The translations under genes and the position numbers were made by a program. From Laetmonice hystrix (lineage: Eukaryota), in NCBI GenBank assembly GCA_965235115.1, contig OZ249436.1:13208001-13272000 (forward strand): DNA of 64,000 nt, written 5' to 3'. Below the pieces are notes generated by a model. It searched no databases and was not told the origin of the DNA. It saw only the letters and a program-made list of their open reading frames with translations. Position 1 is the first letter of the stretch, and each line of letters opens with the position of its first letter. This document shows, one piece after another, positions 1 through 64,000 of the stretch.

Positions 1-39
1 CGTCGACCAGATGTAGAGAGACGCTCTGAGTGTACTTAC

Positions 40-706
40 TGCATAGTTCCCTCTCCAGGTTTGCCGGCCGTCTGACCGCAGAGGGCTTCCTCGACGTTCT
101 GGCGGGAGTAGAGGCCAAGCGGGGTGTTGTACTGAAGGTGAGCCACGGTGGCCGTGCCGGAGTGATCCGCCGGCGAATGCTGCTGGTACTCCGGATCCTG
201 GCCGGGGGCGTAGTGGACATTCTGGACGCGAGGTTGGTGGGGCTGGATGGGGGCCCCGGCCTCAGGGTGCGGGGGCCCCTGGCGCGGTTGTTGTGCTTGC
301 TGCTGCTGCTGCTGCTGGTGCTGGGGGGATGGAGGATGCTGTGGCACAGGAGACCTCGGTCCGCGACGGATGGGGCGCCCAGCGTGGTCGTGGGTGGCGG
401 CGGCGGCAGCGGCGACCTCCCAGGGTTTCACCCCACCGCCGGACCTCAGCGAGCCTGCCCAGGCCGGGACGGCAGGGACTTCGATCTGCGGCACCTGGTA
501 CTGCTGCCTCGGGGGCTGGTAATGCTGCTGCTGGGGAGGAGGAGCACGGTGTTGGCGCTGAGGCTGGGCTTGTGGATGAGAGGGCCCCCATCCTAATCCT
601 GGGTCCTTCTTGCTGGGAGACCATCCGAAGTCTTGCCTAGGACTGGCACCCAGGGTGTCAGCGTCGGGCATCTTCCAGGGCCGCACGGGCCGAGAATGAC
701 TCCGAG
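40..706 (-). CDS. Gene A exon 7: Pro/Gln-rich linker plus ZM (Zasp-like) motif; gene continues beyond the left edge
   Basis: Acceptor cctttgcag|CT at 706 (phase 1), donor ATGCA|gtaagt at 40 (phase 2). Encodes ...VPAWAGSLRSGGGVKPWE...ATVAHLQYNTPLGLYSRQNVEEALCGQT, matching the ZM consensus (VxHxQYNTPxxLYS). Confidence 0.9.
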
Positions 707-1514
707 CTGCAAAGGGGCATACCAGAGAGACAGTCTGTAGGAGAGGTTTCGTGAAAATACATGGCATAAACTCAGTAGGCCTACAAAGTACAAAAACCAT
801 TAAGAAATAGGGATTTTGTCTTACTACTATGTTAAAAGTCTATCATAAAGACTGTTTGGTAGATTGTTATTTAACTCTATGGCTCCCACTTCGTCATTGC
901 AAATATCGCCTCCACCACATCTTACAACAGCCTTTGACGGAATCAGACGTAAAGGGAATCATGACTACAAAAAAGGCAGGGCACACTGAAGAAAAAGTGA
1001 AATAGGAATATTGAATAGGTCCACACATAGAGACAGAGATGTTGCTTGGGTAATTGGGTAATGCATACATGTTAAATATACACAGTCTTTGGTTGTAAGA
1101 GGGGCCCACAACAACAAGCCACATCAGAGTAAGCCCCTGCTGTAAGTTCCATATCCGAACACGAATTTTACAGGTAGCATACTGTAGCAACATTTTTACG
1201 ATCTTAGCTTAATAATTAGAACAAAAAGTTAATTTTGGAACAGAATAATCATGATCACATCACAAAGGAAGTAATACAAATCTGCAAGTCACACGTTCAT
1301 ATTCTTGCAATAATGTTCCCGTGCTAAGAATGTGATGGCGGTTCTTTCAGCTGGTTCGTTGAGCTCACAACGCGTGCTGTAAGGGACACAATGGGAGCCG
1401 AGAAAAGAAGAAGAAATAGAACACAGACCGACAAAAAACAACAACACCCCATATCGTACAAACACACAACATGGTGGGCCAGATTGGGCAGCGACGAAAA
1501 AGAAAGTAGAAAGT

Positions 1515-1572
1515 AGAAGAAGAAGAAGAAGAAGAAGAAGAAGAAGAAGAAGAAGAAGAAGAAGAAGAAGAA
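1515..1572. repeat. (GAA)n microsatellite, about 19 units
   Basis: Read directly; explains the poly-Phe ORF 1324..1620. Confidence 0.95.
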
Positions 1573-1718
1573 TGACAAGGACATTAGGATGGGGCTCCGT
1601 CCAGACAGAGCCACCAGCATGGTTCTGTCAGTGGGTCGGTCCGTCCAGATAGAGCCACCAGCATGGGTCCCCAGCGGTCGGTGGAGGTGGTGGTGGTGGT
1701 GGTGGGGGGGTTACTTAC

Positions 1719-1862
1719 AGTCGTCCCCTTCGTCCGTTGGCAGGACGATCGGAGGAGGAGGAGGCTTATTGCTTTTCGGTCTTCGGCGGGCCGCCGTATC
1801 TTTATCTTGGACCCCAAAGACTTTCTTACGTTCTTTCACCGACTTGTAATCATACTCGTCCT
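1719..1862 (-). CDS. Gene A exon 6 (144 nt, symmetric phase 1; absent from the ORF track)
   Basis: ctgcacag|AG GAC GAG TAT ... GAC GAC T|gtaagt; translates DEYDYKSVKERKKVFGVQDKDTAARRRPKSNKPPPPPIVLPTDEGDD with no stop. Confidence 0.8.
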
Positions 1863-2046
1863 CTGTGCAGCATAGAAGGGCATGCTGTCATGGCCAAAGT
1901 GGGCAATACGCACGCGCAGAGTAAAAGAAGTCACCGCCAAGGATATTACACCCCAACTCCTACGGTCAAGGTAAAAGTCTTACTAAGTTAGGGTGAAAGG
2001 GATTGTGTTCTACCAGTCTTTATAGTTTTTATAGTTCTATCGTGTG

Positions 2047-2591
2047 TGGTCGTTCACAAATTTGGTCAAAGTCAGGACATGAAAGTACTTAGTTCTCTCC
2101 TGTGGTCGTTCACAAATTTGGTCAAAGTCAGGACATGAAAGTACTTATAGTTCTCTCCTCTGGTCGTTCACAAATTTGGTCAAAGTCAGGACATGAAAGT
2201 ACTTATAGTTCTCTCCTCTGGTCGTTCACAAATTTGGTCAAAGTCAGGACATGAAAGTACTTATAGTTCTCTCCTCTGGTCGTTCACAAATTTGGTCAAA
2301 GTCAGGACATGAAAGTACTTTTAGTTCTCTCCTCTGGTCGTTCACAAATTTGGTCAAAGTCAGGACATGAAAGTACTTATAGTTCTGTCCTGTGATCGTT
2401 CACAAATTTGGTCAAAGTCAGGACATGAAAGTACTTATAGTTCTCTCCTCTGGTCGTTCACAAATTTGGTCAAAGTCAGGACATGAAAGTACTTATAGTT
2501 TTCTCCTCTGGTCGTTCACAAATTTGGTCAAAGTCAGGACATGAAAGTACATGTACTTATAGTTCTCTCCTCTGGTCGTTCACAAATTTGG
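2047..2591. repeat. 58-bp minisatellite, about 9 copies
   Basis: Unit tggtcgttcacaaatttggtcaaagtcaggacatgaaagtacttatagttctctcctc, head-to-tail. Confidence 0.95.
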
Positions 2592-3456
2592 GCCGAGATG
2601 GGAGTGACAAGTTTCATGTTTTCAAATTTCCATTCAAACGAAATGCATCAGACATTTGAAAGCTATGATATCTGTTGTCAGGGTAAGCTGGTATTGCTAT
2701 CTAAGAGATGAGTCTACAGAGGCTGAAAAGATTTACCTAGCAAATACAGTTACTACATTGTGCATGAAATGGTGATTCAGTCAGAATTGTCATCACCATT
2801 ATACACCTAGATACTACTAGCTGCTGTTGACCAGCACAAGTTAGGCTAGCTCACTACATGTAGTACCTTATATCCTACTGCCTATCCAAGCCTATTATCA
2901 TACATATCTATCCTCCAGCTGTGCGATATACTTAAGCTGCTAAACAAAGTATTGGTTTAAGGTTTTTGTTCACCTCTAAATGCGGATACTGAAGAAAAAG
3001 CTGTCCTCTGAAAAAATGCAAACACCATTGATGAATATTGATTAGATCCACATGCTTACATTCACAAGTCCAAACACTCTGGGAGTCATTTACCTATTAC
3101 TATCTGGCGCACACTAAGTTTAGTTTCGTATGTTATCGTCATTCTGGAAGAAAACCTGATTGGAAAAATTGCGACAAGGCTTTCATTTGCCTACAATATT
3201 GCAGTTTCTTTATTCTTAAAGAGGCAAAACGCTCAGAAAGATTTCCAGTCAGGTTCCATTCGTTTTAACCTGGATACAAAGCTGAATGCCGTTGGTTCCC
3301 TGACTGCCCTACAGGTGGCGGTTTTACCCCTAGCGAGCAACCGGGGAACTAACACCTTCCCGCCATGATCCGGGTTGAGAAAGAAATTAGAGAGATGATC
3401 ACCCTTGAGGCAGGTCCATGCGGCAGGCTGATTCGGTCCACGCCCTACATACTCAC

Positions 3457-3681
3457 GCGGAGCAGCCTTGCGGGACGTGAACATGTTCTTCAGTTGGGAA
3501 ATAGACTTTTGTTCGTAGTCATCTTCATCCATCATAGCCTGCTGCTGGCTAACCTCCGGCGGCGGCCCTGCAAGGCTGTCATAGGCAGGCGCTGGTTCCT
3601 CGCGCAGGTACGGCCTAGGACCTTTGTATTGACAGGCTCCCGGGCGATGTGGGGACCTGTCTTGCGGGGAATACCGCTGTC
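3457..3681 (-). CDS. Gene A exon 5 (225 nt, symmetric phase 1)
   Basis: tattgacag|GA CAG CGG ... CCG C|gtgagt; GQRYSPQDRSPHRPG...DEDDYEQKSISQLKNMFTSRKAAP. Confidence 0.8.
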
Positions 3682-4228
3682 CTGTCAATACACACCATGC
3701 AGACACGCAGTGTAAGCCACTCCTATTGAAACGGGTTGGTCTACGCACACCACGCCTTGAGCTGAAGGTACACTCACAGACATCGATCTATCGTCATTGT
3801 TTCAGGTCAGAATAGGGTCGGTGTAAGTCCAGTAAATTCTGAATTTTGTGGGATGGAATGTGGTGGGGTGGCTCCCGTTATGGGGAAGGGTACATCAAGG
3901 GGGTAGGGGGAGAAACGCATGACGCAGTGGCCATGAACCTCAGTTGTTGGGACAAACGTTAGGGAGATGACGACAGATTTATGTTGTGGTCTTCAAATCG
4001 AGGCTTGTGTAGATGCACGGTACCCACTATGATACCGACAGGAAACATGGTGGAAAAAGTATCACGAGACAAGTAGAAACTAAAAGTACACGTGAACAGT
4101 TTTCCAATGTAAGATACCGTACGCGCACGCAACATAAGAACGTCAAAACAGAAACGATAAACACCCGAGTGAGGTAGAAACTGCTAATGCCACTCCGTCT
4201 GCGGGTCTGCGACCAATGATATACCTAC

Positions 4229-4532
4229 CATGTGGCGCCGCCTGGGGAGATGGCTGGAAACCTTTTCTCAGATCGGCCACTGATTGCTGCTCGTAATAGG
4301 GGTCGTATTCCTCCTCGCCCGGCTGCCAGATGGCAGCGTTCAGCGACTGCTGCACGCGGGACAGCATGGTTCCCGGTGGTTGTGGGACCGTCTTGGGAAA
4401 GCGACCTTTCTGTGAGTAGTCCGTACCGAAAATGGGCGCGTCGGGACTGGTGACCGCTGCTGGAGGTTTGGGCACGAAGGCCAAAGCCCCTGCGGTAGCT
4501 GGGGCGCCTGGCAAGCCGGGGCCTCGGTAAAA
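4229..4532 (-). CDS. Gene A exon 4 (304 nt, phase 0 to 1)
   Basis: ttttatggcag|TTT TAC CGA ... CAT G|gtaggt; FYRGPGLPGAP...EEEYDPYYEQQSVADLRKGFQPSPQAAPH. Confidence 0.82.
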
Positions 4533-6765
4533 CTGCCATAAAAGATCAAGAGGCAACAATTCAGAATCTTCACAAATTTTAGAAATTGAGAGAATGCAGG
4601 GCATTGAAATAATACCTTCTGAAAGACAAGGTAAGCTGCCGGGCTGCACCCCCAGCAATGTAAGCAGTTTCAACGCGTATTCGTCTGATTAGATAAGCTA
4701 GATAGATCTATGCTTTGATATTATACACTTATACCCCTTCATCACTACCCTTTCGCTACACGCAGCGGACCGACATCTTATGCATACATGTGGCATCAAT
4801 TCACAGCCGCAAGTTTGATCTGATCCTCAATCCGTTGGTCTACATGGTTGCGAAGGAGGGTTTGTATGAACCATCAAACTAAAATGTCAAAGAAAGCAGA
4901 AAATGATTGCACCGTTGCCGTTTCCCACTTGGGTTGTTTGCCTATTATTTTTGTTTGGAATCATTTCTTTTTCATTTTCTAAATAGTAGCGTGATCTTAT
5001 TGAGACACTCGCCATACTATACGATGTGAATTTATCCGCAGTAACTTCTTCCGAAACTTCTCGTCGAACCTTTTTTTATTATGTTTGTTTACATATGCCG
5101 CGAGACGAAAACAAGGCTGTACGGCCTGACCCCATTCACCGGGACAGCTATAGCGGTCCCATAGCACGGGCGGCGCCCCCCCCCCCCCGACACTATAGCC
5201 ACACTTCCCCTAGCTCTAAACACCCCTCCTGTTACCTCTGATTACTGCGACATCTTGTGACTACCCCACGCTTGTTGCTCCTCAAGTATCTGTGGCCCAA
5301 TGACAGGAATTGTTTCGGTTGATGCTGTTCCTGGTTGATCCTGCTGCAGGCACTCACCAATTGGAACTTAAACTGGACCTCTTTCAACTTTCTATTATTT
5401 CAATAATGGTTTCATGAAAACATAACAAATGCCAACACTCCCCCGACCGTGAAAAGGGGGATAATCTACCGAGAACATGTCCGCTCCCATTGCCTTAGGC
5501 ATTGAGAGAATCCTTCTGGAAATTAATGCTACCAGTCGTCTAAATATGTGGAACATTCCACATGAATGTTCCGCGGGTTGTCTTTCCTCTGACATTGCTC
5601 GACCTCGGAGATCTGATAAAACAAAACTGATTTCCGTGTTCTCAGGTTGCTCTACAACCAGGACCTAACATCGGTGGCACCCAATGGTTGAGGTTATAGA
5701 TATATCCTGTCTTTATCGGCCTACAACCGAATCATTGGGCCCGCCAAAACGATATCGGGTCGGCGCAGACGAAACTTGTTCTAACATCCTCCGGTTTCCG
5801 GAAGCAGCATCATTGCACATGTCTAAACCAACAACGTCAGCGAGTGCGCCCTTTTTTTATACGATCCTTTTTCAGCCCGCGTTGGTCCGAGGAAAGGTGA
5901 GACCTTCACCACATGACCTACCTGGTCGAAAGAATACATCTTGTCAACCCTTGAGTCGATAGCGATGGACGGGCGCACGCGCAAAACCTGCGATTTTGCG
6001 ACAGGCACTCAGAAAGCAAGCCCCGGCGGCTGGCTGATGGCTGGCCTGACCGGCGGTATAAAGGTGCTGAAGCCACTACTTCATGCTCGTCCTTGGCTTA
6101 CCGCAACGTGCTGTGGGCCGTTTTATTTTAGTCTCCAAGCAATGAGCCACTGATTGTTTACCTGAGTGAGGCCGCCGCCCGGGTGGTGGTGGTGGCAGAG
6201 AGACTTAGGGAGGAGAAGGAGGAGGCTGAGGGCCTGGACGGGGCTGGCCCATTGCGGCAGACGGTGGGCCTGCCGGGTGGCGGGCAGAGGTAGGTAGGCA
6301 GGACCTGTAGCCGGCCCTGTCTGCCGCATCCTCCCGCTCACCCTGTTTAGATGCCTGGCGTGCCGTCTGTTCCCAGCCAATCGACTGGATGTGCACGTCC
6401 CCCGACTTTTACCCCGCGGTTCAACGCCCCCTCCCCTCACCGCTCCCATACCCGAGGTAACTGACATAGGCAATGTTCATGCAGATATCTACTAATACCG
6501 TACATATTTTCAGGACAACCAGTAAAAATCGGCTAACATAAAGGACGACATAGCGGCTAATATAAAGGCCGAAAATGATTTGAAAAACCCCCATTCAACA
6601 GTATTTTTAGCACATTATAATAACTTTTGTTGAGATGAATTAATAAAATTTTGACATACATCTGTGGCTTAACGACCTAACGGTAAACGACCACATAGTG
6701 TCGGTTTGATATGTATGCCCTGATTGTAAATGTAGTGTAGTATGACAGGTGTGTTAGGAACTCAC

Positions 6766-6826
6766 CTGGGGTACAGGCTGGGGGACGGATGCTGGTGCCG
6801 AGCTCTGGACCTCGTACGCCGAACCC
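6766..6826 (-). CDS. Gene A exon 3 (61 nt, phase 2 to 0)
   Basis: ttctgtctgtag|G GGT TCG ... CCC CAG|gtgagt; GSAYEVQSSAPASVPQPVPQ; phases fit exons 2 and 4 exactly. Confidence 0.85.
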
Positions 6827-7074
6827 CTACAGACAGAACATGGGCAAAAAACATCATTGAGCAACTTGATTGACATCAAGAAGGGCCACAATTTGAAGGA
6901 TTCAAATGCCCACTTTACCATTACCTCGTACAAGGACGACATAAAAGGGCGCGTTTCTCATCTATCCTTATCCTGCCGTGCGTTAAAATCCCCATTGAAA
7001 ATACATTGGAGTTAACGATACGACAATCTAAAGACATGATGAGAAACGCACCGTCAAACAAGAGCATGCAAACA

Positions 7075-7196
7075 AGAGGCGGATCCAGGATTTCGAGGTT
7101 AAAAATATTTTTTTGGTGGTGGTGGTGGGGGGTGGGGGTGGGGGGTCGCTTATACAGGCTAGCCCGAACCCCGGTGACACATTGGATCCACCCCTG
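7075..7196. mobile_element. Small non-autonomous element with GGCGGATCCAG...TGGATCCACCCCTG ends
   Basis: Short terminal inverted repeat; related G/C-run copies at about 7270-7445, 20685-20740 and 21385-21573. Confidence 0.55.
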
Positions 7197-10100
7197 TATT
7201 TGCAAATATATTCTTACATGTAAACACGCCTTCTTATAGAATGTGCCTTCATCCCTCAGTGCGTATTTCAGGGGAGGATCAAGGACTTTGGAAACGGGGG
7301 GGGGGGGGTCCATATGGGGGAATCTGGCAAAGGGGTGGGGGTCCAACACGGTTCAGAAAGCTCTATAAAAAAGAGAAAGATTAACGCCAAGGGGTGAGGG
7401 GTGCTGAGTGCTGACCCCCTTGACCCACCCCCGTAGCCGCCATTGTATCTTTATACTCGTATACGTATTGCACAACAATGCCACAACTACAGCCCAGCTC
7501 CATTCATCATTTACATGTGTTTTCATGTATTACACAGCAGGAGAAACCGAACGCTTCAACTCGAGTCCTCTATAAACCTAGAGTATACTCTCTGCTATAA
7601 TTGCCTTCGCCGCCGTCAGTGAAGTCCTCACCTGGTGCACTGTGTCTACCTCGCGCGGAGCCATTTTCGAATACTCTTGGGCTATTTTTGGCTCACCAGT
7701 AAACAGATACAAAGATGCACGAGCGAAAGTCGCTAAAAGATGTTGGTGAATACGGCTGTATCTGTGCTACAAGTCCATATATTATGAAATACTACTTGGC
7801 CAAAGGTTGGATCTCTCGTTTCCGGCACTCCGGAGGTTATCACAGTTCACGTGAGGACTCAAGCCAAGATAGCGTGGCTCAGATCAGTTTACGCTGCGTT
7901 CGTCTTGGGACAAACAGTGGTGGGTTTCAGCGCCGTACCTTTCCCACCAGACCTCAATGTGGCAGACTCTATAAGACAGCCACGAAACCTTTTACCTCAT
8001 TAAGTGATGGCCTGGTGATGGAGGGCAATGAGCCATGTCCGAATCTTTGGCTGGTCGAAAGGTAACTTTATCACAGTATACGGTCTAAATGCGGCTCTTC
8101 TCTTCCAGGACCGCCTTGTTCAATAGCTTGGCCCGGGTGTTATACACTCTTTATGATTTTTTTTATTGCGCCCCTGACCTTCGGTCATACCCCTGACGTC
8201 TTGTCCCCGATGTGCTGACGTTGGACCACGGAGGCAGCGATGGAAGCAACTGGCTTTCTGAATCGGTGGAGATCGGGCAACGTTGCACAACAGGGTCATA
8301 GGTAAGGCAACATTGGCCCAACGGGTTGCCTAGGATAGGCCTACTGTCCATCTTCCCGTCATTCAGTCCAATTGACCTTGACCTCCTCTACTGAGAGGCG
8401 TTTTATGGCACCAAGGGCCAATAAGGTATTCAAGTCTTTTCCAGAAATCGTCGCCTGTCTGGTTAAATTCGTTTTTTTAACGCGGTAACGAATGGGGGAT
8501 CTTAGATGAAATAATGGCCTTGTTTGAAATACCTATACTATGTGTGAAGGGAATGCATAAAAGTCCGGTGATCAACTTCGTGGTATAAGACAATATAATT
8601 AAGAAAATACAAATGGTTTATAGGGTTAGGGATAGGATTATGAATTAGAAATATTTAAATAATGCAACATCACGGACTTCCTAGCAATGCAGGTCTGTCG
8701 GACTTATACCTTCAGGGGGACTTGGATTCCTTTCACACTGGTATAATATGGAAATATTACATGGTATATGTAGGTACACGAGTGCCAGGATCCTGTACGA
8801 CCTTGACAGATAAACTATAGGTCTATTCGTAGGAAATATCCCTACCAAAATCCACACCAAAAACACGATGCTTACCTGATATACAGAAGTACCCACCGAA
8901 GTCAAAGAGCTATAATCCAATATGACTGTATATACTCTCACCGAAGTAACCCAACTTTAAGAAGCGATTCTGTGATCACTACCCCGACAGGTTTCTGACT
9001 CTAACCCGGCGCCCAAACTGTGTGTTGGGGTGTGCGTGTTGAGGCTGTGTTGGGAGCACGCGTCTATGACGTGTCGAATGGGTATAGGGTATAGAGATAG
9101 GGAGAATATACCCAGGTAGGCACTGGCCTGGAGTCTGCGGACAGCCCCATGGATCATCCTACCCACCCACTGGCATACCAGGGGCCACCTTCGACCGGCG
9201 TTGATGTTACACCTTGACGTTAACTATAGGGGAGAAGGTGTAGGCGAGGCTGTACTATATACACCTGGTATATTATGTCTATCGGCAGCAGTCTACAAGA
9301 GGTTCTTTCTTCATGTTGATCGTAATTACATGTTCCACGCACGTTTATAGATACTCACAGCGAGGACTACAAGCATATCCTTAGGCAATTGCCATGCAGC
9401 TCATATTAATATAGGATAGATATCCGCCTACGCATGTAGGCTATATTCATGGACATCGACCATAGACCTATATTACAAGATTAGTTTATAGGCCCTATAC
9501 ATGCAATTACATTATAAGCGTATAATCTTAGAAAGGTCAATGCCCTACAGGAGGCCTTCCAAACGTTTACGGTCGTACGATATAAATATCCTCGTAGTTT
9601 TACATGTTTTACACCTAAAAATTATTAGTCATGCTAAAGTACTAAAATGGAAGCCGGCCTATAAAAACAAAATATTTTGCTGTACATAATATTATATGCC
9701 CTTGCGGTGCATTCACGATGTAATATTCACGATGTAATATCCCAACATTGATCATAGTCGTTCTGAAGTTGCCGACCTACATGTTCCGATATTTGCGGCT
9801 AGCTCGGTGGGGGAGCTGATTTCTCATGAATCTCACCATGTGCATGAAAAGCGTGCCTCCGGAGGTCGGCATGAGAAGCGTGCCTCCGGAGGTCGGCAGA
9901 CGAGTTCCGCACAGCCTCTCTGACGTCAGATACGTTCATAATTATTATCGGCCTGCCAAAAATTCCGAATTGTGCCGATCTATACGAGACGCGATGCCGT
10001 TAGTCGTGTCTATAGGCCTATATAACCCGTCGTAAGTTTGGCTCGGTAGGCCTACCTATCATAATCTTAGAGTTAGGTCAGTCATTGTGGTTGGTAGGTC

Positions 10101-11568
10101 TATACGTGCATACCCCTATGATAAGGAGACATCCGTATCAATGTTTGACAGACTTTTAATTAAGAAAATAATTCCGTTTGAATAATTCCACGAGATAGGA
10201 CGTCCCACCATGTGGTAATCGGACATCCACAGGCATAGGCCTAATATAATACACGTTCAGAGAAGGCGGTGCTATGTGATTGTCGCTAAATGTTTTACTC
10301 TCGCGAAAGACTACTCTCATCGCCAGTCGTAAATGTCAGTCGGCCTAAGCATTTCCGGTCCACTAGATAGGCCTGCGATAGCAAATTACATACTCTGTAA
10401 TAGGAATTGCATTCGTTTCAGTCATTACCCCGCCTTAAAATACCCTTGACATTTTGACTTTATAATTTGTAGGTTGAATATTATCGCCGGAAAACTAGAT
10501 TTACTGGCAGAAATTTCCCGGGCGGTGGCCACCTCCCACTCCGTTCCGACAACCATCAAATACATTTAATATGGCCCAAGTAGTACTACCAAAGCTCGCT
10601 AGGTGTAAAAAGCACAGTTGCGCCACCTGGCGTTAAACAGGCAGTACTAAACAAGAGAAGGGTACGAAATTGCAAACCATGCACACGACGAATTTCCCGA
10701 CAATTTTAGGAAACAATAGGAAACACACAGGATCCGTCCCACCAATCCAGTACTTTGTACCGTGCACGCTTCGTGTGTGCCTTGTGCATATAGTTATAAG
10801 GTGTAGGCCTACTACTTCCCGAACGAACAAGAATGTTTCAAGTTTTGGGAGGTTACTTTCAAAGAAGGTTCAAGTTAGAATGTGTCTGATGCTTTCGTAC
10901 CAGAGAAACCTGAATTTGGTTAGGAGGTTAACCGTTTGTGTCATAGCTGGAGTGTCGTAGCTGTAGCTATAGATTTGGCGAGATTTCTACGAACGCAGAA
11001 TGTAGCTGATAGTCCTGAATATAGTTTCAGGAAATCAACCCCACTTAAAGGGAAGCTAAAGACGATAATGTGCACAAGTATTGAAGAATACTTCAACCTC
11101 TTACATGACCAGCTGGCTGTTGGCCAATCCATTACAGAAAAATTAATCATCTTATACCCTGAATTAGATACAAGTATCATCGTTTTTCTTTGAGTAATAA
11201 CGAAACAACTGGGTAAAAGACGATCGTCTTTTTCACTTCAATGGAAATTATCCATTTTGCCCGGAGATTTCGCAAGGAAATAAACCCAGAATGAAGTAGT
11301 TAGTGACAGCCTTCTATAGTTAATGACTCCAAGTATCATGTATCAATGTGTTTTAAGAATGCCGATCTAAGATTTTTTTGCTAGTGTACCTTCACTTTAA
11401 TTTTTCAAAAACTAAAACTTCAACACCCGCTGGCTTCAAAATGTAGATCTACCTTATACGGTAGGCCTATAGTGCTTACCACATGCCATCTATAGCTTTA
11501 CAGTGTCTTGTTCTAGAGTGCCCCCTCCCCCCGGTATGATTTTGAGGTGGTGTAGAAGTGATTCTTAC

Positions 11569-11717
11569 CGTTTGACCCGCATGGAGAGTGCTCCACCGGC
11601 CTGTTTGATGATGTCTTGGGCCTGCTTGTGGAACATGTTGGCTGCGTCATAGTTGTCAATGCTGAGGATGACGTCACCGCGGTGTAGCTCACCGTCCGCG
11701 GGACTCCCAACGAACAC
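11569..11717 (-). CDS. Gene A exon 2: C-terminal part of the PDZ domain (149 nt, phase 0 to 2)
   Basis: gtattgcag|GTG ... AAA CG|gtaaga; VFVGSPADGELHRGDVILSIDNYDAANMFHKQAQDIIKQAGGALSMRVK is a typical PDZ second half. Confidence 0.95.
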
Positions 11718-13183
11718 CTGCAATACAAAGGACGTACTGCAATCATTGTCATTTAGGCCTAATTGTTTATTGCGAGTCACGCAAATCATACTAGTGTGTT
11801 GTCAGTCCTAGGTGTGTTTGAAAGGAATAACACTTTTCATATAGATCCCCAATATGAGAAAAAAGGCCCAATAATTTCCATTTTCTTGTAGAAAAGGGTG
11901 GGGGCTATTATAGTCCCTTTATGCAGCCTCCATCTTAAAAAAAACTCTAGTTTTAGGCCTCTACAACAATGAGAACCAGGTGGCACTGTTCGACGAGCAG
12001 ATCCTGCTCCGCCAGAGGGCGCCATTGCTATGGACGCACTACGCCAGTTTGATGACATTCTGGAAGTATTGGATCGGCTCTAACGGCGGTTGTGCTCCCC
12101 TGTGCCAAAAGGTGGGCGCTGTTACGGATGCCCTACGGACGTGAAACGTGTTCTGATGACCTTCAAACATGGCGGCCGTGATCGGGCGGGAGAACGCTGC
12201 TGGAGCCCCCTGCTGTTAGTCCTGGCAGACGTTACTTGTGTGAATATACCCTTCCGCGTCTTGATTCTGTCATCAATCATTTAGCAGCTGTTGTACACTT
12301 TTTCTGGCAAAGGCTCCAACGATGAATGTCAGCGAGCAGGTTGCCGACTGGTACAAGTGCTGGTGTGTATTACAGTAGACCATTACAATGTACATAGGCA
12401 CCCTACTACAGAAACGCTGCGGGAAATGATATAAAATTGAAATCGAAAATGTATTTGGCATATAGCCTACTATACAAGTGGCAACAAAGGGATACCGTCA
12501 TGTGTATCTAATTGCCATGTTGGTACTCGTGAATTTTCATGGTATTTGCGGAACCAAGGCCTTTGGAGGCGGGGGTGGGGTATTATAGTGCTGCGTTTGT
12601 CTAATGAGTTACTGGGACTGTCCTTTGATACTGTATAATATTCTATTCCCTTAGGAAGTTGTAAACGTGATTTATCTCATTTAAACAGCAATATCTTCTT
12701 AGTTCTGGCCCTGGCTGCATGGACACTTACAGGACGCCTTTACCGACATTACAAATACATGTAGGCCTATAGGCCTACATGTAAAATGTAAAATCGTGGA
12801 CGTCGCAAAGACAATCGACTTATAGTGAATTCCTCCCTTACATGTATTTGTATATTATCACCACAAACATTAATAATGAGTAAACATGATCTCTTCTTCG
12901 CTATTCTATACATTTAAAGTGCTATTTATTTGAAATTATCACTCTACTGTGTAGTCTTTATTGTGGACTCTGTCTTGCTCAACTTCTGAGACTGGTAGGG
13001 GGCTTGCTCAAATCTGACGCTATTTAAGCTTGAGCAAACTTGCTCAAGTGGTTTTACGAACCGGGATATCTTGCTTGAGCAAGTGGTTTTCCGAACTGGG
13101 CCCAGGTTTTCGCAACAACAGATCAAGACGGACCAATGTCCATCGATTGGTCAAAAAGGACTGTCCGAACGGGGGTCCAGTCC

Positions 13184-13403
13184 CCTCCCCATATGTTACC
13201 ACTGATAGGTAAAACATGGACTTGACTGGTTCCAAGGTTGTCCGCCACTTTACCTCCCCTCCCCATATGTTACCACTGATAGGTAAAACATGGACTTGAC
13301 TGGTTCCAAGGTTGTCCGCCACTTTACCTCCCCTCCCCATATGTTACCACTGATAGGTAAAACATGGACTTGACTGGTTCAAAGGTTGTCCGCCACTTTA
13401 CCT
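13184..13403. repeat. About 74-bp tandem repeat, 3 copies
   Basis: atatgttaccactgataggtaaaacatggacttgactggttccaaggttgtccgccactttacc recurs at 13191, 13265 and 13338. Confidence 0.9.
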
Positions 13404-16400
13404 TTCTATAGATTCGATCACTCCTTTTTTTCACATCACAAACACACACCCCCCACCCCTACCCCTCGCCCTACCGCTAAACCCGGCCGTACCCGCCTTC
13501 GAGAGATCTCATTCTATGTCCCTGTAGGTAAAGTCGTTTTGGCTTATTTTAATTAAAAGATTCATGGCACTTATTTCATATAGATTTTACAAATTGGCGA
13601 AAATACTGCTTGAATATAGTCTGGTAATTATGTTCCATAGTACTTGCCTGATTGCATTTCATGACTATTTTTTTTAAATATTTAAAAACCAGCAAATTTG
13701 GAATGGTTTTTTCTAGACCTGCAGCCCACCTACGCGATTACACCCTTTTCACAGAACGCGAGACTATAGCCGCAATCACGTGATCATCTCACCCGTTGCA
13801 ACGCTATGCATGCAGGTCCGTTCCACTAACGAAAGACGTCTTTAGCAAAGACGTCTTTGGAAAGATGTCTTTGCGGGGCCAATGTTAAAGAATAGGAGGT
13901 TAGTGGAACACCCGTCGCCGCAAAGACCTCTTTGGGCTCAGCGACCATTTCAAAGACGTCGTTCGGGCTTAGTGGAACGCACTGACATTCCCGATGGCGG
14001 AAGGCAGCGTTGGTTTTGCGTGTTCTCGACACGAAATGTGAAATGTGAAGGTGACAGTGCATTTCGCTGCTGTCTGTTTATAATACATAATGTATATTAA
14101 ACCCAGAAAGTATCCTCGGGACAGAAGGTGCATAGATTTTGACGAGGTAAGCGTGAAACCAGGCTGAACTGGCTTCCCGGAACGCTCAACCAGAGTGCCA
14201 TGATTCCTTTAATGAATTATCGACAAAGTTGTTGTGGTCTTTCTTTAACTATACTACTCTAGCTGTCTCAATATATGGTTATAAATTGTAGACACAGTCG
14301 TTTTTGGTCTTACACAGGTCTATATGAAACTGTAGTGCACTGCTATAGAATCCTGCATGCAGCTCCTATACATGTGGTTTACCCGACAGATGTGAGAGCC
14401 ACAGGAAATGTTTTGAGAGTGAAGGCACGTTTCCCATCACCAACCTTCCATGATCCCCCGCCCACGTGTATAGCTTCGCGTACGACGCAGTCTAAAATAA
14501 GACACACGTGTTAGGATGGTACGCCTACATGGCTGATGGCGTTATATAATCTACTCTCCTGAGTCTTCCATACCTTCTTATCATTCTTATCCTCATACCA
14601 TCTACAGTTTATGCTCTGTAGTGCTAGAGGTAGGGTTATTGGGTGGAGCCTCGGTTACAATGCTGTTCAGTTCTTGAACTGCATCAAATGAAACTTGGAT
14701 TTCGCAAAATTTGCCCTCTAATTAGTCCTAATACCTTAAACGACCCATACTAATACTAAAATACATTACTTATAAAAATCTTCAGTTTTTGACAGAGGGT
14801 TCTGTTAAAAAAGCAAAGCTGATTAGGTTTCAGTGAATCTGGTGAGACCGCAAGTCTGTAAGCTTAGGCATGTTCTCCGCTTAGGCATGTAGGCATATAA
14901 ACTCCTTGCAATATTTTGTGGAATCTGTTCATGCATACTTACATATTTTAGAGGTTCACACATGTTGTACACAGATGGAAATATTGAACCGTGGAAAACT
15001 TCAACTCATGCACAAATACTAATGTCTCACAACCAACACCTTAAAAAGCATCAGTGCGATAATTCTTATCAAGCTGCCTCGAGGGATTGACAGGACTGCT
15101 TTATAGGGCCGTACCTGGGGGGGGGGGGGGCAGGGGGCAGCTGCCTCCAGTAATCATGGTGAAAAAGTGCCCTTTTTACGAGCAGGTGCCATTTTTTAGC
15201 GTGTGAATTCATCCTTGTGATGCAGGGTGCCCTCCTGAACCTAGGTCTTGCCCCCCCCCCCAGCACTTTTAGGCTGGGTACAACCCTGCTTTATGGCATA
15301 ATACCAGGGCAGTATCTCTCCCTCTTCCATCGTTAAAGGGAGGGGACATCGACTACAGTGTTGCAATAAACAATGGGGCCAGAAAGTTCCCCCCTCCATG
15401 TTCATCTTGGTATATTACACGCCAATCTGGCCTGCCGACAGGAAGCCTGAAGGGGAGTACTTGTCCTGACCTGGATTCAGGGTACGCATGCGCAGGACGG
15501 TCCGACACGTAGGCCGACAGCCGACTGGCTGGGTCGGCTGTCGGCCGGTCTCACCCGGCGCTAAACGGTAAAAAATCAACCCAAGTCTGAGTGGGGAAAT
15601 CCGTGAAACAGGGCATCTGGGACCAGCATACAGGAAATACAGAGCATAGGAACAAGCTAGAGTGGTATAAATTCTGGTAATCCTAGCTCTAATTGTGTTG
15701 AGAAAATAAAACACCTTTGTGTAAACTAATGATTATTAATATTATTAAAACATTTCCTCCCGAAGAGGCAGTATTACAACTACGTAATAATTACCTATTG
15801 CCAATAATATTCAGGCTTCATACTGTGTTCATGACAGTATTAAATGTCTATGATGGGTATCATAATCTACTATAACCTTGTTCAACTACCCTTTTTCCTA
15901 CCATATATAAATCAGATCCAAATTCGAGAAAGAAAATGCATCTACATTATTGTCAAGGTAATCAAATAGGCATATGCTCGATCTGTATCAGCAAATTTTA
16001 CACATTTTCTTTATGGTGCGTCGTAACATGCAGTCGGCCCATATGATTATTTGCAATTTTTCCTCATAATAGTAAGGCTTGGTTGCTACAAGCTGCGGTG
16101 ACTCGGGTCATATATAAATAAATAGGAGGTAGGACGAATTTCGATGAGTGAGCAAAACACGGCCATTCACAATATGAAAACCATCGCGAATATTACCACA
16201 CGGAGGTCAGAACTCCAGTATATATCCTCCCGTATTTTATCAGGCTATACCAAACTTTTTGTGCCTAAGCCGCGCGCTGGAGAAAAGATGTGCCGCTATG
16301 AAAAATATAGTAGTTTTATCAGCTTAGTAAGCACTGATTGTCGACTCAGCTGTTTGTAGATTGTTCACCGAATATGATTCAGAGAATTATACATTTTCAA

Positions 16401-17980
16401 TACGCCTATCGATTACTTTGTCACATAAATAAGGGGAACTAAAGTTTTCTCTTCATTTAATATTTATTTAACATATTTTTATCAATGACCCAGAAGAAGT
16501 CACGTTCTGGTCTATTATTTTTATATTTACAGAATTAATTTGCTAATCATTGATTGCCATGTAAGATGTGACAAACCTGACGAGTTATAGGAGAGAACAA
16601 TGCTATTTCCCCTTGTATACATACACTCAGTTAAATTATGTCGGATCATAATCCTCCTATGGTTCCATTAACCTAATTGAAAGTCCTTAAACAAGTGTAT
16701 AGTCCTATACTGAGACCTCTCGAACCTCATTGCTGCCAGAGCTGACGCTGGTTTGGTGTTGCTGAGGTTCAGGTGGGGTCGAGCTCGATGCACTGTCTCA
16801 GTGCATACAATTATCTATGGTAACCTAATCGGTGAAGTTGGGGGCGGAGCAATACCTGACCTTGCCATCCACTTAAACCGACCCAGGATGACCTCAGTAC
16901 GAAAGCTTGAGTCTTCATTCGCCTTCCATGCGGGCAGGGAAACCCAGATTTGAGCGTTCGCCGCCGTGTTGTGCTCCCTCTCAGGCTCCATTAATCCAGG
17001 TTCAGTAACATACCACACCGACACAATCCACTGCTCGGAGATATTGTACTGCGGGTATCGGCCGCTAGAGGTCAGGGTGTTCGTGCTGGCACGTGGTGGG
17101 GTGGGGTCTAGCGGCCGGTCACGGGCCGGCCTGGTGATAGCAGGCCGCCGATACTGGGTCCATACCACGGTCCTCCCCCTCCCCCCGCCCACCGGCCCGG
17201 CCTGCCCCTTGTTAACCTGCGCCGTGCACGGCTCCGAGAAATCACTACCCTGCACACAGCAATGACATGATTTATTACCGCTTCCTAGTTTTTTAACAGG
17301 CGCCGATAACATCTCAGGCCCTGTGATTATCGTTTGAACACCAAACGAATCTACATATGCAACTTTCAACTCTGCCGGGAACTTCGATGGTTATTTGATT
17401 ATCTCTTATCAGTTCTGTTCGCCAGCGAAAAAAAAACCGAACTGTGTTCGAGTTGGCTGTGACCTGCAAGTGATACATGGATGTTATTCCTAGAATTATC
17501 ACACAGGAGGATTGTATCACTGTCCCCATCTCGGTCTTACTCAGGCGGCTCTGCCGACTTGACTGCTCGTTTTCCCCCTGACCCTGGGGGTTTTTACGGG
17601 TAATGCTACAGATCACCGCGCTTTTGAAGAATTCTAGGAATCCAGGACACGGCGTGGATACGAGCCGTGGTCGTGATGCTCGCTCTGAGTGAGCCGCTCC
17701 GGGTGCCGGGCGGTTTATTTTATTTTAGCGCACTTCGATTCAAAATACCTCCAATATTGTTTATAAGTTATCATATAGGTGTAAAGGTGTAAAGAAATAA
17801 CGGGATGCTCCTAGAAGTGGAGTGTTGGTAACTGAAGACGCCAGCTGGTACTCGCTATATATGGAACTTCCTAGAAGGCAGCGCGCTGTATTACTCCCAT
17901 GGTATATAGCGGCAATGTTGCTGCCATAGAGCCACCTTCAGACAGGAGGGTGAATATTCGAAAATACGTTTTTCACTTAC

Positions 17981-18097
17981 CCTTTGGATAGTCAGGGGTG
18001 CTTTAAAGTCCTTGCCACCCTGGAGACGAAACCCCCATGCCGTGGAGAGCGCGTCACGGTGCAGACGCACCGAATACTCTTTGAACGGGCCGGTCAT
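17981..18097 (-). CDS. Gene A exon 1: PDZ N-terminus of an ALP/Enigma (Zasp/PDLIM)-family protein
   Basis: accATG context; MTGPFKEYSVRLHRDALSTAWGFRLQGGKDFKAPLTIQR|gtaagt; WGFRLxGGxDF is the family hallmark. Confidence 0.95.
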
Positions 18098-21000
18098 GGT
18101 GAATGCGATGGCCCTACGCTCTCTCGTTGGCCATGCCCGGGCACACGCAGCCAAGGTCCGTCAACCACCGCCCGGGACCGACCCGACAACCGACCAACAG
18201 ACACACCGCCAGGTAATGCTCGCCACCCGAACGTTACCGAGCGCTGCCGAACACGTTCCGGGAAGTACCGATGTAACACGATAGCAGGAATCTAGGCGGC
18301 GGAGAATACGTGATGTAGACGTGGGAGGCCTGTCTCCCCGGAGCATCCCTGAGGCCAGCTAAACATAGTTCCATGCACAGCGAGGTCGGCGTCTTTTCCC
18401 CACAAATTGTCTTTAGTATTTCGCTGCAGCGCTGTATCGTACGGCAGTCCCACAACGAGAGATTATTTTATTTCTCGCGATTCTCTCTTGTAAATAAAGA
18501 GTTTAACCTTCTAAAATTTATAAGCATGACTTAGCCTACAACTGGTCAAATCAGCTATACATATAGATATCTTTCTACCTTTTATCACATAGACTTATAT
18601 TTTGTAACACTTTGCATGTTATACGAGTCTCTACAAGGGCATCGATAGTTATGCTTGAGATCAATTATTTTATGAGTAATGATGTAAAGAAAGATTCATT
18701 GATGTGTATACACTCATGTTGAGATTCCGTATCAGGTAGATTTGAAGAAGACCTGGCGGCTGTCTTCACGCGACCAGTGGCAGCTCTATCATCTCGAGCT
18801 GTATATTTATAGGTATGTAGTCCTGATCGAGAGTTATTCTTACACGCCCTCTCGTGGCTGACTCTCTCTCAAGGACGTGGAGAATATCGGAAGGCAGCCA
18901 CAAACAAGATGGACGATCCGGTATTGGGAGTGGTCGTTTCTAGGTTCTTATTGCTGATAGGGATGACCTTCAAAGATATCCACGACCCCTACGTGTATCA
19001 TCTACGTCTATCTGTGGTATACAGCCATTTGTGGTTGAGATTTAAAAACAAAATATTACACGTTTCTATGACGTTAATAACTTTATTTGCAAAGCCACAA
19101 CTGGGAACTGGGTATAGCTTTAAATCGACCGACTTTCTCCATCCTGGTGGACAGCGCTGTTATAGCGTTAGTCCTATAATGCACTATAATTCCTTGATAA
19201 TGATCAGTATGACATACAATACATACAATACATAGCCTCTTACTGCATACAGCAAGGAGTGTTATAACTATCGGAAATAAGAAACTCTATTGGTATACAT
19301 GTTGTACATCGACCGCGGTGTCACGAACAGACTTTGGAGAGCCTCACAGTCAGTTATATTTACACCTATACCACTAGGTGGCGTGTGGATCGGTCAGCCA
19401 GGCCTCTCATTCATGGCATCGATTTCAGCGGCGCAGACAACGGCCGGGCACGGCCTACACACTGTGTATCAAACAAAATCGTCCCAGCACAGACCTGTGT
19501 TTTGCCAACGCGACACCATTACACCATTACCTTTAAACCCTGTGCCTTGAAATGACGCTAACTGCAGGATGTTCCATGAATGAGAATAGTTCGATAAAAT
19601 TGCAGACTTTGCATTTATTGCTTGGCCTAAAACTCTTTCTACAAAACAAAATGCCTTTATAACTTTACCTTTACAATCAACCTGAAGCCAGCGATTTTGG
19701 AGGAGCAACAAAACTACTCAGAAGTATAAGAGAAAATACGTGGATTACATTTTAAACGGAGACAATAAGGAGGTCATATTATACACCGAATTCAGTAAAT
19801 TAGAGCCTTGTTAAACAGTAAATTAGAGCCTTGTTAAAGGGGCATATTATGAGGAAACGTTAAAAATCGGTATTTCATAGAACTTTTGCTGTGTTCATAA
19901 AGAGATCCTTCATTAAAATTGCTTGGTAAACAAAGACAGACTTATCAGTTTCATTTTGCGTGAGAAATCGAAGTTTATTAAGCTCCCTTGCCCGCTTCTC
20001 TGCCGATTTCGTAAAATATTTTTTGGGTGGCATTCTGATGCCGGGCGATCGAGTGCCACTGCTGAATTGTTTACAACTAAGCAAAGCACGTGACTAAGCA
20101 CATGCAGAGAGTGCACACGCAGAATGTGACACAGTATGCAATTATACACGGGTTGATGGGGGGTTGTCCGCCAAATTATGGCGGGAGATGTGCTATCGGG
20201 AGAAATCTACACTCTAAAAATGACTGGGTCGTTTTCGTAACCTAATTGCTGGGTCATCACTGCTGGGTTATGAGTTTGGGTTGAAGTTACCCAGTAGTGG
20301 TTACGGCCACGACCCAACCACTGGGTAAAATTATTGGGTAAACTCGTACTTAGTTAATTTAACCCTTGTGGGGTTATGATATCATATAACCCAGTGAATT
20401 GATCTGTGCACTGGGTTATTTTGACCCTAATGTTAGGTTATCCGTACAACTTTCTACACTTCGCGTCCAAATAGTCTAAGCGTAGATCTAGGCCTATTCA
20501 TGAGTAGGATAGGCCTACACTAGGCCTACAGTGTCACTTAGTCTTAGGTTGCATGGGCAAAAAGCCGGGCAAGGCCTTGGGCAGTAGGCCCTAGGCCTAG
20601 GCCTAGCCTGAAACTTAAAGCTAATTAGGCAATAGTCTGGGGTCCTTCCCCGATAACATTGCAAAAACCGAAGTTGGTCCCGAGCAGGGGGGGGGGGGGG
20701 TCCGGACCCCCGCCCCCCCCTCTCAGATGGATCCGCGCCCCGACGTGAGGAGGCCGTGTCTTACGGCTTACGTGTGCAGGCCTTCTCGTACGTAGGCCTA
20801 TCTAACTACGCGGTAGTTTAATTTGTGTAGCCTAAACCATGAAAATAAAATAACCTATCGTTTTGTTAGGCCGACCATTTACTGGGTATGTATTTAACCC
20901 AGCATCCTTGGTCAATTCTATCCAATCGTAGACACCGTAACAGTGACGTCATCTATAGCCAAAATAAGCCAATGACATATCATGTTAAAAAACCGGTTGA

Positions 21001-21384
21001 AACTCGCGATCTTTTGGGGAAAGATGGATCCACTAGAGGCGTGGCTCGCCAATGGCAATCTCTCGGCAATAGCACAAAGAATGAAAGGTAAGTATATTAA
21101 GAACTATAAGAACATTGTGTACTAGAGGTCCGTTCATTACATTCCTATGTATAAAAGAGTGTAGAAGTAAGATGGAAGTGGATTGATGTGTGCGATGAGG
21201 CCAAAGCCATGCCAGTTTGCATGGCGATTGTCGGTTATGGCGGTAGGATAGAAAGAGGCAGGACTAAATACTGACTTATTTGTGCGTTTTGGGCCTAAAT
21301 TATTACCTTTTTATAGTAGTACAAACATGTACATGATTATGTCTTGCCAGCAACTAAAAATACAGTAGCCGCTGCCTAGGCCTA

Positions 21385-21573
21385 CATAGGCGGATCCAGG
21401 GGGGGGGGGGTGTCGGCGACGTCCGGACCCCCCCTCCCCCTCAAATTTGCCAAATTTAATTTTTTATAACCAAAATGCCTTATTGTTTTTACAACGGACC
21501 CCCCTCGATTTGCCCTTTTTATGCTGGACCCCCCTCGGACCCCCCCTGAATGTAGACCCTAGATCCGCCCCTG
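21385..21573. mobile_element. MITE nested in the EnSpm-like element
   Basis: Ends CATAGGCGGATCCAG ... CTAGATCCGCCCCTG, flanked by the 6-bp direct repeat GGCCTA (21379-21384, 21574-21579). Confidence 0.7.
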
Positions 21574-22137
21574 GGCCTAGCATAAATTGAGTGATGACTG
21601 CATGACTGATCACGAAGACCATGCAGGCTTAGCCGCCGACGGTTTCGGCACCCGGCCTTTCTTGCACCCCTACCGTACGTGACGTCACAATGCCCGTCCC
21701 GCATTTCCTGGTCTTGATAGGGTAGTACCAGCAAACAGTAACGTTAGAATCTTTATGTGTTATAAAACTTCAGCCGTGCTAGTTTAACCTAAAGCAGGCC
21801 AGTCTTTCTTGTAAATCTGGTAATATTTTCGTTGAATTATTATAATTAGGTCTAGTGTAAGTAGGTCATTTCTATGAAGTGCCCCTTGTAAATCTACAAA
21901 AGCTGCCTTCTTTTGAACAGTACAACAGACAATGCCAGGCAAATGTATAAAATTAGAAAAGCATTTAATCTTATTACCCTGTCCTTAATTGATTCAAATT
22001 TTTTTGTAGATCCACTTCAGAAAGCAGTGATCATTGATTTATATTATATATGAAATTAAAAAAAAGAATAAATTAAAAATAAAATAGGGGTAATCGGTGC
22101 TCTTTTTAAAATTGACGACACAATTTACTTTTTTCAG

Positions 22138-22253
22138 ATCAAGGAATTGAAGATGTGCAGACACTTCGCCAATTAACGGAAGAAGAGTTGAAGGAACTTG
22201 TCTCCAAAATAGGAGAGAGGGTGCACCTTAAGGCAGAGCTGAAAAAGTTGAGG
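22138..22253 (+). pseudogene. Transposon-borne exon encoding the C-terminal half of a SAM-like domain
   Basis: ttttcag|AT CAA ... TTG AGG|gtatgt; DQGIEDVQTLRQLTEEELKELVSKIGERVHLKAELKKLR fits the SAM pattern LxxLTEExLxELxxxxGxRxxL. Confidence 0.65.
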
Positions 22254-22278
22254 GTATGTTTCCTCCACAGCCTTTAAA

Positions 22279-22935
22279 ATGTTTGTGTGCTTCAAGTGCC
22301 ATGGGTCATGTACCTCTAGTCAAGAACTGGTTAGGCATTTAAGATAAATTCATGGACTGGGACCGAACTACCCATACTTCATGTGCTATCAAAATGGATG
22401 ATACAGGACATTCCGCTTTTCATCCTCATTTAAGAGACATCTTGGCAAAGCACATGGTCCTTCAGGCACTAATAACATTCAGCCAGAAGTATCTCTGCCT
22501 GCAGTTCATGTTGAGGAGCCAGTCGACAGCAATGCTGAAGTTGAACATGATAACTCTCATTCTGAAAGTCAAGAAGACGATGAACAAGTTAAGACTGAAA
22601 GTTATCAGGCGTGCTGTCACAGAGGAGAGTTCGATTTGCAAGCATCTGCTGCTGCACTGCTTTCAAGAATGAGAGCTTCTAACTCTGTGTGTTCAACAAT
22701 AGGAAATGTAGTTGATGGTGTGACTTCAGTTATGGGGGAAGTTGTGCAAGATCTAAAGCTCAGAGTAACAGAAACAATGCAGAAGTCTGGTGTTAATTTG
22801 GATGATGACACGGTTCAGGAGTTGTTAAAAAAGATGGACGAATATTCCAAACCATTCCATGGGTTAGAGACACCTAGCCAGCAGACAAAGTATTTCATGA
22901 CATCAGGCGCATATATAAGACCAACAACTGTGCCT
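22279..22935 (+). pseudogene. Decayed N-terminus of an animal EnSpm-type transposase with two C2H2-like fingers
   Basis: MFVCFKC...HLR*IH...CYQNG*YRTF...FKRHLGKAH...KPFHGLETPSQQTKYF...YIRP; in-frame stops at 22345 and 22399; truncated. Confidence 0.65.
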
Positions 22936-23242
22936 AGAAATGGGGTTTTTGTTTGGGTTACTTTAAATGTTAATCTTTATCAGGTTTTGTTTTTTATAGA
23001 AATTCATAGAAATCAGACATGGTCACCAGGGATATCCTGGAGGTAAATCCGCATGGAATGACCCATATACTGCTATATGAGAATCTTAAAACCTTTTTCT
23101 CTTGAGCAGTATTCAATGGCCCGTTTCACAATGTTTCGTTACTTTTTTATACTGTTGTGTATTTTGATAGAGGGTTTAACCAAACCACAATGAAACGACG
23201 ATTTTGAAGTGGTCCCAAGGTTTGCTTTTATCCAGCTACTTG

Positions 23243-23480
23243 GAATCATTGTATCCTGGAACAGCTGATGTAATTCTGTGTGAATCATTGTATCCTGGAA
23301 CAGCTGATGTAATTCTGTGTGAATCATTGTATCCTGGAACAGCTGATGTAATTCTGTGTGAATCATTGTATCCTGGAACAGCTGATGTAATTCTGTGTGA
23401 ATCATTGTATCCTGGAACAGCTGATGTAATTCTGTGTGAATCATTGTATCCTGGAACAGCTGATATAATTCTGTGTGAAG
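23243..23480. repeat. 39-bp minisatellite, 6 copies, inside the transposon
   Basis: Unit gaatcattgtatcctggaacagctgatgtaattctgtgt. Confidence 0.95.
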
Positions 23481-24539
23481 ATTAAAATGTTCTTAAGTAT
23501 TTCAGATGATGTTTATTTTTTTAGTTTATTCCTGCTGCAGGTGATCAGAGACCCGATGACCCAGTAAATCTGGTGGTTTCAACCTAATACTGGGTTTATA
23601 ATGGAGTAAAACTGCAACCTTCTCTTGGGTAGTATTTTACCCAATTTTGGGTTGACCAGGTTTAACCCAAAATAAAGTTAGCTGAATATTGACCCATTAT
23701 TGGTTCAATTATGGTTAACCCAGTAAATGTTGGTTATTTTTTTACCCATCTTTTGGTTATTCTGTATAACCCAAGTATGGGTTGTTCTAATCCTGACCCA
23801 AGACCTGGGTTACGAGAAAACGACCCTAAGAACTGGGTTGTTATGGTCGTAACCCAGTCCTTGGTTGTTACACAATGACCCAGTACCTTGTGGTAAAATC
23901 AACTAAATCCTGGGTAGGCTGAATATTGACCCAGCATAGTGTTATGTTTTTGGGTTAATTTCAACCCAGTCATTTTTAGAGTGTATAGGTTTGGTCGTAT
24001 AGAACCTACTTGTGCTGCATACGCAGCGAAAACACGTCGGAGGACAAAATGCTGTGGTAGGATTTTTACTTGGATCCCTAGTACACGGTCATGTTGGATA
24101 ATTGCCGGAAATCCTCAAAAACGTGTTTCATAGCATGCCCCTTTAATACTCCTGTCTCCTGTAATTATGAAAACAATCCTGAACGATTTTCTGAGACATA
24201 AACTGACTGACATGGCAAGCGTAAAACTGATTTGATCTCATAGAGGGAGCACACGGCAACGATATCATCTACTATGATGCCCCCTGGCGGCATACGTTTA
24301 AAGCTCACTGAAACAGTCCGATCGACAGGCAACAAAGGCTTATACTATTGTACTTAACAGGTTTTAAAACTTTACGGCGAAAAAAAACAGTCCGAGAGAT
24401 GGAGACATGTTGTTTTAGGTAAAGGGAATTATATTTAGATCAATTGGACACTTTTAGAAGCTGAACAACTTTAACCGAATTTAACAAGACCTAAAACACG
24501 TTATGGGGCCATTATGACCGCGGGACGAGGGCGAGAGCC

Positions 24540-24666
24540 AGAGAGAGGGGGAGAGAGAGACAGACAGAGACAGGCAGAGAGGGAGAGGGAGACAGACAGA
24601 CAAAGACAGACAGACAGAGAGGGAGAGGGAGACAGAGATGGAGAGACTGAGGGAGAGGGTGAGAGA
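24540..24666. repeat. GA/GACA compound microsatellite
   Basis: Read directly. Confidence 0.9.
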
Positions 24667-25317
24667 TTGGAGATTGGATGTTTTGTTGGGGATACCTTAA
24701 ATACTGGGCTACTGTGATATATTAGCAGTCTTCGAGAGATCGACCTCTCTTGCTTTTATGCAATCGATAACGACTCTCTCTAGTAACAAAACAGTGTTTA
24801 CTGCAGAGCTGGCGTGTTTCAGTTTGGCCAGGTCACTAGAGAATTACGGGTCTTGTATTAAATAAAACATTTCACTGTGACCACCAGACAGGTCTAAACG
24901 CCAGTCGACAGGCAGAGAATGTTTCCAGTCTGATAGGTGTCACCATGCAGCACCTGTAAATCAAAGATACCACATAGATCTTACTGAGTTTAGGCCCCGA
25001 CATTATTGATGAGGCTTTCACCGTGCGGGTTGTTACGGTTGTACGAGGTAACTGACAGCTTCCCGAAAGGTTCTTGCTATCCCACCAGGGGCCGGTTCCT
25101 AACCGATACACTCTCCCCAACTTTTTCTCTCCCTTTTTTAGAACTACAGAGGTCTCAGCCTATAAGTTGCTTTGACCCGTCACTGTGGTCCTCACACCCA
25201 CGCCCCTGGCCGTCCCGTAATCTACGTGGGCGGGAATACATCCCTATAGAGAAGACCTATTCCAGGCTCTCATATTGTCAAGGCGATAAAGGATTTTCTT
25301 ATGACATTATTATAAGA

Positions 25318-25775
25318 TATGACTGTCATTCCTATAGCTGTATGCCCGTCTATCGTCTATGACTGTCATTCCTAGCTGTATGCCCGTCTATCGTCTATGA
25401 CTGTCATTCCTAGATGTATGCCTGCCTATCGTCTATGACTGTCATTCCTAGCTGTATGCCCGTCTATCGTCTATGACTGTCATTCCTAGCTGTATGCCCG
25501 TCTATCGTCTATGACTGTCATTCCTAGCTGTATGCCCGTCTATCGTCTATGACTGTCATTCCTAGCTGTATGCCTGTCTATCGGCTATGACTGTCATTCC
25601 TAGCTGTATGCCCGTCTATCGTCTATGACTGTCATTCCTAGCTGTATGCCCGTCTATCGTCTATGACTGTCATTCCTAGCTGTATGCCCGTCTATCGTCT
25701 ATGACTGTCATTCCTAGCTGTATGCCCGTCTATCGTCTACGACTGTCATTCCTAGCTGTATGCCCGTCTATCGTC
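25318..25775. repeat. 38-bp minisatellite, about 12 copies
   Basis: Unit tatgactgtcattcctagctgtatgcccgtctatcgtc. Confidence 0.95.
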
Positions 25776-26432
25776 CCTTCTCTATCCCCAGTAAGGACCA
25801 AGTGCACAGCTTACAATAATGTATTTTTGAAGGAATGCCTGCGAGTAGTGTACTAGACCGGAAGTGTGTGGCTTACGATCGCCGTTTTCCGTGGAATAGA
25901 TGAGTTTGTGTTGGCCAGTGGTGGAATGTTTTCGAGAGGTTGCTGAGGCAGCACATCGCAGACCCTCGCCTGAAAGTGGCGCGTTTTACATACTTCACGT
26001 GACCCCAAAGATTAGTGGAGGCGGTCCCTCGCGGGCCGAATTCTACCCCCCCCCCCTTCCACGTTCGGCATTAGACACCTTAGTGTAGGCCTAATTTCTG
26101 TGAATTTAGAATTTAATGAGTGTAGATCACTGTTACACCCTTCCGTATAGACCTAGATCTATATACATGTACCGTAGTCTGGGGGGGGGGGGGGGGGATA
26201 AGAGGGCACTGCCCCCTGGGATTTCCCGTTTTTAAAAATTATTATTGGGCCGGATCCCCAACATTGACACTGGAATTGACACCTGAATTGATTCAGGAGA
26301 CATGGCCCCTCATTGCGTATTTGGGTCAGACTACAACCCTGTATACGGATGTAGAACTAGGTGGGGCTGGAACACTAGACTGCCTGGCGTGTCTGTGAAA
26401 TATATTTGATTATAGGCACTATTAGGCGTTTT

Positions 26433-26480
26433 ATGAATGAATGAATGAATGAATGAATGAATGAATGAGTGAATGAATGA
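26433..26480. repeat. (TGAA)n microsatellite
   Basis: Read directly. Confidence 0.9.
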
Positions 26481-26818
26481 GCACAGTGGCTGTGACAGCC
26501 ACACCTCTTGGTTAGGATAGCCCCTGTACATAGTAAACTTTCAACAGATCCGTGAAAAAACTCCAGCAAAGATCCACGCACGCAGTCTCGTGAGATCCGT
26601 GCCAAATGTTTCCATGGTTACCGCTGAGGCATGGAGTTTCTATTTCGGGAATTTCAGCATGCACCACAGAATCTTGCTGTGGGATAATTTCGCGGACTCG
26701 CTGGGCACCATTGGGTATAACAGCTGGTCCTGTGGCAATCATCGGGAAGGTGGCGTGTTTGGATCTCAGCAATCTGAGATCACCAGGGTACGGTGTCATC
26801 AGTGTCTACAGGAGAAGT

Positions 26819-27082
26819 CGGTGTAGACCTGTGGATCTCCCGGCCTCGGCCCCTTCCCTGACCGGTGTAGACCTGTGGATCTCCCGGCCTCGGCCTCTAC
26901 CCTGACCGGTGTAGACCTGTGGATCTCCCGGCCGCGGCCCCTTCCCTGACCGGTGTAGACCTGTGGATCTCCCGGCCTCGGCCCCTTCCCTGACCGGTGT
27001 AGACCTGTGGATCTCCCGGCCTCGGCCCCTTCCCTGACCGGTGTAGACCTGTGGATCTCCCGGCCGCGGCCCTGACCGGTGT
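26819..27082. repeat. 44-bp GC-rich minisatellite, about 6 copies, just upstream of the gene B ATG
   Basis: Unit ccggtgtagacctgtggatctcccggcctcggccccttccctga. Confidence 0.95.
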
Positions 27083-27238
27083 TACTCGGACCAGCTTATC
27101 GCCGGGTGGACCGTCCGCCCGCCCTCCACCTTCTCCCGACCCCCTTCTAACTGACTACACTGACCGGCGCTGATCGAGTGACCGGCTGGCCGGCCAGGGA
27201 GGATCGAGGAGTACGTACAGGCCGTATATACTGGAGAC

Positions 27239-27343
27239 ATGAAGACGGAGACGGTGTGGCTCCAGCGTCCTGGCAGTGACGTCCCGTGGGGATTCCGACT
27301 CCAGGGCGGGGCCGACCAGACTGGGCCTCTCACTGTCTGCCGG
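27239..27343 (+). CDS. Gene B exon 1: PDZ N-terminus, ALP/Enigma (Zasp/PDLIM) family
   Basis: MKTETVWLQRPGSDVPWGFRLQGGADQTGPLTVCR|gtaggt (phase 0); PWGFRLxGG hallmark. Confidence 0.95.
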
Positions 27344-28319
27344 GTAGGTCACGCCGATAACAGGGCCGCGCGCGCTGCCAATATCAGTTTATCATATAGT
27401 AGCAACCATGCAGTCAAATCTGATCTTCGACTCGCTTTTAGAATATTTACCCAGACCTTATCAATATTCTATTAGCTGTCACTTGTAGTTGGCCGAAGAA
27501 AACGTTAAATACCTAAATATTTGGTATTTCTGGAGGTTGGCTATTTTTCCCACGTAATTTTGATTTTGAAAAATAACATAACTATAAGTTCCCCTATAAC
27601 AGTATGATTATGAGCGGCGACATTACTGTTTCCATCCTTTAATCATCTGATTGTGAGTGTCCCTGCCGGAAACCCTGACCTCCCCCTGCCCCCCCTGCCC
27701 CCCCCCCCCCGCCGACACTGAATCATGGCTGTTGAGGGGGCACACAGCCCAGCACACACAGCATGCGTCACCAAACTCCAGTTATTGTTGTTTCTTCTAA
27801 ACAAGGCCTGTGTGTGTGGGGGGGGGGGTACTTCTACTTTAATGTACATTATATTATACATATTGCACATATTTTAAATCTTATTTGAATTGGATTTTAA
27901 GTTTATTCGCAGGCAAATATATAGATGTATAAATTATAACGGCTGACATAATTAAATAATACTTCAGAGGCCTACATTATTTACACGTACATAATACATA
28001 ATGAACTACAACACATTAGTATACATCCATGCCTACATACTGTACACATGTACTTCTATATACCCATACCTACATACCTACATTATTACATACACACGCA
28101 GAGAGAGGAATGAGAAGGATAGGGTAACTCGTGTTTCCCCACCCCAGGTTGGTGACGGGTCCCATTAATATACCCCTACCCGCCTCCACATGACGTATAA
28201 TACATACGATGGGGGTGTGGAGTACGTAGTCTACCGGCCTTAGTAGTCTTGGTACAGCCGAGGGTAAGTAACCCAACACCCTCTCGGCCTACAGGCGGAC
28301 CTCAGCCACCCAACGCCGG

Positions 28320-28329
28320 CTAAATATAG
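28320..28329. promoter_or_regulatory. Possible MEF2 site in gene B intron 1
   Basis: CTAAATATAG matches YTA(A/T)4TAR, with a CAGCTG E-box about 30 bp downstream; motif match only. Confidence 0.3.
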
Positions 28330-31300
28330 TAACATCCTAGAAGTCTCAACGACTCTCGGGCCAGCTGTGATGGTCTGCGCTGTTTGCTATGATCAGCACA
28401 TGTAGCTCAGGGTGCTGATGTAAACTGTTCATTGGGCCGGTTAACTCAACCCCCAACCGTCTCTATACCTATAGGATGATACAGTTATCGGCTAGCCTCA
28501 GTCTGCAGACGTTATTTATTTACTCTCCTGCACCCATGCCCTGGGTTTACATGAATTCCCGCACCAATAGTTATCCAATATTACAAAAAGTTAAGAAACC
28601 AAAACAGAAACATAAAAAAAACAACTGCCGTCTGCCGATCGACTGCATGGGTACGGTTTATATGACTGCCTCTCCGGAATCAGCTGTATAGGCAACGCGG
28701 GAACATATGATTATGATATATCAACTCTGCTAGAGATTACACTTTTGCAAGCTTTCAGAACACATTTAACATGATGAACACATAGTGACAAAGGGTATAT
28801 CTGCTGAACTGAATGACATAGAAAAAATATTGTACTGCTTTTACATTTGATATTAGATGTTATCATACATTAAGGATATGAACGTTGTCCTGCCGGTAAC
28901 TTTGATTTGGAGTAGCACTATCACATTAATTACAGCCAGGTGCATGGTGAGTGTAATATCAAATATATCACACCGCGGTTAGTTTATTCACACTATCACC
29001 GACATGTGAAAGTGCTTCGAAAACCGATCCGACCGAGTACACCTTTCTAAACACAGACGTCCATTTCAACCAGGGGTGGAACATATTACATATGGAACAT
29101 ATAGGGGTGGAACATATTACATATGGAACATATAGGGGTGAAGTTAGGTTAAGATTATAGACTACATAATGGCGGTGAGGTATATTCAGTTCACTGATCG
29201 GTTCGAGTATAGAGGGGTGGGGGCATCAGTCAGGCGTCAACATTGACGAGCCCTGCACGCCCATGCACTAATTATCGTCCTGAGAAGGTACACGTCTGAT
29301 ATTAACGCTGTGCTAGTAATATTATTTATCTGCTCTTTCCTGTGAATGTATTTGGTCAAAATCCGTCGTCTTAAGCCGAAAGAGCGAGCGAGTGGGTGAG
29401 AATTGATGATCGTCAAAAATGCTTAGTTCCTCGTCTACAACACCCCTACAGACACACACACCCTACATACACAACACCCCTTACATAGACTACACATCAC
29501 AGATTCACACAGGCACCCTCCCACAGATAACATTCACTAAACATAAGTCATTTTGTGTTAGGTTTCAAAAGGTCCATTCATATACGGGATGGTGACGATT
29601 ACCAACGCATCCGTTAGTGCTAAGTCTGGTGTAAAATCTCTGGAAACAACGGGCCCTTATCGTAGCTGGCCAGATCCATGTCTGAATTCGGCCCGGGGTG
29701 TCAGTACCAATATTTCCATTCATATACAGCAGGTGTAGGCACCGTGCTCTTTCTGTCAATGTACCGGTCTTCATTTTTAATGTGGTATTTCCCACTGCAA
29801 GTACAAATCTCACCCCTTCCTATGTTGAATTATTTCTGTTAATTTAAGGATTGAAAATATAATGTATTTACTACATATGACTGAGATAGAGTCGAAGTAT
29901 CTATACCTGATATTTTTATTGAGATATGATTATTTAGAATGGAGATAATTAAATACTTTATCACTCATGGTTTATAGGGTTTGACATCGAAAACTTCCTC
30001 TGACCTTTCTATCAAAATTGTGCTTAGAACGCATTTTAGGCAGGAATCAAGGTCCTGTATAAAACGGGAAAGACACGTTGGTGTTGGTGTGACTGGTGAT
30101 GTTGTAGTCTGGAGTAACTACATACGGTTAGTATGCCTTGTAACAGGTGGACAGGCGAAATGGCGTGAAGTTGTGAAACCGATCCGCTGCGTTTTTGTGT
30201 AATTCTCGAGATACATTTCATCGGACTGCTGTGAGAAATGTGTAAAAGCGGCTGTAGCGTCTGCAGTGATGCCATGTGCCGTAGACTGAAGACAAAACAC
30301 TGGCGTGTGGGATGACAGAAAACAGACACCGCCCAGTATCATAGGCCTATAGACATGCAGGCCTATAATCGCTAGTCTTATGGAGAACATCTCTTGGTGC
30401 AAAAATGTACCGAGGATTCAATTAGGTATGTGTGTATAAGACGGGTGTTACATCCCTGCTAATCAGGCATTTATTTGTATGCCGCCCTGTCAGTTCGGAA
30501 TAACGGTTGTGTCAGAGCGACTGAGTAAAGATAATCTAGACAAGATCCGGGACGGTGAGACAACGAATCGTTTAATACACATTCATGCAACCTTTCAACA
30601 TAAAAGAAACGATTCTAACGTGAAACAGTTGCCATGGAACCATCTTGGCTGCTTGCACATGTATACAGAACAAGAACGTAGGAACTGTGGTGAAGTAGTA
30701 CTTGGCTGGTGGCGTATAGAGTGGTGAGGGTTAGTGGGTCGGTACCGGCTGTCTCAGCTGGAGGACGCCTCCCTCCGCTGACGTGCTTGACTCACGGCTC
30801 GCCCGGCTTACGTCGGCCGTCACCGGGAAGTCAATTTGCCGGCGATGTTTTGTTATAAGCTGCAACACTACAGCAAGCAGGGTTGACGCAGCAACGGGCT
30901 GAGAAAAACGTCCACCCGGCTCTGCCTTGAGTGTCACAGCTGAACCTCAGCACGCAAACACGGCACGTGTATGGACGCTGGCACTAGCTTCTTGTACGGA
31001 TTATCTCTGCCGTAACGACTGGATCCTGGATCAGGGGCGAGGGTCTAATCCGGAGGATACATCTTCTGGGATATCCCGACCTGAATGACAACAGTTTCCA
31101 TCACGTGACTTGGGAAGCAGGAAATAATAAAAAAAACACATACACACAGCCGGGTCAATTTCTGCAGCAAAATACGAGCATCAATTATAACTGGATGATT
31201 TAACGTGCAACGGCTTGGGTCAACGTAACCTGACACTTAACACTAGGTGAGTAAAACCATTCGTCTTTTAATTTTCTTTAATCCTGGGTACTTTCAAATC

Positions 31301-31667
31301 CCTTATTTTTTTTTTCGACCGCGAGGAATCTCTCCAGAGAATCGGGGTCACGCGAGTCTATTCCCCGCATGTTGATGCAGCCGATGACATCATGATCGTG
31401 TTGGTTGAGAAAAATAATTACATGACAACAAAAACACATAGACTATACATTCAGGAATACTGTGGCTCTTGTGGCCGTGGCTGGCCGATGGATCAGAGGC
31501 TAGCCTCCCCGGCCCCCGTGACACTGCCGGGTCACACAGTGCTGGAGTTATAGATTTCCCATTCGTCACCGTCGGATGGAATAGGAGCTGGTGGGAGCCT
31601 CGTGTTGGTCGGCTACTCGGACTGAGGTCGGCAAGTCGTGGAGATACAGACGACGATTTGTGTCGCC

Positions 31668-32252
31668 AACACTTTCCTATGTGTTAATGGCGGGAAAACC
31701 AACCCCGCCACCACTTTCCTATGTGTTAATTGCGGGAAAACCAACCCCGCCACCACTTTCCTATGTGGTAATGGTGGGAAAACCAACCCCGCCACCACTT
31801 TCCTATGTGTTAATGGCGGGAAAACCAACCCCGCCACAACGTCCCTGTGTTAATGGCGGAAAAATCAACCCCGCCACCATTTTCCTATGTGTTAATGGGG
31901 GGAAAACCAACCCCGCCACCACTTTCCTATGTGTTAATGGCGGGAAAACCAACCCCACCACAACTTTCATGTGTTAATGGTGGGAAAACCTACCCCGCCA
32001 CCACTTTCCTATGTGGTAATGGCGGGAAAACCAACCCCGCCACAACTTTCATGTGTTAATGGTGGGAAAACCTACCCCGCCACCACTTTCCTATGTGGTA
32101 ATGGTGGGAAAACCAACCCCGCCACCACTTTCCTATGTGGTAATGGTGGGAAAACCAACCCCGCCACCACTTTCCTATGTGGTAATGGTGGGAAAACCAA
32201 CCCCGCCACCACTTTCCTATGTGGTAATGGTGGGAAAACCAACCCCGCCACC
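31668..32252. repeat. About 42-bp minisatellite, about 14 copies
   Basis: Unit ccactttcctatgtgttaatggcgggaaaaccaaccccgcca. Confidence 0.95.
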
Positions 32253-33629
32253 TCTATAGCCCCCTTACATCTATATATTCTATATAGCACAAGACTTCTT
32301 TTTTTTTGTTTCTTGGGGGGGGGGGGGTTAAGTCAAATCTACTTTGTTATTGGCAACAAAACATTTGATTGCCTGCCCACATGTACGCATCATGTCATAA
32401 AATATTAGGTACCACTGCACATTATGTGTGTATATCCATGTGCAAGGGTTTATTTAATGCCGTTCGAGGGTTATATTCCACGAACGAGATGTTAGCAGTT
32501 ACCCATGGCAGTTTCTGTCCTGACCTGATATGTTAATACATTGTTCAGCCCCACAATACGAGAGGTATCGACGTATACTGGTCTCCTCAGGGAATCACCT
32601 GAACCGTAACAACTAGCTGTACACAAGTACCTCTATCCCCCCCCCCCCCCTCCCCCCGGTCCGAATAAAGGAAGGCAAAGGAATGGAAGTATCCCCCCCC
32701 CCCGGTCCGAATAAAGGAAGGCAAAGGAATGGAAGTATTGAAAGGAGTATAGCTGAGAATGTATCAGGTTACAATGCTCTGTGTGGACGACAGAAGGCTA
32801 TTGTAACGTAACTATGCATGCTGGGTGTCGTCAGCTGTCAAAGGTGGTTTCTTCACCAATCGCTAAAGTTGTTTCATCATTGAGTCTAGCATTGCGAAAC
32901 GACCTCTGCTGAAAGGCGGTGCCGTTGAAGCATTCACTCTACTCTGGCTAAAGGGTTATTTCTGTCGCCATCCCTTTCTTTAAATGTTATAAATGAGGTT
33001 CTACGACGCTCAGTGCATTTTAAACATAGTAGTATTTTCCACAAAATATTATGTCTTTGTTTTATTGACATACTGTTGAATGCGACAGTATAGGCTACAC
33101 TCTAGATATCTAGCCTAGATGGAATTATCTATCTAGGCCCTATAATATGTAATTCAATCGTCATTTTTAAGGAGGTTGAAAAATGCAAACATTCATAGAA
33201 TATTCTAAGCAGGTCGAGTCAAAATTACATCATGATTATGTACTTGAAGGATAGACATGTAATTTAGCCTAAGATTATCGCTAGAGTTTCATCCATCCCA
33301 GCCAACCCCCTCATCGCCTGTAACTGATGTTGGTATTATTGACAATACCGACCGAGGACGGCCTGACATCCCGTTCAGATGTTCCTGGTGCCGACCACAA
33401 ACCGTCCGACGGGGAATACCCTCTGAGGCTGTCTCATCCTGCCACTCATACCCCCACCCCCACCCCCACCCCCACCACCACCCCACCCTCAGTGGTGTAC
33501 GGCACGCCCGGATGAAGTCGTCCACGTCCGTCCGGATCCCCCAGACCCCCATCAGACCCCCCCCCCCGGGTCCTCGTGGACCTGTCCATCGTCAGCGTTA
33601 TTATCCTCTCGTCAGATGATCTCAGCGCT

Positions 33630-34030
33630 CCACTTTATTATTCTGATATAGCTCCACTTTATTATTCTGATATAGCTACATGATTCCGCTATAACTGAAG
33701 TGACAATAAGTATAGGGTGTGACGATATTTATTATTCTGATATAGCTACACGATTCCGCTATAACTGAAGTGACAATAACTATAGGGTGTGACGATATTT
33801 ATTATTCTGATATAGCTACACTTTATTATTCTGATATAGCTACACGATTCTGCTATAACTGAAGTGACAATAAGTATAGGGTGTGACGATATTTATTATT
33901 CTGATATAGCTACATGATTCCGCTATAACTGAAGTGACAATAAGTATAGGGTGTGACGATATTTATTATTCTGATATAGCTACACGATTCCGCTATAACT
34001 GAAGTGACAATAAGAATAGGGTGTGACGAT
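33630..34030. repeat. About 70-bp tandem repeat with partial units
   Basis: tttattattctgatatagctacacgattccgctataactgaagtgacaataagtatagggtgtgacgata, about 5 copies. Confidence 0.9.
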
Positions 34031-34948
34031 AATCATTAATCAATACTATTGGGATAGGGGATAGATTATGATGTTGTGAAGCAGTAACTGTGGGAAGTGA
34101 AGTGTAAACTTTAGGAGATACATATGTTATAGAGAATTTCCATTAGGCATGGTTGAATGCCATTCAACAAAGCGCTAAGAGCAAAAAAAGGCAGCTTGTG
34201 CAACCAATGTGGAGCATACAGATATAAAGATACACTAATCATACACTAATAGAAGAAGAAAAATCAAGTATTCTGTCTGAAATTTTAGGGGAAAGGTCTG
34301 TTTGAGTGAAGAATCATTCAACTGTTCTTCAGGACAGACAAACACTTATCTGTTTCTATAACAACCCTGGTCTACGGAACCTTTAACGCGTGCCAGTTGC
34401 GTCGCCTTGCCGATGAAAAAAGATGCATTGGTTGTGGTATTGCCACTATAAAGACATCATAACCCTTGTTGTACACGTATTGTTATACCAGTGTTTGTAA
34501 GTTTATTCATGGAGGAGACACAAACCGATTTTCCAACTTCCAACGGTGGCAGTCAACATCAAATTTAACACGGATGTGGTCAGTCATCAGTCTAGACAAA
34601 ATAAACAACGTCACCCGCCCGAGTCAAGTGATCTCATTACGATAGCCTATACAGGAAATGCTTGTTTTCATTTGGTTCCAACCTGTCTCCCCCCTCCCTT
34701 CTTCAAAATAATCATAAATCATATGGAAAATACTTTTTAAATACGTGGAACGCGACAAGAATAGCGAAAAGAAATATGAAAAGGTAATATAGAAAATTAT
34801 CTGAAAATCCGAGCGCATTATTGAAACCTTTATATAGTCGGGAAAACCTTCCACCACAAAATATAGGAAGAGGTTTCCAAGCAGTCATTTTTTCTCTTTT
34901 GTTTCTTTATTGAAATCTTTCTTTCCTTCCCTTGGATGGGGTGGGACT

Positions 34949-35833
34949 TTGAGATGTTCTATACAACGATAAGTGGGGAGGCAATGATTGCTTAGTTTTG
35001 AAATGTTCTATACAACGATCAGTGGGAAGGCAATGATTGCTTAGTTTTGAGATGTTCTATACAACGATAAGTGGGGAAGCAATGATTGCTTAGTTTTGAG
35101 ATGTTCTATACAACGATAAGTGGGGAGATAATGATTGCTTAGTTTTGAGATGTTCTATACAATGATAAGTGGGAGGCAATGATTGCTTAGTTTTGAGATG
35201 TTCTATACAACGATAAGTGGGGAGATAATGATTGCTTCGTTTTGAGATATTCTATCCAACGATAAGTGGGGGGGGGCAATGATTGCTTAGTTTTGAGATG
35301 TTCTATACAACGATAAGTGGGGAGGCAATGATTGCTTAGTTTTGAGATGTTCTATACAACAATAAGTGGGGAGGCAATGATTGCTTAGTTTTGAGATGTT
35401 CTATACAACGATCAGTGGGAGGCAATGATTGCTTAGTTTTGAGATGTTCTATACAACGATCAGTGGGGAGGCAATGATTGCTTAGTTTTGAGATGTTCTA
35501 TACAACGATAAGTGGGAAGGCAATGATTGCTTAGTTTTGAGATGTTCTATACAACGATCAGTGGGAAGGCAATGATTGCTTAGTTTTGAGATGTTCTATA
35601 CAACGATCAGTGGGAGGCAATGATTGCTTAGTTTTGAGATGTTCTATACAACGATCAGTGGGAAGGCAATGATTGCTTAGTTTTGAGATGTTCTATACAA
35701 CGATCAGTGGGAAGGCAATGATTGCTTAGTTTTGAGATGTTCTATACAACGATAAGTGGGGAAGCAATGATTGCTTAGTTTTGAGATGTTCTATACAACG
35801 AAAAGTGGGGAAGCAATGATTGCTTAGTTTTGA
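34949..35833. repeat. 49-bp minisatellite, about 18 copies
   Basis: Unit ttgagatgttctatacaacgataagtggggaggcaatgattgcttagtt. Confidence 0.95.
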
Positions 35834-37384
35834 CAGATGTTTGGCAAGTGTCGTGACGACACGGTCTGAGACCGCGTGATTTGGCATGGATGGAGCCTAG
35901 TCTGACTTGACATCTCGTTAACAGATGTACATCCTAGATGAAGGATATACATATGTCATTCGTATCCGAGATTATACCACAACATGTGGGAATGAAAGAG
36001 GGCACAATGATTGGGCTATAACAGCAACACCTAGAGAATGAAATGTTATACATTTGTACATTTTAGGCCTACTGTATACAAATATCTTTGAAACATCTTT
36101 CAACTTTGAAAATGCATGTTCCCTGTCTGTTAAAACCCTCACCATAAAATATAAAATTTGCAATCGTTAATTTACTGCTGACCCACTTCATCCGTTGATA
36201 ATTGGTCAATTATTGCAAAGGAAGTTTCGTTTTGTATCCGGGATCCCGACCCAGTAAAAAATCGGCATGAGCGGGTCCGTGAAAGTCATTGGGTCGACAC
36301 GTAGCGATATCAGCAATCGTCCAGCATCCTTGTCACACGCAACCACACAGCCAATACATTTAGTCGTAACTTTCTTGGATTCTGTATAATTTGACATGCA
36401 CTAGGACATAATTCACCGGCATTCTAGCATACGTTACGAAGCCGTCGAATACTGAAGGCGTGAAGTTTGGTATCGATCCTGAGCTTTGACTTGGGATCAA
36501 TTCAAAAATCGGCTGGTGGTACAAAGGCTGAAACCAGTACACATAATCCGGCAGGATACCACCCATAGACTCGGCTACAATACACGTGTGACATCTGGCG
36601 GAGAACGAATTATGACATCGCAACCATGTGAAACGTCGCCGCAACACTTACAGGTTAGCTAGCTACAAGTAGCAGGCAAAGTAGGCCTATCTGAAAACAT
36701 CACAACATCCGCATGTCCAGCGTCTCAAAAATTAGGTTGGAATCAAAATATTCAGCCGGAAGGGCCGTGCTTGAGTAAACATTTTGGCGGGGAATGGGGG
36801 TTACCCGGTGCACGTGGGCCCTGAGTCCTGCATCACGAACATTGTTATAGGCCCGAGATGTATGCCCCTATACAGACAGTCTTTGCACTTTCGTTGCTCA
36901 ACGCATACAATGCATATAATTGGTAACATCTCATGGAATGGTATGACACCATTTGGTAGTTCTACTACGGACGTCGTGTGCATGGTCGTTCCCGCCCCCA
37001 TCGACCCCCCGGCGGGACCACCACCTGTGACTTGTGTAGTAGGGTTGGTTTTTACCTACCTGTGCTCTGTCTGCAACATCCTTGTGATCTCTACTCCACC
37101 ACGGGATCCTGCTAACGTATTCCCAACACACGCTTTTCAAAATTACGACTTCTCTGCAAATATAACATCGTCCCGAACGTGTTCCTCTTGTTGTATTTCG
37201 TCATGTAGAATGTCCCTAGTATTTAGCAAGTCCACTATCTTTCACTAAGTGTGAGGCTCGAGGGCGAGCCCTGGTTGGCCCGTTTCCACGTTGCCCATGC
37301 TAACGGTCGAGCTCGTTCAGCGATAGGCTTACCACCCGCCTAATATGCATTTGTTTTTCTGTTGCCCCCGCCGCCGCCGCCTCC

Positions 37385-37388
<4 letters not shown>

Positions 37389-37439
<51 letters not shown>
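37389..37439 (+). repeat. (CTG)17 immediately before the gene B exon 2 acceptor
   Basis: Read directly; ends 8 nt before the exon start. Confidence 0.95.
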
Positions 37440-37440
<1 letters not shown>

Positions 37441-37447
37441 GGTGCAG

Positions 37448-37596
37448 GTGTCTCCGGGAAGCATCGCGTCCACGGGCCTGGGTGTAGGCGATGAGATCCT
37501 GCGGGTGGGAGACGCCGATACAGCCTACCTCTCTCACAGCGAGGCCCAGAACCGCATCAAAGCTGCCGGCAACCTCCTCCAACTCCACATCGCCAA
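37448..37596 (+). CDS. Gene B exon 2: C-terminal part of the PDZ domain (149 nt, phase 0 to 2; absent from the ORF track)
   Basis: gtgcag|GTG ... GCC AA|gtaagt; VSPGSIASTGLGVGDEILRVGDADTAYLSHSEAQNRIKAAGNLLQLHIA. Confidence 0.95.
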
Positions 37597-40500
37597 GTAA
37601 GTCCTATTCTGTCTGCTTTCCTGGCAACCAGACCCTAAAGAATGTGTTCCGGGAGGTAAATATCTGGTGGATATTTCCCGGGTTCGATGATGCTGTGAGG
37701 ATCCTTCAGCCGGAGAGAGAGGGAGATTATTACAAACCTCGGTCGTGGTAGGGAATGGACAGTTACAGGCAAGATGGCTGCCGTGTGTACAGATGACGTG
37801 CCGGGAGAAACCATACTTTCTGCTAGGAAACCAAAATGGCGATCCACTGACTTGATGAATAATGTTTTTGCCTTAACTTTATGTACCAACATGGATAATA
37901 CTAAGAGGTTCGATGCCCTGGATGCACGCCGTGGTGGAAACTGTCGTGTATTATCGTTATTTTAAGAACTGATCATTTTCAGATATCAGGCCGAAACAGG
38001 ATAGGGTTACGTTACGTTTTCATCAATAAAATTCTGGATATTTTTCAGAATTTTTAAATTTTGAAATAAAAATTCAATCATTTACACATACCGCTCAGGA
38101 CTATCTTCGTGACCTATCCTATTGGAATATTAGTAATAAGGATTAGGCCTATAGGTGAACGTTTGTAAGTAAATAATTATGTATGCCTGTATGTGTACAC
38201 ATGGATCTTCCCATCTCTCTATGCGTACACATACATGTATGCAGATATAGAAGCGGAATTAAATTATATACAGGGGGCCACTTGGATGCCTACTCATGTA
38301 GGCATCCAAGTCTACATCTATACCTAGATATAACACTTTAAAACACAAGTGTAATTTGCATTCTTTGAACCACAGAAGAGAGGTGACCTTTTGAAATTGA
38401 CCCAACCCGTACGCGAGTTATTGATTAGAACAGCGGGATCTTCATAAAGAGGAATTGATCCAGATTTTTTAATTAAGATTAACGTTTTCGACGGACCAAT
38501 ATTGCTACGATAAAGAATTATATCGATGCGCTCCTTGCTATGGAGATAATTTTGTAAGTTTCTTATTATGACCAAATGTTTTCATAAGGTTGTGAGGATA
38601 AGAGAGACGTATAGTACTAATCTTTTGGATGGGTTCAGAAAATGGGGTTGCGTTACCGTGTCGTATGTAAACAAAAACACACAAGGGTTCGTTACACCTT
38701 ACTGGAGAGTCAGACACAGCACATATGTAGAGTACAGGTCCTACAGGCCGTGTTGTGAGATAGATGTTCAGTACTTAAGTTAAGCAATATATGAATAACG
38801 TATACATTAAAAGGGCAAGAAGTCATGAAGATGATCACATTATATAAAACACTATTCATAAGTAAAGTGTACCGTGAGTGAACTACTAAATGCGTGTGAA
38901 GTAATGATTGAATGATATCCCTCACATCAGGTCCGGGCTATTTGTAAACGAACCAGCATGTACAAGTTATTGGAATCAACATCGATTACCACATTGGTAA
39001 CAGCCAAGGCTTCTGTTGCACGAGGAGCCCCTGAACTATATTTTGCCTGGAAGCATTGACCTAGATATGCGAGAAGTCTCGAGCCTCCTCCTCCAATAGG
39101 CCGTCCCCCCGGGCAGCACCCTCCCCTCAGTGGAGGACAGTGCACGACCTTGTGGCTAACAGGTTATAGCTGACCTCGTGAACTGGGAACCTGGGATTTC
39201 GGGGAGCCAGATTAGCGGACACATTAGCCAGGAGAGGTTTATGCTTTGCTTGGGCAGCTGTAGATAATGTGCCACAGATTTGGAGATGTTAAGTACGATA
39301 TGTGAGGCGGGTCCCATAGTTATGATGCAGAAATGCGCTCGTAATCTTGCCTTCGGTATAGAAATGTAAGTTCTGGCAATGTTCGTACACAATGTCTTGC
39401 AGGATGGTCTGAGATTGAAGATCGGGTGACTATTTCTGTGACGTAATAATTGACCGTTGGTGCTTCCAGCTGGACATAGGAATCAATTGACATTTTAAGG
39501 CGTATATCACAAATAGAAATAAAATGTTGATATAGCCACAAGAAAACAAATGAAATTTGGAATTCCAAGTTTGTGACCGATCAGTAATCACTTCCATTAA
39601 CCTTCAAAGTTTGTACGGATCACGTGGTACAGCAAGGCAGGCTTATATTCTGTTGACTTCATTGTCATCTTCATTATTTCAGTGTCTACTGTCACTATTC
39701 AGGCGGTAATGATGATAAAACAGAAATACGTTTTCACGAGCTAACACCGTCCGGAGACTATTCTATTAGCATCCCAGTAAATAAGCAGGAAACACGGGCG
39801 GGGTAAGTGTTCTCTCGGTCCTACAGAATCTGATCACATCGGGAAGAGGTCGAGGTAAACAGGTGTTTCTAGTAGACTAACGTAATACACCGTGCCATGT
39901 CGGCAATCTGTCTTTGGCTTCTCTGTCTACCTTTCTCTTCGACTCGCTCGGCTCATTTTTTGTCTAAATATTGAATACGGTTGACGAAATTCTCCCTGCG
40001 CGATTATTCACGCAGAGTCATCAGTTTAGCATGGCAGGCGGAGGCGAGTGGTGATAGGCGAGGTTTGATAGGGCTAGAAGCCGCGGATACTGCACTATCT
40101 CCCGGCCACCAGTGTTGGTACTCGGGAAAACTTCCTCCCGTAAACCTGCAGTGTATAACCAACCGCAGCCAGAAATAACCGTCCGTATTTTCTCGGACGA
40201 CAGTATAGTCAGCAGTGCAACGTGAACAATCATTCGTGAACGCCGTCTGCAGCGTTCCTACTACCCCGAGATGGCCGCGCCATGGACCACAGGTTATAAA
40301 GTGAAACGATCCGCCATCTTGGATCCCCCCATGGGGGTTACTTCCGTTAAGCGAGTAGCAAGCCTGTGTTGACGGGAAGGTTTGAAAGTATACGCCTGCA
40401 CCTTTTCGCCATCAGGATTCACGAACAGCCGGGTGCAACTTTCCATAGAGTCATTCGATTTGTCTGGGGCCGTTTCCGAGATAATGTTGATTTTCGAGTT

Positions 40501-41085
40501 TAAAAGTATGCAATTTCCTGAGAGCAAGACTGTCCAACATATCTGTGATGGGTCAACATTTCTTTCCGTTTCGTTAAAGCGTTTCCAGGTATTGAAGTTG
40601 GCACACAGCTTTAAGTTTAGAAAGTTAGAGAGCTGGAGCGATATGTATGACCACTAACAAGTAACATCCTAGTTAGCGGTTTATTTTTTGGCGAAGCAGC
40701 TCGCTGTGATGTTGAGCGATTGACATCTTGGCCCGGCTGATGTATCAATCCAACCTTTTTATATATTGGTCAGAAGTCGTGATTACACCGATAAAAATAT
40801 CGCCATCTATACTGGCTGACACGGACATGATCGATCACTCCTGTCATAACCGTTATTAACGCTGGCCTGATTTGAATGCCAGGACATCACTCCCCCTCCA
40901 GCAGGCTGACCTTTCCGAGTGAGGTCGAAAGGTTTGTGCCTTTCTCCAGGTGTTAACAGATGGGAAGCCACCAACATAGTGAGATCGTTAGCTGCAGAAC
41001 GTCTGTTATGACCTTGGAAAACGTGGTTGTATGTTGCCGACTGACCTGATTCGGATTGAGATATAATGGGATCAAATCGTAATCA

Positions 41086-41192
41086 GGACAGTTTGGTGGG
41101 ACAGTTTGGTGGGACAGTTTGGTGGGACAGTTTGGTGGGACAGTTTGGTGGGACAGTTTGGTGGGACAGTTTGGTGGGACAGTTTGGTGGGA
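41086..41192. repeat. 13-bp repeat (ggacagtttggtg), 8 copies
   Basis: Read directly. Confidence 0.95.
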
Positions 41193-41448
41193 TAATTCAT
41201 CCATGGTTTCTATACACAGACAATTCGACACCTGTCAGTGGCTGTTACTAGTCATTTATCATTTTGATATTCATAGACACACACCGGCACAACACCTTAA
41301 TCTCCGAATGATTACCTTGTACTTCTAGTCTGAAACGGTTCTTCAATTAAAACAGCGACATATAACTTGGCAAGACTGACGATGAGTTCTGTTATGACGA
41401 TACAAGGTCAGAGTCAGTTTTGAACGGGATAAAATGTCATTTATTCAA

Positions 41449-41452
<4 letters not shown>

Positions 41453-41521
<69 letters not shown>
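41453..41521. repeat. (GA)n microsatellite
   Basis: Read directly. Confidence 0.95.
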
Positions 41522-41522
<1 letters not shown>

Positions 41523-43592
41523 GCGATTGGCTCGATTTTCTAGTCTGTAAATCGTGGAAGTAAATATTCATTTCAGGAGATACGTATTCAAATTCACTGA
41601 TTCATCGATTGATTTACCGACTGATTTCAAATACGTTCCTCATATGATGATGCTAGATAATGATGGCGATGATGTGCGATGATGATGATGGTGTGAGTGA
41701 TTTGGAGGTTTCACGCCCTGTCGACAATATTTCAGTCATATTCAGGGCGATAGGAACTATTTAATTCAGTCAAGGGACCTACTTTAGCCCCGAGTTCCAG
41801 AGAGTGGGTGATGAGGACGAAGTGAGAAAGAAACCTGCCACCAGGAGGCACCTCCTACTCTTTATGAAAAATGGCAGGGGTTCATTTATATGCTGTCACG
41901 TAACAATGCCCAGTCGGGGAGCACTGGGGAGGGCCAGTGAGAAAAATGGTGCTGAAAGAATGAAAATCCATGCCACGCAGATGTTTTTGCAATCCGACAA
42001 CGGACCGCTTCAGCCTTTGTCGCCTTATTTTACGAAAGCCGTGGGTATAGAAATATAGATTTTTATAGTATGTTTTACTCTGGCTGTAAGACTGATTCAC
42101 ATGTATACATGTGATGTCCTCAACATGCAGTTTCTTCTGTGACCTCGGCTGTGGATGGGCCATATGTTCTCGGCTTCCTCGCGTGTATACCGTGCTTATC
42201 ACTGTGTGTGACGACAGAGGGATCGAATATAACAATAATATGATTTTGCTGGGCGTTCGCTCGGGCTTCAAACCAAAGGACAGCCTTCAAACCAAAAATG
42301 GCGGGCTTCAAATGAGCACAACGCCCAGCAAAATCATATTATTACTATTATTACCACTGCAGGAAATATCCCCAAAATGCTTTATTTAGTGATTAATTTT
42401 CAAAAATTTGAAAATTAAGTCCGGAACGTGCCCCAAGACCCCCTCCTCCTGAAGGGTGGCGGCCGAAGGCAGGTGGGACACGCCGACAGTACTTGGAATC
42501 TCACTCTTTCAGGGCTTAATAACTTGGCATCTCTGTTATTACCACTGCGATTATCCCAGACATCATGATTAAATGAATGTAAACGAACAACTTAGGCCTA
42601 GGGGGCCTAGTCCAGGCTCCGTCACTGAGTAAACAACGTCAAATCTTGGACACCCTGCGATAGGTGGGGCGATAGTGGTGTGTTCAATCGCGCCACCTAT
42701 CGGATGTAAACAACGTGAAAAGGGACGCACTTCAAACGGTCACACACACGCAGCCTTCAAAAAGGGACGACTTTCAAACGTCGTTTGAAGCCCGCCTCTT
42801 TCCATTAATGATTGGGGGAAGTGATGTGAACCTCTGGTAACACTGCACATAGTGGTAATAATGACTTATGTTATGAGGGTCTGTTATAGATGTAAAGTGT
42901 GTTAATCCCACTGTCGTTACGTTAATCCTAGCTATATTAATACCAACATGAGTTCAACCAACACTTTCTCTCCGTGGATACAGAATGTATTCTAGGGTTG
43001 AGTCGTTTGCACGTCTATGTCGAGAGATCAAGAACAGACAGAGTGGGTAACAGACTCGACATGTTAGAGGCCTGCAGCACGACTACCACTGGGCTGGTTA
43101 GTTGGGGTCGACTATTTTCGACAGCTGCACTGGCCAAGTGCCAGGGTATTATATACTCTTCCACAAGAAGCCACGGCCTATAGGAGTATACCTGGTCTGC
43201 ATTGACATGTATGATATTCAACCGTTGCAAAGGAGCACATTAATTGAGCAAATCATGTCGGTACAAAATGTACTACATAAAATCTGCCCTCAGTTTGGAC
43301 ATTAAACGTGTGGGATTAAATAAGCATTGTCTGATTCCGATACTCTGAGTCAGAATAGTGGGCAACCATTAACACCCCCCCCCCCCCCCGATTGTTTAAC
43401 GGAGACCGGCTCTGTAACCGTATTGTGACGTATTGTTCGTACACTAAAATAAAAATTATATTTCATTAATTCCCCGTCTGGTAGAAAACGCTTGCGGTCT
43501 ACATTTGCAATGTGACATTTCCCAAATTTTCTAGAAAAGAATTTCAGCTTGACAAACCACGACCGTTTCACGATGGAATAGTTAAAGAGTTA

Positions 43593-44492
43593 GGCTGAGT
43601 TCACATAGGAGTATACGGCACGGGTATACGGTGCACGTTTTGCAGGGCACGCGAATAGCTTAAATCGTACAATAGGATCTTATAATACCGGGTCACATCA
43701 GAGGGCACTATTCGAAAAGGCGTATAGTATAGTATAGTGGGAATCGTGCGTGTTCGATTTTAGTGCAGCGTATACCTTGGGGTGCCTGTGTTTAAAAGTT
43801 CAGCATTTACACAGTTCTTGATATTCTTTAACTAAATTTTCAGATCTAAGGGCCAATATATAGGGGTATTGACTCTGAAAATTTCAAAGAAATCAGTTCA
43901 AGGGGCACCTTTCAATTCATGTCGGGAATTAAGACACTGGCGGGCGTGACTCGCCGTGCCCGTATAGCGTCTAAGGCTGAGTTCACATAGAAGTATACGG
44001 TATACGGTATACGGTATTCGCTATTCGGTATTCGCTATACGCTATACGGGCACGGCGAGTCACGCCCGCCAGTGTCTTAATTCCCGACATGAATTGAAAG
44101 GTGCCCCCCTGCCCCTTCCCTTGAACTGATTTCTTTGAAATTTTCAGAGTCAGTACCCCTATATATCGGCCCTTAGATCTGAAAAGTTTGTTAAAAAATA
44201 TCAAGAAATGTGTAAATGCTGAACTTTTAAACACAGGCACCCCAAGGTAGACGCTGCACTAAAATCGAACACGCACGATTCCCACTATACTATACTATAC
44301 GCCTTTTCGAATAGTGCCCTCTGATGTGACCCGGTATTATAAGATCCTATTGTACGATTTAAGCTATTCGCGTGCCCTGCAAAACGTGCACCGTATACCC
44401 GTGCCGTATACTCCTATGTGAACTCAGCCTAGCGAATACCGAATAGCGAATACCGTATACCGTATACCGTATACTCCTATGTGAACTCAGCC
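43593..44492. mobile_element. PIF/Harbinger-like MITE containing an inverted copy of itself (inner copy 43975-44429)
   Basis: Terminus GGCTGAGTTCACATAG at 43593 and 43975; its reverse complement ends at 44429 and 44492; 43593-43969 is nearly the reverse complement of 44041-44429. Confidence 0.85.
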
Positions 44493-44522
44493 TAATGATT
44501 TCTTCTTTTCGCTAATTTTCAG

Positions 44523-45597
44523 AGGCGTACGAGACTCGCAGTCGACAGCGAGCCCACAGCCACAAAAGGTAGCACCCACCCCCCGTGGAGCGATGTCATC
44601 TACTGGTGGAGTGCATGATTTGTTCCGCGACATGTACGGCCAAACGTCTGGGTGTGCCGACGCCTACCGACCCGCCACTACCACCGACTCGCCCAACTTC
44701 TACTCCCGCCCTCCCCCTCCTGCCGCCCCGTCAGCCTTTAGTCCGGCACCGGTCACAATGCCAAACGTAAGACAAGTCCCCATTCAGGTCTTCAATGATC
44801 ACACAACTCCCCATTCAGTTTACAAAGCTGACTATCTACAACAGAAACCTGTAGAGCCAGAGTTCGTTGCTAGGGTGGAAGAGGACGCTTTAGTCCCGAC
44901 TCAATACTTCGTGGCCCAACGTAACGACCCGTACAATACCTTTGGTCGATCACCCATCGCGTCACCAGTGCCAGTGGGGCGGAGTGTCCCTAGGATGCCG
45001 CTCTCTTCCGTGTATGCCCCAGACTCTTCAAATCGTACTGCCTCTCCTTTCCAACCCTTGGACCCACATCAAAACCCCGCCACCAACCAATATTCACAAT
45101 CTGCCCTTTCACCGACTGTCTCCCCGAACCCTACTTACCCTCGAGTCAACCCTGGTTATCCCCAACCTCCTATGTCCTCCCCAGAGCCGTTCAGATCCGT
45201 GCCTCCTGCTCCTGCGTCTACACCCGTCACCCCAGGAACACGTCCCGGGTTCTCCACCAGGGCTCCTGTTCCGGGGACAAAGCCCTACTCTCCGCAACCA
45301 GACCCTCACGCTCCCCTGGTCAGACCTTCACCAACCTCCCCGTATTCCCCTGTCCGTCCGCTCGGTCCGGGGCCGTCACAGTTGTTCAGACCAATGCCTC
45401 TCGGCTCTGACGGGGCCGTGTTCGGTCAGGAGGAGGACCTGGGCCTACCCACCCCGCCCCCGGAGGCCCACGTCCCAGCGCCGGCTGACGGCACCGTGTC
45501 CTCTCCTACCACCCCGGGAACCCTGCCCCCTCCTCCCCCGCCACTGGCCACAAGGGACAAACCAGTCCACCCGACCAGGCCTGCCGCCGACTCTCAG
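44523..45597 (+). CDS. Gene B exon 3, long Pro/Ser-rich form (alternative phase-0 donor at 44568 gives a 46-nt form)
   Basis: gctaattttcag|A GGC GTA is in frame with ORF 44593; donor TCT CAG|gtaaaa. Confidence 0.8.
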
Positions 45598-45892
45598 GTA
45601 AAATGGGGGTTAGAACATTGTACTGGGACGCCTGTAGGACGTAGCTGGTGGCAGTTCTCAAATACAATGCTTCGACCCAAGAATTTAGTCCGTATCACCT
45701 AGATAATATAGGTAGGGTTTGCACAAGGCTCTGCACTAGGCAGCTTCCCTCTTGAGTTCCCATCTCATAGAGTAAGATAAACAGGCTAGTGACCTTTAAT
45801 TTCAGTGCCATGTTTGTAGGCTGATCCCTGCTAATAACGACCAAATCTAACGTCTTACATGGCATGCTTCCTTTATTTTGAACCCAGAGTGT

Positions 45893-45894
<2 letters not shown>

Positions 45895-45972
<78 letters not shown>

Positions 45973-46011
45973 GATAGAGACAGACAGAGACAGAGAGAGA
46001 GGGGAGAGAGA
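45895..46011. repeat. GA/GACA compound microsatellite
   Basis: Read directly. Confidence 0.9.
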
Positions 46012-46333
46012 TTTCCTTCCATATTGCTTAATAGCCTTTGCTTTTCGTTTTAATATTAGCATGCACAGTAAATGGATGTCCAGTTTATAAAATACGTTTA
46101 ACAACAGTTGCAAAATGTTTTGATCAAAATAAAAGATCTTTTTAATTGGAGATTTATGTCACAGGTACAATGTGCATTATGTATAGCCTACTTTTAAAAT
46201 ATAGTATCCCTCGTAAGTAATGTAATAATGTCAGACAGACCCACAAAGTCGAACCACAGATCATCATACACTTAGTACACCATTGGTTAAACGACCGTGC
46301 ATATGTGTATACCGTTGTATCTGACCTCTCCAG

Positions 46334-46725
46334 TATGCAACGCGGCTAAACCAACAACTGACCAAGATGAATTTAGACAACGCCCCGGACACACCATCTA
46401 ACTACGGTGGCCACAGTAGCCCTGGCGGCTACAACCCGTACAGCCCGACAGCGACCAACTACTATGACCAATACGCTAGCCCGCCGTCTCCCCCGGCCCT
46501 CTCCTCTCCGAACATCTACTCCAGTCCCTCGCAGATGGCGCCACCGATGGCCCCTCCTCTGCCGCCCGTCCAGCAGCCGTTATACCGGTCCGCTCCCACA
46601 CCTCCACCCGTCATGCCGGATGCCGTGCTCAACATGGCCGCCAAAGGAGCACCGGATAAAAAACCCTGGGCCTACGCTCCTGACGCCAGCATGCTGAAGG
46701 AACACCGTGATCGTGTCCGCCGAAG
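46334..46725 (+). CDS. Gene B exon 4 (392 nt, phase 0 to 2)
   Basis: cctctccag|TAT GCA ... CGA AG|gtaagc; YATRLNQQLTKMNLD...PDKKPWAYAPDASMLKEHRDRVRR. Confidence 0.88.
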
Positions 46726-48041
46726 GTAAGCATGCCGGTTTCCATTACAGAGATCAGCAGCAGGAGCAATCCTCTATCACCAGGAGCTCACCGGACACCA
46801 TACAATGTATACGGTCATACGGTTTATGAGCTAATCATGAGTGGGTATATTCATGGGTTTGAATATACAGGACTTATCCGTGAGATAATACTACAGTTCC
46901 CTTCGACTTCTGCACCTGCTAAAACACAGCAAGGGGCAAGCGCGTCTTCAACATACATCATGATACATACATGCTCAAAAACAATGCACCTTGAAAGCCA
47001 AACACGTTCAGACTTACTCTCTAACAAAGAACAACAGTGGCCCATTTTGGAAGATATTCGGACAGCCTAGTCTAACCTCTTAAACACGTCCATGCTTACT
47101 GCCTGGTTTTACATGGCCTTATCTAATACAAAAATGCAATCCTGTGTACACCGTTTTTGAGGATGCTTTTAGGTCCATGCTTTGTGCTCTCCGTTTTCTG
47201 GGTTATAGAGTAAACAAAGTTGATGTATAATGTTGCCTGGTAGAATTATTTTGGAATAGTTAACATACTCGAGAAATGTTGGAGTAGGCTTACTATAGAC
47301 AAATAATCTTGTGGCAATCATTACTGATAATTTAACAACAAAGGGCTGTAATCTCACAATAATGTTAATCCAAGATTTTTCAGTAACAATCCAGTTGAAT
47401 TTCTGTGTTCGTTATTAGCGTTTAATTCATATCCTTTTATATTCCGGTACAATACCTTACACTTTCCACATTTTCCGTATTTTCCACACGACACTCAATG
47501 CACGGCATGTTTTCACTTGACAAGTTTAGAATATATCGATCAGTATGCAACTGAATAGCTGACCTTGCCTCAGTGTGCCTGATTAGTCTGCTACCTGCTA
47601 TATGATATCACGCTTAGCTTACAGGTTATGTAGAATGATATCTACGAATCTGTGTCGAGCCCGAATATCATTTTGCACCAAATAATTTTAAAATTCCAAG
47701 AGTTCATATAAGGTTTTCTTTCGCATCAGGATGCTTCTAATGTGCAATTATTAGAAACTTCCAAAATGGTCAAAAGACGTGTGTTCATGTGATCCAAATT
47801 TTGTTTTGAACGGTATCTGTTCGCAACCCTTTTTGAGATTACTACATCGATTATATGAAGATCTACAGATCCCCTCCTTCCATAGCTATCTTTCGGTTAA
47901 CTGATTACCGAAGAACAAGTCGTGCATTTAGAGCCGTCCGTCCGTGGATTTGTTCCGGTGTGATTGTGTGTCATTTTCTGTCCTTAACGCTCACAGCATT
48001 TTGTGTGTACCCTAATCACTGAGAAGATGCTCTTCTTGCAG

Positions 48042-48293
48042 AGGTGCAGGGTCATTGCCTAAGTATCAAAACCTGCTAAACATGCCGAGTTTTGAGACCT
48101 CACCACCTCATCCTCAGCACAGAGCTCCGACCCAACCGACGTCACCTCCGGCCTACTACGCTGGGCCGGAAGGAGCTACAGTTGCGCATGCGCAATATAA
48201 TTCCCCCCTTAACCTCTACACGGACGAGAACGTTAGCGATGCTTTTGCAGGTCAGACTGGGGGAGAGGTCACCGCCCTCAGGAGCGGTCAAGG
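48042..48293 (+). CDS. Gene B exon 5: ZM motif (252 nt, phase 2 to 2)
   Basis: ttcttgcag|A GGT ... CAA GG|gtatgt; GATVAHAQYNSPLNLYTDENVSDAFAGQT. Confidence 0.92.
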
Positions 48294-50233
48294 GTATGTG
48301 AAAACGAGGCTTCGTGTAGAATTAAGGTTTTGTCTCGTTCTTGTCATGTGATACCCAAAGCGAACGTTAATTATGAATGTTGAAACTGTAAAAGTTCTGT
48401 TTTAGGCATGAAATGACACAAGATCGACTTGTGTAGGCCTATAGATTAGTCGTTGGAAAACTAAAGGCAATGGAAAGTATCATGGATATGGATTTGTGAG
48501 CCTCGTTCTCACCAGTGTTAACTGCCTCGTGTGTTGTTCACTGTGACCAAGTGGATTGTTTCTTCCTTTTTTTTTAAATTTCGCATTTATTTCGCATTTA
48601 TTAGAATTTGAACTATTAGCCTATTTAAATTACGCTGAGATTACTGTGATATGGCCAAGATGCAATATTTTCTTATTGCACTCACGTCAAATCGACATTA
48701 TTGGTCACCGCGAACTACAGTGAAAATTATTTACAATAGCAGAACCGTAAAATCCTGATAGATTTAGTCGAAGTTGCCCTAATACTTTTCCCTGTGTATG
48801 GATCTATCCTTGCCGGATATACCCGACAAAAAACGACCTGCTTTGCTTACATTCACCCTTTCGACAACTCTGTCGCCTCTACTAACCTTTGTTGAATGAT
48901 GTCACCTTCAATGAACACACTTCCATTGATGAAACACAATACGGAACCATGATGACACCCACCACGCCCACTGTGAACACCCTCGCTCTGTGACACCAGA
49001 ATATGAAACTATTGAAAGCCAGTGGTATGAGTGTCCACGTTAGCTCGTTATTGTGTCCACAATCATATGATGTATTCCCACCAATGTGATATTCCGTCGA
49101 GAAGTTACGAAGTTACGACACAGGATTTCTTCTTTCTATCAATGGAATCATGGTTGTTATTTATTCTTTGTTCCATGGCTGTCATCAAGACAATATCGGT
49201 AACTACTTATACCGTTTCTCATAACAAGATGTCTCATTTGGAGAATGGTGTATTCGTGAGAAAAGTTTGGGTATTCAGACTTTTTTTGAGCCTTTGTGAA
49301 TTTAATATTATTTTAGCTATTGTTTTAGTTATATTCTTCTTTTTAGCGACTTCTTTTTAGCAATGTCTCTAACTGCTTCATGCAGATTCCAATGTGCACG
49401 TCATAGAGGAAGCATTTTCGTTATTTTCTTTAGGAAAGTGCAGTAAAGCCATGATATAATGATGATGCTTTGCAAGAAATATCCAACAAATCTTACTTTA
49501 ATTTTACGTAGAAAAGAAACGTTTACAGAAGTTTTGCCTCGGTGTAAAATCTAATCTGAGATCCCCATGATTCTGACAGAATCAATATTCAGGCAACCCC
49601 TTTCTAAGGTGTTGCTACTTTTGGTAAGTTATCGAGAGCATCATGAATAAAATCCGATATTTTTGTAAATGAATCAAATTGCAATGTAAATCCTAAGACT
49701 GAAGGATATCGTTGATATCTAACCATGTTACCGGTACTCCACTGAAATCATTGAAGTCACTCGTCTCCCATAGCTACTATACTAATAGGGTTGGCCTATT
49801 TGGACCTCATGGAAATGTTGATACTGTAAGCCTAGGCCTACTATTATGTGCACAACCTCGTCATTTTTATATATTTAAGATGTAGGCCTATTATTGTGTT
49901 CTGTCTCGCTGTAGTTAACCGTTACCTGTTGATGATTCAGAATGCATTACGTACATGAATTTGGTGTTCATTTTTGTTCAGACCCCCATTTTTTGCCTGA
50001 ACTAGACATTTAGTTAGCCTACTTTGGTTGTACGTATTCTACACAGTTGATACTTCATTTTGCTTTTGAAAATATATGACTGACATATAGATATGACATC
50101 GAGATCAAATTTACAAAAAAGATAGACGCCGACGTAATTTAAGGGGGCAGAGAACGCACCTCGGTTTCCTAAATCAGAATTATTCGTGTTTGTAATGTTA
50201 TATAATCTTGATTGCCATTATATTCGTTTGTAG

Positions 50234-50331
50234 GAAACCAAGTGGGCCTGACATAACACAATCGCCCGTCTACAAAATGATCCACGGATTAGACGAGCCA
50301 CAGCAGAGACCGCAGCGACCAGCACCGGAAG
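50234..50331 (+). CDS. Gene B exon 6: first half of an ALP-like motif (alternative in-frame donor at 50721)
   Basis: tttgtag|G AAA CCA ... GAA G|gtactc; KPSGPDITQSPVYKMIHGLDE resembles the SxVYKML motif of PDLIM1/3-type proteins. Confidence 0.8.
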
Positions 50332-51294
50332 GTACTCCAGTCTCGAACGACGCATGCGTGTCTGAACCCTTTAGTGACCCCACTAACACAAACAGTCTTG
50401 ACGTCTGCTGCGATAACAGTCCCAGTTGTGAGAGCCCTACGAGTTTAACCATCAACAAAGTACGGTTGAGCCCAGTGAACCCCATCAGTCCTATCCCCGG
50501 ACAGGTCCGACAGGGACTGTCCTTTTATCTCCTCAAGTGTTTGTATGACTCGGACGAATCAGACCAGGAAGCTCCGACTCGCCGGTATTCCGGTTCCGGG
50601 TCAGTGTCACCCACCAGTTCCGTTCCTTCCAATACCGGGACGTGTACGGACACGGCGAGTGATGGCAGTCTGTCTCCTACGTCATCAAACACGTGGTCTG
50701 CACGCAACGCACGTTCTAAAGGTAGGCTCGAATCCTAGCAACAATGAAACGGGAAACTGCATTTCTCTTCATGAAGCAGTAGTTTGGGGTCAGCTATTGG
50801 CGTGTTACGGCGCAGAAGACAAGGTCGTTATCTGATGATGTATTTGCTTTATTCCGACTGAATGAAAAGGCAGTCCCAGGCCAGAGGTGAGACGTCACCC
50901 CATGCGTTCCCGTTTTGTGATCCTCTGTTGTGTTACAATTTTGTTTGATTATAACAGCATTCTGTAGTCAGTTCAGTGACATTTTTTTAGAACTTCTCTA
51001 AAGTAAAGGAATGCAGTGTTCTGGGTGTGCTAATGTTTCACGCATGTCATTGGCTGTTTTCAACCTTAGCAGTCTACCGCACGACTGCATGGTTCTCTTA
51101 TTTATTTTGTGTGTGGTAGATATCTGTTGCTAGGAGTTATCAATTAGTAACCGGTTCATTCAAAATTTATCTATAGATTGACTAGTTGATAAAAATGTAA
51201 ATAGAATCTATCCTTTCCAGCGTGGAGGATAGTTCTTTAAAAGTTCATTTGTCATCGACAGAACCTTAATAGCCTAATATTGAATGTGGCTGAG

Positions 51295-51538
51295 TAAGTG
51301 GAACTAATTTATATTTACCGTCCCAATGTCCCAGGATATGGCCTGTACCCTGATTAAGTGAAACTATAATCTATGTTTACCGTCCCAATGTCCCAGGATA
51401 TGGCCAGTACCCTGCTTAAGTGGAACTATAATCTATGTTTACCGTCCCAATGTCCCAGGATATGACCAGTACCCTGATTAAGTGGAACTATAATCTATGT
51501 TTACCGTCCCAATGTCCCAGGATATGGCCAGTACCCTG
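51295..51538 (+). repeat. 62-bp tandem repeat, 4 copies, containing the exon 7 acceptor
   Basis: tttaccgtcccaatgtcccag|gatatg recurs with AG ends at 51334, 51396, 51458 and 51520. Confidence 0.95.
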
Positions 51539-51691
51539 TGCGCCAACCCTCAGCAGACGATGAGCTCTCGTTCAGCGGTGTTCGCAGCGACACCTATGAT
51601 CACATCCCGTCAAGGGCCTTCCACAAGCTGCAGTCTTTGACCGGTGGGAGTGAGATTGACAGGTCATCGATTCGGCAGGCGGTTTCCGGCG
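51521..51691 (+). CDS. Gene B exon 7 (171 nt, symmetric phase 1)
   Basis: GYGQYPVRQPSADDELSFSGVRSDTYDHIPSRAFHKLQSLTGG...VSG then G|gtaaga. Confidence 0.85.
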
Positions 51692-52819
51692 GTAAGAATA
51701 ACCTGACAATGTTACGAGTCTTTGTGATGATATTCTCATTTGGATGTTGTCACGTTTATTATTTTTACTATGAGCATGTTACCAAGTACCCTACCGAATA
51801 GCTGCCATGTATAATGGTATCTAATTGTCAACCATGTATCCAGGTAACTCGAAAATATGCGGTATTTAGGCTACCGGATAGTTATTTCAACGATAGCGTT
51901 CCTTTAAGGCCTGAATCCTCACAATCTCTGACCATTTAAGGCTTCAATGCTTCATTTTAAATATCGCGCTATAAATTGGCACTTGCTCAGTATTAGTATA
52001 TACAGGCCTACATACATTAATAACTATTGGTGCCAACATCTAGCCAAATCTTTTCTACAAGCTCGCACTACTTTTGCTCTGATTCTCGCCTAGATGATAT
52101 GACGGCCTGCATAGTTGTACGTAATGCTTCGAGAATACCTAACATTCGACATGCTTGTAGATATAGAAATTATAGCCATAGATTTAGATAGAACAAAATT
52201 ACACACATTATACAATTTACATCAGTTTGGCACATCTAATTCGTAGTGTTGTGACAAAGAAGTGATGTAATGTTTGACCAATTCGGTTGAATCAAAAGGA
52301 CCAATTCTCGGATTGTCGGAGGGCCTACCTATCAATAATGTCACTTTGCAAACTTTACGTGTGCGCGAATCATCAGGTCATGAAGTTCCAGTCTGGAGCG
52401 CCTTGATATTCGGAAACGCTACCGTCATTCTGTCATCAAAATTACTACAAATTGTATAGGTCTATGTATGGGGAATCGCATGAGGGATTAGAGTCATTCT
52501 ACTGATTTTTTTCTTTTGCCCAGTAGTGACCATTCTCCTTGTACAGCCCCGTCATTTCTCCCAGTTGTCTAAAACTAACAGAAGACTGTTATTATGATCA
52601 GAAACCTGCCTAGTAGTTGTATAACATGCTAATTACTGTGTTATGACCGACCCTTACTCCAAACTTAACCATTTATTGATTCTTTAAGTTTAACTTATCT
52701 ATAACATACATCTAGACTAATAACCGCCGTCACGAGTCCACTGGACTGCTTTGATTGATCACGTGACGTATGGTGGCGCTTGCTATTGGTTGATGGCTAG
52801 AGAAATGGGTCACTTGCAG

Positions 52820-52939
52820 GCGATGACGATGTCGACAATTATAGCGACGGTCCCATTCGGTATCGTGGTGGAAGCATCCCTTCCAGATCTTTCCGTATGT
52901 TGCAGTCTATGACAGGGTCGGAGAATGACCCAATACCAG
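52820..52939 (+). CDS. Gene B exon 8 (120 nt, symmetric phase 1; absent from the ORF track)
   Basis: cacttgcag|GC GAT ... CCA G|gtgagg; DDDVDNYSDGPIRYRGGSIPSRSFRMLQSMTGSENDPIP. Confidence 0.88.
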
Positions 52940-53333
52940 GTGAGGGGGCGCAGGGGCCGGCATGACTTCCGCCCACTGGCAGCGACTCTTCATCCTCGCC
53001 ACCTGCCCTCCGGGATATTCTTTTTCCCCAGTTTCTATTTATGGGTTTTACACTATCTCCCGTTCGTTTTCCAGTTAAAATACAGTGAAAATATAGTAAA
53101 GGGAGATAGAGGCCCATACAAGGTCTTTATATTAGCATGCTTATTCTCTAAGGCAGTGAGGTATCAGCCACTAGGCTATATCCATATTACGAATCTTAGT
53201 ACAGTCTACTTCACAGGATAATGCCTAAATATAACAGTAGACTAATAAATTAAGGAGCAAACTTTGTCATGATCCGAAATTTGAAACTCGTACTGTCTAT
53301 CTTTGTTCTCAGACCTGTCTGTTATGGTTGCAG

Positions 53334-53492
53334 TGGCCTCCAAGCCCTCACGCCGAATCCTGCGGCGGGCTGAGAGTGCCCCCGGACCCCGGGATGATGA
53401 TGATGGGGTAGACATCAGTTACGTCGGGGCCAACATCCCATCTCGCAGTTTCAAAATGCTCCAACAGTCTGTCGGCGAACCTACTGATTATG
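53334..53492 (+). CDS. Gene B exon 9 (159 nt, symmetric phase 1; possible in-frame upstream acceptor 21 nt earlier)
   Basis: ggttgcag|TG GCC ... TAT G|gtgtgt; ...DDDDGVDISYVGANIPSRSFKMLQQSVGEPTDY. Confidence 0.85.
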
Positions 53493-54566
53493 GTGTGTAC
53501 GCATGCCCAGCCTTTGCTAAGTGCGCGTGCGCGTTGACCTTTGAAACGTTCAGAATGTGTCTCCCCTCCATACAAGTTATACCTAACCCAGTAACGTCTG
53601 TGGTAGTAAAACATAGTGGAGTCAGAACAGTGGTTGTTGTTTCTTGTTATGTTTCGTTTTGTTGGTTTATATTTTTGTGAGGTTCCGCTGTGCATGATGT
53701 TACAAGGGTAAATCAGCAGTGCGCCATGGCACCCGATATGTCAAACAAGTTGCAGTCATAGCCTTTGTTTATACCTCGCCCGGTGTGTTACGTATTTCTG
53801 GGCATTACCGTGCTGAAATTACAGTAACGCCGATTACTAGTCCAAATCAGGTGCTATTTTCTACCATCCGTCCGGCATTTGTAAACACTCGCCAGTCCTC
53901 CGTTATCCCACTGTCCCAAGTCCCAGGGCTTACCAAGGGAAGATAATACGGTAGCATGAAATTTATATTCTGGAACGTGTAGAAAGAAATTAAATAGCTT
54001 TAGGCCTATAGTGAGGCAATTTGTTTCTAGTTTGCTAGATGACACTCTAGCTTCTTTTGTATTTTTAAGCTCTTTGCTATCGCTCTTCCTATCGTAGAAC
54101 CTAACGTTGAATGAAGTTCGGCATAGATAACCTCAAGTGTTCTTCGAGAATGACTACTGAACTTAATCATTTCATCTGAAAAATAAATTTACGCAAAATA
54201 TTGGTGGTGATTTTGTATAAAACGGCAGGTAATAGTTGTCATAAGAGTTTAAGAAGGGCCTTTCTACGTCGTTATTAGGCTTATGTCGTGGTCATCTTTT
54301 AAAGCACATCTCGTGCTATAACTGCAACTTGCAAATGGCACTGTTGGTTTAGCTGGAGGCATGTTCAGTCGCCTAATAGTTATAATGACCTTGGAAACCC
54401 TCGATTAAACACCTTTTAGCATTTAGAGTTAATTTGTGTTAATTTAGAAAATGGAGGCTCAGGGGACTCCAGGACCCACGGAAGTGTTGGGTATGCAAGG
54501 TTACACAATAAGGGCGCGATGTAGACCACGTTTTGAGCGTTGGCTCTGCTTTTTTCCTCACAACAG

Positions 54567-54703
54567 ACCCCACATCACGTGGTCCTGACGTCCCGCATAA
54601 ACGTCAAGGCCGCAAGGTCAAGGTCGTCACCTTGAGGTCCAAACAGCCAGCTGAACCGGCCACCCAGCAACCTACTGTGGAGGACCGTGCCACCGATTTC
54701 TAA
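54567..54703 (+). CDS. Gene B terminal coding exon 10 (absent from the ORF track)
   Basis: ttttttcctcacaacag|AC CCC (phase 1); DPTSRGPDVPHKRQGRKVKVVTLRSKQPAEPATQQPTVEDRATDF*; AATAAA follows at 54816 and 55820. Confidence 0.8.
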
Positions 54704-54815
54704 CCTAGCCACCACGGCTGCTGACATCAACGTGTTCTAGTCAAGAAGTTGATGGCACCTACCTTGTGGAGTAGCGTTAAGAATATAGACTCTAGTCCTA
54801 CATACGCCGGAGACG

Positions 54816-54821
54816 AATAAA
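54816..54821 (+). terminator. Candidate polyadenylation signal of gene B
   Basis: AATAAA about 110 nt after the stop; a second one at 55820-55825. Confidence 0.45.
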
Positions 54822-56333
54822 CAGATTACTAGACGAAAGGTTAATTCATCGATACAAGAAAGACTTTTGGCTATGCTTCTTGCCCTCGCCGCTCGAAATG
54901 TCTCCTTAAGACACGTTTCACTCCGTCTGACTTGATTGACCCTTGTGGTTTGCTGTTTAGTTCACACCGACGTGATTTGGAAAGAAAAGCGTTTGAATCC
55001 GAAAAGGGCCAATGCCTCTTTTAATGTCTCCAAATGAATTCTGCTCCGATATCATTTGCCGCCGTTGTAGATCTGAAAGCCAAAAATAGCAGATCGTTTT
55101 GTGGCAGTATTTGGCTGCTTACATCTTATACCGCTGATGGAATGACCCATGCATTATTCGCTCTGCGATCTAGTGCGGTAATGCTATACTTTGTATACAA
55201 AATTATTTGTTCTTTTCGTAGAGAAAGGATTGGCCATTGAGTGACGAGGTGCCAAGTCCCATAATGACGTAGGCCCCTTAGCCGTTATTTAACGTGTAAT
55301 ATATTATAGTCAAGTGTTTTTATTACTAGTAATTATTTTGTAGGAACCCTGTGATTTATTCTTCCCAAGCATGTACATTACCATGCATGTGTTTCTGCTC
55401 CTCAGTTCCTTGTTATACAATTTCTCTTACCGAAACGAGAAAAGAGATATTGGTAAAGTTACTTTTTTTGTTGTTTCAATTGCTTTTAATGATATTCGTG
55501 TACATTGTTAAAATTTGCAGCAATAAGATGTTAACGAACCTGTTTGATGCTGACAGTTTAATCTAAGAGGTTCGTCAGAATATATCTTGGTAAAAACCTG
55601 TTCTATATTTACCGCAGGTGAATGCTTTAAGAATATGCGTGATGAACTTGTTATATTTCTGTCTTGTATTTATTCAATCAACACTGGAACCATGCCTTAT
55701 GACGAATATAAACGTAAGTTAACTTATGCCTCAGAACGGAACCATAGAAGACGCTCTGACTCATTATCACGTGATAGGAGACATGTCGCTTCACTCCCGT
55801 CTTGATTCTTTGTTTATTTAATAAAATGTAGTTTCCCCACATTTGGAATTATTTGTTCTGCATAACTGCTTTCTTCTAGAAATAACGTTGATATCTTTTG
55901 CAAAAAGAGAAAAGACAGAAAGAGTACATGTATGTCGAGTCGCTTGAAATACATAGAGTCTAGTAGTCATCTAAAGAAGAACGTTTGGCCCTAGGTAGGC
56001 TATAATCTTGAAGGGAAGACATATTCCCGATTGGCCCATATACCGACAATCTCCAGCTTGTTCTCAATTAAGGCCTGCTCCATCGATCGAGGGAGCATTG
56101 ATCACACTTCCGGTAAATTCCGATTTAATATTGCTGTTAAAAAAAACTAGAAACACTACATGAAGGCCAACCGGCTGAGTTTAAATGCTCACTTCCCGAT
56201 CCATCACCCAAATTCCATTGGTATAGCAACAGGTAAGTGTCCGGAATTGCCACTTGTTTTGACCTCGGTTCAGGGATGTTCCTCGCGTCGTTTGTCGTCT
56301 GGTGTTTGTGACGTTACGTTATATTGGTCCCAG

Positions 56334-56414
56334 ATTCGGGCGTGCAGAACGGTATGGAGGAACCGTTGGTTGTGAGACCGTCCGACCAACACACCCCAGA
56401 GGAACAACAACAAG
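56334..56414 (+). CDS. Module C exon 1 (81 nt, symmetric phase 1)
   Basis: ggtcccag|AT TCG ... CAA G|gtaagc; DSGVQNGMEEPLVVRPSDQHTPEEQQQ. Confidence 0.65.
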
Positions 56415-56529
56415 GTAAGCAAACAGATCTTTTCTCCAGAAGGTAATCACTCCTTATCTCTGAGAGACTTTGCTGGTATATCGAGTGGGGGAAAAAAATT
56501 CAACTTCTATAATTTTTAGCCAGATGCCA

Positions 56530-57412
56530 TAATATTTAGAACATGAGATCATCTGGTTATTTGGGGTCTGTGGTACAAATTTCAGATAAATAGGTCGAAA
56601 CGTCTACAAATAGGGCCATTTTTAAAAAATCGTGTCAAAAATTGCAATGCCGGACCAGGGTCATTTGCGTGGAGCCGCACGTCTTTCAAGCGGGAAACTG
56701 CCCTGAAAAACAGTCCCGTCGCGTTGAATGACCCAGTATAGTGCGTGTCCCAATTAAGGCAGAGTGTCTGAATGACGTGACGTCAAATGTATGAAATGTC
56801 CCCTGCCAAAAACTGGTGGCCAGTCCATGGATTACACCATTTGGGATTCCCTGTCTGAAAAAGTCTATAAAGGTCGCAAACAAAAATTCGCCGAGAACGA
56901 ACTAAAGGAGAAAATTCGGGAAAGGTGGGAGGGAATTACTCTAGAAAAAGTCAGGAAGTCAGCCGGGATATTCAAAAAGAGACTAAGGCCCGGTTACTAA
57001 GGGCTGTGTGTGAACAGTGAACAGGATGGGGGTCACATCGATCACCTTTTCATTTCAACTGAAATAGGTAGAGATGACACTTACATGGCTCTCCGGCAAT
57101 GCATTTTTTGACATGTGATTGGCTTGTGTGCCTAAAATTTTCACCACAAATTGCTATTAACCATAGAAAAGGATAACATGATGTCCTAAATATCAGTGAC
57201 AAACAGTGAAAATTGTAGAAGTTATAATCAAGTAAAGAGTGTTCCATACACAGCCGGGACCAACTCTGCCGAGGACGCCTGGTCCGGCATTGCAATTTTT
57301 GACATGCAGTTTTTAAAATGGCCCTATTTTTTTTAGACATTTTGACCTATTTATCTGAAATTTGTACCACATGCCCCAATTAACTAGATAATATCATGTT
57401 CCAAAATGTTTA
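56530..57412 (+). mobile_element. Tc1/mariner deletion derivative with about 125-bp imperfect TIRs
   Basis: 56535-56660 is inverted at 57279-57408; internal MDYTIWDSLSEKVY...LKEKIRERWEGI...FKKRLR and frameshifted GGHIDHLF match a Tc1/mariner transposase C-terminus. Confidence 0.8.
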
Positions 57413-57863
57413 GGCCCACCCGACTTGATACCAATCAGACAAGTACAACTATGAATCTCACAGCTGCACAATGTTGGTTGAACAAAAGGAAGCATGGGAA
57501 TCGTGGTCTGAACAGAAACCCCGGACCTCTATCTGATTCTAGATGAATTCTCTATACCCCTTTGGTCTGCTCTCAGATCGACGTTAACATCGAAATGATC
57601 CATGTTCTATTCAGGGTACAGAATAGTAGGCGGCAGGCCTATCCTAATGCATTTATATGGATAAAGAATTGATAGTGTTTCTTCTTAAAAATTTCGATGA
57701 TTTCTTTTTTCATTCGGAATTCATATTTTCATATCATATCTCATCATCACAAACCCAACGGGAAGTAAAAATACGTAGGCCCCCATTTTTCCATCTACTC
57801 AAGAAGTATATTTGATATGCATTGAAACTTTAAGAGGTTCAGATTCCGTGTCCTCTGTTATAG

Positions 57864-58055
57864 CTGCTCTTGAACGTCGGCGGCGACGTCGGCGGCGGGG
57901 CAGTCTGGGTCGGGCAGCGTCGCAGTCACCGAACCGTAACCGGCCCCGCGAGCAGCCTCACGAAGCCAAACCCGAGTTCGATGAGGGCGCCTATCTGGCG
58001 GGACGCGTCGCTATCCTCCGCTCAGAGGACGAACTTCCAAAAAAGCCATATAAAA
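57864..58055 (+). CDS. Module C exon 2 (192 nt, phase 1), FDE repeat copy 1
   Basis: gttatag|CT ... AAA A|gtaagc; ...ERRRRRRRRGS...KPEFDEGAYLAGRVAILRSE. Confidence 0.82.
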
Positions 58056-58828
58056 GTAAGCAACACACTAGATGTCGTCAGTTGTTTACAGTTGGCAGCC
58101 TGTGTTAGTGACCCTTGTGTCGGCGCCTATTGAGATGAGTGATTAAAGAAGAGAATTCATATGCCAAGATGTTCTTGTTTGCCATTAATTTCGTAATGTT
58201 TTGTTTCTGTCAAACTGTAATCTACACTCTACCCTTTTGTCAGGTTTTTGCCCTGTCTGCAACGTTCGTCTTTATCTCTATTTTATACCCTTTAAGATCA
58301 AAGTGAAAGAGGATATACGTGGGATTCATCCCTAACAGGCCATATTCCTCCTACTACACTCCAGCGGGGCCGGACAATAACCATAATAACAATCGACTGG
58401 CAATGAAAAACATACATGTTTTCTTAAGTAAGCAGGACATGGTATCTCTGACCTCTTCACAGTCAACAGTTGATTATGGACCTTATCTTTCAGTGGCTGA
58501 CATTTTCCTTTTTCGGGTTGGGGGGGGGGGGGGGGGCAGTCCCGATCCACCCAATTCAGGCGTCCCTCCTGACTTGTTCTTGAATTCTGACAATGAAAAT
58601 AAAGCCACCTCAGACCTTTCCATAATTCATCCTCTTTCACTTCGATCTTGAATCTGGACTTCTTCGGTTTTTCATGGTGCTTACCAATTGCTTAACTTAA
58701 AGCACTATTTGAGAAAATTCTGCATCTTAAGCGTTTGCATCTTCGGTGTCTTGACGATTCCTTGATCTTCATGACCTGTGGTAAAGGCGGCTCCTGATGA
58801 CGTCAGAGGATTGTGTGTCTATGTGCAG

Positions 58829-58987
58829 AACGAATGTCAATAGAGGAGGTGACACGTGACCAGCAGAGAATGCGTGAGATCGAGGATGAAGCCAGAAAAG
58901 CACGACAGCTATCGGACTTCGACGAGCAGGCTTGGCTCCAAGGCCAGGCTCCAGTATGGGGAGGGGAAACTCGTCCGATTCGTTCAG
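58829..58987 (+). CDS. Module C exon 3 (159 nt, phase 1), FDE repeat copy 2
   Basis: atgtgcag|AA ... TCA G|gtgcac; ...QLSDFDEQAWLQGQAPVWGGETRP. Confidence 0.82.
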
Positions 58988-60113
58988 GTGCACAACATGG
59001 CGTGCGCATGGCAATGGATGCATGCCTTGTTATAGCACGAATTTTATTTTCCATTGTCGCGAATGTTGATGTGTGCATTATATTCAAAGTTGTTTTGCTT
59101 TATTTTACACCAAGAACACTTCTGCCGGCTTTCAAGAAATGTGTCTCACGAAATTTAAGGCTATGAAAATTGCGAGAGGCAGTAACACTTTAAAAAATAA
59201 AAGCTTTATGACAGTTAGAAGGTTGCCCAGAATAAACATGTCAAACAAATGCGATTCTATCACTTTGTTACGTGTATCACCCTTTAAAACAGCGACATAC
59301 CCGGTGACGTCACAGCTAGCCGTGCAAAAGATTTCTTTGTGAAGAAAACTATACCACAGCTGATAATTAGTGCTACTCTCCATTGACCGGTTGTTCATAT
59401 CAAGATGGCGACACCCGCCTTTAGCAAGGTCTACCATAGTCTTAATCAACTATTTCTTTCAGTATTGATCTGTTCATATATCACAATGCATGCATATCTA
59501 GGATTAGAGGACACTGTCCAGCGCCTTGGTGAATTTCACCAGTCATATTTATTTTTATTTATATTTTCAGACTGACGTTGTTTAAGTCGAGGTCCGTTTC
59601 CATGGGACTTCGATTTAAATGCGCGCTAATGTCACACTGCTTGAATTGTTGCTTGATCAATTAATAGAACAATAACATTACGTCTCTTGGTGAGAACGTG
59701 GCGTAGGAACGGTTTCGAGTAGTCAGTTTGTTCTTCGCCTATATAGTGTCTTATTTCGATGCTTTAATAATTTATGCGTTTAAAAACTTCCATTACTAGT
59801 ATAATTACATATATCCCCAATTGTTACTAAATTAATTCTCGGCAATCAATACATGGAGCTTGCTTAATTCTATGCTGTAAGGAGAAGAACGCAAAAGGTT
59901 ATTATGAAGCGGTGCCGTACTGGTCAAGATAGTAAGAAATATCATGTGATCATGTGTAACTTTGGACTCAAGAAACATTGGGGATTCTACGCGCTGCCTA
60001 GAATGGAGAGCTACCATACATATATTTCCGTAACGTACAAAGAACTTTTCGAGACGTTTCTGAACATCACGAAGGGCCAATACCTAACCGTTACCTTTAT
60101 GTTGGTGGCGCAG

Positions 60114-60260
60114 CTGGCCCGCCCCCTAAGGCCAAGCAGCCGTGGGAGAAGGAAGAATCGAGCCAGCCTTTTGATGAGCAGGCCTTCCTGGCCGGCACAC
60201 TCAACATCATCAACGACCCCGACAGTTCCAGGAATCTCCCACCTCGACCACCCAAAAAAG
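60114..60260 (+). CDS. Module C exon 4 (147 nt, phase 1), FDE repeat copy 3
   Basis: ggcgcag|CT ... AAA G|gtcagg; GPPPKAKQPWEKEESSQPFDEQAFLAGTLNIINDPDSSRNLPPRPPKK (frame not in the ORF track). Confidence 0.82.
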
Positions 60261-60471
60261 GTCAGGCCATGCATGCTGGAGGCAAACAGCAGATTTCGTA
60301 TTCCCAATGTCGAAGTTACTGGTACTTTCCCGACCAATCCTATAGCAGTGTACTGAACAGTGTTGTCTGTGTTGGCCCTTTACGTCTGTTCTTATGTTTG
60401 TGTCCCATTCGTACAAGTCGACCTGTATTTATTGGCATCCCTTAATCTGTCTGTTCTACTGACCGATGTAG

Positions 60472-60579
60472 ATACAAGCCAGAAACCAGATTGGGCCCGG
60501 ACAGTAGAACATAAGAAAAAAGATAAGGCTTTCGAGCGGTCCCTGTCCAGTCTGGCCAGGGAAAGGAAGCGGGAAGCAG
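60472..60579 (+). CDS. Module C exon 5 (108 nt, phase 1), charged spacer
   Basis: gatgtag|AT ... GCA G|gtaaga; TSQKPDWARTVEHKKKDKAFERSLSSLARERKREA. Confidence 0.78.
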
Positions 60580-60703
60580 GTAAGAGAGGCTATGAATTAC
60601 GTGCAATCTTCGTCGAAAGCTTCGGTAATAAACCACACCTATAGACCTATGTATTATAGCAGTGATATGTAACGTGTGTTATGTAACAACTAAACTTCTA
60701 CAG

Positions 60704-60844
60704 ACAAAGCAGCTAAACAATACATCGGCTCTGATGATGACGACGCTGGTAATGTACGTGATTTCGACGAGAAAGCGTATCTGACAGGAAATGTACCAAT
60801 ATTCGACGATCAACCGAAGGCCCCACGACCGATGGATTCACCAT
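60704..60844 (+). CDS. Module C exon 6 (141 nt, phase 1), FDE repeat copy 4
   Basis: cttctacag|AC ... CCA T|gtaagt; KAAKQYIGSDDDDAGNVRDFDEKAYLTGNVPIFDDQPKAPRPMDSP (absent from the ORF track). Confidence 0.85.
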
Positions 60845-61103
60845 GTAAGTATAGGCATATAAAATATACAGACGATAGCAGTTGTGTTCGGAGTTGTGTC
60901 AGGGGTACCCCATAGATGGCTGCGCAATGATTGCGGGGAACAAGAGCACCTGTCCACCTCTCTGTGTTTGGAACCTTGCTTATATGTTTATAAACATAAA
61001 AAGAAATTTATACTTGAATGCCTTTTACGACGAAGTAAAGTTTGTGTGTGACGTCATAAGTATACCTTGTGACGTGACGATAATGTCACTGTGGATTAGT
61101 TAA

Positions 61104-61506
61104 AGCAATCAGCGAGTATCTATCATTTCAATGACTCCGAAATGCAGACATGCATGGGATGTTAGGTCAAATAAGGCCTTCGACTACATAAATCAATAAA
61201 TGTATACCCACAGAAATAGGGAAATCTAATTAAATTCAACATTCCAGTTGTCTGTTGTTGCCATGAAGTGAACATAGATTTATTGCCCGATGAATTTCAT
61301 TGGCTGTTCAAGTCAATGCCAGGTCAACCTGCCATGAGACATTCGCTTCATGGTGACAACAGGCAACTGGAATGTTGAATTTAATTAGATTTCTCCATCT
61401 CTGTGGGTATACATTTATTGATTTATTTAGTCTAAGACCTTATCTAACCTTACAGCCCATGTCTGCGTTTTGGAGTCATTGAAATGAGAGATACTCGCTG
61501 ATTGGT
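61104..61506. mobile_element. TTAA-flanked foldback MITE with about 170-bp inverted arms
   Basis: ttaa|AGCAATCAGCGAGTATCT ... AGATACTCGCTGATTGGT|ttaa; the arms pair over most of the element. Confidence 0.85.
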
Positions 61507-61817
61507 TTAAAACCAGAATAGCTGGCATCTACGAGAAGGCCGTACCCCTTCCGGTAGCCAAAGACTTCGTTCGTGTTCACGAGGACAAAGTTTGACTAGG
61601 ATAATGGGACAGGGTAAAGTAGAAAAACGTAAAAATGGATCAGAAAAATAGATGATACATAAGGAATCGTACCGTTAGTCTGGGCAGCCCCCCCCCCTCC
61701 CCAATGAGAATATACCTTTTATGAGGAGATGTTGACCCCCCCTTCCAGTGTCTGTGACCTTGTCTCATCTCTTCCTCATTGGTTCCTCTCTTTCAACCCG
61801 TCTGCTCTGAACATAAG

Positions 61818-61940
61818 TCAAAGTCGAGTCACGTGAGAAATACGAATTCCAAGCGTTGGCAGATTTCAAGAAAAGGGGCGAGTTCGTAGACCCTTTACAA
61901 GCAGCCCAAGAGGCAGCAGAAACACTGCCGGAGATCCCAG
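61818..61940 (+). CDS. Module C exon 7 (123 nt, phase 1), spacer
   Basis: Long pyrimidine tract, first AG is ataag|TC; KVESREKYEFQALADFKKRGEFVDPLQAAQEAAETLPEIP; donor G|gtaaga. The AAG acceptor is weaker than usual. Confidence 0.65.
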
Positions 61941-62305
61941 GTAAGACAGTGGCGACATGTGGAGAGTGTAGACGGATGGCCTGTTACCTCCTAATTTGGT
62001 GTATGTAGATGAGATTATTTGAAGTCAGTGATGCATCTTGAACAAGTATAGCGAAGCACTGGTACGATTTGTTCTCTGCAACCATTTAATTATCTCAAGG
62101 AAAGCCATTATGTTGCCTAAATTGTGTTGCAAGAATATCATTTATGCTGAGCTTAGGCCTATGGATTATTTTGGGTTTTTTTTGGATGCGCGGGTATGGC
62201 CTCCCTGTTGTTACCAATATGATCACCCCCTTGAGAACGGTGGCCATGATGTAAGCATATAACCGATGTCATTGTCTTGTCCTGTACGAAACGTGCTGCC
62301 TGCAG

Positions 62306-62404
62306 ACACCGACGAGACGGACAAGGAACCATTCGACGAGCAGAAGTTCCTGCAAGGACAGCTATCACTAGTAGGAGGCGAGCCTAACCCTCTGCCACCA
62401 AAGG
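62306..62404 (+). CDS. Module C exon 8 (99 nt, phase 1), FDE repeat copy 5
   Basis: gcctgcag|AC ... AAG G|gtaacc; TDETDKEPFDEQKFLQGQLSLVGGEPNPLPPK. Confidence 0.85.
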
Positions 62405-63483
62405 GTAACCTTTTCCTCCCATCAATGTGTTCAAAGAACTGTTCTTTGTTCTAAATTGTCTACTCACCCTATCTATGTATGTATGTATATGTTTGGACGT
62501 TTATAGCTGTACATGTTCGATCACATTTCCATCTGTGCTTGTGGTAAATATACTACAGCTACAACAAAGCACAAATGGAAATGTATTTTGTTGCGTTTAT
62601 TATTATTTTTTTAAAATTATTATTATTATTTTTAAACAAGATAGTGCAATGTTCGCCGTTACTGCTGAGGTACCCCTCACTGTGACAAATCACTTGCATG
62701 AAATGTGTGGTTACATTATGAGATGATACACAGAGCGTATTAATAAAAGCAACGCTTTCATGTAGAGTATATTTTTTAATTAACCGACTGGCCATGCCAG
62801 CATGAAAAAAGGAGCACCAATTAGACCTGCCTACTGTGATGTGTTGGTCACCGCGGAATTCATTCCGCGACCGGACCAAATCTGGTGGGGCACTACTGCG
62901 CCACCTATCGGAATGAGATAAAAAGTATATTAATTTTATTGATAGAAATCCTGCGGGGTATAGTTCATAGAAATAGATATAATTAGTTCATAGAAATAGC
63001 TATAATATGTCATATCAATTAAAAGGAATGATCCAGATTCTAGACTAACTGCATCTGATTCAGTGATCTAAAACAAATACAAATGTACTTTCTGAATGCG
63101 AACCGACAGTGTCTGGAGGCTGCCTCTCTCTCCGGTTTGTATTCAGTCTCATGCATCTATCGTTTATCGATGATACAGGTTTCCGCAAAAAATACCAGTT
63201 GATATTGAATTATTTGAACTTTGTTGGAACCTTTGTATTGGAACCTGCAAGACCTACTGATTTCAATTAATTGAACTTGTTCTGTTGTTTTTTAATTAAA
63301 TACCAAAATTGAAAAAGAAAAATATTCTCTACACAGGTATCTTTTTCAGTCAATTCTTTATATTTAAATCATACAAGGTTATATGCATATCTGTAGATGG
63401 ATACTCTATGTATACACTGATGTCATACTATAAACTTGAACACCTACCTTGTGTTAACGTTCGCCTGTCGATTGACTTTGTAG

Positions 63484-63627
63484 AGTCCTCCGTTCCCAAG
63501 GAGATCCCAGAGTGGGCCAAACGTCGGCAGTCGGTCGGTGAGGTCGACCCTCAGTATTACGACGAGCAACTCTACCTGCATGGCTGTATCCCACTCGTCA
63601 GCGGCGGCACCCCAGATCTCATGCCGG
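63484..63627 (+). CDS. Module C exon 9 (144 nt, phase 1), FDE repeat copy 6
   Basis: ctttgtag|AG ... CCG G|gtaagt; SSVPKEIPEWAKRRQSVGEVDPQYYDEQLYLHGCIPLVSGGTPDLMP. Confidence 0.85.
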
Positions 63628-63930
63628 GTAAGTGATCGCCTGCCGACGACAGAGAGAGGAGTACAAACATATGAGCGAACCAAGAGGTCATCAGGTCAAA
63701 TATATTTAGGTCCGCTTTCTTCAAAGCTGACTTCCGGCGGAAGAAGTAGCATCTTTATATCGTATAGCTGGAGGGAGGGGGTGTCTGCCTTCGTTTAATT
63801 AAGGATCCACTTCACCAATTAGCCTTTGTTAGGACAAAGACTGATTGATTCCCCACCCTGCAGGGTCATAGAGCCGCTATATACAAACAAATTGTCTATT
63901 ATACGGCTCACTTCCTAATTTCATTCACAG

Positions 63931-64000
63931 TTAAGACGCTTCGCAAGAAGCCACCTAAACCAAAGGAAGAGGAGGAGGAGGAAGAGGAGAATGCGCACGC
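63931..64000 (+). CDS. Module C exon 10, partial (runs off the right edge)
   Basis: ctaatttcattcacag|TT AAG (phase 1); KTLRKKPPKPKEEEEEEEENAH. Confidence 0.7.

Follow-up and report, generated by a model that had tools for sequence, protein, structure and literature searches.

The window (the whole 64 kb stretch of DNA analysed) carries on its plus strand exons encoding a PDZ domain and a ZM motif, followed by a chain of small exons in which one short motif, [FYW]DE..[FWY]L.G (here the FDE motif), is repeated. The features are listed below, with the evidence for each in brackets; P numbers denote the related proteins and ORFs dealt with further on.

27239..27343, plus strand: PDZ domain, first exon, with ATG (PDB sequence matches; boundaries from DNA)
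37448..37596, plus strand: PDZ domain, second exon (Pfam PF00595, E 5.9e-9, on 37304-37600; tblastn to P0036 residues 1-50)
46334..46726, plus strand: Pro-rich exon ending ...PDAVLNMAAKGAPDKKPWAYAPD...RVRRR (tblastn to P0036 residues 54-159, E 9e-11; opens P0037)
48181..48267, plus strand: ZM motif, DUF4749 (Pfam PF15936; same strand as the chain)
51521..51691, plus strand: phase 1-1 exon with HIPSRAFHKLQ (read from DNA, splice phases)
52820..52939, plus strand: phase 1-1 exon with YRGGSIPSRSFRMLQ (relative alignment, splice phases)
53334..53492, plus strand: phase 1-1 exon with YVGANIPSRSFKMLQ, start perhaps at 53313 (alignment with P0036 and P0035 in their IPSKTF region)
54567..54703, plus strand: alternative terminal exon upstream of the repeat chain, ending ...VEDRATDF-stop (phase-1 acceptor and stop; tail resembles that of P0037)
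56160..56232, plus strand: candidate alternative first coding exon, with ATG and phase-1 donor (open frame)
56334..56414, plus strand: E1, first exon of the originally proposed chain, no motif (open frame, AG/GT; G+C 55.6% vs 41.0% in flanks; no match in relatives)
57864..58055, plus strand: E2, Arg-rich start (RRRRRRRR), then FDE copy 1, EFDEGAYLAGRVAIL (AG/GT, 192 nt, phase 1-1)
58829..58987, plus strand: E3, FDE copy 2, DFDEQAWLQGQAPVW (splice sites and phase; matching single-exon ORF P0013 of another assembly)
60114..60260, plus strand: E4, PW motif (KQPWEK) and FDE copy 3 (splice sites and phase; ORF P0025; tblastn to P0035 and P0036)
60472..60579, plus strand: E5, PDWAR motif, Lys-rich, no FDE copy, less certain (open frame, AG/GT; G+C 51.9% vs 42.2% in flanks)
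60704..60844, plus strand: E6, FDE copy 4, DFDEKAYLTGNVPIF (splice sites and phase; matching ORF P0015)
61818..61940, plus strand: E7, no FDE copy, uncertain (open frame, splice sites, G+C)
62306..62404, plus strand: E8, FDE copy 5, PFDEQKFLQGQLSLV (splice sites and phase; matching ORF P0011)
63484..63627, plus strand: E9, PEWAK motif and FDE copy 6, YYDEQLYLHGCIPLV (splice sites and phase; tblastn to P0036 residues 351-370 and 407-426, 65% identity)
63931..64000, continued to 64077, plus strand: start of E10, FDE copy 7, AFDEDDFLAGRIPVLRG (downstream DNA, splice sites and phase)

The nine complete exons of the chain, as proposed by an earlier sequence-only reading, were reproduced with AG/GT ends, lengths divisible by three and 398 stop-free codons when joined in phase 1. 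As that reading had also anticipated, the chain continues off the window: it comprises 14 consecutive phase 1-1 exons and reaches a stop codon 10.5 kb past the window (gene end at 74562), reading through without internal stops to a protein tail ...QVTDF-stop at 74530-74562. Exon E2 (57864..58055) aligns by tblastn to residues 265-326 of P0036 and 75-158 of P0035. The exons at 56334, 60472 and 61818 carry no FDE motif, have no match in relatives and are less certain, being recognised by open frame, splice sites and raised G+C; for E7 the acceptor AAG is weak, and an alternative in-frame acceptor lies at 61824.

When the whole window was translated in six frames, the motif was matched six times, always on the plus strand (starts at 57977, 58918, 60170, 60763, 62332 and 63558) and nowhere else, in agreement with the six copies first reported. 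Dinucleotide-preserving shuffles (n = 200) gave a mean of 0.005 matches, with a single match in one of the 200. Across the 627 Mb genome, a strict back-translated pattern of the motif found four sites, three of them inside the repeat gene, and the control pattern none. A search beyond 64000, as had been proposed, revealed three more copies (exons 63931-64077, 68994-69149 and 69831-69959, window numbering continued), bringing the total to nine. The P(x)W motif described alongside was likewise found in exons 60114, 60472 and 63484.

With a relaxed pattern, 74 copies were collected from 35 proteins, in which the motif positions were F in 86%, D in 89%, E in 100%, A (position 5) in 81%, Y/F in 99%, L in 99% and G in 84%. 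Conservation in these copies extends about eight residues beyond the Gly, giving a module of about 17 residues, present once in most exons of the chain, with the fuller consensus acidic run-FDExA[YF]LxG[RKQ]-hydrophobic-P-hydrophobic-hydrophobic-GG, frequently preceded by PW[EQ][KR] 9-16 residues N-terminal of the module. Neighbouring copies stand 27 to 125 residues apart, separated by acidic, Pro-rich linkers that show no conservation. Among the nine copies, the 27-nt core is 41% identical at third codon positions vs 75% at positions 1 and 2, and the 60 nt upstream of the core are 30% identical. Thus, the first two codon positions have been kept while third positions and flanks have diverged, which fits selection at the protein level, as originally argued.

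Regarding the upstream exons, all 13 best PDB matches of the first PDZ exon were PDZ domains of the ALP/Enigma family (PDLIM1/3/4/5/7, ZASP/Cypher/LDB3 and Enigma homologue), and those of the second exon included PDLIM7, PDLIM1 and ZASP as well as PSD-95-type PDZ domains. The ZM match (E 3.5e-7, 31.3 bits vs a cut-off of 28.7, at 48016-48351) was recovered also by the whole-genome family search. On these sequence matches, the repeat exons make up the 3' portion of an ALP/Enigma (ZASP-like) locus with PDZ and ZM upstream, which upholds the proposed scaffold to the extent that the gene belongs, with PDZ and ZM/DUF4749 on the same strand, to a family known from muscle Z-discs. A single transcript may join PDZ, ZM and repeats: the phases are compatible, the exons at 51521, 52820 and 53334 having phase-1 donors that fit the repeat chain, and in relatives a PDZ half or an upstream segment is joined to the repeats.

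Members of the ALP/Enigma family usually carry one to four C-terminal LIM domains, although the accepted members Zasp66 and Zasp67 have none. LIM domains had been thought possible beyond 64000, an expectation that failed: there are none past the window as far as the next gene. No LIM-like Cys/His pattern occurred on either strand from -40000 to 88000 (window numbering), no Pfam LIM match was obtained among 114 downstream ORFs, and none of the 54 genome-wide PF00412 matches falls within C1:13.17-13.33 Mb. The whole-genome family searches located a separate locus with ZM and LIM at C1:9.62-9.65 Mb, and two LIM-less paralogs are arranged head-to-head at the present locus, with the repeats in only one of them.

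A profile of the six exons, searched against 1.84 billion representative proteins (E<=1e-3), yielded 34 matches, the best at 4e-36 (6 stretches) and 1.8e-33 (8 stretches). Three of these (P0007, P0008 and P0012) were set aside as unrelated look-alikes. All three named relatives are annelid 'hypothetical proteins' (Ridgeia KAK2179228.1, Capitella CAPTEDRAFT_224947 and Paralvinella LSH36_165g01012), so that by sequence the array is conserved across annelids over a range set by these three proteins. Copy by copy, the arrays of different species (Capitella, Ridgeia, Paralvinella and transcript-like contigs) can be matched in alignment, and the longer proteins carry 5 to 10 copies, depending on the species. 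Conservation in related species, the check suggested at the outset, was thus found, and the relatives' arrays lie within uninterrupted ORFs of short, transcript-like contigs. The 733-aa ORF P0036, on a 2423-nt contig, is collinear with the DNA between 37448 and 73374 (window numbering continued), in the order PDZ, PWAYAPD segment, IPSKTF, Arg-rich segment, FDE copies, IPSKIF and ...EVTDF; a single ORF joins half of the PDZ domain to the repeats in P0036, and the upstream segment to the repeats in P0037.

The protein tail and that of the alternative terminal exon (ATDF-stop at 54701) have the form x-[S/T]-x-hydrophobic at a free C-terminus, which as a sequence feature is of the class I PDZ ligand type. 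Among six full-length aligned tails, five (P0001, P0002, P0030, P0035 and P0036) end in [VI]TDF and the sixth (P0037) in STDF; relatives' tails read E[VIS]TDF, that of the neighbouring paralog TSDF and that of the alpha-actinin gene of this genome GESDL.

The chain had been taken for disordered, and an AlphaFold2 model of P0001 (477 aa) agrees, with mean pLDDT 51.6, values below 50 at 260 of 477 residues and pTM 0.18. In this model each of the six motifs has a helix of 5-6 residues starting two residues after the F, predicted with moderate confidence (10-residue block means of about 50-70), and there are neither strands nor helix packing between copies. Together with the position frequencies of the 74 copies and the alignment between species, the model presents the FDE motif as a short conserved island amid sequence that is poorly conserved and predicted disordered.

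No described family accounts for the repeat, in line with the first assessment. Pfam matched no family, DUF4749 included, in any of the ten exons at E<=10; for six homologs at E<=1, five matched none and P0030 gave one chance-level match below the cut-off. A PDB sequence profile search with the repeat returned no match, and full-text literature searches on the motif strings retrieved no paper on it. The repeat, conserved in annelids, is as judged by these searches hitherto undescribed, with no Pfam family, solved structure or paper.

Taken as a whole, the region is probably the disordered C-terminal two-thirds of a LIM-less annelid ZASP-like protein, with the FDE modules serving as docking sites for a partner, a reading we hold with moderate confidence. 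The part that says what the sequence is can be regarded as very probable, whereas the part on how the array works is tentative and rather less than evenly supported. Each module would act as a short docking segment, helical in part; with nine of these strung along a flexible chain, the protein could engage several partner molecules simultaneously in the Z-disc or dense body. Alpha-actinin and the LIM-bearing paralog of ZASP are candidate partners. F-actin and tropomyosin, being acidic, are disfavoured as direct ligands because the motif and its flanks are themselves acidic. As all 14 chain exons are phase 1-1, any of them could be included or skipped in frame, so splicing could determine how many docking sites the protein has. 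The TDF tail, being alpha-actinin-like, could bind the PDZ domain of the same protein or of a paralog. Family membership suggests that the repeat gene would be expressed in muscle; expression of a Platynereis zasp has been reported (PMC5167519), which may concern the LIM-bearing gene.

The candidate partner domains (the protein's own PDZ and the alpha-actinin EF-hands) are split over exons.

Alternatively, the repeat chain or a part of it might be transcribed as a unit of its own; an internal promoter together with the ATG exon (56160-56232) would then yield an 801-residue, TDF-ended protein devoid of PDZ and ZM that could coexist with the PDZ isoform. We consider this somewhat unlikely. The ATG exon has a phase-1 donor and yields, with E1-E16, an ORF of 801 codons running unbroken from its ATG to a stop, the PDZ/ZM exons are separated from the chain by the stop-bearing terminal exon 54567-54703, and P0001 (477 aa, on a 1820-nt contig) opens with a Met just before its first repeat. 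However, in P0036, P0037 and Capitella P0035 one ORF spans upstream segments (PDZ, PWAYAPD, IPSxSF) as well as the repeats, and the donors at 51521, 52820 and 53334 are compatible with the chain; the Met of P0001 may be internal, as its N-terminus resembles the P0036 segment before the Arg-rich stretch, and the G+C of the ATG exon is barely raised (47.9% vs 45.5%). Less probable by a clear margin is that the modules are extra LIM-binding sites akin to ZM, which would let the protein bind the LIM-bearing paralog multivalently, as a hub or cap, and would extend the ZM-LIM oligomerisation of Drosophila. LIM domains bind strand-forming peptides, and the hydrophobic stretch after the motif Gly (RIPLV, KLNIL) looks strand-forming; a separate ZM and LIM locus exists in this genome. 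Zasp oligomerisation is described as driven by ZM-LIM binding and blocked by LIM-less isoforms (PMC6910826; PMC9751615), and PDLIM LIM domains have been predicted to recognise extended peptides that share little sequence similarity (PMC10754285). Nevertheless, the resemblance to ZM is by eye only, and DUF4749 was unmatched in all ten exons even at E<=10.

That the repeats are units of a folded domain, instead of independent linear motifs, appears very improbable: the conservation over about 17 residues exceeds that of many linear motifs and one copy per exon is found in many repeat domains, but the spacing of 27 to 125 residues, the unconserved, acidic, Pro-rich linkers, the copy numbers of 5 to 10 in the longer proteins of different species and the AlphaFold2 model (low pTM and pLDDT, no inter-copy strands or helix packing) argue against it. 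Hardly credible at all is that exon duplication in a permissive disordered stretch produced the array neutrally, with no specific function; symmetric phase-1 exons are easily duplicated, but seven near-invariant residues have been kept despite divergence of synonymous sites and flanks, and individual copies are orthologous between distant annelid families.

It is an unlikely possibility that in annelids the LIM domains of a ZASP paralog gave way to another oligomerisation device, namely the exon-encoded array of FDE docking motifs, helical and up to nine or ten in number, plus an alpha-actinin-like TDF tail binding ZASP-type PDZ domains. If so, it would be a self-assembling Z-disc or dense-body scaffold with valency set by splicing of symmetric exons, and an independent means of controlling Z-disc growth, which in flies is achieved via ZM-LIM interactions.

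The closest known systems are Drosophila Zasp66 and Zasp67, described as LIM-less 'blocking isoforms', which share with the annelid protein a PDZ and a ZM without LIM and the presence of a LIM-bearing ZASP gene elsewhere in the genome (PMC6910826; PMC9751615). In contrast, the fly descriptions consulted, to which this comparison is confined, mention no FDE-type array or TDF tail, and the annelid locus, unlike Zasp66/67, has two head-to-head LIM-less paralogs with repeats in one. Binding of ALP/Enigma PDZ domains to the alpha-actinin tail is established (PMC5081203). That tail (...ESDL) and the tail of the repeat protein are alike in ending x-[S/T]-D-hydrophobic-COOH; the former ends in Leu and the latter in Phe, and binding of the latter is a prediction from sequence.

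Many short acidic/aromatic copies on a flexible chain with multivalent binding are also found in the LFa motifs of FAM21, an unrelated protein with a different motif in a different cellular system, to which the FDE array may be compared by analogy of principle only.

Finally, the linkers of Zasp52 (exon 15e), vertebrate ZASP/LDB3 and PDLIM1-7 resemble the annelid region in being long, disordered and of the same family. These linkers are variably included, thought to carry actin or alpha-actinin motifs and needed for Z-disc stability (PMC13521563; PMC10754285), those of PDLIM being predicted to contact alpha-actinin and actin (PMC10754285), and the Zasp52 linker is said to resemble neither human nor other fly members of the family in sequence (PMC13521563). 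They lie between PDZ/ZM and LIM, or between LIM domains, whereas the annelid region is C-terminal and, unlike them, is built from many small symmetric exons sharing one conserved motif.

All six copies of the FDE motif located by the sequence-only reading were recovered, each on the + strand, and they were the only matches to [FYW]DE..[FWY]L.G when the 64 kb window was translated in all six frames. By comparison, 200 dinucleotide-preserving shuffles of the window gave a mean of 0.005 matches, with a match in only one of the 200. In the whole 627 Mb genome the strict motif pattern was found at four sites, three of them inside the repeat gene, and the reversed control pattern at none. The sole site outside the gene (C1:64718654-64718679, FDEFAYLCG, on a contig of the same genome) stands against about one expected by chance from an information-content estimate.

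Selection at the protein level had been claimed for the motif, and the comparison of nine copies agreed with this claim. The 27-nt core has diverged at codon position 3 (41% identity) and been kept at positions 1+2 (75%), and identity in the 60 nt upstream was 30%; therefore, the motif is maintained as protein sequence. Its consensus was drawn from 74 copies in 35 proteins, a count that is not independent of the search because the copies were collected with a relaxed pattern. The motif is longer than first described: an acidic run and then [KRE][PDE] precede the core, which reads F(86%) D(89%) E(100%) x A(81%) Y/F(99%) L(99%) x G(84%), and [RKQ], [IVL], P/S/N, [ILV], [VLI], G and G/D follow it. 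The second motif noticed earlier, PxW, is real as well, appearing as PW[EQVK][KR] upstream of many FDE copies; at one aligned repeat, 9/9 sequences of alignment A2, which includes relatives described below, have the Trp.

The nine complete exons proposed within the window were also upheld: 9/9 are bounded by AG/GT and a multiple of three in length, and joined in phase 1 they give 398 codons without stops. G+C was 47-64% in the exons versus 37-44% in their 200-nt flanks. Neither a motif nor a counterpart in relatives was found for the exons starting at 56334, 60472 and 61818, and the basis for them is frame, splice sites and composition only. A search for copies beyond 64000 had been suggested; in 59 kb of downstream DNA from the same genome it revealed three more, followed by the end of the gene.

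Exons at the start of the repeat chain and in the downstream DNA (window numbering, continued beyond 64000)
56160-56232, + strand, candidate ATG exon
63931-64077, + strand, exon with an FDE copy
68994-69149, + strand, exon with an FDE copy
69831-69959, + strand, exon with an FDE copy
71150-71242, + strand, IPSRAF exon
72869-73036, + strand, YKGTNIPSKTF exon
73226-73638, + strand, 413-nt exon
74530-74562, + strand, terminal exon of 11 codons ending QVTDF-stop

Exons E1-E14, counted from 56334, are phase 1-1 throughout. The candidate ATG exon plus the whole chain makes an 801-codon ORF without internal stops, with nine FDE motifs and five PW-type motifs (D+E 18.8%, K+R 16.1%, P 11.1%).

Inverted-repeat elements were detected in introns of the chain at 56535-57405 (arms of 76 and 52 nt, 87-90% complementary, around 618-719 nt) and at 61100-61510 (a near-perfect foldback, arms of 120 and 53 nt), and both resemble what is left of non-autonomous transposons. 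The idea that the first intron holds a transposase remnant was rejected, as the ORF at 56776-57000 inside the first element matched no transposase family. The long intron after E10 (63931-64077) holds two tandem-repeat blocks (~64150-65480 and ~66070-66800) visible as repeating open frames, ETGQRSWVETLGD... and a ~103-nt unit; comparable frames are present inside the window at 23139-23492, 26800-27095 and 31585-32408.

The identity of the gene was derived from features upstream of the repeat chain, the last four of which lie between the ZM motif and the chain.

Features upstream of the repeat chain
27239-27343 and 37448-37596, + strand, PDZ domain split over two exons (PF00595, E 5.9e-9)
48181-48267, + strand, ZM motif (PF15936/DUF4749, E 3.5e-7)
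51521-51691, + strand, phase 1-1 exon with IPSR[AS]F..LQ
52820-52939, + strand, phase 1-1 exon with IPSR[AS]F..LQ
53334-53492, + strand, phase 1-1 exon with IPSR[AS]F..LQ
54567-54703, + strand, alternative terminal exon ending ATDF-stop

For the first PDZ exon, 13/13 best PDB matches were PDZ chains of the ALP/Enigma family (PDLIM1/3/4/5/7, ZASP/Cypher/LDB3, Enigma homologue). LIM domains, which had been envisaged beyond 64000, were not found in the locus: the Cys/His LIM pattern was absent from both strands between -40 kb and +88 kb, Pfam LIM matched none of 114 downstream ORFs, and the 54 PF00412 matches across the 627 Mb genome all lay away from the repeat locus. Among the ALP/Enigma features, PDZ and ZM were found and LIM was not. 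As PDZ and ZM lie upstream on the same strand and LIM is absent from the locus, the repeat locus is identified, on its sequence, as a LIM-less ALP/Enigma paralog. A long (GCT)n microsatellite (37350-37440), whose open frames encode poly-Ala or poly-Cys, abuts the acceptor of the second PDZ exon.

The canonical ZASP/Enigma locus is probably one that lies 3.6 Mb from the repeat gene (C1:9620474-9649207, minus strand), where both ZM and LIM matches were found: four to ZM (DUF4749) across 25 kb and, just downstream, three to LIM. The four ZM matches (C1:9.62-9.65 Mb) may be ZM exons used as alternatives, or they may belong to two genes. A second ALP/Enigma paralog without LIM is arranged head to head with the repeat gene; it occupies 36-18085 of the window on the minus strand and continues to ~-511.

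Features of the second paralog
18085-17981 and 11717-11574, minus strand, PDZ exons, split at the same point as in the repeat gene
36-146, minus strand, ZM motif

On that side, an ORF ending ...GEDVGTSDF-stop was found ~0.5 kb before the window start, and the second paralog has no FDE copies. The next gene downstream of the repeat gene (+ strand, ~87.7-111 kb in continued window numbering) is polycystin-1-like, with matches to C-type lectin, PKD, REJ, GPS, PLAT, Polycystin_dom and PKD_channel and one coding exon of ~4.9 kb.

Conservation in related species, on which the sequence-only reading had staked its claim, was looked at with a profile of the six motif exons against 1.84 billion representative proteins, and the array was found in annelid relatives. 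The search returned 34 matches at E<=1e-3, five at E<=1e-10 and two at E<=1e-30, and three named annelid proteins define the taxonomic range.

Named relatives
Ridgeia piscesae, KAK2179228.1, 'hypothetical protein'
Capitella teleta, CAPTEDRAFT_224947, 'hypothetical protein'
Paralvinella palmiformis, LSH36_165g01012, 'hypothetical protein'

Three of the 34 matches were set aside as chance look-alikes because their flanks differ and only the short word [FP]DEQxxL is common: P0008 and P0012, bacterial-looking, with FDEQAYLAxNPD...HY..FG..EGR repeats, and P0007, 739 residues with eight near-identical 66-residue repeats (LFPDEQNWLSGQVQVLIILSG...).

Several long relatives each form one unbroken ORF on a short contig (477 aa in 1820 nt, 733 aa in 2423 nt, 480 aa in 1897 nt and 501 aa in 3026 nt), so they can only be spliced transcripts or copies without introns. 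Three listed sequencing runs, none of them listed as RNA, contained intron words too (share 0.80-0.84). The match P0036 presents, in order, the second PDZ half, a PWAYAPD segment, an IPSKTF motif, an Arg-rich segment, six FDE copies and ...EVTDF, collinear with 37448 to 73374 in window numbering; in P0037 the PWAYAPD segment is joined directly to the Arg-rich segment and repeats. Many short matches are single-exon ORFs of other genome assemblies that pair with individual window exons (P0013 with E3, 58829-58987; P0025 with E4, 60114-60260; P0015 with E6, 60704-60844; P0011 with E8, 62306-62404). In A2 the individual repeats align one to one between species, as does the copy with V-R-x-S-V-D-R-E-L-P after it, whose counterpart in this gene is exon 68994-69149; the array is therefore old and not a recent expansion.

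The sequence-only reading could not assign the repeat to a known family, and no curated or published counterpart was found in Pfam, PDB sequences, the ESM Atlas or the full-text literature. A profile of the repeat alignment matched no PDB sequence at E<=10, and the ESM Atlas gave no usable match with the relative P0001. Word-indexed searches of longer proteins gave nothing at E<=0.01 with the six-exon alignment and nothing with the Pro-rich exon located at 46 kb. Metagenome contigs scanned with P0036 yielded no confirmed relatives, and neither the Capitella locus tag nor motif strings led to any paper. As for known short motifs, eIF4E-binding Y-x4-L-hydrophobic has the Leu/aromatic order swapped, and LIR, PP1 RVxF, AP-2 and GAE ear motifs, the 1-4-5-8 alpha-actinin EF34 helix and tropomodulin N-terminal LDEDEILG do not appear to fit the conserved FDE positions.

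The disordered chain proposed earlier was supported by the AlphaFold2 model of P0001 (477 residues, with A2), which had a mean pLDDT of 51.6, a pTM of 0.18, 260/477 residues below 50 and no strands. In 6/6 motifs a helix of 5-6 residues was predicted to begin two residues past the Phe (motif 50, helix 52-56; 97, 99-103; 149, 151-155; 195, 197-201; 249, 251-255; 309, 311-316). The last 80 residues, which hold IPSKIF, DPIERL and HDPDxY, are helical in the model, with block pLDDT means up to 80. Together with the spacing between FDE copies, which varies from 27 to 125 residues, the model fits FDE modules that each act as a separate, short docking element along a flexible chain, and does not fit a folded repeat domain.

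Sequence and model show a member of a Z-disc scaffold family with a conserved multi-copy motif, predicted disorder, no LIM and a conserved [ST]DF C-terminus. Each FDE module would bind one partner copy, which would make the protein multivalent, and, with every exon symmetric, the number of docking sites could be determined by splicing. The difference between P0036 and P0037 and the copy numbers among relatives (5 to 10) are compatible with valency set by splicing, and may equally be species differences. The TDF tail is similar to GESDL, the C-terminus of alpha-actinin from the same genome, and the alpha-actinin tail is the classical ligand of ALP/Enigma PDZ domains (PMC5081203); the TDF tail could bind its own or a paralog's PDZ domain. 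As partners of the FDE module, alpha-actinin and the LIM-bearing ZASP paralog are candidates, and its acidic character speaks against F-actin.

The ALP/Enigma family supplies core scaffolds of the Z-disc, and its genes are human myopathy genes. The FDE array is an unusually clean natural linker example, with one sharp motif in up to nine or ten copies, each in its own symmetric exon; it is common to distant annelid families and sits in a paralog that has lost LIM and gained a PDZ-ligand-like tail. The motif would offer a direct handle on what such linkers bind and on the tuning of valency by splicing, and the repeat merits its own family entry, since every named member is now a 'hypothetical protein'.

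Disordered, alternatively spliced linkers that carry short motifs are already familiar from the ALP/Enigma family, and their role is an open question (PMC13521563, PMC10754285). Therefore, the array is not a new category; what appears new is the FDE repeat itself, with no curated or published counterpart found. The annelid gene has the same architecture as Drosophila Zasp66/67, PDZ plus ZM without LIM (PMC9751615, PMC6910826).
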